Assembly: GCA_016844925.1 (NCBI GenBank)
Contig: JAERTI010000043.1
Location: 66,642 to 130,641 of the forward strand
DNA length: 64,000 bases
From: Candidatus Uhrbacteria bacterium
Lineage (GTDB): Bacteria; Patescibacteriota; Patescibacteriia; UBA9934; GWF2-40-263
Reading direction: 5' to 3'
Shown here: in pieces, positions 1 through 64,000 of the stretch
Numbering within the stretch: the first letter of the stretch is position 1
Layout of the letters: each line of letters opens with the position of its first letter
The notes under the pieces: generated by a model
What the model was told of the DNA's origin: nothing
The model's database searches: none
Seen by the model: the letters and a program-made list of their open reading frames with translations, nothing else
Position numbers and translations under genes: made by a program

Positions 1-594
1 GTATCTGTTGCGTGGACAGTGGACGGAGAGGTGAACCCCTCGGAGACGTATGAATATGCTATGGACAAAGAGGCCCGTGGGACACTCTCTTCCATGCAAT
101 TCATGACTCTGGCACCTCATCTTCAGTTTCGTCTTGAGGATGGGACACACTTTTTTCACGTGGCAAGAAAGCGAGAGGATGGCCATAGTGGCATTACTAA
201 TTTTAAGATTAATGTCGATACAACACCTCCAGAGCTTTTCGAGCCGGTCATCGAGACAAAAATTTCGGCATTTGCTAATTTGTACCATACGATATTCTTC
301 CCTACGTGGGATAAGCATTCGGGCATGGACACGTATCAGGTTTATGAGGATGGGAAGCTACTGATAGAGACAAGAGATGACAAATTCGAGCTTCCACATG
401 TTTCCGTTGGAGTACATAAATACGAGATCCGTGCGATTGATCAGGTGGGGAATATACGTGAACAATCTATTGAGTTAACCATTGATAAAAACATAGCTCA
501 TGGGCCTTGGTTGGAGGGTATTTTTACGGCGCTTGCTGGGGTGTTCCTGCAGGGGACATACTTAGCAGCTCGACTTCGATTTACATCTCTCTAA
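1..594 (+). CDS. hypothetical protein, 5' truncated by window edge, C-terminal hydrophobic segment
   Basis: open frame runs from position 1 with no upstream stop; no recognisable family. Confidence 0.35.
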   Translation, partial: VSVAWTVDGEVNPSETYEYAMDKEARGTLSSMQFMTLAPHLQFRLEDGTHFFHVARKREDGHSGITNFKINVDTTPPELFEPVIETKISAFANLYHTIFFPTWDKHSGMDTYQVYEDGKLLIETRDDKFELPHVSVGVHKYEIRAIDQVGNIREQSIELTIDKNIAHGPWLEGIFTALAGVFLQGTYLAARLRFTSL

Positions 595-610
595 TCTTGT
601 GTGACGTCAT

Positions 611-2380
611 ATGACTATTCGTTGGTTTACCCTTCTTCCTTCCTTAATCTTTTTTTTCGCGCTTCAGTGTTTCTATCCTAGCGTTGCACACGCTGGTGCC
701 ATTGCATTAAGTCCGTCACAGATCTATCTCACGATTGTTCCAGGAGAGAAGGTGACAGGAGAATTTTATGTACAAAGAGCATTTCCTGGAGAGGATGAAT
801 TGATGGACGTTTCGGTTCGCGGTGAGGATGTTTCCATGGTCTCTCTTGATGGCGGTGAGGAGCTGTTGCTTCCTGTTGGTGAACCAGCGGTTTCCTATCC
901 GTTCTCTATTGAGACAAGTGGACTGGAGATAGGGAACTCTTATCAGTGGTCCATTAGTTTCATCAAGCAAGATACGGAGGTTGCGGGTGTGGGGAGCGAA
1001 GTGTATCTGGGAGTTTCTGGAGCGATTCAATTGAACGTTGTTGATGAGTTGCCCCCCGAGCAGCAGGCGGTTGATTTGTATTCTGAAGATGAACCAGGTG
1101 CTTACGTAACCCTGCAAGACATCGAGCCTTCGTTCAGTGAAGGTGCGGGTTTGTTTGATGGTTTTATCTGGTCCTTTCAAAATGTTAGTGATACCTACGT
1201 AAAGAATGTTCCCTACGTTTATGAACTTGAGCGCGAGGGGCGCGTCGTGATGAGTGGAAGGGGGAAGGTTATTCAGGTGGTTGCACCGGGAGAATCATTG
1301 GAGGTTGATGTTTCGGCTTTTGCACGTAAATCCGGTGAGTACAAGATTACAGTTAGGGTCGGTGACAAGGAGGTCAGTACAGATCAAAGATTCTATTATT
1401 GGGACCTTCACGAATGGCAAATGTCCACGTCTCAACTTGTGTTGATACTGACGGGAATTCTCGTTCTCCTTGCTTTCATGGTTGCAAGGAGGAAAAAGCT
1501 CACGCTCGTCATCCTATTAGCCGTTCTGCTTCTTGCAGCGTTTGGATTCGTTCTTTTTCAGTCATCTCAAACGTTTACGCTGGCTGAGTTGGGGGGCATG
1601 TCCACGGAGAGCGCGCCACTTGCGCTGGTGGTCACACCGGAGGGCGAGAGTATTTTTGTGCGGCTGCAAGATGGTGAGCAGCAAGTGTTCAATGGATCGT
1701 GGAATATCTTTGGTGTAAGCACTGGGCGCGCATACGCGTTTTCTAATGATGTTGAGACTCCAGCGGGGCATCTTGTCGGTTCTGCGGCTGTAGCTTCGTT
1801 CGACCTCACAAGACTTCCTGGAATTGTTGATGCTGTCGAGGAGAATACGTACAGGTCGCACGTGTTGTTTGAGGGAGTTGATGGAGAGACGGAGAAGCGG
1901 TTCGCGTGTGTTGCGGAAATCGTTCATGCATATGCTCCCGACTGCGTTATGTTAGACAGTTTGATTTCTACAGATTTGAGTGACGCCACGTTTGCGTCAG
2001 GAGATAGTCGTCTTGTCCTTTTTCAGGAGGGAGAGTTGACGTGGCAATATGATCTTTGGACAGCGGCCTTAACGCAAGTGAATACGGATCAGGAAGAATT
2101 TTCCGACGAACAGATCAAGGTGGCTAATGTGTCTAGCGACGCTGTTCTGCCTCAGGTGTACCGTGTCTTTAGTTACGAGAATCAATTACATTGGATTCCA
2201 GAAGGCATGCGGGTTGCCGTTTTGTCTGATCGGTTGTTTCTTTTGCAAAAAGAAGAGAATGAAAAAAGACACCTGTATCTAGCTGATATCGATACTGGTG
2301 CCTATGCATTTCTTACAACGGTGCCGTCTGGTGGAGACCTTTATACGTTTCAAAAGGGGAGCTTCATGACGAGTCCGTAG
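611..2380 (+). CDS. hypothetical secreted/membrane-anchored protein
   Basis: N-terminal signal peptide ending AHA, internal TM helix followed by RRKK; no recognisable domain. Confidence 0.5.
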   Translation: MTIRWFTLLPSLIFFFALQCFYPSVAHAGAIALSPSQIYLTIVPGEKVTGEFYVQRAFPGEDELMDVSVRGEDVSMVSLDGGEELLLPVGEPAVSYPFSIETSGLEIGNSYQWSISFIKQDTEVAGVGSEVYLGVSGAIQLNVVDELPPEQQAVDLYSEDEPGAYVTLQDIEPSFSEGAGLFDGFIWSFQNVSDTYVKNVPYVYELEREGRVVMSGRGKVIQVVAPGESLEVDVSAFARKSGEYKITVRVGDKEVSTDQRFYYWDLHEWQMSTSQLVLILTGILVLLAFMVARRKKLTLVILLAVLLLAAFGFVLFQSSQTFTLAELGGMSTESAPLALVVTPEGESIFVRLQDGEQQVFNGSWNIFGVSTGRAYAFSNDVETPAGHLVGSAAVASFDLTRLPGIVDAVEENTYRSHVLFEGVDGETEKRFACVAEIVHAYAPDCVMLDSLISTDLSDATFASGDSRLVLFQEGELTWQYDLWTAALTQVNTDQEEFSDEQIKVANVSSDAVLPQVYRVFSYENQLHWIPEGMRVAVLSDRLFLLQKEENEKRHLYLADIDTGAYAFLTTVPSGGDLYTFQKGSFMTSP

Positions 2381-2862
2381 ATATCCGACCGGTGGAACGC
2401 ACCAGATGCTCTTGAGTCAACGCTCATGGTCCGGTTGTCTCCGACGAGGAAGTAGGCGTGATCAGGAATTTTTGTAAATCGTGTTGGTTCTCCAGTCACA
2501 GACAGGGTGATGACACCTTCATCTAGGTAGGGTTCGTGCAGGAGTGTTTCAGATCCATCAGCTCCTATCAAATAAATGTGGTTGTCGTGAATAGCGAGTT
2601 CTTCTCCAGGGAGTCCTATGACGCGTTTGATGATCACCTCACCAGGATCGAGTCCCTTTGCTTGCACAATGTCTCCTCTTTCTGGGGTTCGAAAAAATAA
2701 CGCCAACTTATTGACGAGGAACATTTCATTGTCCAGGAAGGTGGTTTCCATTGAGCGTCCGTTCACAGCTCCCGGTTCAATGATGATTGTCCTGGTGAAG
2801 AGAAGAACTAAAACGACAAGACCAACCAGCTTAAATGTTCTTTTGATGTAGCGAAGAAACAT
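2350..2862 (-). CDS. lepB: signal peptidase I
   Basis: N-terminal TM anchor, GDNRxxSxDSR box and GLPGE motif typical of the S26 family. Confidence 0.85.
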   Translation of the reverse strand: MFLRYIKRTFKLVGLVVLVLLFTRTIIIEPGAVNGRSMETTFLDNEMFLVNKLALFFRTPERGDIVQAKGLDPGEVIIKRVIGLPGEELAIHDNHIYLIGADGSETLLHEPYLDEGVITLSVTGEPTRFTKIPDHAYFLVGDNRTMSVDSRASGAFHRSDIYGLVMKLPF

Positions 2863-2914
2863 GTGGATGGCTGTAGAGCCTTTGAAAGTAGAACCATGAT
2901 ATCATATTCCCTAT

Positions 2915-3262
2915 ATGGACCTTGATAATTTTTTCTTTGGCCTGCAGTCCGTGAGTCACGGTGCTATCGACTTGGCTAGGCTGATAACCAAGTTCGAGCT
3001 GTTTTGGGGATTCACTCTTGGATTTATTGTCTCAACTCTCGTACATGGATTTTTGATGACAGACAACCCAAGAGATGTTCCGTCCATGGTGTTGCAGGAT
3101 AAGGCAACGAGTTTTCAAAAAATTTACGATCGACAAGAGGGGGATTCTTACAAACAATCATTTCATTCTTATTCACAAAATGTAAATAAGATGAAATTAA
3201 CTTTTGCCCTTGCTGGCCTTCTCGTTGTCCTAGTCTTACTAATTGCTCTTTTGTCATTTTAA
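2915..3262 (+). CDS. hypothetical small membrane protein
   Basis: ORF with C-terminal TM helix; weak start context. Confidence 0.3.
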   Translation: MDLDNFFFGLQSVSHGAIDLARLITKFELFWGFTLGFIVSTLVHGFLMTDNPRDVPSMVLQDKATSFQKIYDRQEGDSYKQSFHSYSQNVNKMKLTFALAGLLVVLVLLIALLSF

Positions 3263-3273
3263 TTTTACGTCTT

Positions 3274-4680
3274 ATGCCTACACGATCAGTTCGATCCTTG
3301 GCCTCAGTGTGCGCGGTAGCATTGTTTGGTGCTCTCCTTTTTTGTTTAGGGATGATCCAGCAAGTTCAAGCTATCGGTCTCTCGCCTCCAACCATTATTA
3401 TTGATTCCATTCTTCGAAATACCTCTCAACAGAGAACAGTGACGATCTCCAGGGCTGCGGGTGAGACGGGGAATATTTACATTCACGTCGAGCCTGATGC
3501 TATAGACGGGACGTTTCTTTCTACAAATGGCGTTGAGGATATAGTGATTTTGGATGGTCAGCCGTCCGTGGACTACACGTTTACGATCAATCCTGGGGAT
3601 GCTGCTAACGGAGATTATGAGCAGAAGTTACGTTTCTTGAAGCAAGCTGGTCCCTCTGGAGCTGAATCAGGTGGTTCTGCCGTTGCTGTGATTACGGGAG
3701 TAACTGCACAGATCCTGGTTACGGTTGGTGGAGTCGAGTCGCTTTCTTACGAGTTGTTTAGCGTGTCAGGTGAACCAACAGAAGTAGGGCAGGAGGTTCC
3801 CGTTTCGTATGTTGTAGATAACACAGGAAACGTCGATTGGCAGCCGGAAAGCATTTTGTTCTCATTCATAGGAACGGCATCTGGTGGAGTGGTTGATACC
3901 TATGAGGCTACAGATGCTGAGGTTGATCTTGTGACAGCAGGCACGTTGAAACAAGAGTTTGATCTAAGGATCCCCGTCGACCTTGCAGAGGGGGAGTACG
4001 GTGTTTCTGCCACGTTCTTTTACGACGGAGTTCAGGTTGGGGTTGTTGAATCCGCAACAACGTTTAGCATATTAAAGGAGGGGACTCTTGCGCAGGCTGG
4101 GGAGTTGGAATCTCTTACGGCGAATAAAGATTCCTATGGTCGCGGAGAGAAGATTAAACTCGATGCGGTTTTCACGAATACGGGTGAGATTGCCGTCGAT
4201 GCTATTTTGATCTCAAATGTGTATCTTGATGGGGAATTCGTTGATCTGATCCGAGGCCAGGAGTTTGACGTGAATACAAGTGAGTCGTTGGTCATGACAG
4301 AGATTCTGGAATTTGATGATGCGGGTGAGTATACCATCGAGGCCTATGTTGAATTCGGAAACAAGAAGACACGACCAGAAGAGGTTTCATTTACGGTAAC
4401 AGATGAAATTGTGTTGGGTGACGATGGGGCTGCTGCTGCCGTTGGAGCTCTTGGATCAGCCTTGAATACCTATATTGGATTGGGTGTACTAATCCTCCTC
4501 ATTTTGATCATTGTCATTCTTCTTAAGAGGAAAAAGAGAAAAGATATTGAGAAACAGCGTATTTTGATGGCGCAACAGGCACAAAGAGCCTCTGTTGCTC
4601 AGCCGGCTGCCGCGCAACCTCCGGCACAGCCACCAACGCCACCGGCACCACCGACGCCTCCAGCGCAACCTCCGGCGTAA
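3274..4680 (+). CDS. hypothetical secreted protein with C-terminal TM anchor and Pro/Ala-rich tail
   Basis: signal peptide, C-terminal TM followed by KRKKRK and AQPPA repeats. Confidence 0.5.
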   Translation: MPTRSVRSLASVCAVALFGALLFCLGMIQQVQAIGLSPPTIIIDSILRNTSQQRTVTISRAAGETGNIYIHVEPDAIDGTFLSTNGVEDIVILDGQPSVDYTFTINPGDAANGDYEQKLRFLKQAGPSGAESGGSAVAVITGVTAQILVTVGGVESLSYELFSVSGEPTEVGQEVPVSYVVDNTGNVDWQPESILFSFIGTASGGVVDTYEATDAEVDLVTAGTLKQEFDLRIPVDLAEGEYGVSATFFYDGVQVGVVESATTFSILKEGTLAQAGELESLTANKDSYGRGEKIKLDAVFTNTGEIAVDAILISNVYLDGEFVDLIRGQEFDVNTSESLVMTEILEFDDAGEYTIEAYVEFGNKKTRPEEVSFTVTDEIVLGDDGAAAAVGALGSALNTYIGLGVLILLILIIVILLKRKKRKDIEKQRILMAQQAQRASVAQPAAAQPPAQPPTPPAPPTPPAQPPA

Positions 4681-4805
4681 TTGATGTGGATAATAATTGT
4701 TCTCAAGGGGTCAAAAAACTGCTATAATTAGAGCCACTAAGTCAGAATTATTCACATCAGATGTGTTTAATTCAATTAATTCAGCACATTTAAATAAACA
4801 TATAT

Positions 4806-5768
4806 ATGCCTGAATCAAATTCTTCCAGTTCCTTGCACTGGATTCTCGGAGCCGCTTTGCTCCTCATTGGGCTGTTCGTTGTTGTCGCACTCGTGAGTGT
4901 AAACTCACAGGCTGACACCGTGAACACTCAGACCGACGTTACGAACAACGCTCCAACCGTGGAGGACGTGTTCATTAACGATGCTGCATTTACCTTCGCA
5001 GACTCTTACTCCGGAGGAACCATTAACACGCTTGTTGCTGGTGGTCAGAAGACCATCTACGTGAATGGAAACGCGCGTGACACCAACGGACGAGGGGACA
5101 TTAAGGGCATCTCTACCGTATTATATCGAACGGCTGTAGGTGACGGATGTTCACCTGACTCCAACGACTGTTACGGTGTTGCTAGCTGTGGTACTCAGAA
5201 TGACACAGAGGGTGATCTCGAGGTTCTCGAGTACTCTTGCCCAATCAACCTTGACTACTGGGCAGACTCTACCAGTGCCGGTGGTACAGATGCTGGTGGT
5301 AACTGGACCGTAAAAGTAAGTGTTGAGGATAATGGTGGTGAGCATGGAACAGACTCCTCTCTCACAAAGGAGATGCAGACCCTCTTGGCTCTGAACATTC
5401 CTACTTCCATCAACTACGGAACCCTCACAAAGGGACAGAAGACAACTTCTTCTAACAACCAGACTCAGACCATGACTCAGCAGGGGAACGACCAGGCTGA
5501 CGTAGAGGTTTCATCTGCTTCTGACATGACTTGTACCAACACTGGTACCATTCCTGTAGCTAACCAGGAGTGGAGCCTTACAGATGAGGACCACTCACAC
5601 GGTTCTATGACAGACCTCTCAGGTTCTGCTACGGACACCAACTTGGCTGTTGGCTACAAGACAGCAGGTGACGTTACTGTAGACCTCTACTGGAACATCG
5701 AGCTTCCAGCACAGGACATTTCCGGTACCTGCACAGGTACAACAACCGTTACAGCAATCGCTGCTTAA
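4806..5768 (+). CDS. secreted Cys-containing protein, paralog 1 of a duplicated pair
   Basis: N-terminal TM/signal; shares motifs with 6070..7029 (NAPTV..., CSPDSNDCYGVASCG, ALNIP..., LYWNIELP...). Confidence 0.55.
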   Translation: MPESNSSSSLHWILGAALLLIGLFVVVALVSVNSQADTVNTQTDVTNNAPTVEDVFINDAAFTFADSYSGGTINTLVAGGQKTIYVNGNARDTNGRGDIKGISTVLYRTAVGDGCSPDSNDCYGVASCGTQNDTEGDLEVLEYSCPINLDYWADSTSAGGTDAGGNWTVKVSVEDNGGEHGTDSSLTKEMQTLLALNIPTSINYGTLTKGQKTTSSNNQTQTMTQQGNDQADVEVSSASDMTCTNTGTIPVANQEWSLTDEDHSHGSMTDLSGSATDTNLAVGYKTAGDVTVDLYWNIELPAQDISGTCTGTTTVTAIAA

Positions 5769-5790
5769 TTACTTAGGAGGAACGTATCTT

Positions 5791-6021
5791 ATGAATACAA
5801 AAGCATTAGCCGTACTCGGAGTAGTCGTGGCGTTGCTTATGGGGTGGCTCCTCGTATCGATGAGCGCACCACAGCTTGACACCTCAGATGGAACCCGTGA
5901 TGTAGATACAGAAGCTGCAGCTCCATCACCAGAAGGTGTAACTGAAGGCGATTCACTTGTTGAGACATCTGTCATCGTCGGTGATGACAACGTCGAAACA
6001 TCCGTAAAGGTAGCTGAATAA
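5791..6021 (+). CDS. small membrane protein
   Basis: AGGAGG RBS 8 nt upstream, one TM helix, acidic tail. Confidence 0.4.
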   Translation: MNTKALAVLGVVVALLMGWLLVSMSAPQLDTSDGTRDVDTEAAAPSPEGVTEGDSLVETSVIVGDDNVETSVKVAE

Positions 6022-6066
6022 CCCATCAGCATAAAAACATCCCCGGTTGGGGATGTTTTTATTTTT
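6017..6066 (+). terminator. rho-independent terminator
   Basis: perfect hairpin aaaaacatcccc/ggggatgttttt followed by a T-run. Confidence 0.65.
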
Positions 6067-6069
6067 AGG

Positions 6070-7029
6070 ATGAGGCATAATGTGAAAAATTATTGTATGT
6101 CATATTCATCCCTAAGTTCATTGCGTTATTGGTCGGCTGCCTGTATTGCCCTAGCTGTTCTATTTTTTACTCATCAGGTTGTCGTAACCGCACAATCAAA
6201 CCAAGCACCTACTGTTCAGTCTGTTTATATTAGCTCCACGACGGGGGCAAAAACTGATGCTTATCCATCAGGCACGATTGATAATCTTAGTCCTGGTTCC
6301 ACGTTAAACATTCATGTTAATGGTGAAGTTGAAGATCTAGATGGCCGAGATGACATCAGCTTTGTAAGTGTCGTATTTAGGCGTTCAGGTGCATCCGGTG
6401 GGAATAGTTGTACGGCCGATAACAATGATTGCTACCGTCTTGCCTCCTGTAGTCTGTCTAACAACGAAGACTCGAATCAGAAGGATTATAACTGCATGCT
6501 ATCGATTGCTTATTATGCAGATTCAACCGTGGCTACAACAGGACGGTTTCCTGACGATAACTGGGTCACAGAAGTGTTTGTAGAAGACCTTCAGGCGGCG
6601 TCAGGTAGTGACACTTCCGTGACAAAGGAGATGGGTGAAATTTTGTCATTGAATATTGGTAGCTCATTAGATTTTGGAAGCATGGATATGGGTGATACAT
6701 CTACTGCTCTAACAAATGCAGAGCAGACTATTACTCAAAATGGAAATGATGTCGCCGATGTAGAAGTGAATGGATTGGGTTCAATGACATGTGATTTTGG
6801 CTCCATCCCCGTTGCGAATCATCAGTGGGCTCTGACCGATGTTGCCTATGACGATGTTGCTTCCACGCCATTGTCTGCAATTTCTACAGATACAGATTTA
6901 GCTGTGTCCTATCGAGATGATGATGCGACGGAGATGGCGAAAACACTTTATTGGAATTTGGAAATCCCATCGATCGATATTGCTGGGTCGTGCACAGGAT
7001 CAATCGTCGTTAATGCCATAGCGAGTTAA
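6070..7029 (+). CDS. secreted Cys-containing protein, paralog 2
   Basis: signal peptide; motifs conserved with 4806..5768. Confidence 0.55.
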   Translation: MRHNVKNYCMSYSSLSSLRYWSAACIALAVLFFTHQVVVTAQSNQAPTVQSVYISSTTGAKTDAYPSGTIDNLSPGSTLNIHVNGEVEDLDGRDDISFVSVVFRRSGASGGNSCTADNNDCYRLASCSLSNNEDSNQKDYNCMLSIAYYADSTVATTGRFPDDNWVTEVFVEDLQAASGSDTSVTKEMGEILSLNIGSSLDFGSMDMGDTSTALTNAEQTITQNGNDVADVEVNGLGSMTCDFGSIPVANHQWALTDVAYDDVASTPLSAISTDTDLAVSYRDDDATEMAKTLYWNLEIPSIDIAGSCTGSIVVNAIAS

Positions 7030-7086
7030 CTCGCTATGGCATTAAGCTGCTTAGGATCAACTTTTTTGTTATAATGAAGATAGCTT

Positions 7087-7941
7087 ATGGGGGATATGCT
7101 CTTCATTGACCAGACACTTTTTGATGTCTACTTGGTACCCTTACTTTTAGTGGGGTTATTTTTAGTTGGGCTATCCATGATCTTCATGTATCAGGCTGCG
7201 AAAGATCAAAAAGGCGATTTAGGAAAAGGGAAAGTAGATGATTTCAAAAAGGATTTTATCTCCGTGGCATCACATCAGCTGCGAGCGCCCCTTGCTTCTT
7301 TAAAGTGGTACGGTGAGTTGTTGGAAAATGAGGAGTCGGGAAAGTTAAACAAAAAGCAAAAAGAATTTGTTCGCAGGATGAATGTCTCAACGGAGCGTAT
7401 GCATCATCTTATTGATGATTTTCTGAATGCGTCACGTATTGAAGAGGGACAAATGAAAAATGAGCCAAGGCGTTTCTACACACTTCAAATGCTCAAAGGG
7501 ATTGTCGATAGCAATCGTCACACCATTAAGGAGAAGCAACTTCGTGTTTCCGTAAAGAATGAGGCTCGCACAAAGATGATGTTTCAGGATCCTGAATTGG
7601 TGCGTGAGCTGTTTGCAAATGTTATTTCCAATGCCGTTAAATACACAAAAGATAAGGGGAGAGTAAAGATTACGATCGCTGATGAGGGTCCGATGGTTCT
7701 CGTTCGGGTAACTGATACGGGTATGGGTATTCCAGAAGACGAACATGATCAGGTGTTTTCAAAGTTCTTCCGAGCGCGTAATATTGTGGAAGCTGGTTAT
7801 AAGGGGACAGGCCTTGGGCTGTATGCAGCAAAAGAAATTGCAAAGCACTTAGGTGGGGACATCGTCTTTGTCTCTGTTCCAGATCAAGGCTCAACGTTCA
7901 CTATTAAGCTACCGAGAACAGGTAAGAAACAACGTAAGTAG
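7087..7941 (+). CDS. sensor histidine kinase
   Basis: TM helix, H-box SHQLRAPL, N/G1/G2 boxes (NAVKYT, DTGMGIP, GTGLGL). Confidence 0.8.
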   Translation: MGDMLFIDQTLFDVYLVPLLLVGLFLVGLSMIFMYQAAKDQKGDLGKGKVDDFKKDFISVASHQLRAPLASLKWYGELLENEESGKLNKKQKEFVRRMNVSTERMHHLIDDFLNASRIEEGQMKNEPRRFYTLQMLKGIVDSNRHTIKEKQLRVSVKNEARTKMMFQDPELVRELFANVISNAVKYTKDKGRVKITIADEGPMVLVRVTDTGMGIPEDEHDQVFSKFFRARNIVEAGYKGTGLGLYAAKEIAKHLGGDIVFVSVPDQGSTFTIKLPRTGKKQRK

Positions 7942-7946
7942 ATCGT

Positions 7947-8324
7947 ATGTCAAAGAAGCACCACATCCTGATTGTTGAAGACGAGGTTTTTCTCGCCGAT
8001 GCGTACAAAGAGGCACTTGCAGGGAAGGGTTATGAGGTGAGTGATGTTCGTAATGGTTTGGAGGCGTTGAAGTGGTTAAAAAAAGAAAAGGCAGATCTTA
8101 TCCTACTCGATCTAATCATGCCGAAGATGACAGGGTTTGAGTTTCTTGAGGAGTTGAAGAGATTAGAACATCATGCGCATGTCCCTGTTATTGTTCTTAC
8201 AAATCTCGGGCAGGAAAAAGACCGAGAGGTGTGCGACAGTTTTGGAAGATGTCATTACTTGATAAAAACAGAGGTCTCATTAGATGAGATTCTGAAAGAG
8301 ATTGGAAAGACCTTCTCGAAATAA
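7947..8324 (+). CDS. single-domain response regulator (CheY-like receiver)
   Basis: ILIVEDE..., DLILLDLIMP, VIVLTN receiver motifs; no output domain. Confidence 0.8.
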   Translation: MSKKHHILIVEDEVFLADAYKEALAGKGYEVSDVRNGLEALKWLKKEKADLILLDLIMPKMTGFEFLEELKRLEHHAHVPVIVLTNLGQEKDREVCDSFGRCHYLIKTEVSLDEILKEIGKTFSK

Positions 8325-8325
8325 A

Positions 8326-8366
8326 AACAAACACCCTCATGGCGAGGGTGTTTTTGATGATGGCAG
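8326..8366 (+). terminator. rho-independent terminator
   Basis: hairpin acaccctc...gagggtgt followed by TTTTT. Confidence 0.6.
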
Positions 8367-8427
8367 TTGTTTGTGTTGATCTGTGCATTTTTTTGACCCT
8401 CCTTCCATGCTAAACTTGTTCTAATCT

Positions 8428-10119
8428 ATGCCTACAACACAGGCACAATTAAAAGCACTTCTCGTGGAGGCCCATGTTTTAGATGGGGAAGCGTTTGATG
8501 AACTTGCACTACGTGCGAAGGAGGAGGGGGTGGCGATCTCAGATTTGCTGACGGACCTCGGTTTGGTGACGGACGAACAGCTTGGGCAATTACTTGCTCA
8601 TGAGTACGCCGTGAGATTTGTGCGTCTGGGTCAGGAGCGTATCAGTGATGAGATCTTGTCGCTAATCCCAGAGTCGTTTGCTCGCGCGCAGCTGTTGATT
8701 CCCGTGAGTCAGACGGCGTCACATGTTGTTATTGCTACGGCTCAGCCCGACGATGTCATCATGCGGTCGCTGTTGGAAAAGTACTTGCGCACGCAGGTGG
8801 TGTTCGCCTACGCAACACCAAGGGATTTACAAAACAATCTCTTCCTTTTTCGCCGAGATCCACGAGAAGAATTTGAGCGAATTGTCGCCATGAAAGAACA
8901 GGGGGGTGTTGAGGCTGCGGGGGCCATCATTGAGTTGGTTGATATAATGATGGACTCTGCCTATCAGGCTGGCTCTTCTGATATCCATGTTGAACCTGAA
9001 GACGATTACACGGTGGTCCGTTATCGCACCGACGGTGTCTTGCATGACATCGCCAGGCTCCCACTAAGCGTCCATCAGAGCATCATCACGCGTTTAAAGG
9101 TATTGGGACGTTTAGCTACGGATGAGCATCGAACCGCGCAGGATGGAAAGATTACGCACAAAGGACCATGGGGAGATGAAGTGGAGATTCGATTGTCGAT
9201 TGTGCCCACCACACACGATGAGAAGGCTGTCATGCGACTACTCTCAGACAAGGCAAGGCGTTTCCACTTAACGGACTTAGGTCTTTCAAAAGAAGATTTT
9301 GCACAGTTCGAGGAAGGAATTGAACGGCCATGGGGCTTGATTCTCGTCACAGGACCGACAGGATCAGGAAAAACAACCTCGCTTTATGCTGCGCTGAAGG
9401 TGTTAAACAAGCGAGAGGTAAACATCACGACCATTGAAGATCCTGTTGAGTACGATATCGAGGGAGTGAATCAGATACAGGTGAATGAAAAGACGGGCCT
9501 GACGTTTGCTAAGGGGCTGCGGTCAATCGTTCGCCAAGACCCCGATGTCATCATGGTGGGTGAGATTCGTGATAAAGAAGCTGCGGGTATCGCTGTGAAC
9601 GCGGCCATGACCGGGCATATTGTTCTCTCTACATTACACACCAACGATGCGGCAACAGCATTTCCAAGATTAGTCGATATGGATGTGGAGGACTTCCTCA
9701 TCGCTTCAACGGTTAATATGGTTATTGCACAGCGACTTGTGCGTAGGGTGTGCATGAGGTGCATTCTTAGCTATGCCATGACCAGCACAGAGAAAAAGAT
9801 GATCGAGGGGAATTCAATCATCCAGAAGTACTTAAAACAGATTACAGGCAAGGCGGATCTTACAAAGGTAAGGTTGTTTAAAGGAAAGGGGTGTCCTGTG
9901 TGTCACTATAGTGGATATGCAGGTCGTGTCGGAGTGTTTGAGGTGCTAGAAATGTCCGATGCCGTTCGAGAGGCTGTTATGGCTCGGAAAAATGCGGACG
10001 AGATTCATGAAATTGCTTTGGGTGAGGGTATGACCACGATGATGCATGATGGCCTGCGTAAGGTGGTAGAAGGGGTGACGACCCTTGAGGAGGTATTACG
10101 CGTCATTATGGAGAAATAA
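8428..10119 (+). CDS. pilB: type IV pilus assembly ATPase (GspE/PilB family)
   Basis: Walker A GPTGSGKTT, Asp/His boxes, C-terminal CxxC...CxxC, N-terminal GspII_E_N-like region, 563 aa. Confidence 0.85.
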   Translation: MPTTQAQLKALLVEAHVLDGEAFDELALRAKEEGVAISDLLTDLGLVTDEQLGQLLAHEYAVRFVRLGQERISDEILSLIPESFARAQLLIPVSQTASHVVIATAQPDDVIMRSLLEKYLRTQVVFAYATPRDLQNNLFLFRRDPREEFERIVAMKEQGGVEAAGAIIELVDIMMDSAYQAGSSDIHVEPEDDYTVVRYRTDGVLHDIARLPLSVHQSIITRLKVLGRLATDEHRTAQDGKITHKGPWGDEVEIRLSIVPTTHDEKAVMRLLSDKARRFHLTDLGLSKEDFAQFEEGIERPWGLILVTGPTGSGKTTSLYAALKVLNKREVNITTIEDPVEYDIEGVNQIQVNEKTGLTFAKGLRSIVRQDPDVIMVGEIRDKEAAGIAVNAAMTGHIVLSTLHTNDAATAFPRLVDMDVEDFLIASTVNMVIAQRLVRRVCMRCILSYAMTSTEKKMIEGNSIIQKYLKQITGKADLTKVRLFKGKGCPVCHYSGYAGRVGVFEVLEMSDAVREAVMARKNADEIHEIALGEGMTTMMHDGLRKVVEGVTTLEEVLRVIMEK

Positions 10120-10150
10120 CAACTTAAGTACGACGAAACATCATGGTGCT

Positions 10151-11230
10151 ATGGATACAATCCCCTGGTACAAGCGTGAGTATTTTCTGCTGCCCATCTT
10201 GCGAACAGATATCGTAACGATGGCAGAGAATTTTGCTGTCATGCTTGAGGCTGGGCTGATTGTGCCAGAGGCACTCGATACGCTTGCGGATCAGAGTACA
10301 GGCGCATTGAAAAGCGTACTTGTGCGAGTGCACACAAAGGTGTGTGCTGGTGAGACACTCACAGATGCGATTAAAAAAGAGAAACGTGTCTTTGATCCGG
10401 TCTTTGTGAGTTCCGTGCGTGTTGGTGAGACATCTGGAACGTTGGCAGAAAATCTTCGGCATGTGGCTGGACAGCTGGAGCGGGATTTAGAAATCCGTCG
10501 GAATGTTCAGGGGGCAATGCTCTATCCAAGTATCGTCATCATAACGACATTGAGCATCGGTCTTGCACTGGCAACATTCGTTCTTCCTCAGATGGCGGAT
10601 GTGTTTTCTTCATTGGGGACCGAGCTCCCTGTTTCAACACAGGTTGTGATCTGGCTTGCTGAGATGTTTAACCTGTACGGGTTTATCATCACACCAGGTT
10701 TTGTTTTATTGGTAGCGGGTTTATTCGTGTTAGCACGCAGTCGTTTCATGCAGCCCTTGGTGGATACGTTCACATTGAAGATTCCCGGGGTGAATACGTT
10801 TTTATACGACCTTAACCTCGCGCGCTTTTCTCGTTCCCTTGGGACCATGCTTAAAAGCGGTGTCCCAATCCAAGAAGCGTTGGAGATTACGAGTGTTGTG
10901 CTCTCAAATTACAGGTATCGTGATTCAGTGAAAACGATGCACCAGAAGATTGCTTCCGGCGAGAGCTTCTCTGAACTCGTAGCAGAATACCCGAGGCTGT
11001 ACCCCAAGATTATTCAGCGTATGATCGCCGTGGGAGAACGTTCTGGCGGCATGAGTGACACGTTGGAATACATGGCACGTCATTACGAGCAAAAGGTGGA
11101 GATCCGTGCCAAGAACCTCTCGACGATTGTCGAGCCAATCCTACTTCTTGTTATTGGTCTTGCTGTGGCGTTCCTGGCAATGGCAATCTTTACACCGATT
11201 TATTCGATTACGGAGGGATTGAGTCTATGA
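10151..11230 (+). CDS. pilC: type IV pilus inner-membrane platform protein (GspF/PilC family)
   Basis: two T2SS-F-like repeats, three TM segments, located after pilB; start could be 10085. Confidence 0.7.
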   Translation: MDTIPWYKREYFLLPILRTDIVTMAENFAVMLEAGLIVPEALDTLADQSTGALKSVLVRVHTKVCAGETLTDAIKKEKRVFDPVFVSSVRVGETSGTLAENLRHVAGQLERDLEIRRNVQGAMLYPSIVIITTLSIGLALATFVLPQMADVFSSLGTELPVSTQVVIWLAEMFNLYGFIITPGFVLLVAGLFVLARSRFMQPLVDTFTLKIPGVNTFLYDLNLARFSRSLGTMLKSGVPIQEALEITSVVLSNYRYRDSVKTMHQKIASGESFSELVAEYPRLYPKIIQRMIAVGERSGGMSDTLEYMARHYEQKVEIRAKNLSTIVEPILLLVIGLAVAFLAMAIFTPIYSITEGLSL

Positions 11231-11658
11231 ACAGGCGAGGGTTCACAGTCGTCGAGTTGATGATAGCCATAGCACTTCTCGGAATCCTTGTTGGGGCCGC
11301 TTTGGCAGCCTATTTACCGTTTCAGGAAAGGAATAAAGTCGACCTCGCCGTTCAGTCGAGTGTGCAAGAACTGAGGAGAGCTCAGATTCTTTCTCAGGCA
11401 GTTGATGGAGATGCGTCCTGGGGTGTTTCTGTGCAGGTGGGTACCATTACGCTTTTTCAGGGAGCGAGTTATGCTCTGCGAGATACGAGTCTCGATGAGG
11501 AGATAGCGATTGATGATTCGCTTACCCCCTCTGGATTGACAGAGGTGGTGTTTACAAAATTTACAGGTGTTCCACAGTCAACAGGCACACTTACTCTAAC
11601 GGGAACGTATGAGACAAGAGCCGTCACAATTAATGCCAGGGGAGTGCTCGACTACTAG
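11227..11658 (+). CDS. prepilin-type minor pilin/pseudopilin
   Basis: N-terminal MNRRG|FTVVELMIAIALLGIL class III signal peptide. Confidence 0.65.
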   Translation: MNRRGFTVVELMIAIALLGILVGAALAAYLPFQERNKVDLAVQSSVQELRRAQILSQAVDGDASWGVSVQVGTITLFQGASYALRDTSLDEEIAIDDSLTPSGLTEVVFTKFTGVPQSTGTLTLTGTYETRAVTINARGVLDY

Positions 11659-13045
11659 ATTAGGATTTTCTTTGATCGAGATCGTGCTCAGTATTGCTCT
11701 TTTTGGATTATTTTTTGTTGGTCTTGTGCCGGTGGTTATTGATGGACAGCAGTTTATTGCTGAGTCTGGTGCTCGTACGCGCGCTGTTTTTTTGGCAGAG
11801 GAAGGATTGGAGGCGGCAAAAAATATACGAGACGAGGGGTTCGTGAATTTGACTCTGGGCACACATGGGTTAGCAGATTCATCAAACACATGGGTTTTTT
11901 CTGGGAGTTCGGACACCGTTGATACCTATACGCGTTCTGTGACGGTCAGCCCCGTGGATTCAGATCGCAAAGACATTACTTCCACGGTGACATGGGACCA
12001 GACACCTGGGAGGGTTGGAAGTGTGAGTTTGGTGACACGTTTAACAAACTGGCAGGCCGGGACGGGGAAACCTATTCCAATTACACCAGGAGCAACGTTG
12101 GACCTTGGAGGTGTTGCCGATGGACAAGAGATTGGCCTTTATGTTGATGGGGGAACAACGTACGCTATTGTTGGCCGAAAGAAATCTTCGGATGAAGAGC
12201 TGTATATTATTGATGTATCAGACCCTACATCGCCATCAGTTGCCGCTTCTTTAGAAATTGGAAGCGATGTAAATGATATAGCTATCGTGGGGACAAATGC
12301 ATTCTTGGCGACATCCTCAAATACGGCAGAGCTCCAGGTTGTGAGTTTGCTTACACCAACAAGTCCATCAGTAACAGGAAGCCTTAATCTTGCAGGAACA
12401 CCCGATGCTGAGACGGTCGTTGCTGAAGGGAGTAATTTGTACCTAGGTCGAAGTGTTTATAGTGCTGGTCCAGAAATGTATTCGATCTCTATTGCCACAC
12501 CGACGTTACCAAGTGAACTCTCAAGTTTGGAGGTTGGTGACACGGTATGGAAGATAGTTTTGGCTCAGAGTAATACGTACGTTTATGCCGCCACTGGTAG
12601 TGATACGGCAGAAATGGCTGTTATAGACGTCTCGGCGCCGGGAAGCATTTCTCAAACAGCGGTTCTGGATGTTAGCGGACCGAGTGATGGAACAGCTATC
12701 CATGCGTTTTCCACATATGGATTACTTGGTACGGACGATGGGTATCTCCGTGTGGTTGATGTCTCAACACCATCTTCTCCGTCAGTGATCGGTACTGTAT
12801 TAAATGGAAACAAGATTAACGATATTGCTTTGGGGGTAGATAATGATTATGTCTTTTTGGGGAATAGTGCCGTTGGGGCTGAGGTAACCATTGTGAATAT
12901 TGTTGATCCAACAATACCGACCATTCATTACTCGATCGACCTTTCCGGAAACGAGGCTAAGGGCCTGATTTGGAGTGAGCCACTCAACGCCACGTTTGGA
13001 GTGGGTACCGGTAACACCGAAGAATTTTTTGCTATAACCCCATGA
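11633..13045 (+). CDS. large pilin-like protein with LVIVD-type beta-propeller repeats
   Basis: prepilin N-terminus G|FSLIEIVLSIALFG; repeated DVSDPTSPSV...G...A motifs resembling LVIVD repeats. Confidence 0.5.
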   Translation: MPGECSTTRLGFSLIEIVLSIALFGLFFVGLVPVVIDGQQFIAESGARTRAVFLAEEGLEAAKNIRDEGFVNLTLGTHGLADSSNTWVFSGSSDTVDTYTRSVTVSPVDSDRKDITSTVTWDQTPGRVGSVSLVTRLTNWQAGTGKPIPITPGATLDLGGVADGQEIGLYVDGGTTYAIVGRKKSSDEELYIIDVSDPTSPSVAASLEIGSDVNDIAIVGTNAFLATSSNTAELQVVSLLTPTSPSVTGSLNLAGTPDAETVVAEGSNLYLGRSVYSAGPEMYSISIATPTLPSELSSLEVGDTVWKIVLAQSNTYVYAATGSDTAEMAVIDVSAPGSISQTAVLDVSGPSDGTAIHAFSTYGLLGTDDGYLRVVDVSTPSSPSVIGTVLNGNKINDIALGVDNDYVFLGNSAVGAEVTIVNIVDPTIPTIHYSIDLSGNEAKGLIWSEPLNATFGVGTGNTEEFFAITP

Positions 13046-13563
13046 TGTTGAGACGTGCAGACAATCGAAGTGGTTTTACGCTGATAGAGCTCTCCATTTA
13101 TATTGGAGTTATGGGGTTCGTGCTGATTGCGCTTATCGGTTTCTTTCTGTTTCTCACTCAGCACAGAGTAAAGAATCAGGTTATTGTCGATGTCGAGCAG
13201 CAGGGGGCTCAAGCCATGCAACTTATATTGCAAACAATCCGTAATGCCGACGCGATTAACTCACCGGTTCCCGCGGCATCAGCCACCTCAACGTCCGTTG
13301 ATGTGTTCGATGTGGCAAACGACCCAACCATTTTTTCTCTTAGTGGAGGGGTGATTCAAATGACAGAGGCGGGTGGTTCGGCTGTTGATCTTACCTCCTC
13401 CAACGTGACGGCCTCAGAGCTTCGTTTCGAGAATGTTGCCCGGACTGGTACAGAAGATTTTTTAAAGGTTGAGTTTACCGTGACTCATCCAGAGGCGGGA
13501 GTTTCATCAGTTTATAATTACCAACGAACGTTCTACGGTTCGGCTGCAGTTCGAGAACCATGA
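13042..13563 (+). CDS. prepilin-type pseudopilin
   Basis: N-terminus NRSG|FTLIELSIYIGVMG. Confidence 0.6.
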   Translation: MMLRRADNRSGFTLIELSIYIGVMGFVLIALIGFFLFLTQHRVKNQVIVDVEQQGAQAMQLILQTIRNADAINSPVPAASATSTSVDVFDVANDPTIFSLSGGVIQMTEAGGSAVDLTSSNVTASELRFENVARTGTEDFLKVEFTVTHPEAGVSSVYNYQRTFYGSAAVREP

Positions 13564-13961
13564 TGTTGCCTAACGACAACAACGGCTTCATGTCATTACT
13601 AACCGTTCTCGTTGTAGGTGCGGTGGGGGTTTTGATTGTCACCACGTTTACTCTGCTTGCCATTGATGCATCCAGGTTGGGGTTTGCCTTAGAACAATCA
13701 TTTCAAGCAAAGGCCTTATCAAACGCCTGTACGGAGGAGGCGCTACAGCAAATAAGCGATTCTGTACCGTTTTCCGGCGCAGGAACCCTTTCCTTGGGGG
13801 AAGGGGATTGCGGATATAATGTGACGGCTTTGTCTGGGCAGAGCAGGACCTTAGATGCAACAGGAGTTGTTGATACAATGATCAGGAAGGTGGATGTAAG
13901 TCTTGATAGCATTACGCCGGACATAAATATCACCTCATGGCAGGAGGTAGCGGACTTTTAA
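13560..13961 (+). CDS. pilin-like/PilX-like protein
   Basis: N-terminal G|FMSLLTVLVVG hydrophobic segment, adjacent to pseudopilins. Confidence 0.4.
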   Translation: MMLPNDNNGFMSLLTVLVVGAVGVLIVTTFTLLAIDASRLGFALEQSFQAKALSNACTEEALQQISDSVPFSGAGTLSLGEGDCGYNVTALSGQSRTLDATGVVDTMIRKVDVSLDSITPDINITSWQEVADF

Positions 13962-13967
13962 AACGAT

Positions 13968-14954
13968 ATGACTATATTCAACGGAGTCGGTATTGATGTC
14001 TCAAACCATCACGTGCGCCTGGCTGAGGTGTCTTTGCTTGGGAACGTGCTACAGACGTATGAGATTGTGCTTGAAGAAGGATTGGTGCGTGACGAGCAGG
14101 TGGTGGATGTCGATGGGTTAGCAAAGGTTCTGAGACAAAAACTAAAAAAGACATCTTTTGCCCAAGGGGTACGGCGGACGACGCTTCTTGTTCCTGAATC
14201 TCGTGTTCTGTCCTCTGGGGGGCTTTTTGAAAAACGTTTGCGGGGCAGTGCGCTGGACGAGGTTGTAACAGAGCGGGCACAGCAAGATATTCCGCTCCCA
14301 TTTAAAGATGCGTATATTTCAATTTCTTGCGGAGGCAAAGAAGAAGGCAAGGTTCGAACAACGTTATATGCGTCACAAAAAGAAGTGATCGATAGTCTTA
14401 GGGGGATCGTTGATCCTGAGCAATTTCGACTCGTCGCCATGGAGGCAAATAGCAAGGCGCTGTTGCGCTTATTCTTGCAGTTTGCCTCAGGGGAGCTTCA
14501 GCCGTGTTCTGAAAACGAGCTCGTGGGGATCGTTGACGTGGGACATAGTTGGACAACGGTTTCGTTCTATACACCGTCTGGGTCAAATGTCTTATCTCGC
14601 ACGCTTTCACACCCAGAGGCCATTAAACGGGGTGAAGAAAATGACGGGAAGCTACCTATGGAGGTTCTGGATAACATTCGTACAACAATTGATGAATCCG
14701 TTGTATACTTTAAGCAACATGAACAAGTGGTTTCGACGGTTGTTTTAGCTGGCGTCGAAGCGCACGACGATATGGTTCTGGAGGTAATGGGGAGAAGTGA
14801 GGGAGACTTTCAGGTTGTGCGGATGGGGGAGGTGGTAGAGATTTCTGGATTAACTCCAAAAGACGTACATACATTTGGCGCCGCCATCGGCGCTGCATTA
14901 CGTGCAGTCCGGCCATGGCGTTACGGCTATCAACATAATTTCACTTCAAAGTAG
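13968..14954 (+). CDS. pilM: PilM-like actin-fold pilus assembly protein
   Basis: N-terminal GIDVS..VRLAEV actin-like motif, about 330 aa, pilus locus context. Confidence 0.5.
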   Translation: MTIFNGVGIDVSNHHVRLAEVSLLGNVLQTYEIVLEEGLVRDEQVVDVDGLAKVLRQKLKKTSFAQGVRRTTLLVPESRVLSSGGLFEKRLRGSALDEVVTERAQQDIPLPFKDAYISISCGGKEEGKVRTTLYASQKEVIDSLRGIVDPEQFRLVAMEANSKALLRLFLQFASGELQPCSENELVGIVDVGHSWTTVSFYTPSGSNVLSRTLSHPEAIKRGEENDGKLPMEVLDNIRTTIDESVVYFKQHEQVVSTVVLAGVEAHDDMVLEVMGRSEGDFQVVRMGEVVEISGLTPKDVHTFGAAIGAALRAVRPWRYGYQHNFTSK

Positions 14955-14955
14955 T

Positions 14956-15498
14956 ATGATTGAAAAACAAAGAGGCACTCAGCAAGGGTTCACGTTGGTT
15001 GAGCTCCTTGTCGTGATTGCGATCATTGGTGTATTGGTCGCGATTATTTTTGTGGCACTTGATCCGTCAACACGTTTCCAGCAGGCACGAGATGCTGTTC
15101 GACAGAATGATGTGCAAGAGATTCTTTCAGCCGTGAAGCTGGATCAGGTGGACAACAATGGAACGTATCTCACAGCTATTGCCGACGCAACGGCCACGGA
15201 GGTAACGATGATTGTAAATGGGGCAACCATGACTTCTGGCTGTGATGATAATAACAGCGCCTGTGATACGAACGTCACAGGTGATACGAGTTGTGTAAAC
15301 CTCGCTGGACTAGTAAGCGAAGGGTATCTTCATGAGATTCCAGTGAGTCCTACAGGAAGTGTCACTTGGGATGATGGAAGTGGTGCTACTGACGAAGGAA
15401 CTGGTTACACGCTTTCGCGTTCAGCTACGGGCATCATTACGATTCGCGCATGTGAGTCAGAGTACAGTGGTAACTCAGAGATTGATGCTGCACGGTAG
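14956..15498 (+). CDS. type IV major pilin (PilA-like)
   Basis: G|FTLVELLVVIAIIGVL N-terminus, C-terminal Cys pair. Confidence 0.7.
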   Translation: MIEKQRGTQQGFTLVELLVVIAIIGVLVAIIFVALDPSTRFQQARDAVRQNDVQEILSAVKLDQVDNNGTYLTAIADATATEVTMIVNGATMTSGCDDNNSACDTNVTGDTSCVNLAGLVSEGYLHEIPVSPTGSVTWDDGSGATDEGTGYTLSRSATGIITIRACESEYSGNSEIDAAR

Positions 15499-15503
15499 TT
15501 TTT

Positions 15504-16037
15504 ATGGGATCTACGTCACGGCAAACAAAAGGATTTACTCTAGTGGAGCTTTTGATCGTTGTTGCAATTATTGGGATCCTTGTGGCGGTTGTTCTTGTGG
15601 CTCTTAACCCTGCACAGCGGTTTCAGCAGGCACGTGACGGCGTGAGGCAAAATGATGTGCAGGCAATTCTCTCGTCAATTAGATTGCATGAGGTGGATAA
15701 CGGTGAGCTGCTATCTGATATCGCGAACTTAACCGATGCGGATGTGTATATGGCGGTTGATGGGATTGGTATGAATAACGGTTGTGATGACAATAACGAT
15801 TACTGTTCAACAAACGTTTCTCTCGATACACACTGTGTCGACATCTCGGATCTTCTTGATGATGGGTATTTAGCAGAGATGCCTGTTAGTCCGGCGGGAG
15901 ATGTGACGTGGGATCGAGGTGAGCAAGATGGAAGAGAGGGGTCTGGTTATACAATATCGATCAGTCATGATGATATTGTGACGGTCAGGGCCTGTGAGAA
16001 TGAGGCCACAACAACAGAGATCGAAGTTTCCGGGTAA
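15504..16037 (+). CDS. type IV pilin, tandem paralog
   Basis: G|FTLVELLIVVAIIGIL N-terminus; conserved FQQARDxVRQNDVQ with the upstream pilin. Confidence 0.7.
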   Translation: MGSTSRQTKGFTLVELLIVVAIIGILVAVVLVALNPAQRFQQARDGVRQNDVQAILSSIRLHEVDNGELLSDIANLTDADVYMAVDGIGMNNGCDDNNDYCSTNVSLDTHCVDISDLLDDGYLAEMPVSPAGDVTWDRGEQDGREGSGYTISISHDDIVTVRACENEATTTEIEVSG

Positions 16038-16134
16038 GTAAAACATGGGTTTAACCCGTGTTTTTTGATTCTAAACAAGGGGAATTAACGCCTTGACCCA
16101 TGCGGCCGGATTCAGTACACTACTGTCGTCTTTT

Positions 16135-16211
16135 GGGCATGTAGCTCAGCTGGTTAGAGCGCATCCCTGATAAGGATGAGGTCGGAGGTTCGAGTCCTCC
16201 CATGCCCACCA
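16135..16211 (+). tRNA. tRNA-Ile(GAT), CCA encoded
   Basis: cloverleaf with anticodon loop cTGATAa; acceptor gggcatg/catgccc. Confidence 0.85.
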
Positions 16212-16217
16212 GAAGGC

Positions 16218-16292
16218 GCCGAGGTAGCTCAGGGGTAGAGCAGTGGACTGAAAATCCACGTGTCGTGAGTTCAAATCTCACCCTCGGCACCA
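16218..16292 (+). tRNA. tRNA-Phe(GAA), CCA encoded
   Basis: acceptor gccgagg/cctcggc, anticodon loop cTGAAAa. Confidence 0.85.
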
Positions 16293-16295
16293 TGG

Positions 16296-16327
16296 AAAAA
16301 CTCTCCTAGTCAGGAGAGTTTTTGCTT
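16296..16327 (+). terminator. rho-independent terminator after tRNAs
   Basis: ctctcct agtc aggagag hairpin followed by TTTTT. Confidence 0.6.
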
Positions 16328-16341
16328 TTCCACAGTTGTCG

Positions 16342-16370
16342 TTGACACGGCCCTGGGGGTCAGACACAAT
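16342..16370 (+). promoter_or_regulatory. candidate sigma70 promoter of thr leader
   Basis: TTGACA -35, 17-nt spacer, CACAAT -10-like, about 10 nt upstream of leader ATG. Confidence 0.35.
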
Positions 16371-16379
16371 AGGATTGTT

Positions 16380-16433
16380 ATGCACTTGAGCATCACCACA
16401 ACCACGACTACTACGACGACCCTTGGTCGTTGA
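16380..16433 (+). CDS. thrL: thr operon leader peptide (MHLSITTTTTTTTTLGR)
   Basis: AGGA RBS, 17-codon ORF with 9 consecutive Thr codons plus Ile, immediately upstream of thrA. Confidence 0.7.
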   Translation: MHLSITTTTTTTTTLGR

Positions 16434-16464
16434 GGTTCGTGTTGTTGGGAGGATTTAAAGACAA

Positions 16465-16495
16465 CCGCGGCCCTCAATGGGGTCCGTTTTATTTC
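16465..16495 (+). terminator. attenuator terminator
   Basis: cggccc..gggtccg hairpin followed by ttttatttct directly before thrA ATG. Confidence 0.4.
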
Positions 16496-16496
16496 T

Positions 16497-18929
16497 ATGA
16501 AAATATTGAAGTTTGGAGGGTCATCTGTTGCATCGGCAGAAAGGATTCGGTCGGTGGTGAACATTATTCGATCTCAGGATGATGAGAGTCTTGTTGTTGT
16601 CTGTTCTGCCCTTGGCGGAGTTACGGATAAGTTGATTGAAGCGAGTGGGCTGGCGGCGGCGGGCGACGATGCCTACCTTCGGGTCTTCGATGAGCTTTCT
16701 TCGCGTCACTTGGGGTGTGTGAACGAGCTTTTGGCTGGGCCTGAGCTTGAGGGGGCCAGGAAGCATCTTCAGGAACAGCTCGAGTCACTGGAAGAGGTCT
16801 TGCGCGGCATTTACTTGATTCAAGAATGCACTCTTCGTTCAAAAGATCTGGTGATGAGCTTTGGTGAGCGTCTGTCGAATTTTCTTGTATGTGAGCATCT
16901 TAAGCAGTTTGTCCCGGATGCTGTCATGCTCGATGCACGTCACGTAGTCAAGACGGACGACCAGTTTGGAAATGCGCGGGTTAGGATGAGTGAGAGTTTC
17001 CAAAATATTCGTAACCACTCCAATGGCTATGCACGGATCCGAGTGGTCACAGGGTTCATTGCTTCTACAGAGAAAGGGGAGACCACGACACTTGGTCGTG
17101 GAGGCTCAGATTACACAGCCTCTCTTTTTGGAGCCGCGCTTGGGGCAGAAGAGATTCAGATTTGGACGGATGTCGACGGGGTTCTCTCGGCCGACCCTCG
17201 AGTCGTGTCAGATGCTCAGCCCGTCTCCCACATGAGTTACGAGGAGGCCATGGAGATGTCACATTTTGGAGCAAAGGTGATTTACCCACCAACCATGCAA
17301 CCGGCATTAGATGCTGGTATTCCAATTCGGATCAAGAACACCTTTAACCCTCAGGTGGAAGGAACCCTTATCGGTGCACAGCAATCAGGGGGTGTTAATC
17401 AACCTGTGACAGGAATATCGTCGATTAAGGAAATAGCATTTATTCGCGTGCATGGCTCTGGGCTTGTGGGGGTTACTGGAACGGCTGGTCGGATGTTCTC
17501 TGCGCTCGCTCGGGCCGGAATCAACATCATCATGATTACACAGGGCTCTAGTGAACATTCGATTTGTTTTGCTGTAGGGCCGGGAGATGCGGAACGTTCC
17601 GTAGCAGCCATCAAGGAGGAATTTGCGCTGCAGATTCTCCAGAGGCAGATTGAAGAGATCTTAGTCGAGAAGGATTTGTCGATCGTGGCGGTGATTGGAG
17701 AGCGCATGCGGCAGACGCCGGGGATTAGCGGGAGACTGTTTGGGGCACTTGGTGACGCCGGGGTGAATGTGATTGCTATTGCCCAAGGTTCAAGTGAGCG
17801 AAATATCTCTATTGTGGTGAAGAAAGATCAGGTGGCAGGGGCTATGCAAGCCATTCATCAGGATTTCTTCGGTGATTCTAGGGGGGGAAAAACTCAGAAA
17901 TCTGACGCTCGCATATATCTTGTCGGAACGGGGCTTATCGGTTCAACATTGTTGAACCAGATCGCTTCACTTGCCAAGTCGACAGTGAGGGTTCATGGCT
18001 TAGCTGATTCACGGAATATGATGGTTTCTGATCGAGCGATCAATCCAGAGATGTGGAAGCAGGCTCTTGAGGCTGGTGAGCCAAGTAGCCTTGATTCGTT
18101 TATTGAACAGATGCTAGCTCATGACGGAGGTGTGAAGATATTTGTCGACTGTACGGCAAGTGAGGTGATCGCCAAGCGGTATCCAGAGATTCTTGCTGCA
18201 GGAGCGAAGATCGTGACACCAAATAAAAAAGCGGCGTCTGGTCCTCAAGAGGACTTCGACAAGATTGCTGATGCCCTTATGAGGGGTGACATGCGCCACG
18301 AGACAAATGTCGGCGCGGGGCTTCCGGTAATGTCAACGATTCGGTCGCTCAGAGAGACGGGGGATGAGATTCTTGAGATAAGCGGTGTGTTTTCAGGGAC
18401 ACTGTCGTATCTGTTCAATACATATGACGGGCACTCCTCATTTGCTGAGCTTGTTTCTCAGGCTCGTGAGAAGGGTTTCACGGAGCCAGATCCTCGTGAT
18501 GATCTTTCTGGCATGGATGTGGCACGTAAGCTTGTCGTGCTCGCGCGCGAGCTTGGTATGCGAGTGGAGTTGTCGGATGTAGAGGTGGAGAATCTAACGC
18601 CAGAGCCTTGTCGATCAATTGAGTCGATAGATGAATTCCTTGAGCGCCTTGAAGATTACGATGATGAGTTTGCGCAGAGAGCCCTGTCGGCTCAGGAGGG
18701 TGGAAAACGACTCCGGTACGTTGGATCAATTAAGGGAGGGGAGTTGTCGGTACAACTTAAAGCGGTTGGACCAGCGGCTTCTACGTACGGTCTATCAGGC
18801 TCTGACAACCTTGTCGCGATTCGGACGCGTCGTTATCATGATCGACCGCTCGTTATCCAGGGGCCAGGCGCTGGGGCGGAGGTGACGGCCGCTGGTGTAC
18901 TCACAGATATTCTTTCACTCACAACATAA
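16497..18929 (+). CDS. thrA: bifunctional aspartokinase/homoserine dehydrogenase
   Basis: N-terminal KFGGSSV aspartokinase, ACT region, C-terminal homoserine DH domain, 810 aa. Confidence 0.9.
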   Translation: MKILKFGGSSVASAERIRSVVNIIRSQDDESLVVVCSALGGVTDKLIEASGLAAAGDDAYLRVFDELSSRHLGCVNELLAGPELEGARKHLQEQLESLEEVLRGIYLIQECTLRSKDLVMSFGERLSNFLVCEHLKQFVPDAVMLDARHVVKTDDQFGNARVRMSESFQNIRNHSNGYARIRVVTGFIASTEKGETTTLGRGGSDYTASLFGAALGAEEIQIWTDVDGVLSADPRVVSDAQPVSHMSYEEAMEMSHFGAKVIYPPTMQPALDAGIPIRIKNTFNPQVEGTLIGAQQSGGVNQPVTGISSIKEIAFIRVHGSGLVGVTGTAGRMFSALARAGINIIMITQGSSEHSICFAVGPGDAERSVAAIKEEFALQILQRQIEEILVEKDLSIVAVIGERMRQTPGISGRLFGALGDAGVNVIAIAQGSSERNISIVVKKDQVAGAMQAIHQDFFGDSRGGKTQKSDARIYLVGTGLIGSTLLNQIASLAKSTVRVHGLADSRNMMVSDRAINPEMWKQALEAGEPSSLDSFIEQMLAHDGGVKIFVDCTASEVIAKRYPEILAAGAKIVTPNKKAASGPQEDFDKIADALMRGDMRHETNVGAGLPVMSTIRSLRETGDEILEISGVFSGTLSYLFNTYDGHSSFAELVSQAREKGFTEPDPRDDLSGMDVARKLVVLARELGMRVELSDVEVENLTPEPCRSIESIDEFLERLEDYDDEFAQRALSAQEGGKRLRYVGSIKGGELSVQLKAVGPAASTYGLSGSDNLVAIRTRRYHDRPLVIQGPGAGAEVTAAGVLTDILSLTT

Positions 18930-18933
18930 TCCT

Positions 18934-19974
18934 ATGGACAAAAAAATCCCTGTCGCCATTTTGGGCGCGACCGGCAGTGTCGGTCAGAAGTTTATCGAAC
19001 TGTTAAAAGATCATCCATGGTTTGAGATTGCAGCGCTCTGTGCATCTGAGCGCTCAGCTGGAAAGCCCTATCACGAGGCGGCCAACTGGTTTCAAGCCAG
19101 TGAGTTACCAAAACATATTGGAGAAATGATCGTTCAGCCGTGTGAACCATCTGTCCCGGGACGAATTGTGTTTTCTGGCTTGGACTCCAGTGTTGCTGGA
19201 GAGATAGAACAGGCCATGGCTAAGGCGGGGAAGATTGTCGTCTCAAACTCGAAGAACCATCGGATGCACGATGATGTCCCGCTCCTGGTTCCGGAGATCA
19301 ATGCTGATCACTTAGCGCTTCTTAAGAAGCAGGCTTTTGGTGACGGTATGATTGTGACTAACCCAAACTGCTCGACCATTGGGCTTGTTCTAGCTCTGAA
19401 GCCCCTTGTAGATGCGTTTGGTGTGCGTGAGGTGTCTGTTGTGACAATGCAAGCGCTCTCAGGTGCTGGGTATCCTGGGGTGGCTTCTCTCGACATCATT
19501 GATAATGCTGTTCCATATATCGGTGGGGAAGAGGATAAGATTGAAACAGAGCCCTTAAAGATTTTCGGGGATTTAATTAATGATCATGTAGAGCCAGCTG
19601 TAATGAACATCTCCGCAAGTTGCAATCGAATTGCCGTTGTGGATGGGCATATGGAGTGTGTGAGTGTGCGACTTGGTAGACAAGCGAGTGCAAAGGAGAT
19701 TATTGAGGCTTGGGAAGATTATCGTGCGGAGCCTCAGGAGATGGGATTGCCAACAGCACCAGGGCGACCTGTGCACTACCATCGTGAAGAGCATTATCCT
19801 CAACCACGTAAACATCGCATGCTCGATAAGGGGATGGCAGTATCTATTGGGCGTTTGCGTGAGTGTTCCATTCTAGAATGGAAGTTCACTTTGCTTTCAC
19901 ACAATACAATTCGAGGTGCGGCTGGTGGAGCGCTCTTAAACGCAGAGCTCATGGTCGAGATGGGACTTGTATGA
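18934..19974 (+). CDS. asd: aspartate-semialdehyde dehydrogenase
   Basis: ILGATGSVGQ NAD motif, NPNCSTI active-site Cys region. Confidence 0.9.
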   Translation: MDKKIPVAILGATGSVGQKFIELLKDHPWFEIAALCASERSAGKPYHEAANWFQASELPKHIGEMIVQPCEPSVPGRIVFSGLDSSVAGEIEQAMAKAGKIVVSNSKNHRMHDDVPLLVPEINADHLALLKKQAFGDGMIVTNPNCSTIGLVLALKPLVDAFGVREVSVVTMQALSGAGYPGVASLDIIDNAVPYIGGEEDKIETEPLKIFGDLINDHVEPAVMNISASCNRIAVVDGHMECVSVRLGRQASAKEIIEAWEDYRAEPQEMGLPTAPGRPVHYHREEHYPQPRKHRMLDKGMAVSIGRLRECSILEWKFTLLSHNTIRGAAGGALLNAELMVEMGLV

Positions 19975-20591
19975 TCATCTCACTGATAGGGATGAGTAAT
20001 TGTGGGAAATCGCATTGGTCAAAGAAACTTGAGGACGAGCGGGGGTATGAGCGTCGGTGTTGTGATGATTTGATTGCTGGGCAATTGAATGATCTGTTGC
20101 CTGAAGTTGATATTACTGACATGGATGCGTTTGCTGCCTGGATGGGGATGCCGCATGAGTTCGGCTATGCTGAGCGAGAGGGGGCGTACTTGGCCGGGGA
20201 AGAGGGGGCCCTGTTGGAGGCGGTGAAGGTGTCTCAGGGGGATGTAGTGATCGATACGACAGGAAGTGTCATCTACTTATCCGAGAATCGACTACGCCAC
20301 CTAAAGCAGATTTCGACAGTGGTTTATCTGTCGACGACAGACGACCAAGTCGCGTCAATGACAGAAAAGTTTTTTGCGTGCCCAAAGCCCCTTGTGTGGG
20401 GAGAGTGTTTTGACCAACGTTCGGTAGAATCGAATGAACAGGCGCTAAGAAGGTGCTATCCAGATTTATTACGATGGCGACGGGAGCGATATAAAACCCT
20501 TGCGGACGTCACGATTCCTTATGAGCGTTCTCATGACCCCAGCTATTCAGTCGACAAATTTCTTTATGATGTACTACAGCACAAACGATAA
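19971..20591 (+). CDS. P-loop kinase of shikimate-kinase-like fold; candidate alternative homoserine kinase
   Basis: IISLIGMSNCGKSH Walker A near N-terminus; ATGA overlap with asd stop; sits between asd and thrC. Confidence 0.5.
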   Translation: MIISLIGMSNCGKSHWSKKLEDERGYERRCCDDLIAGQLNDLLPEVDITDMDAFAAWMGMPHEFGYAEREGAYLAGEEGALLEAVKVSQGDVVIDTTGSVIYLSENRLRHLKQISTVVYLSTTDDQVASMTEKFFACPKPLVWGECFDQRSVESNEQALRRCYPDLLRWRRERYKTLADVTIPYERSHDPSYSVDKFLYDVLQHKR

Positions 20592-21843
20592 GTTTCACAG
20601 GGTCGACGCACGTCAGGCGGTGCTTGCAGGTCTTGCTCCAGACGGTGGGCTCTACATGCCCGAGTCGATTCCCAGATTGCCGCAACGATTCTTTGATGAG
20701 CTGAGAGGAAAGTCTTTGCAAGAGATAGGCTATATCGTCTCCAGCATTTTCTTGGGAGATGTTGTTCCAAGTGACAAGCTTCATGAGATTGTTGCCGGCA
20801 CGTTAGATTTTGAAATACCCCTAAGGCAGGTCGGGGAGGCTCAAGTCCTCGAGCTCTTTCACGGACCAACGCTCGCCTTTAAAGATGTGGGTGCCAGATT
20901 CATGGCTCGTCTCATGAGTTATTTTGTTGAGGAGGACGATCGTGAGCTTACAATCCTTGTTGCGACATCAGGAGATACAGGTTCTGCCGTGGCTCACGGA
21001 TTTCACAATGTTCCAGGGATTAAGGTTGTGGTGCTTTATCCAAGTGGGAAGGTGAGCGATCTGCAAGAGAAGCAGATGACAACCCTTGGAGGCAATATTA
21101 CGGCTCTTGAGGTGGATGGGGTGTTTGATGATTGCCAACGACTCGTGAAGAAGGCATTCGTCGATTCAGAGCTTTCACAGGCCCTCCGACTTTCTAGTGC
21201 GAACTCGATCAACATCGCCCGGCTGATCCCGCAGAGCTTTTATTACTTCTGGGCCATGGCGCAGTTACCCAAGGGGGAGCCACAGGTAATTACAGTTCCG
21301 TCTGGTAACTTTGGGAACCTCACTGCTGGTCTGATGGCAAAGCGTATGGGACTTCCAGTGGATAGGTTTATTGCTGCAACAAATGAGAACGATGTCGTAC
21401 CTGAATACCTCATCACGGAGCAATTCAATCCACGCCCATCTGTTGCAACGATCTCTAATGCTATGGACGTCGGCAATCCATCGAACTTCGTTCGCATGCT
21501 CGAGTTATACGATCGCAACGCTCAGAAGATGCGTGAGGACGTGGTGGGAATCAAGGTGAGTGAGAAGCAGACACGCGAGACAATCGCACGTGTTCATCGT
21601 GAGTATGGTTATGTGCTCGATCCGCACGGAGCTGTTGCCTACAACGCCTGCGAGCGATCTGTGAAACGAGGGGTGGTGATTGAGACTGCACATCCAGCAA
21701 AGTTTAAGGATGTGGTGGAGGAGGAGACGGGTGAACCTGTTGAGATTCCCGACAGTCTAGCTAAGTGCATGGAGAAGGAGAAGAAGAGTCAGAGAATTTC
21801 ATCTGACTTCACAGAGTTAAAACAGTTCCTACTTACTCGATAA
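20566..21843 (+). CDS. thrC: threonine synthase
   Basis: PLP-binding AFKD lysine motif, about 425 aa. Confidence 0.9.
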   Translation: MMYYSTNDKFHRVDARQAVLAGLAPDGGLYMPESIPRLPQRFFDELRGKSLQEIGYIVSSIFLGDVVPSDKLHEIVAGTLDFEIPLRQVGEAQVLELFHGPTLAFKDVGARFMARLMSYFVEEDDRELTILVATSGDTGSAVAHGFHNVPGIKVVVLYPSGKVSDLQEKQMTTLGGNITALEVDGVFDDCQRLVKKAFVDSELSQALRLSSANSINIARLIPQSFYYFWAMAQLPKGEPQVITVPSGNFGNLTAGLMAKRMGLPVDRFIAATNENDVVPEYLITEQFNPRPSVATISNAMDVGNPSNFVRMLELYDRNAQKMREDVVGIKVSEKQTRETIARVHREYGYVLDPHGAVAYNACERSVKRGVVIETAHPAKFKDVVEEETGEPVEIPDSLAKCMEKEKKSQRISSDFTELKQFLLTR

Positions 21844-21860
21844 CTAACGATAAGTAATAA

Positions 21861-21897
21861 CAAAAACACCTGCCATCGGGCAGGTGTTTTGAACTGA
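21861..21897 (+). terminator. rho-independent terminator after thrC
   Basis: acacctgcc atcg ggcaggtgt hairpin followed by TTTT. Confidence 0.6.
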
Positions 21898-22029
21898 TAT
21901 CTCCAAATAGTTCTCCACTAAGTGATTGCAACGGTTATTCCGGGTGCATTCTCACAGAATGCGTTCCGATCAAGCGAACTTGATCTCGACCTAGGACCAT
22001 GTCTAGTCCGTAGACTAGATATCTCCCTA

Positions 22030-23525
<1,496 letters not shown>

Positions 23526-23530
23526 ATATA

Positions 23531-23592
23531 TCTCTGACCGAAGTCAGAGACTCTGCTAATGATGTCCGAAGACATCGTGACGTCCGAAGACG
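23531..23592 (-). other. 16S leader: three consecutive hairpins with UUCG loops on the transcribed strand
   Basis: tctctgac-cgaa-gtcagaga, gatgtc-cgaa-gacatc, gacgtc-cgaa-gacgtc on the plus strand. Confidence 0.4.
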
Positions 23593-23673
23593 TCTAGGAA
23601 TAAACGTTACAATCACACAGTAGATAACTGTCTGATTTGGAGATGTTCAGTTGTAAAGATCAACTGCGGCAGC

Positions 23674-23702
23674 ATTGTAAATGTAAGTGAAAAACGTGTC
23701 AA
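23674..23702 (-). promoter_or_regulatory. candidate rRNA promoter
   Basis: minus strand TTGACA, 17-nt spacer, TACAAT, about 140 nt upstream of the 16S 5' end. Confidence 0.5.
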
Positions 23703-23871
23703 TAGCTGGCGGGTGAAGGGCGGGGATATGGTGTGGACATTGGATTTTTGACTATTTTCAGGTAGACTATATGCGTTCACTGCCCTCTGTCTGTGTTCGC
23801 TTCCATGCAGCATAGGTCGACAGACTTCTCCGGGCAATGCACAGAACATGTAAACAACTGTTGTTATAGCT

Positions 23872-24222
23872 ATGGCTGACAAGTACTTTGACCAGGAGTT
23901 CGTTGAATACATCGTGCGCGGAATCGTCAACAATCCAGATGACGTCCGTACCGAGCGTATTGTTGACGAGCGTGGCGTCCTTATTACCCTCCACATCAAC
24001 CAGGAGGACATGGGATACGTCATCGGTCGACAGGGTCAGACAGCTCGCGCAGTCCGCACATTGCTCAAGATCGTTGGCGCTAAGGAGAATGCCCGCGTCA
24101 ACCTCAAGATCTATGAGCCAGAAGGATCACGTCGCCCACCACGTCGCACAGAAGACGAGGGAGGCAACGATGACTTCGGCGGATCTGACGACGATACGTC
24201 TGTAGACGACCTGGGAATCTAG
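23872..24222 (+). CDS. khpA: KH-domain RNA-binding protein (KhpA-like) with acidic tail
   Basis: VIGRQGQTARAVRTLL GXXG KH motif. Confidence 0.7.
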   Translation: MADKYFDQEFVEYIVRGIVNNPDDVRTERIVDERGVLITLHINQEDMGYVIGRQGQTARAVRTLLKIVGAKENARVNLKIYEPEGSRRPPRRTEDEGGNDDFGGSDDDTSVDDLGI

Positions 24223-24235
24223 TCCTAGATCAAAC

Positions 24236-24273
24236 ATATAAAACCGGTTACCATAGAGGTAATCGGTTTTTTG
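24236..24273 (+). terminator. rho-independent terminator
   Basis: aaaccggttacc...gtaatcggttt hairpin followed by TTTTT. Confidence 0.6.
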
Positions 24274-25386
24274 TATATGCTTGCAACAAAAACACAAAAG
24301 TTCATTTATCGACGGGCACTTAAGCCTTATTTTTTTTCTCAAGATCCGGAGCATGTTCATGATCGGATGTGCGCACTCGGAAAACGGATAGGAGAATCTG
24401 CCATCGGGCGATCTCTTTGCAAGAGATTGTTTACCTATGCCCATCCTTCTCTGGAGCAGGAGCTGCTTGGTATGCATTTTAGGAACCCAGTGGGACTTAC
24501 GGCAGGATTCGACAAAAATGCTGAACTAACCGGAGTCATGCCAGCAGTAGGATTTGGATTCGAGGTGGTTGGTTCTGTCACCGGAGAACCTTGTGCTGGA
24601 AATGCAAAACCTAGACTATGGCGCCTGCCAAAGTCTAAAGGGCTGCTCGTCTATTACGGGTTAAAGAACGATGGCTGTGAGGCGATTGCTTCTCGGCTTT
24701 CCAGAAAACAGTTCGAGATCCCAATCGGCATTAGTATTGCAAAGACGAATTCACCTGAGACGGTTGAATTTACAAAAGGAATTGCCGATTACAAGAAAGC
24801 CATGGAGCAGATGAGTGATGTGGGAGACTATTTTGTCGTGAACATTAGCTGCCCCAATGCATTTGGTGGTGAGCCGTTTGCTGATCCCAAACGTTTAGAT
24901 GAGCTTCTCTCTGTTCTCGATGAGGTGCAAACAACGAAGCCTGTTCTTCTTAAGATAGCGGTCGACATCTCGTCTCGTGAACTTGATGAGTTGGTGGAGG
25001 TGAGCGATCGTCATCGAGTGCATGGGTTCATTCTCTCGAATCTTACGAAGAAACATGATCGGCCAACGATTAATCAAGATGAGCTCGGTGGGATTGAAAA
25101 AGGAGGGATCAGCGGTCGTCCAACCTCTGAGCCATCCAATCAGCTTATCTCTCACCTCTATAAGACGGCGGGAGACCGTTATGTTATCGTCGGGGTCGGT
25201 GGGATTTTTTCTGCTGAGGATGCTTACGAGAAGATCTGTTCAGGGGCATCGCTTGTGCAGCTGGCTACCGGAATGATTTTTGAGGGGCCTCAGCTCATTG
25301 GAGAGATTAATAAAGGACTGGTGCAACTCTTAAAAAAGGATGGGTTTGAGTCGATTGCTCAGGCCGTGGGGAGTAAACACTCATAG
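24271..25386 (+). CDS. pyrD: dihydroorotate dehydrogenase (quinone, class 2)
   Basis: GFDKNAE, VVNISCPN, GGI..G FMN motifs. Confidence 0.85.
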   Translation: MYMLATKTQKFIYRRALKPYFFSQDPEHVHDRMCALGKRIGESAIGRSLCKRLFTYAHPSLEQELLGMHFRNPVGLTAGFDKNAELTGVMPAVGFGFEVVGSVTGEPCAGNAKPRLWRLPKSKGLLVYYGLKNDGCEAIASRLSRKQFEIPIGISIAKTNSPETVEFTKGIADYKKAMEQMSDVGDYFVVNISCPNAFGGEPFADPKRLDELLSVLDEVQTTKPVLLKIAVDISSRELDELVEVSDRHRVHGFILSNLTKKHDRPTINQDELGGIEKGGISGRPTSEPSNQLISHLYKTAGDRYVIVGVGGIFSAEDAYEKICSGASLVQLATGMIFEGPQLIGEINKGLVQLLKKDGFESIAQAVGSKHS

Positions 25387-25388
25387 GT

Positions 25389-26045
25389 ATGTCTAAAAAG
25401 AAGCAATTTGAAATCGTGACGATTTTTCCAGAGACAGTGGCGCCATACATTGAGGCGTCTATTTTGGGACGTGCCCAGAAGGATAATTTGATCCAGATTC
25501 AGGCACATGATTTACGTAATTGGACGCAGGACAAGCATCGAACCGTGGATGATACGCCTTATGGGGGTGGTGCTGGTATGGTGATGAAGGTAGAGCCGTT
25601 TGATAAAGCCGTAGAAGATTTGCGTGGAAAGGGGACAACCCGCGTGATCGTTACGAGCGCCTCGGGTAAGACGTTCACACAAGAGGATGCCAAGCGTCTG
25701 TCGGAATACGATCAACTTATTTTTCTCTGTGGGCGCTACGAGGGGATCGATCATCGCGTGCAGGAACACATTGCCGACGAGGCACTGTCGATTGGAAACT
25801 ACGTTCTCACCGGCGGGGAGCTTCCTGCGTTGGTTATGACTGATGCGATTGCACGTCTCGTGCCTGGGGTCATCGAGGCGGAGAGTCTAGAACAAGAGTC
25901 GCATGATCAGCAGGGGTATCTCGAGTATCCGCAATACACCAAACCAAGTACTTATAAAGATTGGGAGGTGCCTGAGGTGCTTCTTAGTGGTGATCACAAA
26001 AAGATTCATGACTGGCGGACTGAACAATCAGAACGAAACGACTAG
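25389..26045 (+). CDS. trmD: tRNA (guanine37-N1)-methyltransferase
   Basis: FPE, DTPYGGGAGMVM, CGRYEGIDHRV TrmD motifs. Confidence 0.9.
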   Translation: MSKKKQFEIVTIFPETVAPYIEASILGRAQKDNLIQIQAHDLRNWTQDKHRTVDDTPYGGGAGMVMKVEPFDKAVEDLRGKGTTRVIVTSASGKTFTQEDAKRLSEYDQLIFLCGRYEGIDHRVQEHIADEALSIGNYVLTGGELPALVMTDAIARLVPGVIEAESLEQESHDQQGYLEYPQYTKPSTYKDWEVPEVLLSGDHKKIHDWRTEQSERND

Positions 26046-27315
26046 TTCCCTCGGCAGTCACACACGTCTATTGCTGATTGTGGCGGCAGTCTTGCTTGTG
26101 GTGGTGGCTGTGATGGGTACGCTCCTCTACAGAAGCTCGACACAAGTTCTTGATGAGCTTCCTTATGTAATAGATCAAGAACAAGAAGTTTTTCAGGGTC
26201 GTGAGAGTGAGGAGCGGCAGCCACGTGAGGAGCAACTCACTGCTAAAGAGCAGTGCTCTTACTCTTTAGACTGGCAACCCACAAACTTTCGTCAGTCGAT
26301 TGACCAGTTACCTTACAATGTCACGGACATGCTCGTTGCAGAGGATGGAACAGTCTACGCAGCGTATAATGATGACAACAATGCGACATTTGTTGCGGGG
26401 ACGAAGGATGGTGGCTCAAGCTGGGAAGTGAGTAGTCTCCCTGATGCAGTAGTGACGATCCGAGTATTGCGTGAGATGCAAGACGGGCGTTTCCTTCTCG
26501 GGGCAACGGGGCGTGCACAGACAGCGGTCCTTTATGAGAGTCACGACGGCCTCACGTGGGAGGAGCTTGCTCAAGATGCAGGTAATGGAATTGTTCTTCC
26601 AAATGAGACATCGACAAGTGTTTGGGATATCGTGGAGCTTCCTGGTGGAGAGGTACTCATTGTTACAGATTCAAGAGACAACAATCCTGATCGAGAGAAC
26701 ATGACGCTTTACCTCTTGGAAGGGGATCGGCTTTCAGAACTCGCATCGTTCCCTGGCCTTGGGCTCTTGGCTGCGGCAGTAAATGATGAGGGACTCATCG
26801 TTGTGGCAACGGAAGAGAGCGATGAGCATGATGATCCTGAGCTTGCAGGCCAGGCGCGGATCTTCATCTCGGCAGATAACGGAGTGACGTGGGATGAAGG
26901 TGGTATCCCTCAGGGGGCGAATCGTATCTATGACCTTCACTTTCACTCTTCCGGTGTGCTCTATGCGGGAACCGGCATTAACGGCGAGCTTCTGTATTCA
27001 AGTGATAATGGTTTGACCTGGAGGGCGGCGACGCATGTACCAGAGATAGAATTGCCGTTTGGCGACGAGGGAGGGATGCGTGTTGTTGAGGTGAGTCGTG
27101 TGTATCAAATCTTAGAACTCTGTGATGGCTCAATGCTTGTTGGCACAGGAAATAACGGCGGGGCTATCTTCTACACCGATGACGCTGGAAAGACTTGGCA
27201 GGAGACTGAGGATACCGGACCGAATAATGTTGTCTGGGGACTCGCCCAGGAAGAAGATGGCACGATCTGGATCGGAACCGGGTCTCGTGGGGGTGACGTG
27301 CTGACAACAAAATAA
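26008..27315 (+). CDS. membrane-anchored BNR/Asp-box repeat beta-propeller protein
   Basis: N-terminal TM, then at least 5 SxDxGxTW Asp-box repeats; start may be alternative. Confidence 0.55.
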   Translation: MTGGLNNQNETTSSLGSHTRLLLIVAAVLLVVVAVMGTLLYRSSTQVLDELPYVIDQEQEVFQGRESEERQPREEQLTAKEQCSYSLDWQPTNFRQSIDQLPYNVTDMLVAEDGTVYAAYNDDNNATFVAGTKDGGSSWEVSSLPDAVVTIRVLREMQDGRFLLGATGRAQTAVLYESHDGLTWEELAQDAGNGIVLPNETSTSVWDIVELPGGEVLIVTDSRDNNPDRENMTLYLLEGDRLSELASFPGLGLLAAAVNDEGLIVVATEESDEHDDPELAGQARIFISADNGVTWDEGGIPQGANRIYDLHFHSSGVLYAGTGINGELLYSSDNGLTWRAATHVPEIELPFGDEGGMRVVEVSRVYQILELCDGSMLVGTGNNGGAIFYTDDAGKTWQETEDTGPNNVVWGLAQEEDGTIWIGTGSRGGDVLTTK

Positions 27316-27330
27316 AAACCCCGATGAACA
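27304..27330. terminator. bidirectional hairpin terminator at GC boundary
   Basis: ccccgatg..catcgggg palindrome with A/T runs on both sides. Confidence 0.5.
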
Positions 27331-27376
27331 TCGGGGGAGAGCGACTCGCTGCGTGCGGGTCGCTTTTCTGTTTGAG

Positions 27377-28774
27377 CTACTCGAGCTCGCCGAACCACTC
27401 GTTGTGGAGCTGGTCGAAGCGACCGTCGCCCATCATGGTCAGCAGAGCCACGTTGGCACTCTCGCGCAGGGGGCTGTCCGGCGGGAAGAGCATGCCGTAG
27501 CGCTCGGTGGTGAAGGGCTCGCCCGTCACCACGACCTCGCCGGAGCCTTCGCCCCTGGCGTGGTGGATGAGGACCGGCTCGTCGAAGACGACTGCTTCGA
27601 CGCCGCCACCCTTGAGCAGGTCGAAGCCCTGGTCGATTCGGGAGACGGCGGTGACCTTGGCACCGGCCTTGCGAGCGGCGACCTCACTGGTTGTGCCAGC
27701 CTCGACGGCGACGTGAACGCCAGCGAGGTCCGCAGCGGTGTTCATGTGGGCCGTGTTCGCCTCGTCGATCCTGATCTCGGCGATGACGCCCACGACCAGA
27801 CCGACGAAGATGAAGCCGACGTACATCATCAGCGAGGTGAGGATGCGGGCCGGCCACGAGCGGGCCGTGTAGTGACCGTAGCCCACCGTGGTGGAGGTTA
27901 CGTTCATGAAGTAGACCGACTGGGGGAAGCCCTTCCAGAACTCGTAGGCGATCTCGCCAGGCTCGCGTTCCTTCTTGGGGTAGAAGAACCGCTCGCAGAC
28001 CCAGACCAGGAACCCGGCGAAGCACAGGAACGTGGCGTAGGAGAGGAAGACCTTGATCAGGTCCCAGTTGGTGAGGATGTTCCAGAACCCCTTGAGCATC
28101 GAGGTCTCTTCGCTGATGACCATGATGGCCAGGCCGCTGTCGTAGTACGGCAGGGAGAAGTCGACGCGCTCTTCGCGCTCACCGGTGATGGTGATGCCGG
28201 CGATGCCGACGTCTGCCTCGCCCTCAGCGACGGTGTCGATGAGGGTGGGGACGCTCTCGACGGCGATGGGCTCGTAGTCGCAGCCCATCTCCTCGGCGAT
28301 CATGTCCCAGAGCTCGATGTCGAAGCCGGTGAGCTCACCGCGCTCGTACATCACCATGGGCTCGAGCTCGTGCACCACCAGGGTGACGGGCTCGTCCACG
28401 GGGCAGGGGTCCTGCTTGTGCTCGATGACCTCGAACTCGACTTCCTCGAGCTCCACATCCGGCTCGGTGGCCGGTGGGTCCTCGGTGGCAGGGAGCTCGC
28501 CCGTCTCTCCGATGAGGGGCTCTTCTGTCGGCTCGGTCTCGTCTTCCGAGGGAAGGAGCTCTTCCTCGCCTTCTTCGTCGATCAGCTCGGGCACCACGGG
28601 TGCCGGCTCGGGATCGTCGTCCTGGGCCCACGCATCGGTCAGCGCGGGGGACAAGAGCAGGCCAAGGAGCACGAGCCCCACGGCGATGGTCTTCTGGCGG
28701 GGGCTGAGATGTCGCACGTGTACCTCCGTTTCAAGTGCAGTCAGAACAAACGCGGACGAGCGACCGTACGTCAT
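27377..28774 (-). CDS. GluR0-like ligand-gated potassium channel (SBP lobe, M1-P-M2 pore, SBP lobe)
   Basis: K+ selectivity filter TVGYG flanked by two TM helices, inserted between two halves of a periplasmic substrate-binding domain; signal peptide. Confidence 0.7.
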   Translation of the reverse strand: MTYGRSSAFVLTALETEVHVRHLSPRQKTIAVGLVLLGLLLSPALTDAWAQDDDPEPAPVVPELIDEEGEEELLPSEDETEPTEEPLIGETGELPATEDPPATEPDVELEEVEFEVIEHKQDPCPVDEPVTLVVHELEPMVMYERGELTGFDIELWDMIAEEMGCDYEPIAVESVPTLIDTVAEGEADVGIAGITITGEREERVDFSLPYYDSGLAIMVISEETSMLKGFWNILTNWDLIKVFLSYATFLCFAGFLVWVCERFFYPKKEREPGEIAYEFWKGFPQSVYFMNVTSTTVGYGHYTARSWPARILTSLMMYVGFIFVGLVVGVIAEIRIDEANTAHMNTAADLAGVHVAVEAGTTSEVAARKAGAKVTAVSRIDQGFDLLKGGGVEAVVFDEPVLIHHARGEGSGEVVVTGEPFTTERYGMLFPPDSPLRESANVALLTMMGDGRFDQLHNEWFGELE

Positions 28775-28853
28775 TTGGGTGGGTTTGTCAATAGAAATAG
28801 CCTGTATTTTGCAAAAAGAAAAGCGAGACCAGATTGGTCTCGCGCCGCGCCTC

Positions 28854-29564
28854 TCAGGAAGCTGCGGCCGTCTCGTCCTCCGGGAACAGCAGGACCGTGC
28901 CGTGGTACTGCTTTCCGACGGAGATGGAGCATCCTCCGTCCCAGAGCTCGACGCTCATGACACGGGTGCCCTTGGTGCCGTCCGTGGTGAAGGACTGGTA
29001 CTCCGCCACCTGCGTGATGTACTCGGAGGGCTTGCGTCGGTCCGCGCGCTCGGAACGGACGTGCACGGTGTAGTCGTACTCGTCCTCCACGGCGCGCCAG
29101 ACCAGGCCCTGGAACTCGAACTCCTCGGGCGGGGCGCCGTCGTCACCATGGAACCCCACGCCTTCGAAGGCGTCGAGCTGACGGACCTTCTCGGTCACGT
29201 CCTCCATGAGCCAGAACTCCCAGCGGTCCTCGTCGTCCTGCTCGCAGGTCAGGTGCATGATCGCCCCTTCCATGGGCTCACGCAGGGTGAGGCACCACCA
29301 GTACTCGTCCGGGTCGGGGTTCATGTCGTCGTCGACCAGGCTGTGCTTGTCGCGGGCGTCCACGACGTAGCTGTCGGAGCCGACGTAGATGGAGCTACCC
29401 AGGGGCACCTCGTTGTCTTCGACGACCTCTTCGGCCGTGTGCTTGCGGGGGCGCTTGCTCAGCTCCAGGTCGCGCAGCTTGCGCTTGTGGCGCCAGTACA
29501 GCACGCCTCCGAGGGTCAGGAGCGCCAGCGCTCCCAGGCTGATGCCTACCGAGATTTCGATCAT
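28854..29564 (-). CDS. membrane-anchored protein, DUF4178-like by context
   Basis: N-terminal TM followed by soluble acidic domain; neighbours are SpeE-like and DUF350. Confidence 0.35.
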   Translation of the reverse strand: MIEISVGISLGALALLTLGGVLYWRHKRKLRDLELSKRPRKHTAEEVVEDNEVPLGSSIYVGSDSYVVDARDKHSLVDDDMNPDPDEYWWCLTLREPMEGAIMHLTCEQDDEDRWEFWLMEDVTEKVRQLDAFEGVGFHGDDGAPPEEFEFQGLVWRAVEDEYDYTVHVRSERADRRKPSEYITQVAEYQSFTTDGTKGTRVMSVELWDGGCSISVGKQYHGTVLLFPEDETAAAS

Positions 29565-29583
29565 CTCTCTCTCCTTGGGGGGT

Positions 29584-31122
29584 CTAGGGAATGGTCTTCC
29601 AGGCCTGCTTGTAGGCCTCGTGAACCGTGGGGTGAATCAATCGACTCACCGCCAGATCATCCGGGCTCTCCGGAAAGATACCCTTCTCGAACCGGGTGGC
29701 TGCCTGCATGGCATCGCGATTGAGGATGTGGAGCTCCGTGCGCTCCTCGAACTGATCCAGGCGAGCCTGCAGCTCCTCGGGGCTCAGGTGATCCTCGCGT
29801 ACAGCGAGGTTGAACCCCCAGTCACCGAAGCTCGGGACGTTGATGCGGTACGGCAGGACGCTGAGTCCCGACGCATCGATGGTCGCCCAGATCGACGTGA
29901 ACGCCTCTCTGGCATGGATCGGAGACGTGGACTGGATCGCAGCGACCCCCTCAGGGAAGAGGTGGTTGCGCATGTTCCAGTAGAACTCCGTGGAGTACAG
30001 CTTGGCCAGCTCCACCCGACGCGGGTCGGGCAGGTCCACGATGATGACGTCCCACAGCTCGTCGTTTCCTTGGAGCCAGGTGTAGGCATCGTCGTGGATG
30101 ATGTGCACGCGCGGATCGTCCAGTGAACCCTCGTTGAGCTCGCTGATGACCGGGTGCGTGCGGCACAGCTCGGTCATGGCCGGATCCAAGTCCACCAAGG
30201 TGACCTGGGTGACCTGATCGTACTTGAGGATCTCGCGAATGGCCAGACCGTCACCACCGCCGAGTACCAGCACCTTGCGGGCGTCCGGGTTCACCCAGAA
30301 GGCCGGGTGGACCAGGAGCTCGTGGTAGCGGCGCTCGTCATGGCTGGCGAACTGCGTCCCGCCGTTGAGGTAGAGCCGGTAGCGGCCCTGGCTCTCTGTC
30401 AGCAGGATCTTCTGGTACGGCGTCTGCTGTGCGTAGACGATGGGGTCCTTGAAGAGCTTGGACTCGGCCTCGAAGGCCACGTCCTCGCCATGGATGCCCA
30501 ACAGGCCCACGGCCATGGTCGCGCACAATCCCATCGCCATCAGGGGCTTCGGGATGCGGCTGCGCAGGAAGTAGGCTCCCATGAATACGGCGATGGCCAG
30601 GTTGATGGCACCGCTGATCACGGGGGTGGTCACCGTCCCGAAGGTTGGGAGCAGGAAGGTGGCGTAGAGGAGTCCCGCCGCGAAGCTGCCGATGTAGTCG
30701 GCGGCGAACACGCGAGCAAGGTTCTCCTTGAGCACCACCTGACGTCGCTCGTTGAAGCGCGCCAGAAGCGGAATCTCCAACCCGATCAACAGACCGAGCA
30801 GAAGGGAGATGAAGATCGTGGCCGTCCAGGCCTGTCCCAGGCGGGCGGCCTGAGTGATGAAGATCGTGCTTCCCGCCGCGGCGACGGAGAGCATCAACTC
30901 GACGAACAGGAACAGCTTGAGCTCGCGTCCCTCAGTCAGGGACTTGCTCAGTCCAGCGCCTAGGCCCATGCCCAGCATGCACACGGAGATCGACACCGTG
31001 TAGGCGGCAATGGAGTTCCCCAGCAGGTACGACACCGTCGTTCCCACCGAGTATTCCGCCACCATTCCACAGAAGCCGGACGCGAAGATCGCGGCCATGA
31101 GGATCAGTTGGTCGGTTTTCAC
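29584..31122 (-). CDS. spermidine synthase-like aminopropyltransferase fused to an N-terminal multi-TM domain
   Basis: about 6 TM helices, then VLVLGGGDGLAIREILKY and DVIIVDLPDP SpeE signatures. Confidence 0.75.
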   Translation of the reverse strand: MKTDQLILMAAIFASGFCGMVAEYSVGTTVSYLLGNSIAAYTVSISVCMLGMGLGAGLSKSLTEGRELKLFLFVELMLSVAAAGSTIFITQAARLGQAWTATIFISLLLGLLIGLEIPLLARFNERRQVVLKENLARVFAADYIGSFAAGLLYATFLLPTFGTVTTPVISGAINLAIAVFMGAYFLRSRIPKPLMAMGLCATMAVGLLGIHGEDVAFEAESKLFKDPIVYAQQTPYQKILLTESQGRYRLYLNGGTQFASHDERRYHELLVHPAFWVNPDARKVLVLGGGDGLAIREILKYDQVTQVTLVDLDPAMTELCRTHPVISELNEGSLDDPRVHIIHDDAYTWLQGNDELWDVIIVDLPDPRRVELAKLYSTEFYWNMRNHLFPEGVAAIQSTSPIHAREAFTSIWATIDASGLSVLPYRINVPSFGDWGFNLAVREDHLSPEELQARLDQFEERTELHILNRDAMQAATRFEKGIFPESPDDLAVSRLIHPTVHEAYKQAWKTIP

Positions 31123-31243
31123 TCAGGTTTCTCCCGGTTGAAGATGGTGAATTGTAGATTGCTTCTCTTGAGGGGCGCACCGTTTGCGCATCTCAAGAAA
31201 AAGCTCCAGAGCGTATCTGGAGCAGCGTCTGAGGTGAAAGACG

Positions 31244-32128
31244 CTAGACGAAGGTGGCCACGAGCAGGATCGCCGAGCCGATGGTCAGCGCGGCGTCCAT
31301 GAAGCCAGCGCCGGTGTTGTTCTGCTCGAAGATCTCATCGTGCATGTTGGTCTTCTGCGTCAGGTTGATGGCGCCCATGAAGACCGCCCGCAGGATCCCG
31401 AGCAGGATCACCAGGACCAGCGAGAGGCCGGCCACCCACACGACACCTTCCATCAGCGAGAGGTTCTCGGCCTTGATGGACTCCGCGACGCCGGCCAGCA
31501 TGTAGTTGGCGGCGAAGGCGAAGCCCAGCAGGCTGACGCCCGCGGCCGGGTTGTCGTCGGCGAAGAACTCCTTGAAGAAGCTCGCGCCGCGCAGGTGGGT
31601 GAAGCGGTAGAGCAGCACCACGGTCAGCGCGCAGAGCATCACGGTCACGGCGATGGCCGCGTCCTCCAGCGGGGCCGGACCGAGGGTGTTCTCCTCGGTC
31701 ATCCCGTTGACCACACCCATCATGAGCGCGAGGCTCACGCAGGCGGCGGCCCAGTTGTGCTGGGTGAAGATCTCGTGGTTGAGGTCGTCACCGCCGTTGA
31801 AGGCGGCCACGGCCTTGGACAGGATGGTTCGCGCGACCACCACCAGGGCGATCGACATGACCACCGCCAGGGCAGCGGCGCCGACGTCGTGGGCGAAGGA
31901 AGCGAGCGACGGTCCGCTGATGGCGCTGTAGCTGACGTACAGCAGCGCCATGAGGAACCCGCCGGTCTCCAGACCCGCCACGGGGTTGTCCTTCTCGAAG
32001 AGCGCGTCACGCAGGGAGATCCCCGGCGTGAGCACCCGGTTCATGACCGGGAACCCGACGAGCAGGACCAGGCCGACAGCGACAGCCAGGTACGGCAGGT
32101 CGAACTTCAGGGCTTCGATGATGTTCAT
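31244..32128 (-). CDS. DUF350-like polytopic membrane protein (four repeats)
   Basis: repeated hydrophobic GL..G..L modules, no soluble domain; context with SpeE-like. Confidence 0.45.
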   Translation of the reverse strand: MNIIEALKFDLPYLAVAVGLVLLVGFPVMNRVLTPGISLRDALFEKDNPVAGLETGGFLMALLYVSYSAISGPSLASFAHDVGAAALAVVMSIALVVVARTILSKAVAAFNGGDDLNHEIFTQHNWAAACVSLALMMGVVNGMTEENTLGPAPLEDAAIAVTVMLCALTVVLLYRFTHLRGASFFKEFFADDNPAAGVSLLGFAFAANYMLAGVAESIKAENLSLMEGVVWVAGLSLVLVILLGILRAVFMGAINLTQKTNMHDEIFEQNNTGAGFMDAALTIGSAILLVATFV

Positions 32129-32161
32129 GAGTGTGTCCTCAGATGTCTGTTGGAGGGTTGT

Positions 32162-33112
32162 CTACTTGCCACCGCCGCCGGAGCCGCGGGAGCGAGAGCT
32201 CGAGCCTCCGGAGCGGACGGACTTGCTGGGCTTGGAGCTGGAGCTCGATCGCGAGGACGTGGACTTCTTGGTGGAAGACCCGCTCGTGGACGAGGTGCTC
32301 TTGGTGCTCGAGGCCTTGGACCGGGTCGACTTCACGTAGGTGCTGCCGGTGGTCGACGCCTTGGTCGAGCTCGTCTTGTACGTGCTCGGCCGCGTGGTCT
32401 TGGTGGCCGTCTGCGAGCTCAGCGTGCTCTTGGACCCGACGTAGGTGTTGCGGGTGCTGTTGATCACCGTGACCGAGCGCACCGGGCGGCTGTAGTAGCT
32501 GCCGCCGTAGTACCCAGCGTTGTAGTAGCCCCAGCCGTAGCCGTAGTAGGGGCTGCGTCCGGGGGACAGCAGGTAGCCCCACAGGAAGCCACTCGTGAAG
32601 CCGCTGCTTCCGTGGTAGTGGTCGTGGTAGTAGTGGTTGTCGTACCCGCTGACGTAGTCGGGGTACCCACCGTAGATCTCCACGTCCTCGCTCTCGGTCG
32701 TGTGCTGGACCGTCAGCTCTGCCACGGCGGTGTAGCCGTCTTCCTTCTCCGGGGCGCTGGAGGGGTAGGCGATGAAGGCCAGGTTGATCTTCCCGTCCTT
32801 CTGCTCTTCCTCCACGGCCACGAAGTCCACGGAACCATCACCGTCGATGTCGACGTTGTTGATCCCGGTCTCGGGGTCGTTGATCTTGGCCTCGAGCTCC
32901 GGCATGTCCGAGATTTCCTCGGACTTGATGAGCTTGATGATCGTCTCCAGGTCGAAGGCGCTGGCGTCCAGGAGGAACACCTGGCCCTGGGCCTCGGTAC
33001 TGGTCGTCGTCGTGCTGCTCTTCTGCGGCGAGCTGTTGCTGCTGCTCGACGGCCCACAGGCCGTCATCATGGCCAGCGCCATCAGCGCTGCCAGCAGGTG
33101 ACTGATTCGCAT
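32162..33112 (-). CDS. lipoprotein with Gly/Tyr-rich and Ser/Thr/Lys-rich low-complexity regions
   Basis: lipobox LAMMTAC; GYYGGSYY and STKSTSS tracts. Confidence 0.5.
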   Translation of the reverse strand: MRISHLLAALMALAMMTACGPSSSSNSSPQKSSTTTTSTEAQGQVFLLDASAFDLETIIKLIKSEEISDMPELEAKINDPETGINNVDIDGDGSVDFVAVEEEQKDGKINLAFIAYPSSAPEKEDGYTAVAELTVQHTTESEDVEIYGGYPDYVSGYDNHYYHDHYHGSSGFTSGFLWGYLLSPGRSPYYGYGWGYYNAGYYGGSYYSRPVRSVTVINSTRNTYVGSKSTLSSQTATKTTRPSTYKTSSTKASTTGSTYVKSTRSKASSTKSTSSTSGSSTKKSTSSRSSSSSKPSKSVRSGGSSSRSRGSGGGGK

Positions 33113-33116
33113 CTTC

Positions 33117-33671
33117 TCACTCCCTCTCGGTCAAAGACGTGTGGGAGAGGACAACCCTCACCCCCACATCAGGTGTGTAGTACTCGTGAACGGTTTTGAT
33201 CTGGACCTGTCCGGATGGATCCACGGACACGGCAACGAGCGTTCTGGGCTCGGCCGGACCGGGGAAGGTCTGATCGAGGGTCAGGTCTGCCCCCTCGAAC
33301 AGTTCATCTCGCAGAGTCTGTCGACGCGCGGCGTCGGCAAGCTCAAGTTGAAGGGTTGCCATGACACGGTGCGTTCCCAGTCGGTAGCTCAGCCGTGGCG
33401 TCGCGGCGATGTCACGTGACCAGTGCACGGGATGGAACCCGTACTGGTGCACGTCGACGCACGCGAGCAATTCCACGAAGCTCAGCGCTCCGGTGAGTCG
33501 CACGAAGTGGCTCTCGCCAATGATGGCTGCCTCCACAGACAAGCCATCGGGGAACCCACGCACTTCGCGCTTGAGCACTGTCAGCGCGCTCGGATCGAAC
33601 GTGCCAACGGATGCTTCCGTGCTGAAGTGGGCGAAGGTCAGGCCCTCTGGGGTCTGGAAGACTGGTTTCAT
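33117..33671 (-). CDS. hypothetical protein (185 aa)
   Basis: ORF track gives 326 aa but the N-terminal 142 residues look spurious; internal ATG at 33671 gives a plausible 185-aa product; TTGACA promoter upstream. Confidence 0.4.
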   Translation of the reverse strand: MKPVFQTPEGLTFAHFSTEASVGTFDPSALTVLKREVRGFPDGLSVEAAIIGESHFVRLTGALSFVELLACVDVHQYGFHPVHWSRDIAATPRLSYRLGTHRVMATLQLELADAARRQTLRDELFEGADLTLDQTFPGPAEPRTLVAVSVDPSGQVQIKTVHEYYTPDVGVRVVLSHTSLTERE

Positions 33672-33732
33672 CTGATGTTTCACCTCAGTTGTAAGGGACG
33701 CAAACAGCACAAAAATTTGGCCATTTGACGCG

Positions 33733-33800
33733 ACAGAGTAGAATTTTTTGCCAGTTTTGTCAATGGATAAAAAGAAAAACCCGCCTGTGTTGGCGGGGAG
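33733..33800 (-). promoter_or_regulatory. terminator+promoter module (minus strand)
   Basis: hairpin cccgcc/ggcggg with T-run, then TTGACA, 17-nt spacer, TACTCT. Confidence 0.45.
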
Positions 33801-33801
33801 C

Positions 33802-34281
33802 TCAGCAAGCGACGTATTCGCTGCTGAAAGGGAGCTTGGAGACGTGGAAGCCCTGCCCGAGATCGGGGTCGAACTCGTCGATCTCGAGGATCTCCAGTAC
33901 CTCGATGATGTGCAGAGCGCTCTTGCCCAGGGGGCTCTTGGCTCGCTCCTCTGGCTCGGCTGCGCGTGCCAATACGATGGCGTCGCACTGCCGCAACTGG
34001 ATGCTGTGCAGGGGCTGGTCCGTATCCCTGCGGATGGCCAGGACCCCAACGACGTCAGTGGAGGACGAGTTCGTTCCCAGTGGGTGACTGATGCCAACTA
34101 GGCAGAGACAGTCGTCGCCCCAATCCTCTGCGGCGCACAGGATGCGTCGGGACTTCTCGAGTTTCTTCTCTGGGGTGAGGGCCAGTGCCTGTTCGATGGC
34201 GTGGCGCTGCTGTGCGATGAGGGCCATGGGTATCTCCTTGGTAGATGAGTCTTCTGCATCCGGTTGCGACGGTCCTGTCAC
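33802..34281 (-). CDS. small cytoplasmic protein, paralog A (possible roadblock/LC7-like fold)
   Basis: C-terminal half aligns with 36286..36714 (CDAxVLxR ... KLP..E.FVAC). Confidence 0.45.
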   Translation of the reverse strand: MTGPSQPDAEDSSTKEIPMALIAQQRHAIEQALALTPEKKLEKSRRILCAAEDWGDDCLCLVGISHPLGTNSSSTDVVGVLAIRRDTDQPLHSIQLRQCDAIVLARAAEPEERAKSPLGKSALHIIEVLEILEIDEFDPDLGQGFHVSKLPFSSEYVAC

Positions 34282-34309
34282 AATCGGGTGAAAAAGGTCC
34301 TGGCGTAGG

Positions 34310-35086
34310 TCAGGACAGGGCGTTGAGTAGTCGTCGCCAAAGCGCTTTCTGAAAGCTTGTTTCTTGTCGCATGATCCCAGCTGTGAGCTCGGCTCGATTG
34401 AGACCTTTTAGGGCGCTCAGGCAGCGGGCTTGTTCCATGCGCAGCGCCCGGGCCTCTCGGCGCTGGGCGATCTGCGTAAGAAGCGCCTCCTCTTCTTGGA
34501 TCTGCTGAGCGACACGAGTGTGCCAGGCGTGGTCCTCGTTCGGGCACTTAGCCTCCAGCTCCTCAACACGGTGTGTGTGCCGTGGTCTGCGGAAGTGTGT
34601 CTGGCAGATGGGGCAGGTTTGGGTCCCCATCTCATTGCCACGACGTCGCTCTAGGGCGATATGTGACGTGTCGAGCTTCCAGGTCGGAACGTTGGGGGAC
34701 TGATCGAACGGTCCGAATTCCTCGAGGGTATCCCATGGGACAGGGGCAGAAGGATCAAATACTTCGGGGAATACGTCTGCCTCGTGCAGGACGCCTCGTA
34801 TGAGCTGCTCGTTGGTGAGCGCAGCTAGGGCCGCTTGCTTCCGTTGGTGCCTCTGTTTGGTTGCTTCCTGTCGCTTGCGTTCCTGTTTCTTGCGGAAGGC
34901 TTTCACCTTCTCGATGTGCCAATCCTGCCCCGCATTTGGACACAGGTGCGAGACAAAGGCTCCGTACTTCCCCCGGTACTTGGGGCCGCGATCTGCAAGG
35001 CAGTAAGAACAAGGGTTGCTGAGCAAGGTTCCTCCCATCCGGTCATGATGTCGTTCACGAGCGGATGAAAAGGGTCGAGCGAGCAA
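34310..35086 (-). CDS. hypothetical basic protein with two Cys4 zinc-ribbon-like motifs
   Basis: CSYC...C.N and CPIC...CPNEDH motifs; start uncertain. Confidence 0.35.
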   Translation of the reverse strand: MLARPFSSARERHHDRMGGTLLSNPCSYCLADRGPKYRGKYGAFVSHLCPNAGQDWHIEKVKAFRKKQERKRQEATKQRHQRKQAALAALTNEQLIRGVLHEADVFPEVFDPSAPVPWDTLEEFGPFDQSPNVPTWKLDTSHIALERRRGNEMGTQTCPICQTHFRRPRHTHRVEELEAKCPNEDHAWHTRVAQQIQEEEALLTQIAQRREARALRMEQARCLSALKGLNRAELTAGIMRQETSFQKALWRRLLNALS

Positions 35087-35105
35087 AGAACTCGACCGCG
35101 TGGGG

Positions 35106-36008
35106 TTAGTAGCTCGGGATCGAGGTGTGCGGCTTGACGCGCCGACATTCCGCGATCACGTGAGCCGGGAGGTCTTCCTCGCACTGGCAGTCAGTGCAGT
35201 AGGTGCGACCTTCCTTCAAGCGAGGGAAGGTGTTTCCCGGACGTTGGTTGTCACGTTGCCACTGGCGCTGCGCTTCAGGTCCGCTGGAGAGTGTGCCGCC
35301 GCATGAGCATTGCGTGGTCGCCCAAGCCTTGGCGCTGTTTCCACCAGACGCTGGGCGCGTATGGATCTTCCATCGGCGATTCTTGTGTGCCGCTGCGAGT
35401 ACCTCCTGAGGATCGAATGTTGCCGAGCTGGTCCACGGGAAGTCTTCCTTGCGAACTCGCGGCTGATGCGAGGTGCACCAGGCGTTGGTAGACGTGAATC
35501 CACGCTGCAGCTCGTCAATGGTGACGAGTACGGACTTTTCTGGAAACAAGATGGTCATGCATTGCTGCTCCCATGGATCCACGGTGCCGATCACAGACGA
35601 GATGTTGTGCTGCCGGCAAATCTGTACCAAGTGCACGTGGTCGATGCGCCTCAAGTTCGCCTGAGGGATCCGCTTGCTGGGCAAGCTAGAAAAGCGAACA
35701 GCAGGATGGCGATCTGCACGAGGCTTGGCTCGCAGCTCAACGAGAATCGCTAACGGGGCGTTCAGTCCCAGGATGAGCCGGGTGTCGAACCGTTCGTTCT
35801 GGGTGACTACCGCAACCTTCGGTCGGTTGGCCTCAGGGAGGTGATCGATGAGCTCTTCAATGCTCACGGCAGCTTCCAGGTCGGGAGCAAGAACGCGCGA
35901 TGCTCCTAGGGCTTGTGTGAGCCGAGCGATTTCAGCACGAGCCTTCAGGGCCTTGATGAGGGACATGTCCTCTCCTTGTGGGTGAACAACAAAAGACGTC
36001 TTCTCCAC
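35106..36008 (-). CDS. hypothetical protein
   Basis: long ORF with upstream TTGACA/TATTCT promoter; no family recognised. Confidence 0.35.
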   Translation of the reverse strand: MEKTSFVVHPQGEDMSLIKALKARAEIARLTQALGASRVLAPDLEAAVSIEELIDHLPEANRPKVAVVTQNERFDTRLILGLNAPLAILVELRAKPRADRHPAVRFSSLPSKRIPQANLRRIDHVHLVQICRQHNISSVIGTVDPWEQQCMTILFPEKSVLVTIDELQRGFTSTNAWCTSHQPRVRKEDFPWTSSATFDPQEVLAAAHKNRRWKIHTRPASGGNSAKAWATTQCSCGGTLSSGPEAQRQWQRDNQRPGNTFPRLKEGRTYCTDCQCEEDLPAHVIAECRRVKPHTSIPSY

Positions 36009-36214
36009 AGAAAAGACGCCTGGTATCGGAGGAAGTAGAAAACGACGGGGCCAGCGTGAAAATAAAATCAGACGCCGGGGCGTCGTATTCAGTCTTCCTT
36101 TGCATCTTTCCCTTGCGGGATGGAGTTCGCACCTTATCGATTACTCGACAGGTTGCGGGCAGGTCATAGGGCCAATTCCCTCACTGCTCTCTGAATACGT
36201 TTCTTCAGTTGTTG

Positions 36215-36285
36215 AGAAGAGAATAGCTCGATTTTGGGCATTTGTCAAGAAAAACAAAAACCCCGCACGTCTTGCGGGGGGTGGC
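36215..36285 (-). promoter_or_regulatory. terminator+promoter module (minus strand), homologous to 33733..33800
   Basis: hairpin ccccgcaagacgtgcgggg with T-run, then TTGACA, 17-nt spacer, TATTCT. Confidence 0.45.
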
Positions 36286-36714
36286 CTAGCAGGCCACGAA
36301 GGTCTCGGTGGCCGGCAGCTTGGCCAGCTTCAGGGGGCTTGTCTGATCCTCGGGCTCGGCGAAGGTGAGCGCCTGGACGATCTTCATCGCGCTGCGGCTC
36401 AGCACGCTGGCCTCGCGCTCGTCCGCCGTGGGCGACCGCACCAGCACCATCGCGTCGCAGGCGGACAGCTTGATGGTGTCGTCCTGCTTCAGGTCCTTCT
36501 TGCCCAGGACGAACACGCCGACGGCGCGGTCCGAGCTCGCGTTCGGGCCCTGGCCCTTGCTCACGCCGGCGAACTTGATCTGCTTGCCATCCACGCTCCA
36601 CTGCTGGGGCAGCTCTCCCTCCCTCAGCACGGCTCCCACGTTGATCTGCCCGTCGACACCCAGCCGCCTGAGCAGCGTGTCGATCGCGGGTCGTTCGTTG
36701 GCCATGACACCCAT
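36286..36714 (-). CDS. small cytoplasmic protein, paralog B
   Basis: paralog of 33802..34281. Confidence 0.45.
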   Translation of the reverse strand: MGVMANERPAIDTLLRRLGVDGQINVGAVLREGELPQQWSVDGKQIKFAGVSKGQGPNASSDRAVGVFVLGKKDLKQDDTIKLSACDAMVLVRSPTADEREASVLSRSAMKIVQALTFAEPEDQTSPLKLAKLPATETFVAC

Positions 36715-36830
36715 GGACGTTCTCCTTTGCTCTGCGTTGAGCTGGCGGAGTGTAGGGGGTTTTGAGGCTTTTTGTCAAGGGGTGGGAAAAGAAAAAAGAG
36801 CCGACGAATCGACTCGGTGCTGAGCGTGTC

Positions 36831-38003
36831 TCAGCGGGCGTAGGGCTTGCAGGAGCTCGCCTTGTGGTCCTGCACGTACAGGCGGATGACGCCTGGCTTG
36901 AGCGAGAACTTGGGGAGCGTGCGGCTCCCGCGGGGTCGGGCCTCATCCTCACAGTCGCCGCCCTCGGTGCAGGTGATGAACTCGCGTCCATCCTTGCGCT
37001 GGTACCAGGGCGGAGCGTCCGGGGTCCGGTTCTTGTAGTTGTGCCACGCGGTGGACGCGTAGGGCAGGGCCACTTTCGTGATCAGGCTCAGGACGCCGAT
37101 GACGATCATCAGGCCCACAGCCAGCTCCAGGGTCCAGAGCACGGCGATCCACCAGACGAACTGGTGACCCGATCCGGTCATGAGCATCGAGCAGATCCCC
37201 AAGCAGATCAGGAGGCTCATGGGCGAGGCCAGCATCGGTAGCCAGCCCAGTGAGCTGTACCACTTGTGCTTGGGAACGTTCAGGTCCAGGTAGTAGCCCT
37301 TCTGCTGCGCCCAGATGTCGTTGGTGCTGTCACGCAGCGGGTGGAGCAGGGGCTGGTAGTTCAGGTTGCGCACCGTCAGCAGGGTCAGAATCAGCGCGAC
37401 GAACACGCGGAACGTGTAGAAGAGCGCGAAGATTGGGATCTGCACGGTGAAGGCTCCACCGCAGCGGCGGTAGAACTGACAGGTGTCCACTGGTCGTTCT
37501 TCCCACAGCCAGTTCACCCAGTCGGCGAGCATGGGGTGGGGCTCCTTGGCGAAGCAGCCCTGCGGGACGTCCACGCTGGTGCTGGAGCCGTAGATCGTTG
37601 GGCCCGCCAGCATCCAGTTGTCCGTGATGTAGTCGTCGCCCGTGAGGATCTCCGAGCCGCTTGCCTTCAGGACCGTGTTGACCCAGTCACCGTTCTTCTT
37701 GGACAGCAGGTAGTCCTCGAGTGACTTGTCGTCGTCCGGGTCCTCCCACACCACCGCGGCGTGGATCTTGTTCGGACCGTCCCGCCTGAACCCGACGAAG
37801 GCCAGGCCATCGCGCAGCGGCACCAGGCGCCGCTCTTCGTGCTTGGAGTGGTAGCTTTCGTCGCCAGGGGCGGTGACGATGAGCAGCATCGGTTCTTCAA
37901 TGCGCTTCTCGGCGAGTGCGTCTACGGCACTCGGACCGATGCACCAGCTGATCTGGATGGCCCCCCGAGAGATGTCGGGGTCGGTAACGGACAGTGCGAG
38001 CAT
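36831..38003 (-). CDS. hypothetical polytopic membrane protein with N-terminal soluble domain and C-terminal Cys-rich tail
   Basis: about 5 TM helices; CTEGGDCEDE tail. Confidence 0.4.
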   Translation of the reverse strand: MLALSVTDPDISRGAIQISWCIGPSAVDALAEKRIEEPMLLIVTAPGDESYHSKHEERRLVPLRDGLAFVGFRRDGPNKIHAAVVWEDPDDDKSLEDYLLSKKNGDWVNTVLKASGSEILTGDDYITDNWMLAGPTIYGSSTSVDVPQGCFAKEPHPMLADWVNWLWEERPVDTCQFYRRCGGAFTVQIPIFALFYTFRVFVALILTLLTVRNLNYQPLLHPLRDSTNDIWAQQKGYYLDLNVPKHKWYSSLGWLPMLASPMSLLICLGICSMLMTGSGHQFVWWIAVLWTLELAVGLMIVIGVLSLITKVALPYASTAWHNYKNRTPDAPPWYQRKDGREFITCTEGGDCEDEARPRGSRTLPKFSLKPGVIRLYVQDHKASSCKPYAR

Positions 38004-38131
38004 GTGACCTCCTTGTCGCTCTCTGTTAAGCGAACAGGGGATTCTTGCATCAGCAAGAGTGATACGTCAAGTGAAGCAAGCGCGTGTAAACAAAAAAGCG
38101 ATCAAGATGATCGCGGCGACGTGCGTTGTCG

Positions 38132-38638
38132 CTAGAGCACCAGACCCATGGCGAGGCCGGGGTTGATGCTGCCGCTCTGGTAGCGCAGGTCCCAGAAGGC
38201 AACGCAGTACCCAGAGAGGAAGAAGTCGTCGGTGGCGTACCAGGTGAACCCGGGGCCCGATCCGACGCCCACACCCATCTGACTGAACTCTCCTCGGACT
38301 TGCTCCTGGGAGACCTCGAACAGCAGGTCCATGCCCAGCGTGTCGGTGACCATCCACTCGAAGGTGGTGGTCAAGCCCACACCCCAGTAGCCGGTGTCCG
38401 GGGACAGCTTCGCGTAGGGGTTGAAGGCGAGCCAGAACTTGGGCGACGGCTCGAAGTACCACATCGGTCCGGCCCAGAGGTAGCTGGCGCCGTAGCCGTC
38501 CGTGGTCAGCATGGGGGACGCCCCCACGACCAGAGCCTTGCTCACCTCCAGGGAGGTCTCGCTCTGAGTCGGTTCGTCCGCGTGGGCGGGGGTGCTCATC
38601 AGGCCCAAGGCCATCAGAGCGAGAAACAGGTAGCGCAT
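38132..38638 (-). CDS. secreted beta-rich protein, possible small outer-membrane barrel
   Basis: signal peptide MRYLFLALMALGLMSTPAHA; alternating aromatic/Gly pattern. Confidence 0.4.
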   Translation of the reverse strand: MRYLFLALMALGLMSTPAHADEPTQSETSLEVSKALVVGASPMLTTDGYGASYLWAGPMWYFEPSPKFWLAFNPYAKLSPDTGYWGVGLTTTFEWMVTDTLGMDLLFEVSQEQVRGEFSQMGVGVGSGPGFTWYATDDFFLSGYCVAFWDLRYQSGSINPGLAMGLVL

Positions 38639-38742
38639 GGCAGTCTCCTCTACTGGTGTTGCGGCGGCACGATAGCCACTTCATCACGTTTGGTCAAGGG
38701 GTAATAGAAAACCGCCCACGATGGACGGGTACGTTTGAGACC

Positions 38743-39237
38743 CTAGGATCGGGTCCCAATGATGGCCATGGGTTGGAGCTTGAACAGCTCGCCGATGGTC
38801 AGGGTGCCACGTCGCCAAGCGGCCATGGCCTGCTCGTGCAGCTTGCCACCCTGGGGGTGGGCGAGCCAGGTTGCGTGGCTCGTGCCTTCGCGCTCCAGGT
38901 CAGCGTCGATGCGCTCCAGGGCGGGGCGGAGTCTGGGGAGAATCGAGTGAGTGATCTCGTGCTGCTTCCTCCGCGCTTGCTCGCGAAGTCCTTCTTCTTC
39001 GGTCAGGGCATCGATGATCTGGACGTGCCAACCTTCCGCGTAGGTCACGTGAGAGACGGCCAGTCGCGCGCTGACGATGGTGCGCGGCGTGACGAGGTTG
39101 GGGGCGTGGGGCTGCAGGGCCTGTGCCAGCGCCTGTGTGTACTGCCCGAACACGCGAGTGTGCTCTTCGTTCGTTTGGGTTTCCGATCCCGCGCACGTCA
39201 TGAACGCCACTCGAATCCCTTCTGCTGTAATTGCCAC
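38743..39237 (-). CDS. hypothetical protein
   Basis: ORF in high-GC island, no family recognised. Confidence 0.35.
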   Translation of the reverse strand: MAITAEGIRVAFMTCAGSETQTNEEHTRVFGQYTQALAQALQPHAPNLVTPRTIVSARLAVSHVTYAEGWHVQIIDALTEEEGLREQARRKQHEITHSILPRLRPALERIDADLEREGTSHATWLAHPQGGKLHEQAMAAWRRGTLTIGELFKLQPMAIIGTRS

Positions 39238-39304
39238 CGTCCGTTCTCCTTGAGCTAAGAGGGAAGCGTTTGGACCCTAGCAGCCGGCCGTGGGAGCGTC
39301 AATC

Positions 39305-39340
39305 AAAAAACCACTGAACGGGTCAGTGGTTTTGTTGTTA
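39305..39340. terminator. bidirectional terminator at GC boundary
   Basis: ccactga acggg tcagtgg hairpin with T-runs on both strands. Confidence 0.5.
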
Positions 39341-40372
39341 CGTTTTGTTATCCTCGACGATGAGCTGGCCACAGGCGGCCTCGATGTCATCTCCCATGGT
39401 ATGTCGAATGGTTGTGACAACCCCCTTCTCTTTGAGGATGTCTTGAAACATGTGCGTAGCTGAATCTGTTGAGCAAGTGAATTCGACTCCTGTGAGGTTG
39501 TAGGGAATGAGGTTTACACGGACGTTTCCAATGCGCTTTACAAAGTTTGCCAGCGTACGTGCGTGTTTTTCTGTGTCGTTTACATCCTTGAGCATGACAT
39601 ACTCAAAGGTGAGGTGGTGTCGACGGTTTCCAAACTTTTTGAGATAGGCCTTTGCCCAAGCTTCTAGCTTAGGGAGGAATTCGTCAAAAGACGTTGGAAC
39701 GATTTGTTTGCGTGTTGTTGGTATGGCGCTATGGAGGGAGACCGCAAGGCGGATGTGCGGCCACTCGTCGTCTGTGAGAATTTGCTCCAGGCGCGGAAGG
39801 ACGCCGACGGTTGACACAGTAATGCGTGTGCGGCCGATGTCTGTGTGTTTCAAAATGGTGTTGAGCGTCTTTTTTACTTCCGGGTAGTTTGCCAATGGCT
39901 CACCCATCCCCATGAAGACGATGTTGCTGATGCGACCCTCAAGACCCTCGTCCTCAATATAGTGCTGCCAAAATCTGAGCTGATCGATGATTTCGTCGGC
40001 GATGAGACTGCGGCTGAGCCCCATCTTTCCCGTGGCACAGAACCCACAGCGCATAGCGCAACCAATTTGCGAGGAAACGCAGATGGTCCAGGCCTCACGT
40101 TTGTTTTTCATGAGCACGGTCTCGATCTGTTTGTCGCCAGCGACCGTAAGGATGGCCTTATGAGTATCACCGTTGCCGCTCTTGAACGTCTGCTTTGCCT
40201 CGACAGACATCCAGGGGATCTCGGTGATCTGTTCACGCATGGATTTTGAGAGGGTGGTGAGGTCACTCCAATCCCGCGCAGACGAAAAGAATCCCTGTTC
40301 GATTTGTTTCCAGCGGAAGGCTGGCTCGTTCGGGAAGAGGTGGTCAAATTGTTCTTTGCGAGATTGAATCAT
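39338..40372 (-). CDS. rlmN: 23S rRNA m2A2503 / tRNA m2A37 methyltransferase (radical SAM)
   Basis: CAMRCGFCATGK radical-SAM Cys cluster, RlmN/Cfr-like length and motifs. Confidence 0.85.
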   Translation of the reverse strand: MIQSRKEQFDHLFPNEPAFRWKQIEQGFFSSARDWSDLTTLSKSMREQITEIPWMSVEAKQTFKSGNGDTHKAILTVAGDKQIETVLMKNKREAWTICVSSQIGCAMRCGFCATGKMGLSRSLIADEIIDQLRFWQHYIEDEGLEGRISNIVFMGMGEPLANYPEVKKTLNTILKHTDIGRTRITVSTVGVLPRLEQILTDDEWPHIRLAVSLHSAIPTTRKQIVPTSFDEFLPKLEAWAKAYLKKFGNRRHHLTFEYVMLKDVNDTEKHARTLANFVKRIGNVRVNLIPYNLTGVEFTCSTDSATHMFQDILKEKGVVTTIRHTMGDDIEAACGQLIVEDNKT

Positions 40373-40416
40373 AGAAACGAAGAGACGAGAGCGTTGGCTC
40401 TCGTCTCAGGCAGTCA

Positions 40417-40953
40417 TTACTCAGCAGCCTCTTCGGCTGGCTTCTCTTCTTCCGCAGGTGCTTCCTCTGCAGGAGCCTCCTCGGCCGGAGCTTCAGCCTC
40501 TGCGGCTGGTTCCTCTGCAGGAGCCTCTTCAGCTGGAGCTTCAGCTTCTGCCTTAGCAGCCTCGGCCTCAGCCTTAGCAGCCTCTGCAGCAGCAGCCTTC
40601 TCTTCTTCAGCCTTTGCCTTTGCAGCCTCTTCCTTCTCCTTAGCAGCAGCAGCCTTTTCTTCGATCTTTGCTGCGCGCTTCTTGGAGATGTGTGTAGAGC
40701 CACGCTTTTCACCTTCGACGATCTTTTGGTCGACGAGGAGGTTCCAGACGCTGTTAGAAGGCTGGGCACCCTGGCTGATCCAGTACTTTACGCGGTCAGC
40801 CTTGATGACGATTTCCTTAGGATTTGAGCGAGGGTTGTAGTGGCCAAGGATCTCGTTTGAGTCGGCCCATGGGTCGCGGTGCTTAGGCATTACAACAATG
40901 CGGTAAACCGGACGCTTTTTTGACCCCACGCGGGAGAGTCGAATAGAAAGCAT
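40417..40953 (-). CDS. rpsP: 30S ribosomal protein S16 with about 95-aa Ala/Glu/Lys-rich C-terminal extension
   Basis: MLSIRLSRVGSKKRPVYRIVV S16 N-terminus; repetitive AEEAPAEE tail encoded by tandem DNA repeats. Confidence 0.85.
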   Translation of the reverse strand: MLSIRLSRVGSKKRPVYRIVVMPKHRDPWADSNEILGHYNPRSNPKEIVIKADRVKYWISQGAQPSNSVWNLLVDQKIVEGEKRGSTHISKKRAAKIEEKAAAAKEKEEAAKAKAEEEKAAAAEAAKAEAEAAKAEAEAPAEEAPAEEPAAEAEAPAEEAPAEEAPAEEEKPAEEAAE

Positions 40954-41001
40954 AATGAAATTGATGTTTTTGTCTTAAGTGAGCGCTTAGACAGTGCGGC
41001 G

Positions 41002-41030
41002 AGTATAAGGGTAAGGGGCGGTCAAGTCAA
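41002..41030 (-). promoter_or_regulatory. candidate rpsP promoter
   Basis: minus strand TTGACT, 17-nt spacer, TATACT, about 50 nt upstream of rpsP ATG. Confidence 0.5.
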
Positions 41031-41087
41031 TGGTTGTGGGGGGTGTGGGTCTTGCTATGGTTGGGCGAGCTGATCACTGGGACGAAT

Positions 41088-41142
41088 TTTGAGATCTGTA
41101 GGGACACTGTCCGACTCAAAATTGTCCCAGCGCTCGTTCGTC
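41088..41142. repeat. long inverted repeat (about 16-bp stem)
   Basis: ctgggacgaattttgag ... ctcaaaattgtcccag. Confidence 0.6.
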
Positions 41143-41254
41143 TTGGTTGACCGCGGTGGAGGTGGGGTGGTGGGAGTAGATAACTGCGCTTGTCAGGGAC
41201 AGTGAACATTTACAAGAAAAAGGCCTAATTTAAGCTTAATATCTGTCACTAAGT

Positions 41255-41284
41255 ATTGACAAAAGTGTCAAAAGATGGTATTGT
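41255..41284 (+). promoter_or_regulatory. near-consensus sigma70 promoter with embedded palindrome, pointing into the high-GC array
   Basis: TTGACA, 17-nt spacer, TATTGT; palindrome TGACAaaagTGTCA overlapping the -35 and spacer. Confidence 0.45.
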
Positions 41285-41511
41285 ACACACGTAATGATGA
41301 GAACTCAACAGAAGCTCATCGATCACTACAACTGCATATTTCTCTGGGGAGAGAGTATAAAAAGGACTAAATCCTAAGGGTTTAGGGCCGGTTGTTATGT
41401 ATTTCTTTCCAGAAGTACCTAGCAATCGGCCTTTTTTGTTCGCCGGGCATGGACTGAGGATCACGTCCCCAGTCTTGTCCCAACGAGCTCAACGCCTAGG
41501 AGGCCCTGCTC

Positions 41512-41745
41512 ATGCTCCGTCTGTCCTTCATCTCCCTCGTCGCCCTCGCCACCGTCGCTCTCTTCGCCACCCGGGTCGAGACCGAGCGCGAGACCGAGAT
41601 CGCGGCCGACATCGTCTTCACCGACGACGAGGTCGGCGTCATCACCATCGACGTCCAGAGCAACAACATCAGCACCGTCACCCACGACGGCGACGCCAAC
41701 GTCACCGAGATCACCGTCCACGAGGCGATGCGCATCTCGGGCTGA
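41512..41745 (+). CDS. small secreted acidic protein
   Basis: AGGAGG RBS, signal peptide. Confidence 0.45.
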   Translation: MLRLSFISLVALATVALFATRVETERETEIAADIVFTDDEVGVITIDVQSNNISTVTHDGDANVTEITVHEAMRISG

Positions 41746-42069
41746 TCCCCACCAACCCTAACGGAGCCGCCGGCTACGCGCGCCGCCCGGCTCGCCCGCC
41801 CCCCTGCGTCACTTGTGACAATGGGCGGCGGGCACTCCAAATGAGTTTCTCAGCTTGTTCTGTGAGACTCCGAGGAGTCTGCAACGTGTAGGCCGAACCT
41901 TACAACTGAATACTTCCAGGGCGTAGAATACGTTGTACATCCTGGAAGGCCGGTGAGTGTTCCTCCTAACATCTCGCCGGTCTCGTTCTTTCCAGCGCAG
42001 TCGTCCCGCCCGGAGCATCTCGCTCAGGGTCGGACTCTCTGCGCCGGCACCCCCGGCGAAGGAAATCAC

Positions 42070-42363
42070 ATGCGCGACATCGACGACCTCTCGCTCGACG
42101 AGCTCATCACCGCCATGGTGTGGGTCAAGAGTCTGAAGTGTGAGGCTTACAGTGCGCTGTGTTGGAAGCAGTTCGTCTGGGAGGCGAACAACCCCAACGA
42201 AGAGTTCACGTTCACCGAGGACGAGAAAGAGATCTGGGATGAGTGGCATCCCTTCGTCTCGCAGTACGGCCCGATGTGGAACGAGCTGATCATCTACGAG
42301 CGGATGGGAATCATCACCTGGAATGAGTACCAGGAGATCCTGGCTCTGGTGAAGCAGGGCTAA
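42070..42363 (+). CDS. hypothetical protein (97 aa)
   Basis: AAGGA RBS 7 nt upstream of ATG. Confidence 0.45.
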   Translation: MRDIDDLSLDELITAMVWVKSLKCEAYSALCWKQFVWEANNPNEEFTFTEDEKEIWDEWHPFVSQYGPMWNELIIYERMGIITWNEYQEILALVKQG

Positions 42364-42777
42364 GCTTCTGCAGAAGAGGCTGCTGGTAAATCAATGCTAC
42401 AAGTGTTCCTTGGAGTGTTCGTGACAACACGCATAAACATGTCACAGACGAATATCCTCGACACACGCAACGTCGAGGACCTCAACTGAGCCCCTGAGTC
42501 CGCTCGGGTGCTCTGAGAGATTCTTTCCAGAAATCCGGAAGAAGAACTTTCGTCCTTCGTGGTAGTCCCTGAGGGGAGTCTGCCAAGGAGGAGAGAGACA
42601 ACCGTCCGATGTCTGCGCAACAGCACAGGCTCGGTGGCGAAGATCAATTGGTTTGACTAGGCCTAGCTTACTCAATCCATACTCCCGGTCTTCACGCATG
42701 ACACTTTGCTTGCAAAGTCACTCACGCATTTCTTCTCCGGATTCCTGGAATGAATCCCCTCCAGGCATGGAAGAGCA

Positions 42778-43134
42778 GTGGCTGCAAAAAAGCAGGGTGC
42801 GGAACAGTTCAACAGAGCGATGAATCAGCAAAAGATCCAGATGAGTATCGCTCGTGCTGAGTACTGCCGCAACAACGAGGAGTTCACGGTCGTCATCTCT
42901 AGGCATCGTGAAGTCCTGTACGTCCTCAGTGTCGCTTACGGCGTTCACACAAACCCTCTCAAGGGCAGAAATGAGGATGGTGAAGTGGTGTTTTCTGGGA
43001 TGACCTTTATGGGCTCTGAGGGTGAAGAAGTGGTCAAGATGACCGTTGCTCACCCCGCCGAAGGTTTTGTCCTCCAGAACAACAGCATCACCATGTACAA
43101 AGATTGGGACATCATGGTTATGCGGCGCAAGTAG
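42778..43134 (+). CDS. hypothetical protein
   Basis: ORF; start uncertain (GTG 42778 or ATG 42820). Confidence 0.4.
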   Translation: MAAKKQGAEQFNRAMNQQKIQMSIARAEYCRNNEEFTVVISRHREVLYVLSVAYGVHTNPLKGRNEDGEVVFSGMTFMGSEGEEVVKMTVAHPAEGFVLQNNSITMYKDWDIMVMRRK

Positions 43135-43160
43135 ACCCATAACAACCCAATCCGCGAAGG

Positions 43161-43265
43161 CTAGTGAGGAACACGTCCTCACTAGCCACCAGAAATCTGT
43201 TCACGATCAGTGATCGTGACTGGGTTCTTGGGAAGAATGAGTCAACCCAGGAAAGGAGCCAAGGA
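43161..43265 (+). promoter_or_regulatory. duplicated leader region, copy 1: CTAG-hairpin, 19-bp perfect palindrome TCACGATCAgTGATCGTGA, CTGGGTT/AACCCAG stem, AAGGAG RBS
   Basis: near-identical copy at 43645..43750. Confidence 0.6.
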
Positions 43266-43625
43266 ATGGCTGAAGAGATCAAGACCGCTAAGGAGCTCAA
43301 TGACTACCTCGAAGAGATGGAGGTACAGATGAATGCTCAGCGGGCTGTGTGGATGGAGCGCAACGCCACCGGCGAGGTGTTCATCCTCGAGAATGGAACG
43401 GTCACCGACCGCTACCTGGTCGCTGAGGGGGTCGAGAATGGTGGGCTGTGCTTTGGATCGGAAGATCCCAAAAAAGCTTTCCACAACATGACCTTTAAGA
43501 TTGAGGGCAGGACCGTGGAGATCACGATTGAGTGTCCCAGCTTCCGGGCGCACATCGACTTCAACACCATCACGGAGGTTAGGGGCATGACGCTCCTGGC
43601 CGTTCCACGCAGTGTTCGTGGGTAG
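43266..43625 (+). CDS. hypothetical protein, paralog (GGLC...ECP Cys motifs)
   Basis: AAGGAG RBS; paralog of 43751..44128. Confidence 0.55.
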   Translation: MAEEIKTAKELNDYLEEMEVQMNAQRAVWMERNATGEVFILENGTVTDRYLVAEGVENGGLCFGSEDPKKAFHNMTFKIEGRTVEITIECPSFRAHIDFNTITEVRGMTLLAVPRSVRG

Positions 43626-43644
43626 AGACCCGTGAACACGAAGG

Positions 43645-43750
43645 GCTAGCGAGGAGTACGTCCAAGCTAGCCACCAGAAATCTGTTCACGATCAGTGATC
43701 GTGACTGGGTTCCTGGTAAGAATGAGCAAACCCAGGAAAGGAGCCAAGGA
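43645..43750 (+). promoter_or_regulatory. duplicated leader region, copy 2, with the same 19-bp palindrome
   Basis: about 90% identical to 43161..43265. Confidence 0.6.
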
Positions 43751-44128
43751 ATGGCTGAAGCAGCACTCGTCGCCCTCAAATCTCGACTCGCAGACATTCG
43801 ACTGAACATCTCTCAGCTGGAAGAGGCTGAGGAGAAGGCAATCCGAGAGTACTGTGATGAGAACGCGATGGCTGAGGTGAAGGTAATCGAGAAGAGCAGC
43901 GGAAAAGTGATTCGCACTTACCGCGTTGCGCGCGGTGTCTACAGCGGTGGTCTCTGCAACAGCTCGAACGTCGAAGAGCTGTGCTACGAGAACATGCAGT
44001 TCACCGTGAAGGACAACGAGAAGACCGTCCTCATGCGGGTCGAGTGCCCGCACTACATCACGGAGCTGCCCAACGACCAGCTCTTCAACTACAAGGACGT
44101 GCAGATCCTCGTGATCTGGCTGTCGTAG
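43751..44128 (+). CDS. hypothetical protein, paralog
   Basis: AAGGAG RBS; shares GGLC and ECP motifs with 43266..43625. Confidence 0.55.
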   Translation: MAEAALVALKSRLADIRLNISQLEEAEEKAIREYCDENAMAEVKVIEKSSGKVIRTYRVARGVYSGGLCNSSNVEELCYENMQFTVKDNEKTVLMRVECPHYITELPNDQLFNYKDVQILVIWLS

Positions 44129-44149
44129 TTACGACCTTAGACGAAGGGG

Positions 44150-44240
44150 GCTAGCAAAGATGACGTCTTGCTAGCCACTACCGGCCTGAGCTCGAGTTCC
44201 CTGCCTGCCGGCAGGCAGGTCGAGACCAGATCGGTGGAAC
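44150..44240 (+). repeat. hybrid cassette-boundary element: CTAG hairpin, GAGCTCGAG, 20-bp palindrome CCTGCCTGCCGGCAGGCAGG, TCGAGACC, AGATCGGTGGA
   Basis: combines the L-box of A-type repeats with the GATCGGTGGA end of G-type repeats. Confidence 0.5.
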
Positions 44241-44255
44241 TTCTACCAACAAACA

Positions 44256-44305
44256 ACCTCGTGCCCGCTCCCCCGGGATGTAGCCGTATAAAGACGGTGA
44301 GAGGA
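44256..44305 (+). promoter_or_regulatory. conserved 5'-UTR motif M, copy 1 (CCTCGTGCCCGC ... GATGTAGCC-hairpin-GGTGAGAGGA)
   Basis: recurs at 47441..47486 and 48074..48124 with compensatory stem changes. Confidence 0.55.
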
Positions 44306-44338
44306 AGCTCGATTCAAGATCGGGCACCAGAGATCGAC

Positions 44339-44527
44339 ATGCTGTTCTTCGTCCTCAACATGGTGGCCCTTGCGGCCGGCAGCGTTGGCTTCATCACCTG
44401 CCAGGTGATTCGGAGCAAGCGCCTGCTTACTGACCTGGAGGAGAAGGTGTACATGGGAAGCTTCGCGCTGGTCGCCTACGGAAGCATCTTCGGATGCGTC
44501 TCCGGCCTCGCGGTCTTCTACGGCTAG
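44339..44527 (+). CDS. small membrane protein (62 aa)
   Basis: two hydrophobic helices. Confidence 0.4.
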   Translation: MLFFVLNMVALAAGSVGFITCQVIRSKRLLTDLEEKVYMGSFALVAYGSIFGCVSGLAVFYG

Positions 44528-44664
44528 GACTTGAGCATCTGCTCAAACGGTCCTCCCTCTCCTGGACAACACAGGAGGGGGCTAACGACCCGGCCTCGAG
44601 TCTCTCGAGACTGGATCGGTGGAGTCCTCTGAGACAAAACCAAACCCTGCTGGAGCTCCTGCTG

Positions 44665-44892
44665 ATGCTGAACGAAAAGCTGCTGAACCTGCTGAAGATC
44701 CTCGGTCACGTCCTCGTGACCATCATCCTTTTGATCCCGACCATGGTCGCGCCGAGCTTCATGCTCGCGGACTACTTCGGGTTCGACCTGATGTACCTCA
44801 TCTCCACGACCAGCTGCGTGCTGGCGATCGCCTACGCGTTCATGGCGTTTGGTGAGAAGATGGGTGTGCGTTGGGAGATCATCCTCAACTAG
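44665..44892 (+). CDS. small membrane protein
   Basis: two TM helices; start uncertain. Confidence 0.35.
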   Translation: MLNEKLLNLLKILGHVLVTIILLIPTMVAPSFMLADYFGFDLMYLISTTSCVLAIAYAFMAFGEKMGVRWEIILN

Positions 44893-44900
44893 GAGAGCCC

Positions 44901-45098
44901 ATGCTCTTTTCCGCCCTCACGGGCTCGCTGGTCTTCCTCTGGCGTCTGCGCTCGCGCAGCCCCAAGGATGAGACCGAGCGTCGAATGCTGCAAAGCAAAC
45001 GGCGCCGGGCCCTGGCCGTGGCGGGAGGCGTGCTCGCGATCTACCTCATCGAGGTACTCGCGCTCGCCTTCGGAGCTTCGGCTCTGGCCTTCCACTAG
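44901..45098 (+). CDS. small membrane protein (65 aa)
   Basis: AGGAG RBS, two TM helices. Confidence 0.4.
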   Translation: MLFSALTGSLVFLWRLRSRSPKDETERRMLQSKRRRALAVAGGVLAIYLIEVLALAFGASALAFH

Positions 45099-45132
45099 CG
45101 CTCGACCGAGGAGAACGTCCTCGTGTCGGGCT

Positions 45133-45174
45133 CCTCAACGTAGAGCTCGAGCTTGCTTGAGACCTGCGTTGAGG
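45133..45174 (+). repeat. attC-like repeat, A-type (CCTCAAC gtagag CTCGAG n4 CTCGAG acctgc GTTGAGG)
   Basis: preceded by GAGGAgaacgTCCTC hairpin. Confidence 0.6.
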
Positions 45175-45260
45175 GGAACACTGTGCATTACCGATTCCTT
45201 CTTGAAACATTCGAGGATGTATCGGTGATGCAACGGAGTGTCACCTCAGAGGAATCTTTC

Positions 45261-45614
45261 ATGTACAAGTACATCGTCGCACTGGCGATCTTCCTGTTCG
45301 CCGCCAACCCCGCCTACGCCTGCTCGCAGGACACTGGCAAGCAGATCCACTTTGAGTGGGAGGGGGAGACCTACGTGGTCGAGGCGCACAGGGATGTCAA
45401 CGCGACCGTGACCAAAGCGGTCACCGGAACCGAGTTCGAGGTCGAGATCGTCAACGCGACGACGCTGATCCTCAAGCAGGGGCGCAGGACGCTCGCTACT
45501 GGGAGCATCTGGGCCTGCACCAAGTGCTTCATCGGTTCGCCCGGCTATGTGACGTGGGAAGGTGAGGAGAGTGCCAAGAACGCCTACGACGCTTGCATCG
45601 ACGCCGCCGGCTAG
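45261..45614 (+). CDS. small secreted protein
   Basis: signal peptide ...ANPAYA|C; alternative ATG at 45228. Confidence 0.5.
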   Translation: MYKYIVALAIFLFAANPAYACSQDTGKQIHFEWEGETYVVEAHRDVNATVTKAVTGTEFEVEIVNATTLILKQGRRTLATGSIWACTKCFIGSPGYVTWEGEESAKNAYDACIDAAG

Positions 45615-45699
45615 AGAAGACAGATAAGTGAGCCCCCGGCTTGCTTCTGCTCTGACGTGGCTACGTCAGACGCGCTCGGTATGGGAATGAACTATTCTC

Positions 45700-45753
45700 T
45701 GCCGAGCTTCACAGCATAGTGGTTGATTACAAAAATCGACCCCTGCGCTGGGG
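45700..45753 (+). repeat. degenerate attC-like repeat (GGTTGATT...TCGAC...GCTGGGG)
   Basis: B-type L-boxes retained, R-boxes diverged. Confidence 0.4.
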
Positions 45754-45801
45754 AAGACTGATCTTCCTTTGAGGCCCGTTCATTCGGGCAAGGATAGCAA
45801 C

Positions 45802-46314
45802 ATGCTGCTGATCGCTCTGACGATCGTGTCCACCATCGCCCACGCTGACCTCACTCCCGTTGGCGCCACCGCCGACGAGGTCAAGGTGGAGGCGGAGCTC
45901 GTGATGGTGAGCTGGTACCGCGACCACGGGGAGACCTGCGAGGTCGAGGGTCCCCACGGTCACATTCAGTACGCCGACGGCACCGACGAGGTCGTGATGC
46001 CGAGCGAGTCCAGCGACGAGTACGTGCTCGACTTCACGTTCTCTCGTGAGCAGTTCGAGGGCAAGAAGCCCGAGGCGAGCTCGGACGATTCCAACGAGAA
46101 GACCGAGGCCATCGACCCCGAGCTGACCCTCAAGTCCCACCCGTTCTTCGAGGAGTGGGACCGCCAGCTCAAGGAGAATGATAGCTTCGGCGAGGCTTTC
46201 GACAAGCAGCTCAAGCTCCAGCTCGCCAAGGAGCAGGCCGAGATCGAGGAGCCCACCGAGTCCGCCACCATCGAGGAGCCCGCCGAGTCCACCGAGGACA
46301 GCCCCTCGAAGTAG
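45802..46314 (+). CDS. secreted acidic protein
   Basis: AAGGA RBS, signal peptide ...TIAHA|D. Confidence 0.5.
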   Translation: MLLIALTIVSTIAHADLTPVGATADEVKVEAELVMVSWYRDHGETCEVEGPHGHIQYADGTDEVVMPSESSDEYVLDFTFSREQFEGKKPEASSDDSNEKTEAIDPELTLKSHPFFEEWDRQLKENDSFGEAFDKQLKLQLAKEQAEIEEPTESATIEEPAESTEDSPSK

Positions 46315-46411
46315 CTCGCCGGAGGTTCTCCTGCACATCCTCTGCGGCCAGATACGCTGGCACGCAGAGCGTCGCATCCCGCGACACGTCCTGAGCAACG
46401 TCTGCTCGGGA

Positions 46412-46453
46412 TTTCAACGTAGAGCTCGAGTTTGCTCGAGACCTGCGTTGAGG
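46412..46453 (+). repeat. attC-like repeat, A-type
   Basis: TTTCAAC...CTCGAGtttgCTCGAG...GTTGAGG. Confidence 0.6.
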
Positions 46454-46506
46454 GCTGAGGCTCTCTTGATCAAATCCTCAGTGCTACTGGGGTAAAGGAA
46501 CACGAC

Positions 46507-46770
46507 ATGTTGATGATCGCTCTGACCCTCCTGATGGGCAACGCGAACGCTGGCATGAAGCGCGGTAAGGCTTCGGCCTCGGACACTACTCCCGTCAGCC
46601 TCTACCACAACGGTGAGGTGGCGGAGCTGGACCGCCAGGAGCTGGTGCAGACTCTGCACGACCTGATGCATCCCAGCTGCGAGGTGAATACCTCGCACGT
46701 CCACCGCGTGAACAAGCATGGTCTGGAAGAGGTCATCCTCATGCCGACCGAGCCGACCACCACCAACTGA
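46507..46770 (+). CDS. small secreted protein
   Basis: GGGTAAAGGA leader, signal peptide. Confidence 0.45.
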   Translation: MLMIALTLLMGNANAGMKRGKASASDTTPVSLYHNGEVAELDRQELVQTLHDLMHPSCEVNTSHVHRVNKHGLEEVILMPTEPTTTN

Positions 46771-46799
46771 CCCGACGAGGTGAACGACTTCGTCGGGAT

Positions 46800-46841
46800 C
46801 CTCAACGTAGAGCTCGAGTTTGCTCGAGACCTGCGTTGGGG
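46800..46841 (+). repeat. attC-like repeat, A-type
   Basis: CCTCAAC...GTTGGGG; preceded by cccgacgagg..ttcgtcggg hairpin. Confidence 0.6.
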
Positions 46842-46950
46842 AACCGCCCCTAAGTAAGATAACCGTCCGTGATCTGCAGCGCGCCGACATTTCCGTCGAG
46901 CAGCGCATATTGCAGCACTGGCAACTTCTGTGCGAGAGCGCGGGGGTATC

Positions 46951-47271
46951 ATGTTTCTGACTCAGATCTACAGCGCCGTGGAAGGTGACTTCAAGGCCAA
47001 CGCCGTCCGTATCACTGAGGTGGAGGCTGGCACAGGTATCTGGCTCGATCCTGAAGCTGATCCGCTCCTGGTCGTCGGTGAGTACATTCTGATGACTTCC
47101 GAAGGGAGGATTCTGGATGAGGATGAGTCCATCGAGGTCACGGTGAGGTCGCAGGGCATTCGTGTCCGCGTTCGTCTGTTCCATGATGGGCATGAGGCGG
47201 CAGCCTGGTGTCTGCTCCAGACAATCGGTAACGCGTCCATCAACACTGTCACGATCGATTGCGATGACTAA
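46951..47271 (+). CDS. hypothetical protein
   Basis: ORF within cassette. Confidence 0.45.
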   Translation: MFLTQIYSAVEGDFKANAVRITEVEAGTGIWLDPEADPLLVVGEYILMTSEGRILDEDESIEVTVRSQGIRVRVRLFHDGHEAAAWCLLQTIGNASINTVTIDCDD

Positions 47272-47380
47272 CGTTAAAGCAACCTGCACGAGACAGTACA
47301 TGACCCCGTCAGGCACGGATGACCTGGCGGGTATGACCGGGCTCAGCTCGGCACGCCTCAAGTACACGCAACGCTTGAGG

Positions 47381-47422
47381 ATCGAACGTAGAGCTCGAGT
47401 CTACTCGAGACCTGCGTTGGGG
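47381..47422 (+). repeat. attC-like repeat, A-type
   Basis: ATCGAAC...CTCGAGtctaCTCGAG...GTTGGGG. Confidence 0.55.
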
Positions 47423-47440
47423 AACGTTCCCTAGAACCAA

Positions 47441-47486
47441 ACCTCGTGCCCGCAAGGGATGTAGCCACAGTAAGAGTGGTGAGAGA
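47441..47486 (+). promoter_or_regulatory. conserved 5'-UTR motif M, copy 2 (stem CCAC/GTGG instead of CCGT/ACGG)
   Basis: compensatory change in the hairpin relative to copies 1 and 3. Confidence 0.55.
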
Positions 47487-47529
47487 ATGTGCGCCTGGGC
47501 GCACGCGGACTTGTCCGCACGGGATACAG

Positions 47530-47952
47530 ATGAAGACGCAAGCGTGTACGGCACTGGCGGTTACCCGCCGGAGTGAGCTGTACATCACGGTTCAGATCTA
47601 CGGAAGTCGCGCGATCGATGAGCCCAACATCAAGGTGCTCGCCCTGAGCGATTTCGTTCGATGGATCGCACCGGGTGTGACCGTTCAGCGCATCGCACAG
47701 AACCTGGTCCGTGTCCGTGAAATCGCCCCCGATTGGACTGCGAAGGTGGTCTACGGTGACGCCATCGGTTTGGGTGAGCCCTGCCTGCTTTCTGACAATC
47801 GCGCCGTAGTGTGTGTCTGGGCGACGGAGGAGGAGGCCTGGGATCACTGGGACGAGGTCATGGATCGCTGGCATCGGATGATGGAAGAAGATGCTCGTTA
47901 CTGGGACGAGCGGACTCTGGAAGAGCTGAGTGACTCGAGCCTGATGGCTTAA
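47530..47952 (+). CDS. hypothetical protein (141 aa)
   Basis: downstream of motif M. Confidence 0.45.
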   Translation: MKTQACTALAVTRRSELYITVQIYGSRAIDEPNIKVLALSDFVRWIAPGVTVQRIAQNLVRVREIAPDWTAKVVYGDAIGLGEPCLLSDNRAVVCVWATEEEAWDHWDEVMDRWHRMMEEDARYWDERTLEELSDSSLMA

Positions 47953-47987
47953 CGAGCCGACACTGGGAGAACGTCCCCGTGTCGGAC

Positions 47988-48058
47988 TCCCAACGTAGAG
48001 GTTGATTAACCACGTAAAACCCTTCGGGTCACGTGGCACGTCGACACCTGCGTTGGGG
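47988..48058 (+). repeat. attC-like repeat, B-type (GTTGAT ... ccacgt-aaaaccCTTCGgggt-cacgtgg ... GTCGAC acctgc GTTGGGG)
   Basis: internal UUCG-type tetraloop hairpin. Confidence 0.6.
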
Positions 48059-48073
48059 AAACCCTGCAACCAT

Positions 48074-48124
48074 CCCTCGCGCTTGGCCTGGCCAAGATGT
48101 AGCCGTGTAAAGACGGTGAGAGAA
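48074..48124 (+). promoter_or_regulatory. conserved 5'-UTR motif M, copy 3
   Basis: GATGTAGCCGTGTAAAGACGGTGAGAGAA followed by GCGGAggtTTCCGC hairpin. Confidence 0.55.
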
Positions 48125-48149
48125 CGCGGAGGTTTCCGCACGGATACGA

Positions 48150-48677
48150 ATGAAACTACGAACACCGGATGTGCACGAGGTTCGTCGGCGGGTCTACCAG
48201 TCCTGCTACGAGCTTCAGCACGCCAGGCAGGTCGTTGATGACGCCTGTCGAGCTGGTAGTTACTGGGCACTGGGCTGCGCACTCCGCGTGGAACAGATCG
48301 CTCAGCAGGCGCTGGCTGAGAATGAGAGAGCTCTGGAGAGGGAGCGTGATTACGCCATCTTCATAGAGCATTTGCGCAAGCATAGTACCGAGATTGCTCG
48401 TAGGCTTTCTCTGGTGCAGGCCCTGGAAGAAGAGTGTGCGTTCCTGGAGAAGAAGTGGGACGACGCTCGAGCTGATTTGGCCCATCAGCTGCGCCTTGCC
48501 AAGCGCCCCGGCCGCCCCGGAAAGAACGCGGCCGATCTCATTGGTGGTTTTGAGGCGGAGGTGGAGATTCACTGCCGCAACTATTTCGAGAAAGAAAGGG
48601 AACTCAGGTGCGCGCGTGAGTGGTGGTACAGGCTCATGTACCCCTGCCACCATAGGCATCTCAAGGTACGCGCGTAA
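48150..48677 (+). CDS. hypothetical helical protein (175 aa)
   Basis: downstream of motif M. Confidence 0.45.
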   Translation: MKLRTPDVHEVRRRVYQSCYELQHARQVVDDACRAGSYWALGCALRVEQIAQQALAENERALERERDYAIFIEHLRKHSTEIARRLSLVQALEEECAFLEKKWDDARADLAHQLRLAKRPGRPGKNAADLIGGFEAEVEIHCRNYFEKERELRCAREWWYRLMYPCHHRHLKVRA

Positions 48678-48726
48678 GACCTTGAGCGAGCTTGCTCGAC
48701 AGAGGAGTACGTCCTCCTGTCGGGCT

Positions 48727-48797
48727 CCTCAACACAGAGGTTGATTAACCACGTAAAACCCTTCGGGTCACGTGGCACGTCGACATCTGCGTTGGGG
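48727..48797 (+). repeat. attC-like repeat, B-type
   Basis: near-identical to 47988..48058. Confidence 0.6.
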
Positions 48798-48828
48798 AAA
48801 CCCTGACTCAGACCTATAGGAGGCCTTT

Positions 48829-49197
48829 GTGCCGCACACCGACAATCAGACTCTCTTCCTTCGGCTGACTCTTGCGGCGTGGATCGCCCAGGAGTTCGGG
48901 ATCGAGCCAGATATGGCCGAGATCGACGCGTTCCTCGCGAAGCTGCAGGACGAAGAGGCCCTGAATAACTTCGATGACCGGGACTCCCGACCGGGGTTCT
49001 GGATCATGGAGAACAAGCTCTTCCAGTACCACCATCACCACAAGCCCGGCTTCTACATCTACAACGTCGACGGTGAGAACTGGCACCGCGACTACAACCG
49101 CATCGACGATCTCAACCGGATCGTCTGGCCCAACCCGGTGATGACCGGCTCGGTTGGCAGCGACTGTGGTCGCTGGGGCTGCTGGGGTCGCTACTAG
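48829..49197 (+). CDS. hypothetical protein with HHHH tract
   Basis: AGGAGG RBS followed by GTG start. Confidence 0.45.
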   Translation: MPHTDNQTLFLRLTLAAWIAQEFGIEPDMAEIDAFLAKLQDEEALNNFDDRDSRPGFWIMENKLFQYHHHHKPGFYIYNVDGENWHRDYNRIDDLNRIVWPNPVMTGSVGSDCGRWGCWGRY

Positions 49198-49298
49198 CAC
49201 CCAGCACACAACCCCGTTAGGCACGGACGACCTAGCGGGCACCCACGTAAAGACCTTCGGTCCACGTGGCACGGCCCAAGTCACGACGCGACTTGGGA

Positions 49299-49340
49299 CC
49301 TGAACGTAGAGCTCGAGTTTGCTCGAAACCTGCGTTGAGG
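49299..49340 (+). repeat. attC-like repeat, A-type
   Basis: preceded by H1 hairpin, UUCG hairpin and cccaagt/acttggg hairpin. Confidence 0.6.
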
Positions 49341-49392
49341 GCTGAGGCTCTCTTGAACACACCCCCGGCAATGTCCGGGTAAAGGCTGCGAG

Positions 49393-49599
49393 ATGTGGAA
49401 TTGGCTGAACCGACTTCTGGGCATCAACCCCAAGAAGAAGGAGTCCACCACCAGGACGAGGACTGGGCTCGGCTCTCAGAACGACGCTTGGCGTCGTGAG
49501 CGCTGCCCGCTTCCTGAGTTCGATTTCAGGGGCCCCACGCGTCGCCGGATTGAGCGAGAGCTCGCCGAACGAGCGCACGCCCGCACCGAACGCTACTAG
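49393..49599 (+). CDS. small basic protein (68 aa)
   Basis: cccggc..ccggg-TAAAGG leader. Confidence 0.35.
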   Translation: MWNWLNRLLGINPKKKESTTRTRTGLGSQNDAWRRERCPLPEFDFRGPTRRRIERELAERAHARTERY

Positions 49600-49628
49600 C
49601 CCGACGAGGTGAACGACCTTGTCGGGAT

Positions 49629-49670
49629 CCTCAACGGAGTTCTCGATAAGATCGAGAGTTCCGTTGAGAG
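49629..49670 (+). repeat. attC-like repeat, C-type (CCTCAAC ggagtt CTCGAT aaga TCGAGA gttcc GTTGAGA)
   Basis: same architecture, different L-boxes. Confidence 0.55.
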
Positions 49671-49805
49671 ATTTTCAAAAATGATTGTTCTTCCGGGGCG
49701 CAGAATACAATTGTGCTCCCTGGAAGGCTGGTCAGTAATCGGGATTGATCAGTCTCTTCTGCTTAGGCAGAGCCAGCATTTGCTGGAACACACGAAGGAG
49801 AAACA

Positions 49806-50135
49806 GTGACCCGCTGTGATAAATGTGGTCTCCCTGTAACAAGGGAAAACAACGCACTTCTGCTTTCGATCGTCGTCAAGCGCATGGTGAAGCACGGAGT
49901 GGATTACGTTCCTGGCGAGTGTAACGCCCTCGATCTCATGGCCATTGTTGTGCTCAGGGGTCGACACTTGCTGCCGGTAACCGAAGGTGATGAGGTGGTT
50001 TGCACTGGCTCCCCAAGCCGCGCACAGTACCTGCCTGGTCAGCCTGAGGATACGCGCGGGTTTCCGCTTGATGAGAATCTTCGTCCCGTCTACGACGCGG
50101 CTTACAATCGTCTGACATCCGGCAGGCCGATCTGA
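49806..50135 (+). CDS. hypothetical protein with N-terminal CxxC
   Basis: AAGGAG RBS followed by GTG; AT-richer cassette. Confidence 0.45.
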   Translation: MTRCDKCGLPVTRENNALLLSIVVKRMVKHGVDYVPGECNALDLMAIVVLRGRHLLPVTEGDEVVCTGSPSRAQYLPGQPEDTRGFPLDENLRPVYDAAYNRLTSGRPI

Positions 50136-50203
50136 TGTAGTCTCATCACTTGCTACGCCCCCCCGACCGAGGACCCGTCTGACAGCAGATGGGGAACGTC
50201 CTC

Positions 50204-50244
50204 GTTCGGGCTCCCAATGGAGCGTTCGATAAGATCGAATGTTC
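50204..50244 (+). repeat. attC-like repeat, C-type variant with compensatory R-box change (CCCAAT / ATTGAGG)
   Basis: C to T in R'' matched by G to A in R'. Confidence 0.5.
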
Positions 50245-50320
50245 CATTGAGGGAAACCTCTTGCACGACAGCTGACGGCTTGCCGTCATAACCATAAGCA
50301 GTCCCTCCCTGGAGTAACAC

Positions 50321-50575
50321 ATGTGGACTGACTGGTTTGAGAACGAGCACGTTGACGCTCTGCTGCAGAGCGCCGCATCGAACTTCCACCTGGTGCAGGT
50401 GGAGATGGTGGACGGAACGATCCACGAGGGTGAAGTCAGCCTCAACGGCGGCATCGAGATCGTCCGTGAGGGTGAGGGAACGACGGAGCTCGACAGCGAG
50501 CAGATCGCCCGCATGCGCCTGACGACCTGGCGCGAGGTCCCGCCCGAGGACCCGTTCAAGGTCGACTGGGACTGA
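50321..50575 (+). CDS. hypothetical acidic protein (84 aa)
   Basis: ORF within cassette. Confidence 0.45.
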   Translation: MWTDWFENEHVDALLQSAASNFHLVQVEMVDGTIHEGEVSLNGGIEIVREGEGTTELDSEQIARMRLTTWREVPPEDPFKVDWD

Positions 50576-50663
50576 GTCCCACCGCACACCCGCCCAGGCA
50601 CACACGACCTGGCGGGTACGACCGAGCTCAGCTCGGCACGCCTCAAGTGAGACGCACTTGAGG

Positions 50664-50705
50664 ACCGAACGTAGAGGTTGAGCCTGCTCGACCCTTACGT
50701 TGGGA
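50664..50705 (+). repeat. attC-like repeat, D-type (ACCGAAC gtagag GTTGAG cctg CTCGAC ccttac GTTGGGA)
   Basis: preceded by H1, CCGAGCTcAGCTCGG and cctcaagtg/cacttgagg hairpins. Confidence 0.5.
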
Positions 50706-50733
50706 AACTTGAAACAGCTAAAGGGGAAAACCC

Positions 50734-51279
50734 ATGAGTGACATGGATACGAGAGTGGGGACGGAGTGCCTCGTGCAGATCGAAGAGATCGACGAGCAGA
50801 TTGAGCGGCTGCAGCAGCGACAGAAGGAGCTGATGGAGCAGGCTCGCGTCTCCACGGCCGTGGCCTACGTGGCCATTCTGGACGTGCAGACCCAGGCCGT
50901 AGACATCTTCCCGGTGTCGTCGGACGACCGGCTCAACGCGTACGGGAACCAGTGCGACTGCGACTTGATGCTCAACACGTGCTACTGCGACGAGAAGTGG
51001 ACGTCGGTCCGCAACTTCTCGTTCGAGGTCATGCTCGACGACCGTCCGTCCTGGCAGAGGCGCCACTCGCCTCGCAAGGATGGTGTCCAGCTCGCCTTCG
51101 AGTACTGGTGCGACAAGCGCGACTACTTCAAGACCTCCACGAGGGGTCTGCCGTACGGTGAGGAGTGTGAGCAGGTGGACTGGGAACGACCTCGCCGCAA
51201 GATGCTGCTGTACGCCACCAGGACCGAAGAAGAGGCTCGCACCTGGGCCGCGTCCAAGACGCAGCAGGCCGCTGGCTAG
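50734..51279 (+). CDS. Cys-rich hypothetical protein (181 aa; CDCD...CYCDEKW)
   Basis: ORF within cassette. Confidence 0.5.
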   Translation: MSDMDTRVGTECLVQIEEIDEQIERLQQRQKELMEQARVSTAVAYVAILDVQTQAVDIFPVSSDDRLNAYGNQCDCDLMLNTCYCDEKWTSVRNFSFEVMLDDRPSWQRRHSPRKDGVQLAFEYWCDKRDYFKTSTRGLPYGEECEQVDWERPRRKMLLYATRTEEEARTWAASKTQQAAG

Positions 51280-51325
51280 AGTCAGAACAACGGCTCGACC
51301 GAGGAGTACGTCCTTGTGTCGGGCT

Positions 51326-51367
51326 CCTCAACGTAGAGCTCGAGCTGACTCGAGACCTGCGTTGGGG
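51326..51367 (+). repeat. attC-like repeat, A-type
   Basis: CCTCAAC...CTCGAGctgaCTCGAG...GTTGGGG. Confidence 0.6.
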
Positions 51368-51438
51368 AGTGCGATGGATGCCCGTAGGGCAACGCACAAC
51401 CTGTACCCGTCCTGGAGAGTCCGGGAAGGAGAGCCAAC

Positions 51439-51654
51439 ATGGCTTGGAAGATTGTGAGTGTGGTGCTGGGCGTGAGTGCGTTCGTGCTCGGTTGCGTCTG
51501 GTTTGTTCTGCTGTGCATCATGACCTTTGGTGTGCTCACCCCTGAGGGGAGCATCGACCAGGTGCTGGACGGCATCTGCTGGACGCTCGCTTGCGGAGCC
51601 ATTGGCATTCCGCTGGCGACGCTGTCGTTGAAGGCTTGGGAGCGCGGAGCGTAG
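51439..51654 (+). CDS. small membrane protein (71 aa)
   Basis: AAGGAG RBS, two TM helices. Confidence 0.45.
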   Translation: MAWKIVSVVLGVSAFVLGCVWFVLLCIMTFGVLTPEGSIDQVLDGICWTLACGAIGIPLATLSLKAWERGA

Positions 51655-51736
51655 CTCCAACACACAAACTCCTGTCAAAGGAGTACGGCCGATACTTATC
51701 GGCACGGCGGGCATAAGAGACATCACGTCTCGCCCG

Positions 51737-51790
51737 TCGCCACTGACTTGGTTTCGATGCAGTAAGATCGAGATCAGATCAGTGGTGTGA
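51737..51790 (+). repeat. possible highly diverged attC-like repeat (CCACTGA ... TCGAT gcagtaag ATCGA ... TCAGTGG)
   Basis: architecture conserved, R-boxes unrelated. Confidence 0.3.
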
Positions 51791-51919
51791 AAACCACTTC
51801 GCAGGATGTTCGTGGGGATTGGTCGACCACGGACGCGAAATTTCTAATCCGAAAGGTACTCTAAGCAGGCTTGCTCGGCTTGCTGCGACCAAAGAGTTGA
51901 GTTCTACAAGTGAGGACTC

Positions 51920-52651
51920 ATGAGCAAGATGGAAGAGATCCGCCAGACGGTGGCGGACAACATGCATCGCGTGGCCAAGCTCGGCCAGTGGCCCAGCCAC
52001 ATCAACGCCGAGAAGAGCCTGCTGAGCCGCATTCCCGAGCCGGGCAAGGAAGCCCCTGGGTTCGACGCCGGCATCGCCTGCGCGCTGGGCCTGATCCCGC
52101 GCGACAAGCAGCAGCTGGCGGCGCAGCTGCACGCCAACTACACCCCCAAGGCGGTGAAGCTGGTGCGGCGCCAGTCCGTTCAGATGCACGAGGACGCCCC
52201 CACCACCTGGTGGCTCGCCGCGTGCTGGCTCTGCGACGAGGCCGGTGTGAGTCAGCGAGACTTCCTGCGCCAGGTGAGTGCGTTCAAGCGCCTCGCTGCG
52301 GATCCGCAGACCAGGCGCAAGGTCGCCCGGGAGGAGCTGGAGCGCAAGAAGAAGCTCTTCGTCGTTCTGGACGGCATCGCCTACGGCGCTCAGGATGGTG
52401 CTGCGCAGGGAGCGTACATCGCTGGGGTGGACCTCGCGGTGGTGTGGATGGAGAAGTACGGTATCTACTTCGTCAGCACCTACCACGAGAGCCTCGGCCT
52501 GGAGGACTTCGTCTGGTCCGACCGTGTCGACGACCAGGGGCGGCTCATGAGCGGCCCGATCCACGGCTCGCGCCAGTTCGTGAAGACCGGCTCCCAGGAG
52601 GAGCTCGGCAAGATGCTGGAGATCGCCAAGGCCCACCTGGCCATCGGCTAG
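51920..52651 (+). CDS. hypothetical protein, paralog family X (PGFDAGIACAL, TWWLAA, SLGLEDF.WSD)
   Basis: about 45% identical to 53453..54202. Confidence 0.6.
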   Translation: MSKMEEIRQTVADNMHRVAKLGQWPSHINAEKSLLSRIPEPGKEAPGFDAGIACALGLIPRDKQQLAAQLHANYTPKAVKLVRRQSVQMHEDAPTTWWLAACWLCDEAGVSQRDFLRQVSAFKRLAADPQTRRKVAREELERKKKLFVVLDGIAYGAQDGAAQGAYIAGVDLAVVWMEKYGIYFVSTYHESLGLEDFVWSDRVDDQGRLMSGPIHGSRQFVKTGSQEELGKMLEIAKAHLAIG

Positions 52652-52737
52652 ATCTCGTCGAGCTCAGCTCGACAAACGACCCTGTTAGGCACGGACGACC
52701 TGACAGGAGCACTCCCAAGTCATCACGCGACTTGGGG

Positions 52738-52847
52738 ACTCAACGGAGAGGTTGATACGAATATTCCTCGAGCAACGTCGAGAGGCTGTATATGCAGCAC
52801 TTCGACAGGCTCAGTGAATATTCGCGTGATTGACACCTGCGTTGGGG
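52738..52847 (+). repeat. attC-like repeat, long B-type variant (110 bp) with nested 10-bp stem ACGAATATTC/GAATATTCGT
   Basis: ACTCAAC...GTTGAT...TTGAC acctgc GTTGGGG. Confidence 0.5.
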
Positions 52848-52897
52848 AAACTGCTTTTCCCACGGTCCGGTTCACGCCGGAAAAGGCAATAGCTGAA

Positions 52898-53239
52898 ATG
52901 TTTGAGTCCGAGGTCCTTAACGGGCTTGCGGTGGTTCTAGTCTACGTTCTGCCGTTTGGATGCGCGTTCCTTATCGCCTACAAAGGAGAGTGGTTCGAGA
53001 GGGTGCGTGCGTTCAGTTCATGGTTCGAGATGGCGATCGGAGACGAGAGTCTCGATGGTTCTCGAAAGAGGCGTGGTGACAGGTACCTGTACCTGGCCAA
53101 CGCGATACTCATCGGCATCTGCACCGGCATGCTCGTGACAACTGGTACACGTGAGTTCAGTGCCTCCGCAACGATCAATCTGGTGGTGTGTCTACTTTGG
53201 GGGGTCTTCCAGATTTACCTCCTGAGGAAGCGACGGTAA
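52898..53239 (+). CDS. membrane protein (113 aa)
   Basis: three hydrophobic helices. Confidence 0.45.
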   Translation: MFESEVLNGLAVVLVYVLPFGCAFLIAYKGEWFERVRAFSSWFEMAIGDESLDGSRKRRGDRYLYLANAILIGICTGMLVTTGTREFSASATINLVVCLLWGVFQIYLLRKRR

Positions 53240-53329
53240 GCACACGGGCCGACTGACGTCGCTCTCGGTTTGCAAGATGACCGAGGGTAGACGATGCCTG
53301 GCGCGAGGAGAACGTCCTTGTGTCGGGCT

Positions 53330-53400
53330 CCTCAACACAGAGGTTGATGAACCACGTAAAACCCTTCGGGTCACGTGGCAGGTCGACACCTGCGTTGGGG
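53330..53400 (+). repeat. attC-like repeat, B-type
   Basis: followed by palindrome ACCTGCCGGCAGGCAGG. Confidence 0.6.
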
Positions 53401-53452
53401 ACTTACCTGCCGGCAGGCAGGAACCCATCTTTCAACTTCAAGGAGGGGTCAC

Positions 53453-54202
53453 ATGACCTTCGACATCAGGGGTGCCGCAGAGGCACTGGAGACCGTGCGT
53501 GACAACGTGGAGCGCGTGGCAGCGCTGGGTGAGTGGAGCGCGAACGAGCACGCCAAGGGGCGTCTGATCGGGCGCGTCCCGCAGGACAACGATGGTGAGG
53601 ACGAGGTACTGGCTCCCGGCTTCGACGCCGGCATCGCCTGCGCGCTGAGCATGATCCCCGAGGACAAGCAGCGGCTCAGCGCCGTCCTGCACGCGGCGTA
53701 CACGCCCGAGGCCATCGCGCAGCTGCGTGGTGAGCTCGAGAACATGACCCCCGGCACCGAGACCACCTGGTGGCTCGCTGCCAGCTCGCTGTGCGAGGAG
53801 GGGAACATCTCCGTGCTCAGCTTCATGGCCCAGGTGCGCCAGTTCGAGCAGCTGATGCTGGATCCGGCCAAGCGCCTGATGGCCGCCAAGGCCGAGTGGA
53901 ACAAGCTCAAGGGCAGCTTCCAGGACATGAACGGTGTCGCCTACACCACGGTGGATGGTGGCATGCAGGCTGGCTACATCGCTGGTCACAAGCTGGCGGT
54001 GGGATACGCCGAGAACTACGGCATCCACTTCGTGGGCACCTACCTGCCCAGCCTGGGCCTCGAGGACTTCGAGTGGTCCGACGTCTGTGACAAGCAGGGT
54101 CGCTCCACCAGCGGCCTGCTCGGACCGAACTTCGCCAAGGTCGGCGATCTGGTCGAGCTCGGTGAGGTCATCAAGATCGCCCGGGCCCACCTGAAGATCT
54201 AG
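53453..54202 (+). CDS. hypothetical protein, paralog family X
   Basis: AAGGAGG RBS. Confidence 0.6.
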   Translation: MTFDIRGAAEALETVRDNVERVAALGEWSANEHAKGRLIGRVPQDNDGEDEVLAPGFDAGIACALSMIPEDKQRLSAVLHAAYTPEAIAQLRGELENMTPGTETTWWLAASSLCEEGNISVLSFMAQVRQFEQLMLDPAKRLMAAKAEWNKLKGSFQDMNGVAYTTVDGGMQAGYIAGHKLAVGYAENYGIHFVGTYLPSLGLEDFEWSDVCDKQGRSTSGLLGPNFAKVGDLVELGEVIKIARAHLKI

Positions 54203-54209
54203 GAGACAG

Positions 54210-54371
54210 ATGAAAGAATGGATTCAGGGGCTGCTGAAAAAGTACTTCAGCCCCCCACCACCGCGACGTCCAACCGTCTACGTGGTGCACGGACCCGCTT
54301 ACCGCTCGCGCTGGAGCTGCCGGTGCGACGAGACGGAACCCGATTGGCAGGACAGCTGCTACTGCGGGTAA
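54210..54371 (+). CDS. small Cys-rich peptide (53 aa; C.C.ETEPDWQDSCYC)
   Basis: AGGAG RBS 4 nt upstream; not in ORF track (under 60 aa); C-terminus resembles 55849..56067. Confidence 0.4.
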   Translation: MKEWIQGLLKKYFSPPPPRRPTVYVVHGPAYRSRWSCRCDETEPDWQDSCYCG

Positions 54372-54414
54372 GAGTCTGACGGCTCGACCGAGGAGAACGT
54401 CCTCGTGTCGGGCT

Positions 54415-54456
54415 CCTCAACGGAGTTCTCGATTTCGGTCGAGACCTGTGTTGGGG
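54415..54456 (+). repeat. attC-like repeat, A/C hybrid (CCTCAAC ggagtt CTCGAT ttcg GTCGAG acctgt GTTGGGG)
   Basis: mixed L-boxes. Confidence 0.55.
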
Positions 54457-54540
54457 AATATCCTGAGTAGGATTGACCTAAATCGTCGCAGATTGGTGTT
54501 GCCTGCAATGCCGATGCTGCACTTCACAGGAGAAGGACAC

Positions 54541-54930
54541 ATGCTGAGGGAACGGCTCGAACAAGGTCGAGGGATCCCTGCCAAGACCGACCACAACAGG
54601 GTTCGGCAGGTGAAGGATGCGCTGGTTCAGGAGCTCGGTGAGCATCTGGGGCGTGAGTACCGATGGCTGGCGGCCTGCACGGTTGCGGTCGAGGGCGGCC
54701 GGTGGGGTGGCGAGCGCCGCCGCAAGCGACGTCTCAAGCTCGCCGCGATGATCGGCGAATGCTACGCTCACCTGGGTGAGCCCAACCCGTTGGCGGAGCT
54801 GCCCAAGGACTGGGAGATGACTGGGCTGTACTACGGCTACGGTGCCATGCAGCGCTACCAGGAGGATCGCGGTGGCAGCATCGAGGGACTCGTCATGATC
54901 GGGCTGCTGGACAGCGGCAAGCTCGGCTAG
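54541..54930 (+). CDS. hypothetical protein (129 aa)
   Basis: AGGAGAAGGA RBS. Confidence 0.45.
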   Translation: MLRERLEQGRGIPAKTDHNRVRQVKDALVQELGEHLGREYRWLAACTVAVEGGRWGGERRRKRRLKLAAMIGECYAHLGEPNPLAELPKDWEMTGLYYGYGAMQRYQEDRGGSIEGLVMIGLLDSGKLG

Positions 54931-55038
54931 CTCCACCTCTGGAGCACACGACCCCGTCAGGCACGGACGACCTGACGGGCGCCCACGTAAAGACCTTCGG
55001 TCCACGTGGCACGCCCCAAGTCACTACGCGACTTGGGG

Positions 55039-55080
55039 ACTGAACGTAGAGCTCGATTGTGATCGAGACCTGCGTTGGGG
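55039..55080 (+). repeat. attC-like repeat, A-type
   Basis: preceded by perfect H1 hairpin CCCGTCAGG/CCTGACGGG and UUCG hairpin. Confidence 0.6.
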
Positions 55081-55163
55081 ACCTGTCCACCGACAGGGGG
55101 GAAACCCAATCGAAACAACGGGCGTCGGCCCGTAAGTCCAGCAGCGCTGGAAGAAAGGAAGAC

Positions 55164-55481
55164 GTGCTTGTTGATGTAATGATCTACTTGGCATGTTGGT
55201 TGGTCGGAGCGGTGTCTGGTCAGCTGATCAGGTTTCTTCCCAAGAGAGATCGGTTTGGCATGAGGCAGGTGGGTTTGATGGCCTTCATTGGTCTGGGCTG
55301 CATGTTGTCTTTGAACGTGATGTTTCTCGATTTCGATGATGCCGCCAAGGTGGCTTCATGGTCGCGGGATGTCACTGGGACCTACGGAACCTTGTTCGGT
55401 TTTTACTTCGGGTCTCTTCACGTCTTCGAGGCGATGGTGAAGTCGAAGAATTCTTCCTCACAACAGGAAAGAAAGAGTTAA
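55164..55481 (+). CDS. small membrane protein
   Basis: start GTG 55164 or ATG 55179. Confidence 0.4.
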   Translation: MLVDVMIYLACWLVGAVSGQLIRFLPKRDRFGMRQVGLMAFIGLGCMLSLNVMFLDFDDAAKVASWSRDVTGTYGTLFGFYFGSLHVFEAMVKSKNSSSQQERKS

Positions 55482-55483
55482 AG

Positions 55484-55693
55484 ATGAAGAAGAATAAGAT
55501 GAGCGAGTGCCGCCAGTTGATTCTTGGCTTAGCCCTCGAATGGTTCTTGTTCCTTCTGGTTGCCATGGCGATTTTCTTCGCAATAAAGTCCAGTGTTTGC
55601 TCAGGTGCTGTTGCTGCTGAACGGTCGGCGATGGAAGGCTATTCGATCTTGAGAGAGGTTCTTTGCGAGGCTATACAGTCAAGCGACACGTAG
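55484..55693 (+). CDS. small membrane protein (69 aa)
   Basis: immediately follows previous ORF; AT-richer. Confidence 0.4.
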   Translation: MKKNKMSECRQLILGLALEWFLFLLVAMAIFFAIKSSVCSGAVAAERSAMEGYSILREVLCEAIQSSDT

Positions 55694-55800
55694 ACCACAT
55701 ATCCTCACACCTGTTACGTTCTTCTGGGCCGCGTGCGTTTCTATCGTACGAGCAGAAGAGGGCAGGGTGAGACGACCTCAAGCGCACGCAATGCTTGGGG

Positions 55801-55842
55801 ACTGAACGGAGAGCTCGATTTCGATCGAGACCTGCGTTGAGG
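55801..55842 (+). repeat. attC-like repeat, A-type; R' GTTGAGGTG doubles as SD for next ORF
   Basis: ATG 6 nt after GAGGTG. Confidence 0.55.
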
Positions 55843-55848
55843 TGAATC

Positions 55849-56067
55849 ATGGAGAACGAAGAAACCATCGAGACAGAAAGGACGGCCATGGACCGATTCA
55901 TTCAGGGGCTGCGGAGTTTCTTCCGCTGGGACCCCGAGTCTGAAAAGGTGCAAGAGATCGCGTTGGTCCCCACCGGACCCAAGCGGAAGCGTCCGCGTCA
56001 CCCCGAGACCGGCTGCTACTGCGAACCGGACCCTGAGTGGCAGGAGTACTGCCACTGCTGGCACTGA
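55849..56067 (+). CDS. small Cys-rich protein (72 aa; GCYCEPDPEWQEYCHCWH)
   Basis: C-terminal motif shared with 54210..54371. Confidence 0.45.
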   Translation: MENEETIETERTAMDRFIQGLRSFFRWDPESEKVQEIALVPTGPKRKRPRHPETGCYCEPDPEWQEYCHCWH

Positions 56068-56109
56068 GCCCTACGGCTCGACCCGAGGAGAACGTCCTCG
56101 CGTCGGGCT

Positions 56110-56151
56110 CCTCAACGGAGTTCTCGATTTCGATCGAAACCTGCGTTGAGG
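56110..56151 (+). repeat. attC-like repeat, A-type
   Basis: CCTCAAC ggagtt CTCGAT ttcg ATCGAA acctgc GTTGAGG. Confidence 0.6.
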
Positions 56152-56185
56152 TGAATCCATCACCTAAAGAAACAGGAGGCAAGGC

Positions 56186-56728
56186 ATGCAAATCGACAGA
56201 GACAGGCACCTGCTGAAAAACATGAGAACGTGGAGCGCGGCTCTGGTGGAAGCGTTCAAGGGGATCTACAAGGAGCCTCTCAAGAACCAGCCCACCGGCA
56301 AGCCCTGGCCCGAAGGGACCAAGCAGTCGCTGGGTCACAGTGGTGGCCTGTGGAACATTGAGCTGCCCACCGGTGAGAAGCTGCAGATCCACATCTCGGA
56401 CAACGTCTCGCGCGAGCCGCTTCCGGAGATTCCGCTGCGATGGTTCCCGGTCGTGGAGATCGAGACGCGCCAGGTTCTGCTGCTCCCCAGGCTGCAGCTG
56501 CAGCTGTGGCAGGGTCACATGGAACCCGAGGAGCTCGACGAGCTTCTCATTCCGGATCTCGATCTGGTGCGCCTGGGCACGCTGGACATCGCGCCGATGC
56601 TGCCCCTCAAGGCCATCGCGCTCATGCTCCTGGTCAAGATGCCGACGCCGATGGGCTACGGCACTCGGGCAGAGGCGCAGACGTTCCGACAGGCACTGAT
56701 GCGAACCTGCGCGGAGCACACCATCTGA
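56186..56728 (+). CDS. hypothetical protein (180 aa)
   Basis: AGGAGG RBS. Confidence 0.5.
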   Translation: MQIDRDRHLLKNMRTWSAALVEAFKGIYKEPLKNQPTGKPWPEGTKQSLGHSGGLWNIELPTGEKLQIHISDNVSREPLPEIPLRWFPVVEIETRQVLLLPRLQLQLWQGHMEPEELDELLIPDLDLVRLGTLDIAPMLPLKAIALMLLVKMPTPMGYGTRAEAQTFRQALMRTCAEHTI

Positions 56729-56784
56729 GCGTGAGTACATGAGCCCTACGGCTCGACCCGAGGAGAACGTCCTCGCGTCGGGCT

Positions 56785-56830
56785 CCTCAACGGAGAGGTT
56801 GATTCGCGAGAATCGACACCTGCGTTGAGG
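56785..56830 (+). repeat. attC-like repeat, short B-type
   Basis: CCTCAAC ggagag GTTGAT tcgcgaga ATCGAC acctgc GTTGAGG. Confidence 0.55.
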
Positions 56831-56871
56831 TGTTACTGAACATCTTGAATCGTCCCACACAGGAAGCAAGC

Positions 56872-57054
56872 ATGCACCCGAGACATCACGCAGACACCCA
56901 GTTCGAGGATGACATCCACGACAGGGGTGGCGAACCCTTCAACGCCATCGACGCGGCCGCGGCTGCAGAGATGGAGCGTCAGCTCGAGGTAGAAGCTGCC
57001 CACGCCGAAGCGCTCGAAGAAGAGCGCTGGCTGTGGTCCGTCGACTACTGCTAG
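56872..57054 (+). CDS. small acidic protein (60 aa)
   Basis: AGGAAG RBS. Confidence 0.35.
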   Translation: MHPRHHADTQFEDDIHDRGGEPFNAIDAAAAAEMERQLEVEAAHAEALEEERWLWSVDYC

Positions 57055-57125
57055 GCTGAGGCGAGGCACGTCCTCACGTTGGAGGATGGTGTATAGAGAA
57101 GACGACTTAGCCCAAGGAGGTGCTC

Positions 57126-57260
57126 ATGCACCGAGATGAGTCACAACAGAAAGAGCGAGACGGCATCCACATGGCCACCATGTTCGGTCTTCTCGCGGCG
57201 AGCCTCGCTGTCTGGGGACTGGTGTTCTACGGAGCTTGGCTGCTGCTGGCCTGAGTCGGC
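57126..57260 (+). CDS. small membrane peptide (44 aa)
   Basis: AAGGAGG RBS; hydrophobic C-terminus; not in ORF track. Confidence 0.3.
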
Positions 57261-57451
57261 TGACAGCACACGCTGGCGAGCGCAAACGCAACGGCCGTGC
57301 GCGATTCCTGGTTACGATGACCAGTTGAGTCGCGACACGGCAACCCATCTGACTTCTGGATCTGGATTGAGAAGTCAGATGGGGAAACCCAACACCTGAT
57401 TCACGGGCCAGCGGGCCCACTGACCCCGGTCGCCGGGGAGAAAGGGAGACG

Positions 57452-57658
57452 ATGCTTAAAGGCATCATCACGTTCGTGCTCTCATGGTTCGATGTTGATA
57501 CCGATCGCCCGATGATCACATTCTTCGCGATCATTGTCTTGGCGATTGTGGGCGGGTTTAGCGTTGACTCGCTCAAGGGAGAGGTTGAGGAGCTGAAGCT
57601 GGCCGTGTGTCAGTGTCAGTGCGAGCAAGGCAAAGCGCTTTGTGGAAAGGGTGAGTGA
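57452..57658 (+). CDS. small membrane protein with CQCQCEQ tail
   Basis: first of 4 overlapping small membrane ORFs. Confidence 0.4.
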   Translation: MLKGIITFVLSWFDVDTDRPMITFFAIIVLAIVGGFSVDSLKGEVEELKLAVCQCQCEQGKALCGKGE

Positions 57659-57659
57659 T

Positions 57660-57833
57660 ATGTGGAAAACTGATGAGCGGTTTTACACCAAGTGCACCTT
57701 CATGGTTTCCGTATTGCTCCTATGCGCGCCGTTGTTCTTCGGCACGTGGGAACAGATCAAGACACTCTCTACAGAGCGAGATGCTCTAGAGGTCCAGCTC
57801 TACGAGCTTGGCTGTGCGCAGGAGAAGAAATGA
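57660..57833 (+). CDS. small membrane protein
   Basis: start overlaps preceding stop. Confidence 0.35.
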   Translation: MWKTDERFYTKCTFMVSVLLLCAPLFFGTWEQIKTLSTERDALEVQLYELGCAQEKK

Positions 57834-58120
57834 AACTCAAGATTAAGATGCTACTTTCACTGGCGGTCGTCTACGCCATGTACATGACGGTCATTCAGCT
57901 CGCATGGATGCACTTCATCGGATCGCTTTGGCGAGTTGTGGTGATCTTGGTGGCTTTTGTCATCGGTTGCATCTTTCACGGAATCATCTTGAAGGCTAGC
58001 GGCGAGGTAATCGATTCGTCAGATTCGGTCCTTGTTGGACAGCTTGCATCTGTGGCTCACGCGAGTCTGTACGCGCTGGTGATGTTCGGCATTCCGTTGA
58101 CCATCGCGCAGTTGTTCTAA
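57830..58120 (+). CDS. small membrane protein (96 aa)
   Basis: ATGA start/stop overlap. Confidence 0.4.
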   Translation: MKLKIKMLLSLAVVYAMYMTVIQLAWMHFIGSLWRVVVILVAFVIGCIFHGIILKASGEVIDSSDSVLVGQLASVAHASLYALVMFGIPLTIAQLF

Positions 58121-58130
58121 GGAGATTGAG

Positions 58131-58412
58131 ATGAACGAAGTTCTCAAGGTCTGGCTCTACGCACTTGTGAGCGCACTGTTGATCAACGGCGTGGCTCTCG
58201 GGTTCTCTGTTTTCAAGCTGGCTGATCCCATGATGTGGCAAGCAGCAGGCATGCTTGCAAGCGCGGCATCAGTCGCCGCCTTGGTTCCTACCATCAAGCG
58301 CTTCAAATTCTTGATGGACTACGTGTCTAACACGACATACTTCCAGGTGCTCGGTGTGAGCGCCTATCTCTGGATCATCTTCCCCCTGCAGTGGTGGGAG
58401 TGGATTCAGTAA
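58131..58412 (+). CDS. small membrane protein (93 aa)
   Basis: AAGGAG RBS, three TM helices. Confidence 0.45.
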   Translation: MNEVLKVWLYALVSALLINGVALGFSVFKLADPMMWQAAGMLASAASVAALVPTIKRFKFLMDYVSNTTYFQVLGVSAYLWIIFPLQWWEWIQ

Positions 58413-58644
58413 GGCTCTGACGAGCTAAACCCGTAGCAGGTTCGGAATCAGGATCGTGGTTGTAAAGACCAGTTCTGATTCATCTGAGGCGGGAAACGGT
58501 TTACGCGACCCAAGTTGACGCAGACTTGGGGCTACCTACATGTACTTAAACCTTGAGTGCAGCTAGGTGGTCTTGATCTCAGAAGTTTGAGGCGGTAGGG
58601 TCTTAAACTCCTGGGATGAATGAATCATCCTGGTAGGAGGGTGT

Positions 58645-59127
58645 GTGCCAGGACGGATCTACACGCAGAAAGAGGTGCGCGAGAAGCAAGAAAAACTTCT
58701 CGAGCTCTATCAGGAGGCAAAGCGCATTGCCCTGCAGGTGGCAGAGGCCGCCTTCGAGGAAACCGGTGCGAAAGAGACGCTTTTGCGTCAGTATGATGAT
58801 CTGCAGCTTGAGATCGAGTTCTCAGGCGGTGATCAGATCGGCTGGATGGTGTGCACCGGCAGTGGGCACAATCTCATCTTTGCCAAGCTGTTCCAGTTTG
58901 AGTGCTACTTCTCCGAGAAGAGAGAGGGAAGGCCTCACATCTTTGTCCGGTGGAGCGGTGAAGGGTTCATGGTGGTCGTGGACGACTGCCCCGCGGTGCA
59001 CGTGGACTACGGCGTGGACATCCTTTACGGCGAGTACACGATTCGCATCTTCCGCAACACGGAAGAGATCGACGAGTGGTCAAAGACCAAGCAGGCTGAG
59101 CACATCGCTCGCACACGCGTCGAGTAA
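58645..59127 (+). CDS. hypothetical protein (160 aa)
   Basis: GGAGGG RBS followed by GTG. Confidence 0.5.
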   Translation: MPGRIYTQKEVREKQEKLLELYQEAKRIALQVAEAAFEETGAKETLLRQYDDLQLEIEFSGGDQIGWMVCTGSGHNLIFAKLFQFECYFSEKREGRPHIFVRWSGEGFMVVVDDCPAVHVDYGVDILYGEYTIRIFRNTEEIDEWSKTKQAEHIARTRVE

Positions 59128-59221
59128 TTCGACGAGTCTGCCACGCAGACCAACACCGGCAGGGTGAAGCCGGTACGCTATGACAAGCAGAACACCCGGA
59201 CGCTTGTCACTACTGACCCGC

Positions 59222-59262
59222 GCTCGATAAGTTCGAGAGCGGATCGGTGGATGTTCTATCTG
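59222..59262 (+). repeat. G-type hairpin repeat (ACTGACCCGCGCTCGA n4 TCGAGAGCGGATCGGTGG)
   Basis: 16-bp imperfect stem, variable 4-nt loop; four copies. Confidence 0.55.
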
Positions 59263-59352
59263 CACCAAACACCCGTGATCTGCATGCTCGGGGGTAATGA
59301 TGCCCCTTGAGACAAGCAGCACCGGCCCTTCTGCTGAGAGGCAGGAGCGACA

Positions 59353-59949
59353 ATGGGACGTGAGCAGGAAATTGATGAGCGACTGACGCGCCTAGAGATC
59401 GAGACGCACCTGGATACGTTGTACGCTTACAGAGAGAGACTCAGGGTGAAGATGGATGATCTCCAATGGCACTATGAGCGAATTCCATTCATGCAGTCTG
59501 AGGAGCTTTTTAGGAAGCAGGTTCATGCTGCTGGTCTGGAGATTGCGCATGTGCAGCGGCAGCTTGATGCTAGTGATGAGATGATCAGGAGCTTCAAGCG
59601 ACAGGTCGCCAGTCACAGGGCTGCCCAAGGGCTGGTCGTCGTTCAGGATGTTGATGATGGTGGACTGAGTCTGGTACAGGGAACAAAGTTTCCGACTCCA
59701 AGAACGGTATCTCATCACTGGTTCGTGCGATTGCTGCTGGCAGCCAAGATCCTTGAAGTGGATCACGGTGCGGCCGCAGAGCAGGCCTCTCAGGGGCTTG
59801 AGGTGGTCGACTCCGTTGACCGCGGCGGACTGACCGTCTCGTCCGGGGGAGGGCAGCTCGCCCTTACTGATAACAAGACCACGGAGCCACTCCTTCAGGA
59901 ACCTACACGTTCCTGGTGGCGAAGGTTCACGTCATGGCTGACGTCATGA
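59353..59949 (+). CDS. hypothetical protein (198 aa)
   Basis: AGGAG RBS. Confidence 0.5.
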   Translation: MGREQEIDERLTRLEIETHLDTLYAYRERLRVKMDDLQWHYERIPFMQSEELFRKQVHAAGLEIAHVQRQLDASDEMIRSFKRQVASHRAAQGLVVVQDVDDGGLSLVQGTKFPTPRTVSHHWFVRLLLAAKILEVDHGAAAEQASQGLEVVDSVDRGGLTVSSGGGQLALTDNKTTEPLLQEPTRSWWRRFTSWLTS

Positions 59950-59992
59950 CAAGTAAACATTACGACGGGTGGACAATCGTGTTCACCCGGCT

Positions 59993-60031
59993 ACTGACCC
60001 GCGCTCGACAAGTTCGAGAGCGGATCGGTGG
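59993..60031 (+). repeat. G-type hairpin repeat
   Basis: loop caag. Confidence 0.55.
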
Positions 60032-60085
60032 ACGTGAGTTCACTGGAACACTGTCTCGGCAAGGCCGAGAGAAAGGACTGACGCG

Positions 60086-60601
60086 ATGCGTTGGTTGATC
60101 ATGGTGGTTGTCTTGAACCTGTTGCCAGGCACCGTCCTGGCTGGCGAGTTCATGCACAGTCCACCGCACCTGCAAAAGGTGCAGAGGGCCATGCGAGTGG
60201 TCCATGGTGATGGGTACGTGCCGAGGGAAATCAAGCTGGAACGCTTCGAGTGTTACCAGAATGCGTTTCTCTCTTTTGTGGACGTGCTAGACGCACAAGT
60301 GGAGGCGGCAGAGACGGGGCTGGTTCAGCTCAGTTTCACCGTCGATTTTCTGCGTTGTGCTCAAGTGCATGTTCCTGGAGAAGTCGGCATCTTCATGCCC
60401 GCATGGGAGACGGCCGTCAACATCGCTCTACAGCGAGAGGCCAAGCAGGCACTGAGGCGTCTGCGTAGGGATTACACCCAGCAGGATCGCAAGAAGCTCA
60501 TGAGGCTGCTGCGACTCAGGGGCATCACGCTTCTGGAGATCGGTACGCATCCTGAGGAGCTGCGCAAGTTGCGTCGTTCGACCACGAAGATGCAGAAGTA
60601 A
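60086..60601 (+). CDS. secreted protein (171 aa)
   Basis: signal peptide. Confidence 0.5.
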   Translation: MRWLIMVVVLNLLPGTVLAGEFMHSPPHLQKVQRAMRVVHGDGYVPREIKLERFECYQNAFLSFVDVLDAQVEAAETGLVQLSFTVDFLRCAQVHVPGEVGIFMPAWETAVNIALQREAKQALRRLRRDYTQQDRKKLMRLLRLRGITLLEIGTHPEELRKLRRSTTKMQK

Positions 60602-60628
60602 GTCTGCTTTTCTGAAAGGGTGATAGAG

Positions 60629-60955
60629 ATGAATGACGAGTTTGATCAGTTGCCCCTTCCGTTGATTCGCGTGCTCGCGGAACTTCCAGGGGTGGAGCCA
60701 CCCAATGATCCGTGCTGGATCCAGCTTGATGATGAGGATCTTCAATGGTTCCTCCGTGGGTTGCAAGAAAGGCCCAAGCTCCTCAAGGGAGTGCAGGTGG
60801 AATTGAGCGTTGAGGTTACCGATTTGGGTGATCTGACCAGACGGAGCCTCGTTGAGATGCTCTGCGAAAGATCGGACGAGATCCTTGGATTGAAGGTCAG
60901 GGTCTTTTCCACGCACGAGCAGCTGGGAACGCTGCTCTACGGCCTGAGGCAGTAA
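60629..60955 (+). CDS. hypothetical acidic protein
   Basis: second ORF in the same cassette. Confidence 0.45.
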   Translation: MNDEFDQLPLPLIRVLAELPGVEPPNDPCWIQLDDEDLQWFLRGLQERPKLLKGVQVELSVEVTDLGDLTRRSLVEMLCERSDEILGLKVRVFSTHEQLGTLLYGLRQ

Positions 60956-60974
60956 ACGCTCAGGCAATACCCAC

Positions 60975-61132
60975 AAGCGTTCATGTTCCTTGGTTGACCA
61001 GCTCGGTCAGAGGCAAGGAGGAACAGCGATTGTGGGAGACGGTGAGATACCGTCAACGAGCCCAAGTCATACGGACTTGGGACTACTGACCCGCGCTCGA
61101 GAGATCGAGAGCGGATCGGTGGACACAACGTT
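60975..61132 (+). repeat. about 150-nt structured element ending in a G-type hairpin, copy 1
   Basis: about 85% identical to 61845..61998 with compensatory changes. Confidence 0.55.
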
Positions 61133-61174
61133 CATCGGAATCTCATCTCCGCATCGTGGAGAGAAGGGAAAGAG

Positions 61175-61462
61175 GTGCGTAAGTACTTCGTCTACATTTT
61201 TTTGCTTGGAGCGGTCTTCAACATCTGTCTGATCATTGCCTCTCGGACGCTCACGTTCGAGATGCAGGGATTTTGGCTGGTGATGCTTGGTGGGGTTTTG
61301 TTCGGATTTGGTCTGGGTCTCATGTTGGCGCACCACGGTCGTCAGGTTGTCCAGTACGTGCGGATGTTGCCTTCAGAGCGCTCCATCATCTTCCAACTTC
61401 TGGCCTCCATCATGGTGATGTTCTCCATCTTGCCGGTAGTGCTTGTACTGCTGGTGGGTTAG
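61175..61462 (+). CDS. small membrane protein (95 aa)
   Basis: GTG start, three TM helices. Confidence 0.45.
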   Translation: MRKYFVYIFLLGAVFNICLIIASRTLTFEMQGFWLVMLGGVLFGFGLGLMLAHHGRQVVQYVRMLPSERSIIFQLLASIMVMFSILPVVLVLLVG

Positions 61463-61463
61463 G

Positions 61464-61826
61464 GTGCAGTCGCAGGCAGAGCCCCTGGGTTACCTGGGCA
61501 TCATCCGTCGGCTCAAGGGTGGGGCGTGGCGCTTCAAGGTCTACGAGGTCCTCGACAAGGAACAGGTGGAAACGCTCCCCGGCTTCAAGAAGAAGGTGAA
61601 TCCGCCCATACGCTTTTTCGGCGCGGGCGCACACCTGGAGTTCACTACGCGCGGGTGTACGCACATCATCGGGCACATGCAGGAATTCAGACTTGGCAAG
61701 AGTCTGAAGTTCATCTACTACTGCGCCGCGTTGCACGACAAGGATGTGGACCTCGAGTGGTACGCACGCCAGATGTGCAGCAATCTGATCATGAACGGGT
61801 TCGAGCTGACGCCTGAGTCAACGTGA
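61464..61826 (+). CDS. hypothetical protein (120 aa)
   Basis: GTG start overlapping previous stop. Confidence 0.4.
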   Translation: MQSQAEPLGYLGIIRRLKGGAWRFKVYEVLDKEQVETLPGFKKKVNPPIRFFGAGAHLEFTTRGCTHIIGHMQEFRLGKSLKFIYYCAALHDKDVDLEWYARQMCSNLIMNGFELTPEST

Positions 61827-61844
61827 TCAAGAGTGACAGCCCAC

Positions 61845-61998
61845 CTTCGTTTAGGTTCCTTTGTTGACCAGCTCGGTCAGAGGCAAAGAGGAACATCGGA
61901 TGTGGGAGACGGTGCAATACCGTCGACGACCTCAAGTCAAACGGACTTGAGGGCACTGACCCGCGCTCGAGTAGATCGAGAGCGGATCAGTGGTTAGC
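61845..61998 (+). repeat. about 150-nt structured element ending in a G-type hairpin, copy 2
   Basis: paralog of 60975..61132. Confidence 0.55.
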
Positions 61999-62111
61999 CA
62001 CTGTGAACTCCTCGTGCCCTTTGGGTATAGCTGGGAGGAAAGCCCAGTGAGAGGAATCTGTGCAGGCCGTGAGGTCGCATAGAGCGGGCGAGAGTCCGTG
62101 ATGAGTAGAAG

Positions 62112-62534
62112 ATGAGTGAAGTCTGGTGGGAAATCGCCGTAGTGTTGATGCTTGCCTTGTTGGGACTTGGCATGATGGAAATCCTGATCCTGGTCCTCGG
62201 GCGGATGACCATTCTGTGGTATAGGCGTCAGCCGTTCCACCTGGTCTGGCGCAAGGGCTGTGACTACGAGATCATCCCGCTGCGCGTCGGGCAGATCGTG
62301 GAGCTGGATACGGAGCTCTTCGCCGAAGCGCTCGCCGAGGGTTTCGTGCAAGTGACTCGTGGGGACCATGTCCCCATGATCGTTCGGGAGGGCTATGTGC
62401 ACTCCCGGCGTGTGGATGGCTGCAGCTTCAAGCTGTACGTCGGCTCCAAGTCCTACCAGCGCGCTGAATCGTTCGTCCGGCGCCGCAAGGTCGTCAACGG
62501 GCTCCGTGCCACGTTCGGGTACGATCCCAAGTAA
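62112..62534 (+). CDS. hypothetical protein with N-terminal TM (140 aa)
   Basis: ORF within cassette. Confidence 0.45.
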   Translation: MSEVWWEIAVVLMLALLGLGMMEILILVLGRMTILWYRRQPFHLVWRKGCDYEIIPLRVGQIVELDTELFAEALAEGFVQVTRGDHVPMIVREGYVHSRRVDGCSFKLYVGSKSYQRAESFVRRRKVVNGLRATFGYDPK

Positions 62535-62578
62535 GCAGGCGAGCTACGCGCTCACCGTGAGGATGCTCTCCTCCGGTG

Positions 62579-62645
62579 GGCTCCTCAACAGAGAGGTTGA
62601 CCACGTAAAGCCCTTTGGGCCACGTGGCAAGATCGACAGCTCTGT
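62579..62645 (+). repeat. attC-like repeat, B-type variant (internal gcccTTTGgggc hairpin)
   Basis: compensatory variant of the B-type internal hairpin. Confidence 0.55.
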
Positions 62646-62697
62646 TGGGGAACCATCCCTACAAACGTCCCGGCGTATCCGGGTAAAGGACACAGAG

Positions 62698-62859
62698 ATG
62701 GTAGAACAGGCATTTTTCGCAGGCGTGATCGCCGCGGGACTCGCTCTTCTTCTGGGAGCGCTGCTTCAGCGCTGGTTCAAGCACATCAAGAACAACGCGA
62801 CCCTGGAGACGACCAAGCCCTGGGCGGACGATGGAGGTGAAGATGGAGATGAGTCCTGA
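62698..62859 (+). CDS. small membrane protein (53 aa)
   Basis: cccggc..ccggg-TAAAGGA leader. Confidence 0.4.
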   Translation: MVEQAFFAGVIAAGLALLLGALLQRWFKHIKNNATLETTKPWADDGGEDGDES

Positions 62860-63286
62860 GGCAACGATCTACCTCACTGGAGTGGGCGTCGTAGCAGTAC
62901 TGGCTCTCGGCTTGTACGTGTACTTCCTGATCCGTTCCTCGCAGAAGCTGTGGATCCTCCACACCATGCGGGTGAATAAGGGTCCCGTCTACGCGTTCGC
63001 GTCGGCGGTCTCCTGGGGCGTTCCCTACACCTGGGTTCATGCACAAGACCAGCCTTCGTCATCGTCGCTGTTTGTGAAGCAGGTGAGCAAGACAACTCTG
63101 TGTGCTTCACTCTCGGTTGGTGAGGAGTATCACAAGACCGAGATTGGTCTGGAGCTTGATCAGGAGATGTCGTTCAGCTACAAGACTGGGGTCATGATCC
63201 AGGAAATCCACGTGTTTCCGGATGAGCAGGACGTCCTTCGGTTTTGTCGAGATCACGAGATCCACCTGGCTTCGGTCTTCGACTAG
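62849..63286 (+). CDS. membrane-anchored protein, paralog family Y
   Basis: GGAGGTG RBS; paralog of 63471..63914. Confidence 0.5.
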   Translation: MSPEATIYLTGVGVVAVLALGLYVYFLIRSSQKLWILHTMRVNKGPVYAFASAVSWGVPYTWVHAQDQPSSSSLFVKQVSKTTLCASLSVGEEYHKTEIGLELDQEMSFSYKTGVMIQEIHVFPDEQDVLRFCRDHEIHLASVFD

Positions 63287-63384
63287 TGAACCTACGTCCA
63301 TGGCGGCGGCCTAACGAACACGCAACGAGAGCTGTCCTTGTGACTCCTGGTGACGACAACCGGTAGAGACACAGGACGGCTTCC

Positions 63385-63425
63385 TCTCTGGCTTCTCGAG
63401 TTCGCTCGAGGGGCAGGAGAGGGAA
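63385..63425 (+). repeat. diverged A-type attC-like repeat (CCTCTC ... CTCGAGttcgCTCGAG ... GAGAGG)
   Basis: R-boxes changed but still complementary. Confidence 0.4.
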
Positions 63426-63470
63426 TCATCCCTACGAACGTCCCGGCGTATCCGGGTAAAGGATAGAGAG

Positions 63471-63914
63471 GTGAGTTCCGAGTTCATTACCGTCATGGTA
63501 TGGATCACGGTCATTGGCTTCATTTGCGTGGGGCTGACCTGGTACATGCTCAAGCGTTCGTACAGGAAGTTGTGGGTGCTGCACACGGTGCAGTTCACGG
63601 GCAGCAAGCAGATCCACGGCTACCTCAAGCCTGTGGCCTGGCGCGAGCCTTACGTGCAGCTGTTCCATCCGGTGCACCCGCTGCATGGAAACCGTCTGAC
63701 GGTTCGCTGGATCGGTGAGCATTCTGCGTGGGTGCGCTGGGAGACTAGCGACGGCCGCATGGAGTCCAGGATTGGGCTCGGAAGCGGCTTGAAGACCAAC
63801 GTGGCATTCACTGTTGGCACTATCACCACCGAGGTCCGCGTGTTCGCGGGCCCTGATGGGGTAATGATTTTCTGTCGTGACAACGGCGTTGAGCTGATCA
63901 GAGAGCGGGGATAG
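63471..63914 (+). CDS. membrane-anchored protein, paralog family Y
   Basis: same leader as 62665..62697, GTG start. Confidence 0.5.
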   Translation: MSSEFITVMVWITVIGFICVGLTWYMLKRSYRKLWVLHTVQFTGSKQIHGYLKPVAWREPYVQLFHPVHPLHGNRLTVRWIGEHSAWVRWETSDGRMESRIGLGSGLKTNVAFTVGTITTEVRVFAGPDGVMIFCRDNGVELIRERG

Positions 63915-64000
63915 GTATGTCAGTGTTCACGACATTAGCGAGCGTGTCCTAAAGATACGTGACAAGAGATAATACGTAAGTACCGACGTGCCCTCGGCTC

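What the first reader, a model, noticed from the sequence alone, without database searches (positions are those of the whole stretch)
51920..54202. Paralogous cassette protein family X (about 245 aa) in two separate cassettes
51920..52651 and 53453..54202 are about 45% identical (PGFDAGIACAL, TWWLAA, YIAG..LAV, SLGLEDFxWSD) with no recognisable Pfam-type signature. A second family (Y) occurs at 62849 and 63471.

Retention of diverged paralogs in independent cassettes implies selection for the function and suggests a diversified effector or immunity family.
Basis: seen in the sequence. Interest (0 to 1): 0.5.

Follow-up and report, generated by a model that had tools for sequence, protein, structure and literature searches.

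The report
Undescribed protein family duplicated in cassettes
Two diverged copies of a compact, well-conserved but completely unannotated protein family sit in separate mobile gene cassettes of an integron-like array; the family is real and spread patchily across distant bacteria, and its fusions to RNA-end-processing enzymes hint at an RNA or nucleotide function rather than a toxin/immunity role.

Summary
X1 (51920-52651, 243 aa) and X2 (53453-54202, 249 aa) are 48% identical (E 2e-75). They lie in separate cassettes bounded by attC-like hairpin sites; a related strain lacks the cassette between them. No integrase is found in the window or at either end of the related array, so this is a CALIN-type array.

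The family has no Pfam, NCBIfam, PHROG, PADLOC or PDB sequence match. It is small (135 clusters among 1.84 billion proteins) but tightly conserved, with 27 invariant columns. Members occur in Patescibacteria, uncultured "Gammaproteobacteria" MAGs, Myxococcota, Actinomycetota and a cultured Miltoncostaea.

Some members are fused to CCA-adding/poly(A)-polymerase-type nucleotidyltransferase plus HD domains, to HD alone, or to a methyltransferase.

Most likely reading, held at low confidence: a stand-alone, horizontally mobile, probably metal-dependent module acting on RNA 3' ends or small nucleotides. X2 has a remodelled conserved motif, so the copies probably differ in function. The effector/immunity idea is not supported. 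Family Y is real but an orphan.

The parts
51740..51785 (+). Class-B hairpin site (CCACTGA...TCAGTGG); left boundary of the X1 cassette
   Evidence: Sequence read. It belongs to a 7-copy repeat family, all on the + strand. The bottom strand folds as an imperfect hairpin, z -2.2.
51920..52651 (+). X1: 243-aa soluble protein of the undescribed family, preceded by a GAGGA ribosome-binding site
   Evidence: ORF. 203 homologs at 45-55% identity. AF2 pLDDT 97.2, pTM 0.91. It is the most basic member of the family, pI 8.4.
52738..52847 (+). Class-A attC-like site (110 nt; R'' ACTCAAC ... R' GTTGGGG); right boundary of the X1 cassette
   Evidence: Bottom-strand fold z -4.7. The homology breakpoint with the related strain falls at 52848.
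52848..53400 (+). Intervening cassette: a membrane-protein ORF ending at 53239, plus its attC-like site at 53330-53400. Present in the window only.
   Evidence: It is absent from L004-L006, where the X1-like and X2-like genes are 290 bp apart. Site read.
53453..54202 (+). X2: 249-aa paralog with a remodelled conserved C-terminal motif (SGLLGPNFA instead of SGPVHGSxQFV) and lacking Cys102
   Evidence: AF2 pLDDT 95.8 with the same order of secondary-structure elements as X1. pI 4.8.
54210..54371 (+). 53-aa Cys-motif ORF (CxC...PDWQxxCxC) sharing the X2 cassette, 7 nt after the X2 stop codon
   Evidence: Weak paralog at 55849-56067. The related strain carries a 33%-identical version although X2 itself is 92.6% nt identical.
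54415..54456 (+). Class-A attC-like site (42 nt); right boundary of the X2 cassette
   Evidence: Fold z -3.6. Included in the pair-count alignment.
62849..63286 (+). Y1: about 145-aa protein with an N-terminal TM helix. Its cassette is present in the window only.
   Evidence: The segment 62700-63421 is absent from the related strain.
63471..63914 (+). Y2: 147-aa paralog of Y1 in the next cassette
   Evidence: Ortholog at 89% identity in L004. No other homolog in the 5.8-billion-protein search.

Best explanation
X1 and X2 are two old paralogs of an undescribed, compact family of about 240-aa cytoplasmic proteins. Each is carried as its own gene cassette in a large integrase-less, attC-type array (CALIN) inserted next to rpsP. 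This much is shown.

The fold is an all-helical N-terminal half plus a small alpha/beta C-terminal half. It has many invariant polar residues (D49 in GFDAG, H71, Y74, Q64, Q118, Q163, T187, S211, E228) and conserved cysteines (C54 and a C102-x-x-C105 pair). This looks like an enzyme or a specific ligand binder, not a scaffold.

Inferred, at low confidence: the protein acts on RNA 3' ends (tRNA-type substrates) or on small nucleotides, using or assisting phosphoester chemistry. It does so alone in the cassette versions. In the fused versions it acts together with Cca-type nucleotidyltransferase/HD or HD domains.

The gene moves horizontally as a self-contained unit. That would explain its patchy spread across phyla with uniform identity of about 50%. 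X2 has lost the otherwise near-invariant SGPVHGSxQFV motif and one Cys of the CxxC, and it differs from X1 by 15 charge units. The two copies therefore probably differ in substrate or role rather than being redundant.
For: Paralogy and cassettes.

attC-like architecture: 17 sites share the layout R''-5-L''-loop-L'-6-GTTGRGG. 94% of cells are paired against 25-48% in slid controls, and two L-box pairs show compensatory changes.

No integrase.

Family size and conservation.

Confident models.

Fold matches are weak but consistent in three libraries. The top hits are DHH/DHHA1 phosphoesterases (PAP phosphatase 8a8k, RecJ2, NrnA, PggH, GdpP, NrN, phage NrnB) and the DHHA1-like AlaRS C-Ala domain.

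Fusions: PolyA_pol head + RNA-binding + HD + X in three independent contigs (P0122, L014, L027). The N-terminal part matches PAP/CCA-adding enzyme structures. Also HD + X (P0126), DUF6687 + X + HD (P0165) and X + Methyltransf_32/TRM13-like (P0121).

Sporadic RNA-linked neighbours: S1 protein, PNPase, DEAH helicases, Ro60/TROVE.

Purifying selection. X2 motif loss. Charge difference.

From my own knowledge, not tested here: the HD domain of E. coli Cca has 2',3'-cyclic phosphodiesterase and phosphatase activities, which links this fusion partner to tRNA 3'-end repair.
Against: The functional inference has no direct support.

Profile comparison with a genuine DHH/DHHA1 protein is null, probability 0.2. 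No DHH or DxD motif is conserved, and the N-terminal half has no beta-sheet.

The family is acidic (median pI 5.0, net charge -10), which is unusual for a general RNA binder.

Only about 24 of 253 members have extensions of 90 aa or more, and only four of those involve HD. One of the four (P0163) was judged by eye only.

No neighbour is conserved across 34 loci. tRNA genes near X occur at about the background density of small genomes.

dN/dS of about 0.4 indicates rather relaxed constraint in this lineage.
Confidence: 0.35

Rival explanations
1. Anti-phage defence or counter-defence cassette. X would be a single-gene system that degrades a nucleotide immune signal or a phage nucleic acid, as the DHH-type NrN or the Apyc1 enzymes do. 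The multiple diverged copies would broaden specificity.
For: About 18% of tested Vibrio cholerae integron cassettes of unknown function are anti-phage (10.1101/2024.07.02.601686). Fold hits include NrN, which is bound to SAM-AMP in the structure, and phage NrnB. The related array holds three paralogs. The distribution is patchy and HGT-like. An Apyc1-like MBL gene lies a few kb away in two loci.
Against: No PADLOC hit for X or its fusion proteins. No phage homolog among 50,697 phage records. In several MAGs the gene sits as a single copy among core genes. The family is conserved rather than fast-diversifying.
Confidence: 0.2
2. Non-catalytic RNA/tRNA-binding adaptor. X would be a C-Ala/DHHA1-like recognition module that recruits or presents substrates to separate enzymes.
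For: The C-terminal half resembles AlaRS C-Ala and class II aaRS anticodon-binding domains at low Z. X occurs as an accessory domain of Cca-type enzymes.
Against: Median net charge is -10. The many invariant polar and Cys/His residues suggest chemistry. Most members stand alone with no conserved partner.
Confidence: 0.15
3. Effector or immunity family of an inter-bacterial conflict system. The small Cys-motif ORF after X2 might be the cognate partner.
For: The family is multi-copy and cassette-borne, with relaxed dN/dS of about 0.4. The small ORF after X2 was swapped for a 33%-identical version in the related strain while X2 stayed 90% identical.
Against: No secretion, trafficking or toxin domain was found. 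There is no partner gene next to X1, next to P0043, or in most other genomes. Cross-phylum conservation is strong. Members are fused to housekeeping-type RNA enzymes.
Confidence: 0.1
4. Metal- or redox-dependent enzyme of small-molecule metabolism, unrelated to nucleic acids. The fusions and fold hits would be incidental.
For: Conserved C54, the C102xxC105 pair and invariant H71. The protein is acidic. Genomic neighbourhoods are varied.
Against: Fusion to NTase/HD/MTase domains recurs in different architectures. The only consistent fold neighbours are nucleotide or nucleic-acid phosphoesterases.
Confidence: 0.15

Closest known systems
DHH/DHHA1 phosphoesterases (RecJ, NrnA/NrnB, PAP phosphatase, GdpP/PggH, NrN; Pfam PF01368 and PF02272)
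   Different: There is no sequence or profile relation: Pfam none, hhalign probability 0.2. No DHH triad or DxD is conserved. The N-terminal half is all-helical instead of a five-stranded alpha/beta domain. X is 70-90 residues shorter than most DHH proteins. Conserved Cys/His residues replace the Asp/His metal ligands.
C-Ala domain of alanyl-tRNA synthetase (DHHA1-like tRNA-binding domain)
   Different: X is acidic. It has a large conserved helical domain of its own and is mostly free-standing.
Integron gene cassettes of unknown function in sedentary chromosomal integrons and CALINs (Cury et al. 2016, PMC4889954)
   Same: One or two promoterless, co-oriented ORFs lie between folded attC-type sites. 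Cassettes are present or absent between strains. Paralogous cassettes occur within one array.
   Different: No integrase or attI is adjacent. The sites are unusually short (42 nt minimum). Two different site classes are mixed in one array, one of them (…ATCGGTGG) without the canonical GTT core.
Bacterial class II CCA-adding enzyme with HD domain (E. coli Cca type)
   Same: Some X members are the C-terminal domain of proteins with exactly this NTase + RNA-binding + HD layout.
   Different: The window's X1 and X2 have neither domain. No Cca-like gene is adjacent to them.

Membership tests
DHH/DHHA1 phosphoesterase superfamily | Sequence or profile match to the DHH (PF01368) or DHHA1 (PF02272) models | tested here: not met
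   No Pfam hit for X1 or X2 at E<=1, and neither DHH nor DHHA1 among the families listed for the 58 members at E<=10. hhalign of the family profile against a genuine DHH/DHHA1 protein of the related strain gives probability 0.2.
DHH/DHHA1 phosphoesterase superfamily | Catalytic motifs I-IV (DxD, D, DHH, D) on an N-terminal five-stranded alpha/beta domain | tested here: not met
   The invariant columns contain no DHH or DxD. DSSP of the confident model shows residues 1-144 as helices only.
DHH/DHHA1 phosphoesterase superfamily | Overall fold similarity | tested here: inconclusive
Integron gene cassette | ORF bounded by attC-type sites: imperfect hairpin with R''/R' and L''/L' boxes, unpaired spacers, and a conserved GTT in R' | tested here: met
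   17 class-A sites share one architecture. 94% of cells are paired against 25-48% in slid controls, with compensatory changes in two L-box pairs. 16 of the 17 matches to ACCTGCGTTGGGG (up to 2 mismatches, both strands) lie on the + strand between 45162 and 56830, against 1.7 matches expected by chance in the whole window. The site upstream of X1 is of a second, non-canonical class.
Integron gene cassette | Cassette-wise gain or loss between related genomes, with breakpoints at the sites | tested here: met
   Window and L004/L044 are collinear, with indels whose ends fall at the GTTGRGG sites (52848, 53385, 55080, 56108, 59254, 61122 and others).
Integron gene cassette | Adjacent integron integrase (IntI) and attI | tested here: not met
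   tblastn with IntI1 (sequence written from memory) finds nothing at E<=10 in the window and only hits above E 1.9, taken as noise, at both ends of the related array, which is flanked by rpsP/radical SAM and SMC-like/DHH/ClpP genes. Hence CALIN. The rest of the genome could not be searched.
Polymorphic toxin / immunity (effector-immunity) families | Toxin or trafficking domain, a cognate adjacent partner, and hypervariability | tested here: not met
   No Pfam or PADLOC domains. No conserved neighbour in 34 loci. About 70 columns are at least 90% conserved.
Cca-type NTase/HD RNA-end repair modules | Physical linkage (fusion or operon) with a class II nucleotidyltransferase and an HD phosphohydrolase | tested here: inconclusive
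   Met for a minority of family members (P0122, L014, L027, P0126, P0165). Not met for X1 or X2 in the window.
   All named homologs are 'hypothetical protein'. No NCBIfam hit. No PDB sequence match.

The most novel reading that the evidence does not exclude
X is a previously unrecognised enzyme family. It would be either a radically reduced offshoot of the DHH/DHHA1 phosphoesterases or a new fold. It would heal or trim damaged RNA/tRNA 3' ends, or destroy a nucleotide signal. It would be traded between Patescibacteria and other phyla as a ready-made integron cassette, with arrays keeping several specificity variants (X1, X2, P0043).
Probability: 0.15. Interest if true: 0.7.

Novelty: new variant of a known kind. 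Interest (0 to 1): 0.45.

Why it matters
Most integron cassettes encode proteins of unknown function, and very few of those families have any handle for experiments. This family offers several:
- a very confident structure model;
- a defined set of invariant residues;
- informative domain fusions;
- a homolog in a cultured organism, Miltoncostaea oceani WP_217925022.1.

If the RNA-end or nucleotide reading is right, it adds a new catalytic or recognition module to RNA repair or nucleotide-signal turnover. It would also show that such modules circulate as cassettes between candidate-phyla-radiation bacteria and other lineages. If the reading is wrong, the family is still a clean candidate for a new Pfam/DUF entry. 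The array itself, with short attC-like sites of two classes and no integrase, is a useful test case for attC detection outside Proteobacteria.

Tried and rejected
- Libraries: Pfam, NCBIfam, PHROGs and PADLOC scans of X1, X2, Y1 and Y2 gave nothing. So did scans of 58 family members and 20 fusion proteins, apart from the fused domains.
- A PDB sequence-profile search returned only a chance MerR hit at E 0.25.
- AFDB50 Foldseek was unavailable, so annotated AlphaFold neighbours could not be checked.
- A conserved operon partner was sought by clustering all ORFs within 6 kb of X in 34 loci; none was found. The best was an unannotated protein of about 338 aa in 5 loci.
- tRNA-gene adjacency: 24 tRNAs in about 450 kb, which I judge to be about background for small genomes.
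- Integrase search in the window and in the related strain's array ends: none found. A 346-aa unannotated ORF beyond the array is not IntI-like.
- Recent local duplication of X1/X2 is rejected. Their distance (0.545) exceeds the family median (0.498). NJ nevertheless groups X1, X2, P0043 and P0081 in one small clade, so an old duplication within the cassette pool cannot be told apart from independent capture.
- Organism identification is only partial. The window lies on a 261,502-bp NCBI contig that could not be fetched. The closest named ThrA is 75% identical, from a MAG labelled 'Parcubacteria group bacterium'. The 16S rRNA carries the EUB338-II (Planctomycetales-type) signature.
- Literature searches for DUF6687 and for the family found nothing relevant.
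- Deaminase-like (HxE...PCxxC) and 2H phosphoesterase (2x HxT/S) readings of the motifs were considered by eye and dropped, because the fold and motif spacing do not fit.
Full report
**Observation.** The window encodes two + strand ORFs exactly where stated. X1 runs 51920-52651 (243 aa) and X2 runs 53453-54202 (249 aa). BLASTP aligns them end to end at 48% identity, E 2e-75. tblastn finds no further copy in the window. The quoted motifs are all present. The second family is also real: Y1 (62831/62849-63286) and Y2 (63471-63914) are 25% identical, E 1e-17, and each has an N-terminal hydrophobic helix.

**Cassette context.** From about 41.2 kb to the end of the window, almost all ORFs are short and on the + strand. 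They are separated by repeated elements.
- Sixteen copies of ACCTGCGTTGRGG lie on the + strand between 45162 and 56830. Chance predicts 1.7 matches in the whole window on both strands.
- Seventeen such sites share one architecture. It reads R'' (nYYSAAC, 7 nt), a 5-nt spacer, L'' (7 nt), a loop of 4-72 nt, L' (7 nt), a 6-nt spacer, then R' GTTGRGG.
- On an alignment of the boxes, 94% of cells pair, against 25-48% when the partner is slid. Two L-box pairs change on both sides (C-G to G-C in 7 sites; G-C to U-A/U-G in 9 sites).
- The bottom strands fold better than shuffles, z -3.6 to -4.7.

This is the anatomy of integron attC sites, although the shortest sites (42 nt) are unusually small. A second class of hairpin site (…GAGAGCGGATCGGTGGA, seven copies) is interspersed. 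One of these forms the left boundary of the X1 cassette at 51740-51785.

**Cassette layout around X.**

| Cassette | Span | Contents |
|---|---|---|
| X1 | about 51786-52847 | X1 |
| Intervening | 52848-53400 | a membrane-protein ORF |
| X2 | 53401-54456 | X2 plus a 53-aa Cys-motif ORF starting 7 nt after its stop |

**Comparison with a related strain.** Metagenome contigs L004-L006, L044 and L045 are about 90% nt identical to the window. They have the same left flank (radical SAM gene, rpsP) and a collinear array with cassette-sized indels whose ends fall on the GTTGRGG sites. The cassette between X1 and X2 is missing there, so the two X genes are neighbours. The Y1 cassette is also missing. 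That array ends with a third X paralog, P0043, which is 52% identical to X1. Beyond it lie SMC-like, DHH/DHHA1 and ClpP genes. No integrase-like sequence is found in the window or at either end of the related array. The structure is therefore best called a CALIN, a cluster of attC sites lacking an integrase (term from PMC4889954).

**The family.** X1 finds 203 full-length homologs at 45-55% identity. All are unnamed or 'hypothetical', and none carries a Pfam domain. An exhaustive HMMER search of 1.84 billion cluster representatives finds only 135 clusters, 128 of them at E<=1e-10. The family is small but sharply defined. In a 58-sequence alignment, 27 columns are invariant: G22, W24, R37, P39, GFDAG 47-51, A53, I59, Q64, L66, H71, Y74, W98, F115, Q118, G160, Q163, G169, T187, G193, L194, S211, G212 and E228. 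About 70 columns are at least 90% conserved. These include C54 and C105; C102, the other Cys of the C102-x-x-C105 pair, is 86% conserved.

**Distribution.** GTDB representative genomes with the family are:
- Patescibacteria (Magasanik-, Uhr-, Collier-, Berkel- and Peribacteria, Paceibacter);
- uncultured 'Gammaproteobacteria'/Pseudomonadales MAGs;
- Myxococcota and 'Deltaproteobacteria';
- an actinomycete MAG.

The plasmid collection adds a cultured host, Miltoncostaea oceani SCSIO 61214 (WP_217925022.1, 'hypothetical protein'). No phage record has the family. Near-uniform identity of about 50% between phyla, together with this patchy distribution, argues for horizontal spread.

In about 13 of 35 other loci, the sequence flanking X recurs elsewhere in the same locus. 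In L015/L046 and L017 the repeats bracket the gene. That fits cassette-like mobility elsewhere too, although I did not show those repeats to be attC sites. In other MAGs X is a single gene among ordinary chromosomal genes.

**Structure.** AlphaFold2 models are very confident for both paralogs: X1 pLDDT 97.2, pTM 0.91; X2 pLDDT 95.8, pTM 0.90. Both show eight helices (residues 1-144 of X1) followed by a small alpha/beta domain. No solved structure is close.
- Foldseek against PDB ranks PAP phosphatase (E 1e-2), NrN, NrnA and RecJ2 first.
- Foldseek against viral models ranks phage NrnB and giant-virus DHH hydrolases first.

The agreement between libraries makes a distant relationship plausible, but membership fails. 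There is no Pfam DHH or DHHA1 hit in any member. hhalign against a true DHH/DHHA1 protein gives probability 0.2. No DHH or DxD motif is conserved, and the N-terminal half has no sheet. The conserved loop SGPVHGSxQFV occupies a position comparable to the GGGH motif of DHHA1; this is my reading, not a test.

**Functional leads.** Twenty-four of 253 members carry extensions of 90 aa or more. The informative ones are these.
- PolyA_pol head + RNA-binding + HD + X occurs in three independent contigs (P0122, L014 from a Collierbacteria MAG, L027 from a Pseudomonadales MAG). The N-terminal part matches poly(A) polymerase and CCA-adding enzyme structures.
- HD + X (P0126).
- DUF6687 + X + HD (P0165).
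- X + Methyltransf_32/TRM13-like methyltransferase (P0121).
- P0163 has an HD-like HHHEG...LHDIKK stretch, seen by eye only.

Two deeper subfamilies of about 700 and about 1300 aa carry a divergent X-like N-terminus and long unannotated tails. No neighbour is conserved across loci. RNA-linked genes do recur nearby: an S1 protein, PNPase, DEAH helicases and Ro60/TROVE. The HD domain of E. coli Cca is known to me, but was not tested here, as a 2',3'-cyclic phosphodiesterase/phosphatase linked to tRNA 3'-end repair.

Together these leads point to RNA 3' ends or small nucleotides as the substrate class, with phosphoester chemistry nearby. Two facts count against a plain RNA binder: the family is acidic (median pI 5.0), and most members have no partner.

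**The two copies.**
- Both are under net purifying but relaxed selection against the related strain's orthologs: dN/dS 0.41 and 0.42 at dS about 0.15.
- They are as far from each other (distance 0.545) as from homologs in other phyla (median 0.498). NJ still places X1, X2, P0043 and P0081 in one small clade. They are therefore old paralogs, and it is unresolved whether they were duplicated in the cassette pool or captured separately.
- X2 is the most deviant of 58 members at conserved columns (12 of 71). Six of those changes fall in the SGPVHGSxQFV motif (X2 has SGLLGPNFA). Separately, X2 carries Ser in place of Cys102, a column that is 86% conserved.
- X1 is the most basic member (pI 8.4), while X2 has pI 4.8.

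The copies are thus unlikely to be redundant.

Paralogy, separate cassettes, absence of any known signature and retention under selection all hold. 'Diversified effector or immunity family' is not supported. The family is conserved rather than diversified. It has no toxin, trafficking or defence-model hit. It lacks a cognate neighbour, and it is fused to RNA enzymes. A defence or counter-defence role remains possible on prior grounds, because about 18% of tested V. cholerae cassettes of unknown function are anti-phage (10.1101/2024.07.02.601686).

**Family Y.** It is confirmed but is an orphan. Y2 has no homolog other than itself among 5.8 billion clustered proteins in the word-indexed search. 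It has an 89% ortholog in the related strain, which lacks Y1.

**Novelty and score.** The family is undescribed in Pfam, NCBIfam, PHROGs, PADLOC and the PDB, and RefSeq calls it hypothetical. Its only known relatives are a weak, fold-level resemblance to DHH/DHHA1-type proteins. I rate it a new variant of a known kind: an integron cassette carrying a distant DHH-like or possibly new fold. Interest is moderate at 0.45. It is a well-defined, experimentally approachable unknown with suggestive RNA links, but no function is demonstrated and no long-standing question is resolved.

Noticed in passing
window 44222, 44607, 51740-51785, 59235, 60016, 61107, 61978 (+ strand): A second class of hairpin boundary site (CYACTGA...L-box stem...ATCGGTGG/TCAGTGG) is mixed with the GTTGRGG-type sites in the same array. 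It lacks the canonical GTT core of attC R'. A similar architecture (CCATCAA...TCGATGG) follows the X gene in L020, an unrelated MAG.
   Followed up: partly
window 41200-64000; related loci L004, L044: The cassette array has no integrase at either end. It lies between rpsP/radical SAM and, in the related strain, SMC-like/DHH/ClpP genes. It is over 22 kb in the window and holds about 35 ORFs in the related strain. Many cassette-sized differences separate two strains that are about 90% identical.
   Followed up: partly
window 54210-54371 and 55849-56067; L004 11780-11965: A small Cys-motif protein family (IQGL...CxC...P(D/E)WQxxCxC). One copy shares the X2 cassette. In the related strain that position holds a 33%-identical version, although X2 is 92.6% nt identical and the similarity breaks right after the X2 stop codon.
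   Followed up: partly
window 46454-46498, 49341-49385, 62651-62695, 63421-63465: Several cassettes begin, just after the R' box, with a conserved leader: a small hairpin followed by GGGTAAAGGA (Shine-Dalgarno-like). This suggests a shared translation-initiation or regulatory element carried by cassettes.
   Followed up: no
window 45100-45140, 51293-51330, 53297-53335, 54382-54420, 56077-56115, 56740-56790: A conserved palindrome (CGACCGAGGAGAACGTCCTCGTGTCGG) sits immediately upstream of the R'' box in about seven cassettes. A second one (CCCAAGTCAnnACGCGACTTGGGG) sits there in others. Their role is unknown; they may be a terminator or part of an extended site.
   Followed up: no
window 22031-23527 (-): A 16S rRNA gene stands alone with no adjacent 23S. 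It carries the EUB338-II (Planctomycetales-type) target and an unusual CAGCAGCAGCGG at the 515 region. The closest named ThrA homolog (75%) is from a MAG labelled 'Parcubacteria group bacterium'. The organism is an uncultured, poorly placed lineage.
   Followed up: partly
window about 27000 and about 39000: G+C jumps from 46-51% (1-27 kb) to 59-64% (27-39 kb). It then stays at 54-63% through the array, so composition is heterogeneous within a single contig.
   Followed up: no
window 36099-36201 (-): A SAM-I riboswitch (55.5 bits, above the Rfam gathering score) lies inside the high-GC block.
   Followed up: no
window 40417-40953 (-): Ribosomal protein S16 carries a C-terminal low-complexity tail of about 110 aa (Ala/Glu/Lys-rich). 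It is encoded by degenerate tandem repeats at 40422-40655.
   Followed up: no
window 43164-43625 and 43751-44128 (+): Another paralogous pair of cassette proteins (153 and 125 aa; 29% identity, E 6e-11), together with 117-nt repeats at 43159 and 43644.
   Followed up: no
window 62699-62859 (+): The Y1 cassette starts with a 53-aa single-TM ORF whose end overlaps the Y1 start. The mechanical ORF list merges it into a 154-aa ORF that begins inside the upstream attC-like site.
   Followed up: no
L018 2948-3982 and 4397-5041: A Berkelbacteria MAG also has two X-family genes within 1.5 kb of each other, so local multiplicity of this family is not unique to the window's lineage.
   Followed up: no

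Follow-up and report, generated by a model that had tools for sequence, protein, structure and literature searches.

What are two short cysteine-rich ORFs in a cassette-like region of this genome, and do they belong together? The DNA analyzed here (the window, 64,000 nucleotides) shares 72% (RlmN) and 67% (S16) identity as well as synteny with a metagenome-assembled genome of Candidatus Uhrbacteria. It contains, both on the forward strand, a 53-aa ORF at 54210..54371 (P1; MKEWIQGLLKKYFSPPPPRRPTVYVVHGPAYRSRWSCRCDETEPDWQDSCYCG) and a 72-aa ORF at 55849..56067 (P2; MDRFIQGLRSFFRWDPESEKVQEIALVPTGPKRKRPRHPETGCYCEPDPEWQEYCHCWH). An earlier note, based on inspection of the DNA, had proposed that the two peptides have a common C-terminal motif and may represent a small metal-binding, redox or bacteriocin-like family carried in cassettes. 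Here we ask whether the ORFs are related and coding, how they are carried, and which molecular function is most compatible with their features.

P1 and P2 belong to a small, lineage-restricted family

The C-termini of P1 (...SCRCDETEPDWQDSCYCG) and P2 (...GCYCEPDPEWQEYCHCWH) are indeed related, and the two proteins align in a pairwise BLASTP comparison with E = 2e-4. In addition, they have in common an N-terminal motif that is absent from the earlier note (M..[WF]IQGL; MKEWIQGLLKKYF versus Met14-DRFIQGLRSFF). Across all six translated frames of the window, the pattern C.C-x(3-9)-W-x(2-4)-C.C has exactly two occurrences, compared to 0.04 expected, and none of 300 block shuffles reached two. Judged by these alignments and pattern statistics, P1 and P2 are true paralogs. 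The proposed kinship to a CDCD...CYCDEKW block in the ORF at 50734..51279 did not hold, because BLASTP aligned only the residues “CYC” (E = 0.35). This ORF was also discarded as a family member, since the family profile HMM did not match it even at E ≤ 100. The generic pattern CxC-x(4-14)-CxC is expected about nine times by chance in the six reading frames of the window.

Synteny, profile searches, and pattern scans brought the family to nine distinct members: P1, P2, P0003, P0006, P0007, P0008, P0009, P7 (locus L014), and P8 (locus L012). All of them stem from Uhrbacteria-like bacteria of the candidate phyla radiation (CPR) and reside in the same cassette array at the same site, between rlmN-rpsP and smc. 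P0003 is the ortholog of P2 (94% identity) and was found on at least 12 metagenome contigs. The family profile HMM recognized P1 (1.4e-20, local) and P2 (5e-33), and it also recovered P7 (1.8e-15) and P8 (1.6e-10), which had been left out of profile building. A search of 1.84 billion representative proteins yielded only five true clusters; an additional profile match, the 887-aa protein P0010, was a low-complexity false positive. Word-indexed searches with P1 and P2 as sole queries returned only the queries themselves and the one 94% ortholog, and the family was recovered only via synteny (metagenome locus L003) and profile searches. Pattern scans of genomes and of metagenomes added one locus each.

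The family proteins of 53–61 aa have a tripartite layout. An N-terminal amphipathic helix of approximately 12 residues (M-x-x-hydrophobic-I-x-x-hydrophobic-L-G, followed by a conserved Pro or Glu-Pro) is represented by MKEWIQGLLKKYFSPP in P1 and, starting from Met14, by MDRFIQGLRSFFRWDP in P2, with similar motifs in P3, P4, P6, and P8. It is followed by a fast-evolving, mostly basic and Pro-rich linker of 20–25 residues and by the strongly conserved, acidic C-terminal block [P-x-T-G]-C-x-C-x(2-3)-x-P-[DE]-W-[QG]-[DE]-x-C-x-[CH], which both P1 and P2 match. In an alignment of seven members, six columns (C, C, P, W, C, C) are invariant. P1 is the most divergent member and retains all six of these residues. 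No relative of the peptides was found in Pfam, NCBIfam, PADLOC or PHROGs, or in the viral, plasmid, and phage collections. Likewise, a sequence profile search of the PDB gave no match at E ≤ 10, and Foldseek gave no meaningful match to the low-confidence peptide model. Altogether, these searches indicate that the family is real, restricted to one lineage, and previously undescribed.

The short ORFs carry the signature of coding genes

Gene callers routinely miss small proteins, and P1 is shorter than the 60-aa cutoff named in the earlier note. The 53-codon ORF is intact, and gene calling on an independent assembly picked it up as well. The strong ribosome binding site and the coupling to the upstream gene, both proposed earlier, were also confirmed: the sequence AGGAG (54201-54205) is placed 4 nt before the ATG of P1 (54210) and overlaps the TAG stop codon (54200-54202) of the preceding gene. 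The latter (53453..54202, forward strand) encodes an orphan protein of 249 aa; it lies in the same cassette as P1, and the two genes are translationally coupled. This junction is 100% conserved in L003, where the same two-gene layout is found (8270..9019 followed by 9027..9212). P2 has two candidate starts. The motif GAGGTG, which derives from the R' core of the upstream recombination-like site, is situated 4 nt before the ATG at 55849, and AAGGA is situated 8 nt before the ATG of Met14 at 55888, from which the protein (59 aa) aligns with the family.

A GGAG-type Shine-Dalgarno sequence precedes every member, and all nine have retained the reading frame, the start codon, and this sequence in genomes with roughly 70–75% nucleotide divergence. 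The C-terminal 21 codons show high synonymous and very low nonsynonymous divergence (pS versus pN: 0.70 versus 0.06 for P2/P4, 0.70 versus 0.08 for P2/P3, and 0.79 versus 0.08 for P5/P7). The dN/dS of the C-terminal region is 0.08 between P2 and P0003. For the N-terminal and middle region, dN/dS values are 0.4–0.9; as the family is tiny, these conservation statistics rest on few pairs. This strong purifying selection on the C-terminal 21 codons argues that the ORFs are coding, and on the basis of their substitution pattern we regard P1 and P2 as genuine genes.

An opposing explanation would be that the ORFs are untranslated and that the conserved block reflects a constraint on the DNA next to a recombination site. 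The motif is located immediately 5' of a conserved hairpin, and no sigma-70-like promoter was detected near P1 or P2; the promoter at the head of the array is approximately 13 kb away from P1. However, a pS of 0.7–0.8 in the motif region, close to saturation, is the opposite of what conservation at the DNA level would produce, and the same site-proximal hairpin also occurs in cassettes of other genes, which do not contain the motif. Together with the retention of frame, start codon, and Shine-Dalgarno sequence throughout the family, this makes an untranslated element very improbable. In two Uhrbacteria-like genomes (L011 and L014), the family gene is the first one after the conserved array-head promoter.

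The genes lie in an integron-like cassette array

Both genes are part of an array (41490..64000) of small forward-strand genes, most of them orphans, which begins behind rpsP and continues past the end of the window. The 1,056-bp cassette of P1 is delimited on the left by a long attC-like repeat (53305..53400, forward strand; R' core GTTGGGG at 53394-53400), which contains the repeat families D4 and D7. It is closed by a short attC-like site (54415..54456, forward strand) with the order R'' CCTCAAC, 5 nt, TCTCGA, loop, TCGAGA, 5 nt, and R' GTTGGGG. This site folds as single-stranded DNA with z = −3.5 and is preceded by an extra GC-rich hairpin (54382-54414). The cassette of P2 contains only this one gene within 309 bp. 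Its upstream site (55801..55842, forward strand) ends with the R' core GTTGAGG (55836-55842), which merges into the GAGGTG in front of the first candidate start codon. The site that closes the cassette (56110..56151, forward strand) has a predicted fold of −27.5 kcal/mol (z = −5.4), in which the R boxes are paired, followed by an internal loop and by paired L boxes.

The same plan (CCTCAAC, 5/6 nt, a 6–7 bp L'', a loop, L', 5/6 nt, and GTTG[AG]GG) was found in at least nine further places besides the sites at 54415, 55801, and 56110. In each core, six of seven positions fit the R'' (RYYYAAC) and R' (GTTRRRY) consensus, and the deviation lies in the outermost pair, C/G in place of R/Y. The loop between the same R and L boxes varies from 4 nt in the window to approximately 70 nt in L003 after P3. 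As single-stranded DNA hairpins the sites reach z-scores of −3.5 to −5.7, and their predicted folds contain symmetric 1-nt mismatches and internal loops with no clear bulged G or T bases, such as the extrahelical bases of the bottom strand that determine strand choice and polarity in attC sites.

A comparison of the window with L003 showed how the units behave. The two loci are collinear and share 92–97% identity outside gains and losses of whole units, with the break points at the repeats. The units present in only one of the two are 52756-53385, 55077-55794, and 56151-56812 of the window. The earlier suggestion of carriage in cassettes is thus borne out by attC-like hairpins that bound single-gene units and by the presence or absence of whole cassettes between strains. 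As far as can be read from this strain comparison, the cassettes are discrete mobile units.

Sedentary chromosomal integrons and CALIN elements consist of unidirectional, promoterless, small and mostly orphan genes. Behind each gene lies an imperfect palindrome whose ...AAC and GTT... cores are inverted, and the array described here has the same organization. No intI integrase gene, which in a complete integron lies next to the array together with an attI site, was found among the ORFs of the window at 24–47.5 kb and 56.7–64 kb or in the loci L003, L008, L011, and L012. We refer to the array as CALIN-like because no integron integrase is in view. With its variable cassette content between strains and no adjacent integrase, it matches the published definition of CALIN (PMC9024848). 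Differences are the CPR host, the length of the shortest sites (only 41–46 nt), the symmetric internal loops without obvious extrahelical bases, and the conserved location between rpsP and smc, which the arrays abut on either side, with a conserved promoter and an RNA-like element ahead of the cassettes. The latter, conserved at the head of the array, had no match in Rfam. In REP/RAYT systems, GTAG-headed palindromes lie on either side of a RAYT gene. L012 and L009 have a RAYT gene (NF047646, 103 bits) at the array's far end, and none is present in L008 and L011. An origin of the cassette repeats from a RAYT/REP system was nevertheless rejected, because the RAYT gene is flanked by its own distinct REP repeats (GTAGCGGCGGGCTTCAGCCCGCC), which do not resemble those of the cassettes.

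A putative metal-binding mini-domain

CxC is a recurrent ligand pair in zinc and copper thiolate sites, such as those of metallothioneins and the zinc center of Hsp33. No homology links the family to either protein: metallothioneins contain far more Cys and few aromatic residues, whereas the peptides have four Cys in approximately 55 residues plus Trp and Tyr, and Hsp33 pairs its CxC with a CxxC in a large chaperone. The peptides are probably metal-binding, which fits the evidence best and is predicted from several features. Neither a signal peptide nor a transmembrane segment was detected, and no 19-residue window reached a signal- or membrane-like hydrophobicity (maximum Kyte-Doolittle value 1.34), which points to a cytoplasmic location. 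The net charge of the C-terminal domain lies between −1 and −4. In P8 (GCTCAPEIEWQDSCHHHH), which ends with CHHHH, the fourth Cys is replaced by His. This exchange would be normal for a metal ligand, while in a ladder of two disulfides one Cys would remain unpaired; the variant is a single sequence and could be decaying. A His between the last two Cys is found in five of the nine members, and the same position is held by His in P8.

An AlphaFold2 model from seven sequences, of low confidence overall (pLDDT 59, 64–67 in the C-terminal part, pTM 0.26), pairs a strand at residues 42–45, containing the first CxC, with a strand at residues 53–56, containing the second. Disulfide-laddered hairpin peptides likewise have their CxC pairs on adjacent β-strands. 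According to the model that we propose, the two CxC pairs on the two strands of a β-hairpin would jointly ligate one metal ion, most likely Zn(II), with the loop shaped and capped by the invariant Pro-Asp/Glu-Trp. Alternatively, the ligand may be Cu(I), or a dimeric cluster like that of the CxCx4CxC tail of CopY may form. The genes are promoterless accessory genes in integron-type cassettes, usually of approximately 300 bp with a single gene. As a guess, the product could serve as a metal buffer, or as a small adaptor or regulator that depends on metal, and dock via its N-terminal helix. We give about an even chance to a cytoplasmic Cys4 metal-binding mini-domain, most likely for Zn(II) and possibly for Cu(I), in a cassette-borne and lineage-restricted family.

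The best functional analogy is offered by CopY of Enterococcus hirae, whose CxCxxxxCxC tail likewise contains two CxC pairs in a short C-terminal stretch. A 14-residue CxCx4CxC peptide of CopY alone binds Zn(II) and Cu(I) and dimerizes (PMC12648655). The resemblance is one of analogy only: the CopY spacer has 4 residues, compared to 9–10 residues with an invariant P-[DE]-W in the family, and CopY is a winged-helix repressor of the BlaI/MecI type, whereas the peptides are free-standing proteins of approximately 55 aa that are not homologous to CopY in sequence and have neither a DNA-binding domain nor a Pfam match. Prokaryotic zinc-finger micro-proteins, such as the C(P)XCG proteins of Haloferax volcanii, are similar in being shorter than 70 aa and lineage-specific, in having four Cys in two pairs as their only recognizable feature, and in having mostly unknown or regulatory roles, and zinc is not always bound by proteins predicted to belong to this class (PMC11241148). 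They use CPxCG/CxxC knuckles and have no sequence relationship to the family, which uses CxC triplets only and is bacterial (CPR) and cassette-borne. The Pfam zinc-ribbon families gave no match to the peptides at E ≤ 1.

Alternative explanations

Three other functions have to be weighed against metal binding. The peptides could be exported or released as β-hairpins with two cross-strand disulfides, similar to protegrins, and act as bacteriocins, effectors, or RiPP precursors with the N-terminal helix as leader. CPR bacteria are thought to be episymbionts, which could deploy small effectors, and the succession of a conserved N-terminal helix and a variable linker is reminiscent of a leader and its core. 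The predicted CxC triplets on paired antiparallel strands also recall the disulfide-laddered β-hairpins of antimicrobial peptides, including those of the protegrin type with CxC-x4-CxC (PMC13001179). However, protegrin-type peptides come from animals, are cationic and secreted, arise by processing of precursors, and have a turn of 4 residues, whereas the motif region of the family is acidic and its loop of 9–10 residues is far longer than in hairpin antimicrobial peptides. Neither a Sec-type signal nor a transmembrane segment, a double-glycine or other cleavage motif, a maturase, a transporter, or an immunity gene accompanies the single-gene cassettes; the sole radical SAM gene nearby encodes the housekeeping enzyme RlmN, and the His in P8 would break the disulfide ladder. 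We therefore disfavor the bacteriocin-like function suggested in the earlier note, as well as RiPP and disulfide readings, and consider an exported hairpin unlikely. A redox function, also suggested there, would imply an iron protein with a rubredoxin-like Fe(Cys)4 site or an Fe-S cluster shared by two chains, acting as a small electron carrier or redox sensor. Four invariant Cys, an invariant Trp and nearby aromatic residues would fit such a site, the acidic surface can be likened to small electron carriers, and the data do not distinguish Zn from Fe. Yet the CxxC/CPxCG knuckles that define rubredoxin-type sites are missing, no sequence relative was found in Pfam or the PDB even at E ≤ 1–10, the cassettes lack a redox partner, and a Cys3His variant with a His tail, as in P8, is more typical of Zn or Ni sites. 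With no specific feature in its favor, a redox role appears similarly improbable.

The Cys motif could also be an interaction epitope of a regulatory protein that modulates the 249-aa protein, as in a toxin-antitoxin-like or enzyme-regulator pair, or that reaches a membrane protein via the helix. P1 and its counterpart P3 are placed behind the 249-aa orphan gene and are translationally coupled to it, the N-terminal helix has amphipathic character, with hydrophobic moments of up to 2.2, and integron arrays often hold two-gene modules such as toxin-antitoxin and defense systems (bioRxiv 10.1101/2024.07.02.601686, 10.1101/2022.08.03.502626). The 249-aa protein and its paralog of 243 aa (51920..52651, 48% identity) had no match in Pfam, NCBIfam, PADLOC, or PHROGs; weak matches to YihI and phrog_34534 in the searches with the peptides and these two proteins were regarded as noise. 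An AlphaFold2 model of the 249-aa protein from a two-sequence alignment was unusable (pLDDT 39). A dedicated partnership is made less likely by six of the nine members (P2, P0003, P4, P5, P6, and P8), which are stand-alone genes in single-gene cassettes, by P7, which likewise lacks the 249-aa gene, and by the 243-aa paralog, which is not followed by a peptide gene. PADLOC gave no match, and four invariant Cys arranged as CxC/CxC would be difficult to account for unless metal or disulfide chemistry is involved. Such a partner-binding role thus appears rather doubtful, although somewhat less so than export or redox activity.

Implications for Uhrbacteria-like CPR bacteria

The analysis defines a new motif, CxC-x(5-6)-W-x3-CxC, in a family restricted to uncultured CPR bacteria, and it adds a sub-60-aa ORF to the genes that are under selection. 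Its practical impact will be modest until a function has been shown. Integron cassettes are dominated by orphan genes, and a genome of approximately 1 Mb that devotes more than 22 kb to an array of exchangeable cassettes makes a large investment. A wider scenario, which we regard as quite unlikely in its entirety, is that the peptides are metal-dependent accessory factors exchanged among Uhrbacteria-like episymbionts via an integrase-less, integron-like system that has a fixed position between rpsP and smc, with a conserved promoter and a structured RNA at its head. If this were true, both the small-protein family and the CPR cassette platform would be new biology, and organisms with genomes of approximately 1 Mb would use a helix-docked, metal-loaded mini-domain for host interaction or metal scavenging. 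Should the domain bind metal, it would be among the smallest CxC-based metal modules known and would offer a tractable, peptide-sized entry into the content of CPR cassette arrays.

Identification of a family of small cysteine-containing proteins

The 53-codon ORF described in the earlier note is present at 54210..54371 on the + strand (P1). It follows a 249-aa orphan gene (53453..54202, +), whose TAG stop codon (54200-54202) is overlapped by an AGGAG sequence at 54201-54205, 4 nt before the P1 ATG at 54210, so that the strong ribosome binding site and the coupling to the upstream gene claimed for this ORF are both correct. P1 ends in SCRCDETEPDWQDSCYCG, and the ORF at 55849..56067 (+, P2) in GCYCEPDPEWQEYCHCWH. 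The proposed resemblance of these ends was borne out by pairwise BLASTP (E = 2e-4) and by the pattern C.C-x(3-9)-W-x(2-4)-C.C, which occurs in the six-frame translation of the window only at P1 and P2 (chance expectation 0.04 based on 300 block shuffles; 0/300 shuffles reached two). Both proteins also share an N-terminal motif not mentioned before (MKEWIQGLLKKYF in P1 and Met14-DRFIQGLRSFF in P2). The third ORF claimed as a relative, 50734..51279, was rejected as a family member: BLASTP aligned just ‘CYC’ (E = 0.35), and the family profile gave no match at E ≤ 100. The bare CxC...CxC pattern is frequent by chance.

Word-indexed searches retrieved P1 itself and P0003, a 94% ortholog of P2, and nothing else. 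An array syntenic with that of the window is found on the P0003-encoding contigs (L003-L007; from JGI and ENA metagenomes), and in L003 the slot orthologous to P1 is occupied by a 61-aa protein (P3/P0006) that ends in GCYCEPHPEWQEYCHCWS and is likewise preceded by the 249-aa gene with the TAGGAGACAGATGAAAGAA junction. Profile searches recovered five further members, namely P4 (P0007; NCBI metagenome assembly GCA_041294325.1), P5 (P0009), P6 (P0008), P7 (locus L014), and P8 (locus L012, 10309..10473). A family profile built without P7 and P8 scored these proteins at 1.8e-15 and 1.6e-10, respectively. A HMMER search through all 1.84 billion representative proteins yielded only five true clusters; a sixth match was a low-complexity false positive. 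Six residues (C, C, P, W, C, C) are invariant in the seven aligned members.

Pfam, NCBIfam, PADLOC, and PHROG contain no family for the peptides or for the 249-aa partner and its 243-aa paralog. No relative was found among PDB sequences or in viral, plasmid, and phage collections, and a structural search with the peptide model gave no meaningful match. The proteins form a genuine, undescribed, and lineage-restricted small-protein family.

Selection on the coding sequences

In Nei-Gojobori counts on codon alignments of family pairs, synonymous sites of the C-terminal 21 codons were near saturation while non-synonymous change was rare (pS 0.70 and pN 0.06 for P2/P4, 0.70 and 0.08 for P2/P3, 0.79 and 0.08 for P5/P7). 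The dN/dS between P2 and P0003 was 0.08 in the C-terminal region; dN/dS values of 0.4–0.9 show that the N-terminus and linker change far more quickly. A start codon with an upstream GGAG-type Shine-Dalgarno sequence is kept in all members. Together, the contrast between pS and pN and the kept translation signals show, at the level of sequence, that these ORFs encode proteins under selection, and rule out a DNA-level explanation of the conserved block. That the ORFs are untranslated is highly improbable given C-terminal pS values of 0.70–0.79 against pN values of 0.06–0.08.

The family genes are located in a cassette array

P1 and P2 belong to a + strand array that starts at ~41.5 kb, reaches the window's end, and consists of small genes, most of them orphans. 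In every locus the array is flanked by rlmN-rpsP and smc. Its intergenic repeats consist of CCTCAAC, 5/6 nt, L'', a loop, L', 5/6 nt, and GTTG[AG]GG; as single strands they fold into an R-box stem, an internal loop, and an L-box stem (z = −3.5 to −5.7), and loops of 4 nt up to ~70 nt separate boxes that are otherwise the same. Based on this layout, fold, and loop variability, the repeats have an attC-like architecture. The window and L003 are collinear with 92–97% identity outside whole units found in one of them only, which near the family genes are window 52756-53385, 55077-55794, and 56151-56812. Hence, the units behave as cassettes. P2 forms a single-gene cassette of 309 bp (55836 to 56151, +), and P1 shares a cassette of 1,056 bp with the 249-aa gene (53394 to 54456, +). 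Further one-strain-only cassettes exist between window 41490-64000 and L003 1-14000 (e.g. window 45179-47435 and 48797-50263).

No integrase was detected among the ORFs of window 24-47.5 kb and 56.7-64 kb or in L003, L008, L011, and L012, and the array is therefore CALIN-like in the sense of PMC9024848, an integron-like array of >22 kb without a visible integrase in a CPR-type genome. In L012 and L009, a REP-associated tyrosine transposase gene (RAYT; NF047646, 103 bits; 11603-12226 and 5351-5974, respectively, both −) occupies the distal end of the array, with the last cassette on one side and smc on the other; L008 and L011 lack it. A link to the attC-like repeats was rejected, because this RAYT is flanked by its own GTAG-type REPs (GTAGCGGCGGGCTTCAGCCCGCC repeats), which are unlike the cassette repeats.

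A non-coding element at the array head (window 41256-41440, +) is conserved in all related genomes (L003 ~290-480, L008 ~1455-1640, L011 ~7940-8090, L014 ~5680-5830). Its promoter nearly matches the consensus (TTGACA and TATTGT, 17 nt apart, with a TG extension). The TGGGGAGAGAG box of the element is invariant, and a T-run follows its long hairpin, whose stem contains compensatory changes between lineages. The element has no Rfam match; by these features it resembles a small RNA or a leader.

Window and L003 are 97–100% identical on either side of the P1/P3 ORF, whereas from codon 7 on the two ORFs cannot be aligned (L003 9027-9266 compared with window 54210-54371). The 3' half of P3 and the start of its attC share 87.7% identity with the 3'-terminal part of the P2 cassette (comparison with window 56000-56120). 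This combination indicates probable gene conversion among paralogous cassettes, with replacement of the peptide gene at an orthologous slot. L012 carries P6 and P8 as tandem cassettes (10001-10162 and 10309-10473), and in L011 and L014 a family gene comes directly first after the conserved array-head promoter, the position that is best expressed in an integron.

Other features of the array and the window

A 68-aa cassette ORF at 49393-49599 (+) starts with MWNWLNRLLGINPKKK and resembles the family helix and basic linker but has no Cys motif. Other cassette proteins may have the N-terminal module in common with the family. Another 68-aa cassette ORF (57452-57658, +) has a hydrophobic N-terminal half and a Cys-rich tail of another kind (AVCQCQCEQGKALCGKGE); it does not belong to the family. 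The paralogous orphans of 243 aa (51920-52651, +) and 249 aa share 48% identity and lie in two cassettes; a family peptide follows the latter only. The AF2 model of the 249-aa protein was unusable.

The G+C content steps from ~48% to ~60% near 26-27 kb (window 1-26000 versus 27000-64000). In the low-GC part, nearly all genes are on the + strand, GC skew reaches +0.2, and a 16S rRNA gene (22031-23527, −) and two tRNAs (16135-16289) are found. A SAM riboswitch is located at 36099-36201 (−). Ribosomal protein S16 (40417-40953, −) has a long, repetitive Ala/Glu/Lys-rich C-terminal extension underlain by DNA repeats (40422-40660). A Candidatus Uhrbacteria MAG (L011), with 72% (RlmN) and 67% (S16) identity to the window, has a similar extension. 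These identities make an Uhrbacteria-like CPR bacterium the most likely source of the window.

Predicted function of the C-terminal region

The proteins comprise an N-terminal amphipathic helix (hydrophobic moment up to 2.2) ending at a conserved Pro, a variable, basic, Pro-rich linker, and an acidic C-terminal mini-domain (net charge −1 to −4). An AF2 model from seven sequences, of low confidence (pLDDT 59), places both CxC triplets on paired beta-strands. In no member does a stretch have the hydrophobicity expected of a signal peptide or transmembrane segment, and this argues against an exported peptide. P8 (GTG start) ends in GCTCAPEIEWQDSCHHHH: the fourth Cys is replaced by His, and the last residues are CHHHH. 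Replacement of a Cys ligand by His is typical of Zn and Ni sites and, judged from the sequence, would not allow a ladder of two disulfides. A disulfide-laddered peptide, either exported or a RiPP, is accordingly quite unlikely, and the bacteriocin-like interpretation in the earlier note did not hold; the family is cassette-borne, as proposed there, and metal binding is plausible.

A 14-residue CxCx4CxC peptide from CopY suffices for Zn(II)/Cu(I) binding and dimerisation (PMC12648655). Together with the lack of export signals, the modeled strand pairing, and the His swap, this analogy favors a cytoplasmic Cys4/Cys3His metal-binding knuckle, a prediction to which we give about an even chance. 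Some micro-proteins predicted to bind zinc do not do so (PMC11241148). An Fe or redox site appears improbable, and a metal-independent regulator that binds a partner rather unlikely. The family may work like the CopY-type CxC/CxC thiolate site, but it does not belong to CopY, the C(P)XCG zinc-finger proteins, the metallothioneins, the beta-hairpin antimicrobial peptides, or the RiPPs, as a defining feature of each fails.

The result is solid as a gene finding and as the definition of a family, which joins the small Cys-based mini-proteins, with metal binding as the function predicted here, and the orphans of integron cassettes.

What the first reader, a model, noticed from the sequence alone, without database searches (positions are those of the whole stretch)
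59222..61998. A second hairpin-repeat family (G-type) and a duplicated 150-nt structured element in the distal part of the array
Four copies of ACTGACCCGCGCTCGA-n4-TCGAGAGCGGATCGGTGG occur at 59222, 59993, 61094 and 61960. Each forms a 16-bp stem with two fixed mismatches (candidate extrahelical bases) and a variable tetraloop, replacing the CCTCAAC/GTTGAGG sites.

The GATCGGTGGA end also appears at 44228 and 44613. Two copies are embedded in an about 150-nt element (60975-61132 and 61845-61998, about 85% identical). That element has further hairpins (TGACC..GGTCA, GACGGT..ACCGTC, CCCAAGTC..GACTTGGG) showing compensatory substitutions. It may be an sRNA, a compound attC, or a second recombination system within the array.
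Basis: seen in the sequence. Interest (0 to 1): 0.55.

Follow-up and report, generated by a model that had tools for sequence, protein, structure and literature searches.

The report
Variant hairpin sites bounding mobile gene cassettes
The "G-type" repeats are a second sequence class of the hairpin-forming junction sites that separate small genes in an integron-like cassette array. Related genomes differ by whole cassettes lying exactly between two such sites, so they are most likely recombination sites and not a small-RNA gene.

Summary
Four near-identical hairpins lie at 59210-59250, 59991-60031, 61083-61122 and 61953-61993. Four diverged relatives lie at 44175, 44582, 51740 and 58532. All are on the + strand, all sit inside the cassette array, and none occurs in the 41 kb outside it.

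Across 12 sites from three related genomes the 18-position stem is 86.6% paired. Seven pairs change on both sides, and one position is never a standard pair. The build matches the majority CCTCAAC/GTTGAGG sites, but the outer box is CYACYGA/TCRGTGG, with GAT where the others have GTT.

Two related metagenome arrays (L129, L131) show three cassette presence/absence differences, each bounded by two G-type sites.

The 150-nt element is the 3' untranslated module of two cassettes with unrelated ORFs. It consists of three accessory hairpins plus a G-type site. It has no promoter-like site and no Rfam match.

No integrase lies in the window or beside either related array, and the sites lack bulged bases. 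I therefore call them attC-like and do not claim they are proven attC. This is a new variant of a known kind, of moderate interest.

The parts
59210..59250 (+). G-type site G1: CTACTGA-CCCGCG-CTCGA / TAAGT / TCGAG-AGCGGA-TCGGTGG
   Evidence: Covariance model R1 scores 61.4 bits on + and 25.6 on -.
59991..60031 (+). G-type site G2, with arms identical to G1 and loop CAAGT
   Evidence: R1 scores 62.4 bits.
61083..61122 (+). G-type site G3, the last hairpin of element E1
   Evidence: 58.9 bits.
61953..61993 (+). G-type site G4, the last hairpin of element E2. Outer box GCACTGA/TCAGTGG: both T.G wobbles have become Watson-Crick pairs.
   Evidence: 58.2 bits.
44582..44622 (+). Diverged G-type site: CTAACGA-CCCGGC-CTCGA...TCGAG-ACTGGA-TCGGTGG
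   Evidence: 60.4 bits. L129 has two sites and an extra cassette at this position.
44175..44237 (+). G-type site with the palindrome CTGCCTGCCGGCAGGCAGG inserted in its loop
   Evidence: It was not in the training set and R1 still found it (40.6 bits, E 1.4e-9).
51740..51785 (+). Diverged G-type site: CCACTGA-CTTGGT-TTCGA...TCGAG-ATCAGA-TCAGTGG
   Evidence: 49.7 bits. Its orthologue at L131 15203-15254 has wobble pairs changed to Watson-Crick pairs.
58532..58572 (+). G-like site with outer box CTACCTA/TAGGTGG and a degenerate interior
   Evidence: 44.3 bits.
60970..61122 (+). Element E1: hairpins H1 (60970-61036), H2 (61038-61054), H3 (61061-61081), then site G3
   Evidence: MFE -79.6 kcal/mol, z -7.0. 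It starts 15 nt after the stop codon of ORF 60620-60955.
61840..61993 (+). Element E2: hairpins H1 (61840-61906), H2 (61908-61924), H3 (61930-61952), then site G4
   Evidence: z -6.35; 85.7% identity to E1. It starts 14 nt after the stop codon of ORF 61443-61826, which is unrelated to the ORF before E1.
59251..59990 (+). Cassette between G1 and G2, carrying the 198-aa ORFan 59353-59949. It is absent from the related genome L131.
   Evidence: L131 has a single site at 19758-19798. (no homologue among 5.8 billion clusters other than itself).
44238..44581 (+). Cassette between the two proximal G-type sites, carrying the 62-aa membrane ORF 44339-44527. It is absent from L131 and present in L129.
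57343..57384 (+). Site with outer box ACCCATC/GATGGGG (called F-type here): GAT occupies the position of GTT and is fully paired
   Evidence: It bounds a segment (57383-58566) that is absent from L131.
42741..64000 (+). Cassette array: about 40 small co-oriented ORFs separated by hairpin junction sites. It runs off the end of the window.
   Evidence: No Pfam family for any array ORF.

Best explanation
The G-type hairpins are a sequence subclass of the junction sites that delimit gene cassettes in a chromosomal, integron-like array.

**Anatomy (shown).** Each site lies after the stop codon of a + strand ORF and ahead of the leader of the next ORF. It has the same build as the majority sites:
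- a 7-bp outer box,
- a 6-nt partly paired spacer,
- a 5-6-bp CTCGA(G) inner box,
- a short or expandable loop.

The outer box is CYACYGA/TCRGTGG in place of CCTCAAC/GTTGRGG. The site therefore lacks the AAC/GTT triplet and has GAT next to a conserved C.A position.

**Behaviour (shown).** Cassettes flanked by two G-type sites are present or absent between related genomes.

**Mechanism (inferred).** A recombinase encoded elsewhere in the genome, most plausibly an integron-type tyrosine recombinase, acts on the folded single strand. It exchanges strands in or next to the 3' outer box, excising or inserting the unit between two sites.

**The 150-nt element.** It is not a separate gene. It is the 3' untranslated end of two cassettes with unrelated ORFs: three accessory hairpins (one of a type shared with the majority sites) followed by a G-type site. 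The run of five G-type boundaries at 58.5-62 kb is probably a block of cassettes of common origin.
For: **The sites are real and directional.**
- Four exact-arm copies against 0 expected.
- Model R1 finds 8 sites in the window, all on + and all inside 44-62 kb. One was not in the training set (E 1.4e-9). Minus-strand scores are 17-30 bits against 44-62 bits on +. The best hit outside any array is 15.4 bits, E 0.038.

**The pairing is maintained.** On 12 sites from three genomes, 86.6% of cells pair, against 24-41% when the 3' partner is slid. Seven pairs change on both sides. No shuffle out of 500 reaches the observed value on four of the five measures (10 of 500 do for further pair types). 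Stem position 8 is never a standard pair.

**Same architecture as the majority sites.** See, and the weak cross-hits of R1 to A-type sites.

**Three cassette differences are bounded by G-type sites.**
1. L129 has an extra 410-nt cassette where the window has the single site 44582.
2. The window cassette between 44175 and 44582 is absent in L131. There the whole upstream hairpin is kept up to GATCGGT and is joined to the sequence that follows the downstream site.
3. The window cassette 59251-59990 is absent in L131.

**Cassettes move.** One cassette (49341-49668) sits out of order in L129.

**The element is independent of the ORFs.** The ORFs before E1 and E2 are unrelated.

**GAT is within reported integrase tolerance.** IntI1/2/3 insertion sites in the genome have the consensus 5'-GWT-3' (10.1101/2022.09.11.507474). 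In IntI1 assays only the first base of GTT had to match between partner sites (PMC2811028).
Against: - **No recombinase found.** There is no integrase or other recombinase domain in the window, in the 8 kb to the left of the array in L131, or at the right end of the array in L129. In L129 the array abuts an ORF that reads as an smc-like ATPase, by eye from the translation only.
- **No bulged bases.** The two arms are equal in length, so there are no extrahelical bases, a hallmark of attC.
- **Very short sites.** At about 41 nt they sit at the 40-nt lower bound I recall for IntegronFinder. That figure is from memory and was not checked here.
- **No single crossover point.** The crossover maps to the 3' outer box in case 2 but to the apex of the hairpin in case 1.
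- **Wobbles favour the + strand.** Apart from stem position 8, G.T wobbles outnumber A.C pairs 19 to 1 in G-type sites. In the other site types the count is 124 to 49. Integron recombination uses the bottom strand.
- **Few relatives.** Only two related arrays could be found, so the events are few.
Confidence: 0.6

Rival explanations
1. The hairpins work in the mRNA, as 3'-end stabilisers, processing sites or translational insulators between cassettes of a polycistronic transcript. The cassette differences between genomes would then come from replication slippage or homologous recombination between the 40-nt direct repeats, with no dedicated recombinase.
For: - G.T wobbles favour the sense strand: 19 to 1 outside position 8 in G-type sites, and 124 to 49 in the other types.
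- The top strand is the more stable strand in 8 of 10 G-type sites.
- The crossover positions differ between events and always fall inside sequence shared by the two parental sites.
- No recombinase lies nearby.
- Integrase-independent loss of short cassettes (60 to about 400 bp) by slippage has been reported (PMC5371416).
Against: - Slippage deletes but does not insert or move cassettes. L129 has a cassette out of order, and each genome carries cassettes the others lack.
- The hairpins have no T-run and are not terminators.
- Position 8 is conserved as C.A on the sense strand, which is a G.T wobble on the other strand.
- The repeats are confined to the array and always sit at ORF boundaries.
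Confidence: 0.2
2. The G-type sites form a separate exchange group. Because they lack the AAC/GTT triplet, they recombine only with each other, through a different recombinase or through lack of microhomology with GTT sites. The array would then be partitioned into independently shuffling compartments.
For: - All three mapped events at G-type sites join a G-type site to a G-type site.
- G-type sites occur in runs: 44175 and 44582, and 58532 to 61953.
- If the sites are aligned by distance from the inner box, the triplet at the cleavage position is TCG/TCA, whose first base differs from the G of GTT. IntI1 needs that first base to match between partners (PMC2811028).
Against: - Three events are too few to show exclusivity.
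- In the alternative register the triplet is GAT. It shares the first G with GTT and fits the GWT consensus.
- Cassettes with a G-type site on one side and an A-type site on the other exist (44623-45174 and 61994-62650).
- No second recombinase is seen.
Confidence: 0.13
3. The G-type sites are decayed, inactive remnants of ordinary junction sites that have lost the cleavage triplet, freezing neighbouring cassettes into fixed blocks.
For: The sites lack AAC/GTT. The copy at 58532 has a degenerate interior, and the L131 copy at 10426-10495 has lost two bases of the outer box.
Against: - Three copies have identical arms next to unrelated ORFs.
- Pairing is maintained by changes on both sides across three genomes.
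- Three recent cassette differences lie exactly at these sites, in genomes 77-96% identical to the window.
Confidence: 0.04
4. The hairpins are REP-like elements, or miniature IS200/IS605-type elements, spread by a Y1 (HUH) transposase.
For: An IS200-type Y1 transposase gene lies 6 kb from the array in L131. Other short hairpin elements have inserted into site loops after TTGAT.
Against: - The transposase gene is absent from the window.
- G-type sites are absent from 41 kb of flanking chromosome.
- They are always co-oriented and always at ORF boundaries.
- The GTAG-like tetranucleotide is not conserved.
Confidence: 0.03

Closest known systems
attC sites of sedentary chromosomal integrons (for example the Vibrio cholerae repeats)
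   Same: - Imperfect inverted repeats at the 3' end of promoterless, mostly ORFan cassettes in a long co-oriented array.
- Outer (R) and inner (L) boxes around a variable terminal loop that can hold extra hairpins.
- The same site family attached to unrelated ORFs.
- Cassette content varies between close relatives.
- If the positive GC skew marks the + strand as the leading strand (an inference), the bottom strands lie on the leading-strand template, as in 25 of 30 chromosomal integrons (PMC5371416).
   Different: - No AAC/GTT triplet: the 5' arm has GACC and the 3' arm has GATC.
- The arms are equal in length, so there are no extrahelical bases.
- Only about 41 nt long, and the spacer is largely paired.
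- Wobble pairs favour the top strand.
- No adjacent intI or recognisable attI.
- Several outer-box classes coexist in one array.
CALIN (clusters of attC sites lacking an integron integrase; Cury et al. 2016, PMC4889954)
   Same: At least two, and here dozens of, junction sites with no integrase nearby. The cassettes have unknown functions.
   Different: CALIN are defined by hits to the attC covariance model of IntegronFinder, which could not be run here. Most CALIN have fewer than six sites.
Relaxed cleavage-site use by integron integrases (GWT attG sites, and mutated GTT triplets)
   Same: The GAT of the G-type and F-type sites fits the 5'-GWT-3' consensus of IntI1/2/3 insertion sites. It keeps the first G, which IntI1 needs to be identical between partner sites.
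   Different: Those results come from double-stranded genomic targets or engineered sites in E. coli. They do not describe a natural family of folded cassette sites carrying GAT.
REP elements and their Y1 transposases
   Same: Short imperfect palindromes in intergenic DNA.
   Different: REPs are dispersed genome-wide and occur in both orientations. These sites are confined to one array, are co-oriented, and bound mobile ORF units.

Membership tests
integron attC site | Imperfect inverted repeat with outer (R''/R') and inner (L''/L') boxes that folds into a hairpin | tested here: met
   The 18-position stem is 86.6% paired over 12 sites, and 7 pairs change on both sides.
integron attC site | Conserved 5'-RYYYAAC / GTTRRRY-3' with the AAC/GTT cleavage triplet | tested here: not met
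   G-type sites have CYACYGA-C and GA-TCRGTGG. The majority A-type sites do have CCTCAAC/GTTGRGG. GAT lies within the reported GWT tolerance.
integron attC site | Extrahelical (bulged) bases and an unpaired central spacer that make the two strands different | tested here: not met
   The arms are of equal length, 18 and 18 nt, with only symmetric mismatches: C.A at position 8 and G.A at position 13. Four of the six spacer positions are paired.
integron attC site | Sits at the 3' end of each cassette in a co-oriented array, and cassettes vary between relatives at these sites | tested here: met
integron attC site | Recombined by an integron integrase as a folded bottom strand, with the crossover between G and TT of R' | not testable with these tools
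   One junction maps the crossover inside GATCGGT(GG) and another maps it to the apex. The strand used is unknown, and the wobble bias favours the top strand.
complete integron | An intI gene and an attI site next to the array | tested here: not met
   No Phage_integrase or any other recombinase family in the ORFs scanned across the window, in L121, in L131 or in L129. The rest of the genome was not available.
CALIN | At least two attC sites (IntegronFinder model) with no intI nearby | tested here: inconclusive
   The absence of intI is shown. The IntegronFinder attC model was not available, so the sites were not scored against it.
Rfam RNA families (sRNA or cis-regulatory) | Match to a curated covariance model | tested here: not met
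   At gathering score the whole window matches only a 16S rRNA, two tRNAs and a SAM riboswitch, none of them in the array. No match with E up to 1 in 58-64 kb.
intrinsic terminator | G+C-rich hairpin followed by a T-run | tested here: not met
   The sites are followed by GGTGGA(T/C)G..., and no terminator-like hit lies at any G-type site.
REP / RAYT elements | Genome-wide dispersal in intergenic regions, with an associated Y1 transposase | tested here: not met
   No hits in the 41 kb of non-array window or in the flanks of L131 and L129. No Y1 transposase in the window. The one in L131 is an ordinary IS200-type gene.

The most novel reading that the evidence does not exclude
The array is not run by a classical integron integrase. 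It would instead use a trans-acting recombinase that recognises minimal, symmetric 41-42-nt hairpins folded from the sense strand. Interchangeable outer boxes (GTT class, GAT class and others) would act as address labels that split one array into separately shuffling compartments.
Probability: 0.15. Interest if true: 0.8.

Novelty: new variant of a known kind. Interest (0 to 1): 0.5.

Why it matters
Integron cassette sites are thought to share one universal cleavage triplet, so that any cassette can recombine with any other. A natural array in which a conserved, evidently active class of sites carries a different triplet, and lacks bulged bases, would have two consequences.

- It would extend the known sequence and structure range of cassette recombination sites.
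- It would give a natural test of whether the triplet sets exchange compatibility. So far that idea has only been examined with engineered sites.

It also adds a large cassette array with no adjacent integrase, from a poorly sampled lineage that also turns up in metagenome assemblies. Its cassettes are almost all ORFans.

Tried and rejected
- **Genome collection, G-type pattern.** The scan of species-representative genomes gave 0 hits.
- **Viral contigs.** 0 hits.
- **Metagenome scan.** 9 hits, of which only L129 is real.
- **Protein searches.** The 198-aa and 62-aa cassette proteins found only themselves.
- **Extending the window to the right.** Two start variants of the last ORF are not on record, and neither is the ORF 62831-63286.
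- **Alternative arrangements in the same samples.** None found.
- **Literature search for the run accession.** 0 papers.
- **Cluster look-up.** It gave no names, so the organism stays unidentified.
- **Generic hairpin scan (7-6-6 geometry, wobbles and long loops allowed).** It was too permissive: 480 hits, more of them outside the array than inside. I discarded it.
- **Ideas rejected.**
  - Xer/dif-like double-stranded core sites: the central loops differ between partner sites.
  - REP/RAYT elements: the sites are not dispersed.
  - Terminators: there is no T-run.
  - A hidden integrase among the long antisense ORFs of the array: no Pfam hit.
Full report
**Observation.** The pattern ACTGACCCGCGCTCGA-N(3-7)-TCGAGAGCGGATC occurs four times, at 59212, 59993, 61085 and 61955, all on the + strand. 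None was expected in shuffles.

The literal version with a 4-nt loop matches only once.

With two flanking bases the stem has 18 positions: 14 Watson-Crick pairs, two T.G wobbles, and two fixed mismatches, C.A and G.A.

GATCGGTGGA occurs at 44229 and 44614 as stated. Both are the 3' ends of diverged hairpins of the same family.

**Extent of the family.** I aligned 12 sites: seven from the window, three from L129 and two from L131.
- The named stem is 86.6% paired, against 24-41% when the 3' partner is slid by 1-3 columns.
- Seven pairs change on both sides.
- No shuffle out of 500 reaches the observed value on four of the five measures (10 of 500 do for further pair types).
- Stem position 8 is never a standard pair. 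It reads C.A in 9 of the 10 sites tabulated.

A covariance model built from this alignment finds eight sites in the window: 44176, 44580, 51738, 58530, 59208, 59989, 61081 and 61951.
- One of them was not in the training set (40.6 bits, E 1.4e-9).
- All are on the + strand. The same loci score 17-30 bits on the - strand, against 44-62 bits on +.
- All lie inside the array. The best hit in the 41 kb outside it is 15.4 bits, E 0.038.

The full G-type pattern is absent from 596 Gb of species-representative genomes and from viral contigs. So the stated refutation, G-type repeats scattered over the chromosome, is not met as far as it can be tested.

**Context.** From about 42.7 kb to the end of the window there are some 40 small + strand ORFs. 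None has a Pfam family.

They are separated by structured repeats. Most are CCTCAAC-GTAGAG-CTCGAG-loop-CTCGAG-ACCTGC-GTTGRGG or close variants. That is a 7-bp outer box, a 6-nt partly paired spacer, a 6-bp inner box, and a loop that is either 3-8 nt or holds an inserted hairpin.

The G-type sites have the same build: CYACYGA-CCCGCG-CTCGA-loop-TCGAG-AGCGGA-TCRGTGG. The G-type model gives weak cross-hits to A-type sites.

Other outer boxes also occur:
- CAGAAAT/GTTCTTG at 43190 and 43675;
- ACCCATC/GATGGGG at 57343;
- TCCTCTC/GAGAGGG at 63382;
- TCCCAAT/ATTGAGG at 50212.

The window is chromosomal. It carries a 16S rRNA gene, two tRNAs, a SAM riboswitch and housekeeping genes.

The array starts next to rpsP. 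No integrase or other recombinase domain was found in the ORFs scanned across the window, including weak-threshold scans of the unassigned neighbours.

**Related arrays.** A metagenome scan with the 3' half of the G-type site gave one real relative, L129, 77-88% identical to parts of the window.
- Read in reverse complement, it has three G-type sites followed by five A/B-type sites.
- The array then ends at a terminator-like hairpin and a low-G+C ORF on the - strand. I read that ORF as an smc-like ATPase from its translation only and did not run it against any library. No integrase-sized ORF is apparent at that end.

A profile of a paralogous cassette family led to a third genome, L131 and five sister contigs.
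- It is 90-96% identical to the window, with the same radical-SAM/rpsP/array synteny.
- It is colinear with the window but differs by many whole cassettes.

**Events at G-type sites.** There are three.
1. L129 has two sites and a 410-nt cassette where the window has the single site 44582-44622.
2. The window cassette between the sites at 44175 and 44582 (62-aa ORF) is missing in L131. L131 keeps the entire upstream hairpin as far as GATCGGT, then continues with the sequence that follows the downstream site. This places the crossover inside the 3' outer box.
3. The window cassette 59251-59990 is missing in L131, which has one site at 19758-19798. This cassette carries the 198-aa ORF that has no homologue other than itself.

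These rest.

In event 1 the window site combines the 5' arm of one L129 site with the loop and 3' arm of the other. The crossover there maps to the apex. There is therefore no single crossover point, and every crossover lies in sequence shared by the two parental sites.

One cassette (window 49341-49668) sits at a different place in the L129 array. Its homology to the window copy ends right after CCTCAAC. Cassettes therefore move and are not only lost.

**The triplet.** Integron recombination takes place in the AAC/GTT triplet. It is the only conserved stretch of attC sites and is thought to be kept for microhomology between partners (PMC5027507).

In IntI1 assays only the first base of GTT had to be the same in both partners (PMC2811028). 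IntI1, IntI2 and IntI3 insert cassettes into genomic sites with the consensus 5'-GWT-3' (10.1101/2022.09.11.507474).

Read along the helix, the G-type 3' arm is G-A-T-C-G-G-T opposite A-C-T-G-A-C-C. This is a GTTRRRY-like box whose middle A-T pair is replaced by C.A on the + strand, which is T.G on the - strand. The site at 57343 has ATC/GAT fully paired.

On this reading (an inference) the G-type sites are a GAT class within known integrase tolerance. They lie two bases closer to the inner box than GTT does in the majority sites.

If the sites are instead aligned by distance from the inner box, the triplet is TCG/TCA. Its first base differs from G, which would make them a separate exchange class. 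The data do not decide between the two registers.

**Strand.** Apart from position 8, G.T wobbles outnumber A.C pairs on the + strand by 19 to 1 in G-type sites. The count is 124 to 49 in the other site types, although that list includes some false sites. The + strand fold is the more stable in 8 of 10 G-type sites.

This favours selection on the sense strand, as RNA or as top-strand DNA. It is the main point against a classical bottom-strand attC.

GC skew is positive on the + strand across the window. If that marks the leading strand (an inference), the bottom strands lie on the leading-strand template, as in 25 of 30 chromosomal integrons (PMC5371416).

**The 150-nt element.** E1 (60970-61122) and E2 (61840-61993) are 85.7% identical. 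Each folds into four hairpins, with z = -7.0 and -6.35:
- a 67-nt composite hairpin;
- GACGGTG/TACCGTC;
- CCCAAGTC/GACTTGGG;
- the G-type site.

They begin 14-15 nt after the stop codons of ORFs that are unrelated to each other.

Of 55 pairs, 45 are unchanged. Two change on both sides and stay paired (60976/61030 and 61062/61080), two change on one side and stay paired, and six are broken, all in the first hairpin. Differences fall in 12 of 110 paired columns and 10 of 44 unpaired columns.

The first two hairpins occur nowhere else in the window, L129 or L131. The third belongs to a type that also precedes many majority sites.

There is no + strand promoter-like site in 58-64 kb and no Rfam match with E up to 1. 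I read the element as a modular cassette 3' end and not as an sRNA gene.

**Verdict.** The best-supported reading is a variant class of attC-like cassette junction sites that take part in cassette gain and loss (confidence 0.6).

Membership in the attC family is not claimed. The triplet and the extrahelical bases were tested and not met, and no integrase was found near the array.

The main rival is an RNA-level role, with cassette loss by slippage between the direct repeats. Integrase-independent loss of short cassettes is documented.

This is a new variant of a known kind, with interest 0.5.

Noticed in passing
window 52755-52830; L131 about 11847, 12518, 14078, 18506 (a longer one near 16230): A ~72-nt element with AATATTC...GAATATT ends sits inside the loop of junction sites, always right after (G/C)TTGAT. 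The orthologous site after ORF 47446-47952 holds a 33-nt hairpin in the window but this element in L131. The site loops therefore look like insertion hot spots. From my own knowledge, TTGAT is the target of ISDra2 of the IS200/IS605 family.
   Followed up: partly
L131 1585-2013: An IS200-type Y1 (HUH) transposase gene with low G+C lies in a variable island about 6 kb left of rpsP. It is absent from the window, where 27369-33757 takes the place of that island.
   Followed up: partly
window 44252-44305, 47437-47490, 48075-48125, variant at 62005-62060; L131 near 11950 and 12630; L129 (reverse complement) near 1070: A conserved two-hairpin 5' leader, CCTCGTGCCC..GGGATGTAGCC-loop-GGTGAGAG, follows junction sites of either type, ahead of unrelated ORFs. 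It has no Rfam match.
   Followed up: no
window 41230-41440 (L131 8413-8610): An AT-rich, 90% conserved stretch lies between rpsP and the array. It has a TTGACA-17-TATTGT promoter-like site followed by about 150 nt ending in GGCCTTTTTTGTT. It may be a small RNA or the promoter region of the array.
   Followed up: no
window 42741-42750: The first array junction reads GGATTCCTGG. Here the window has two extra paralogous cassettes (42751-43706) that L131 lacks. This is the position where an attI-like primary insertion site would be expected.
   Followed up: partly
window 45105-45130, 43160-43190, 44148-44175 and many others: The hairpin just upstream of most junction sites has a recurring loop motif, (A/T)ACG(T/A)C, for example CGACCGAGGAGAACGTCCTCGTGTCG. 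The stems vary in a compensating way.
   Followed up: no
window 63382-63423, 57343-57384, 50212-50252, 43190-43230, 43675-43715: Further outer-box classes share the same 7-6-6 geometry: TCCTCTC/GAGAGGG, ACCCATC/GATGGGG, TCCCAAT/ATTGAGG and CAGAAAT/GTTCTTG.
   Followed up: partly
window 1-26000 against 27000-64000: G+C jumps from about 48% to about 60% at 26-27 kb. In L129 the array (about 57% G+C) abuts a gene of about 42% G+C. The array and its left neighbours are much richer in G+C than the rest of the host DNA.
   Followed up: no
window 22031-23527 (-) and 40417-40953 (-): The 16S rRNA gene has no 23S gene next to it. The rpsP gene encodes a long Ala/Glu-rich repeat tail.
   Followed up: no
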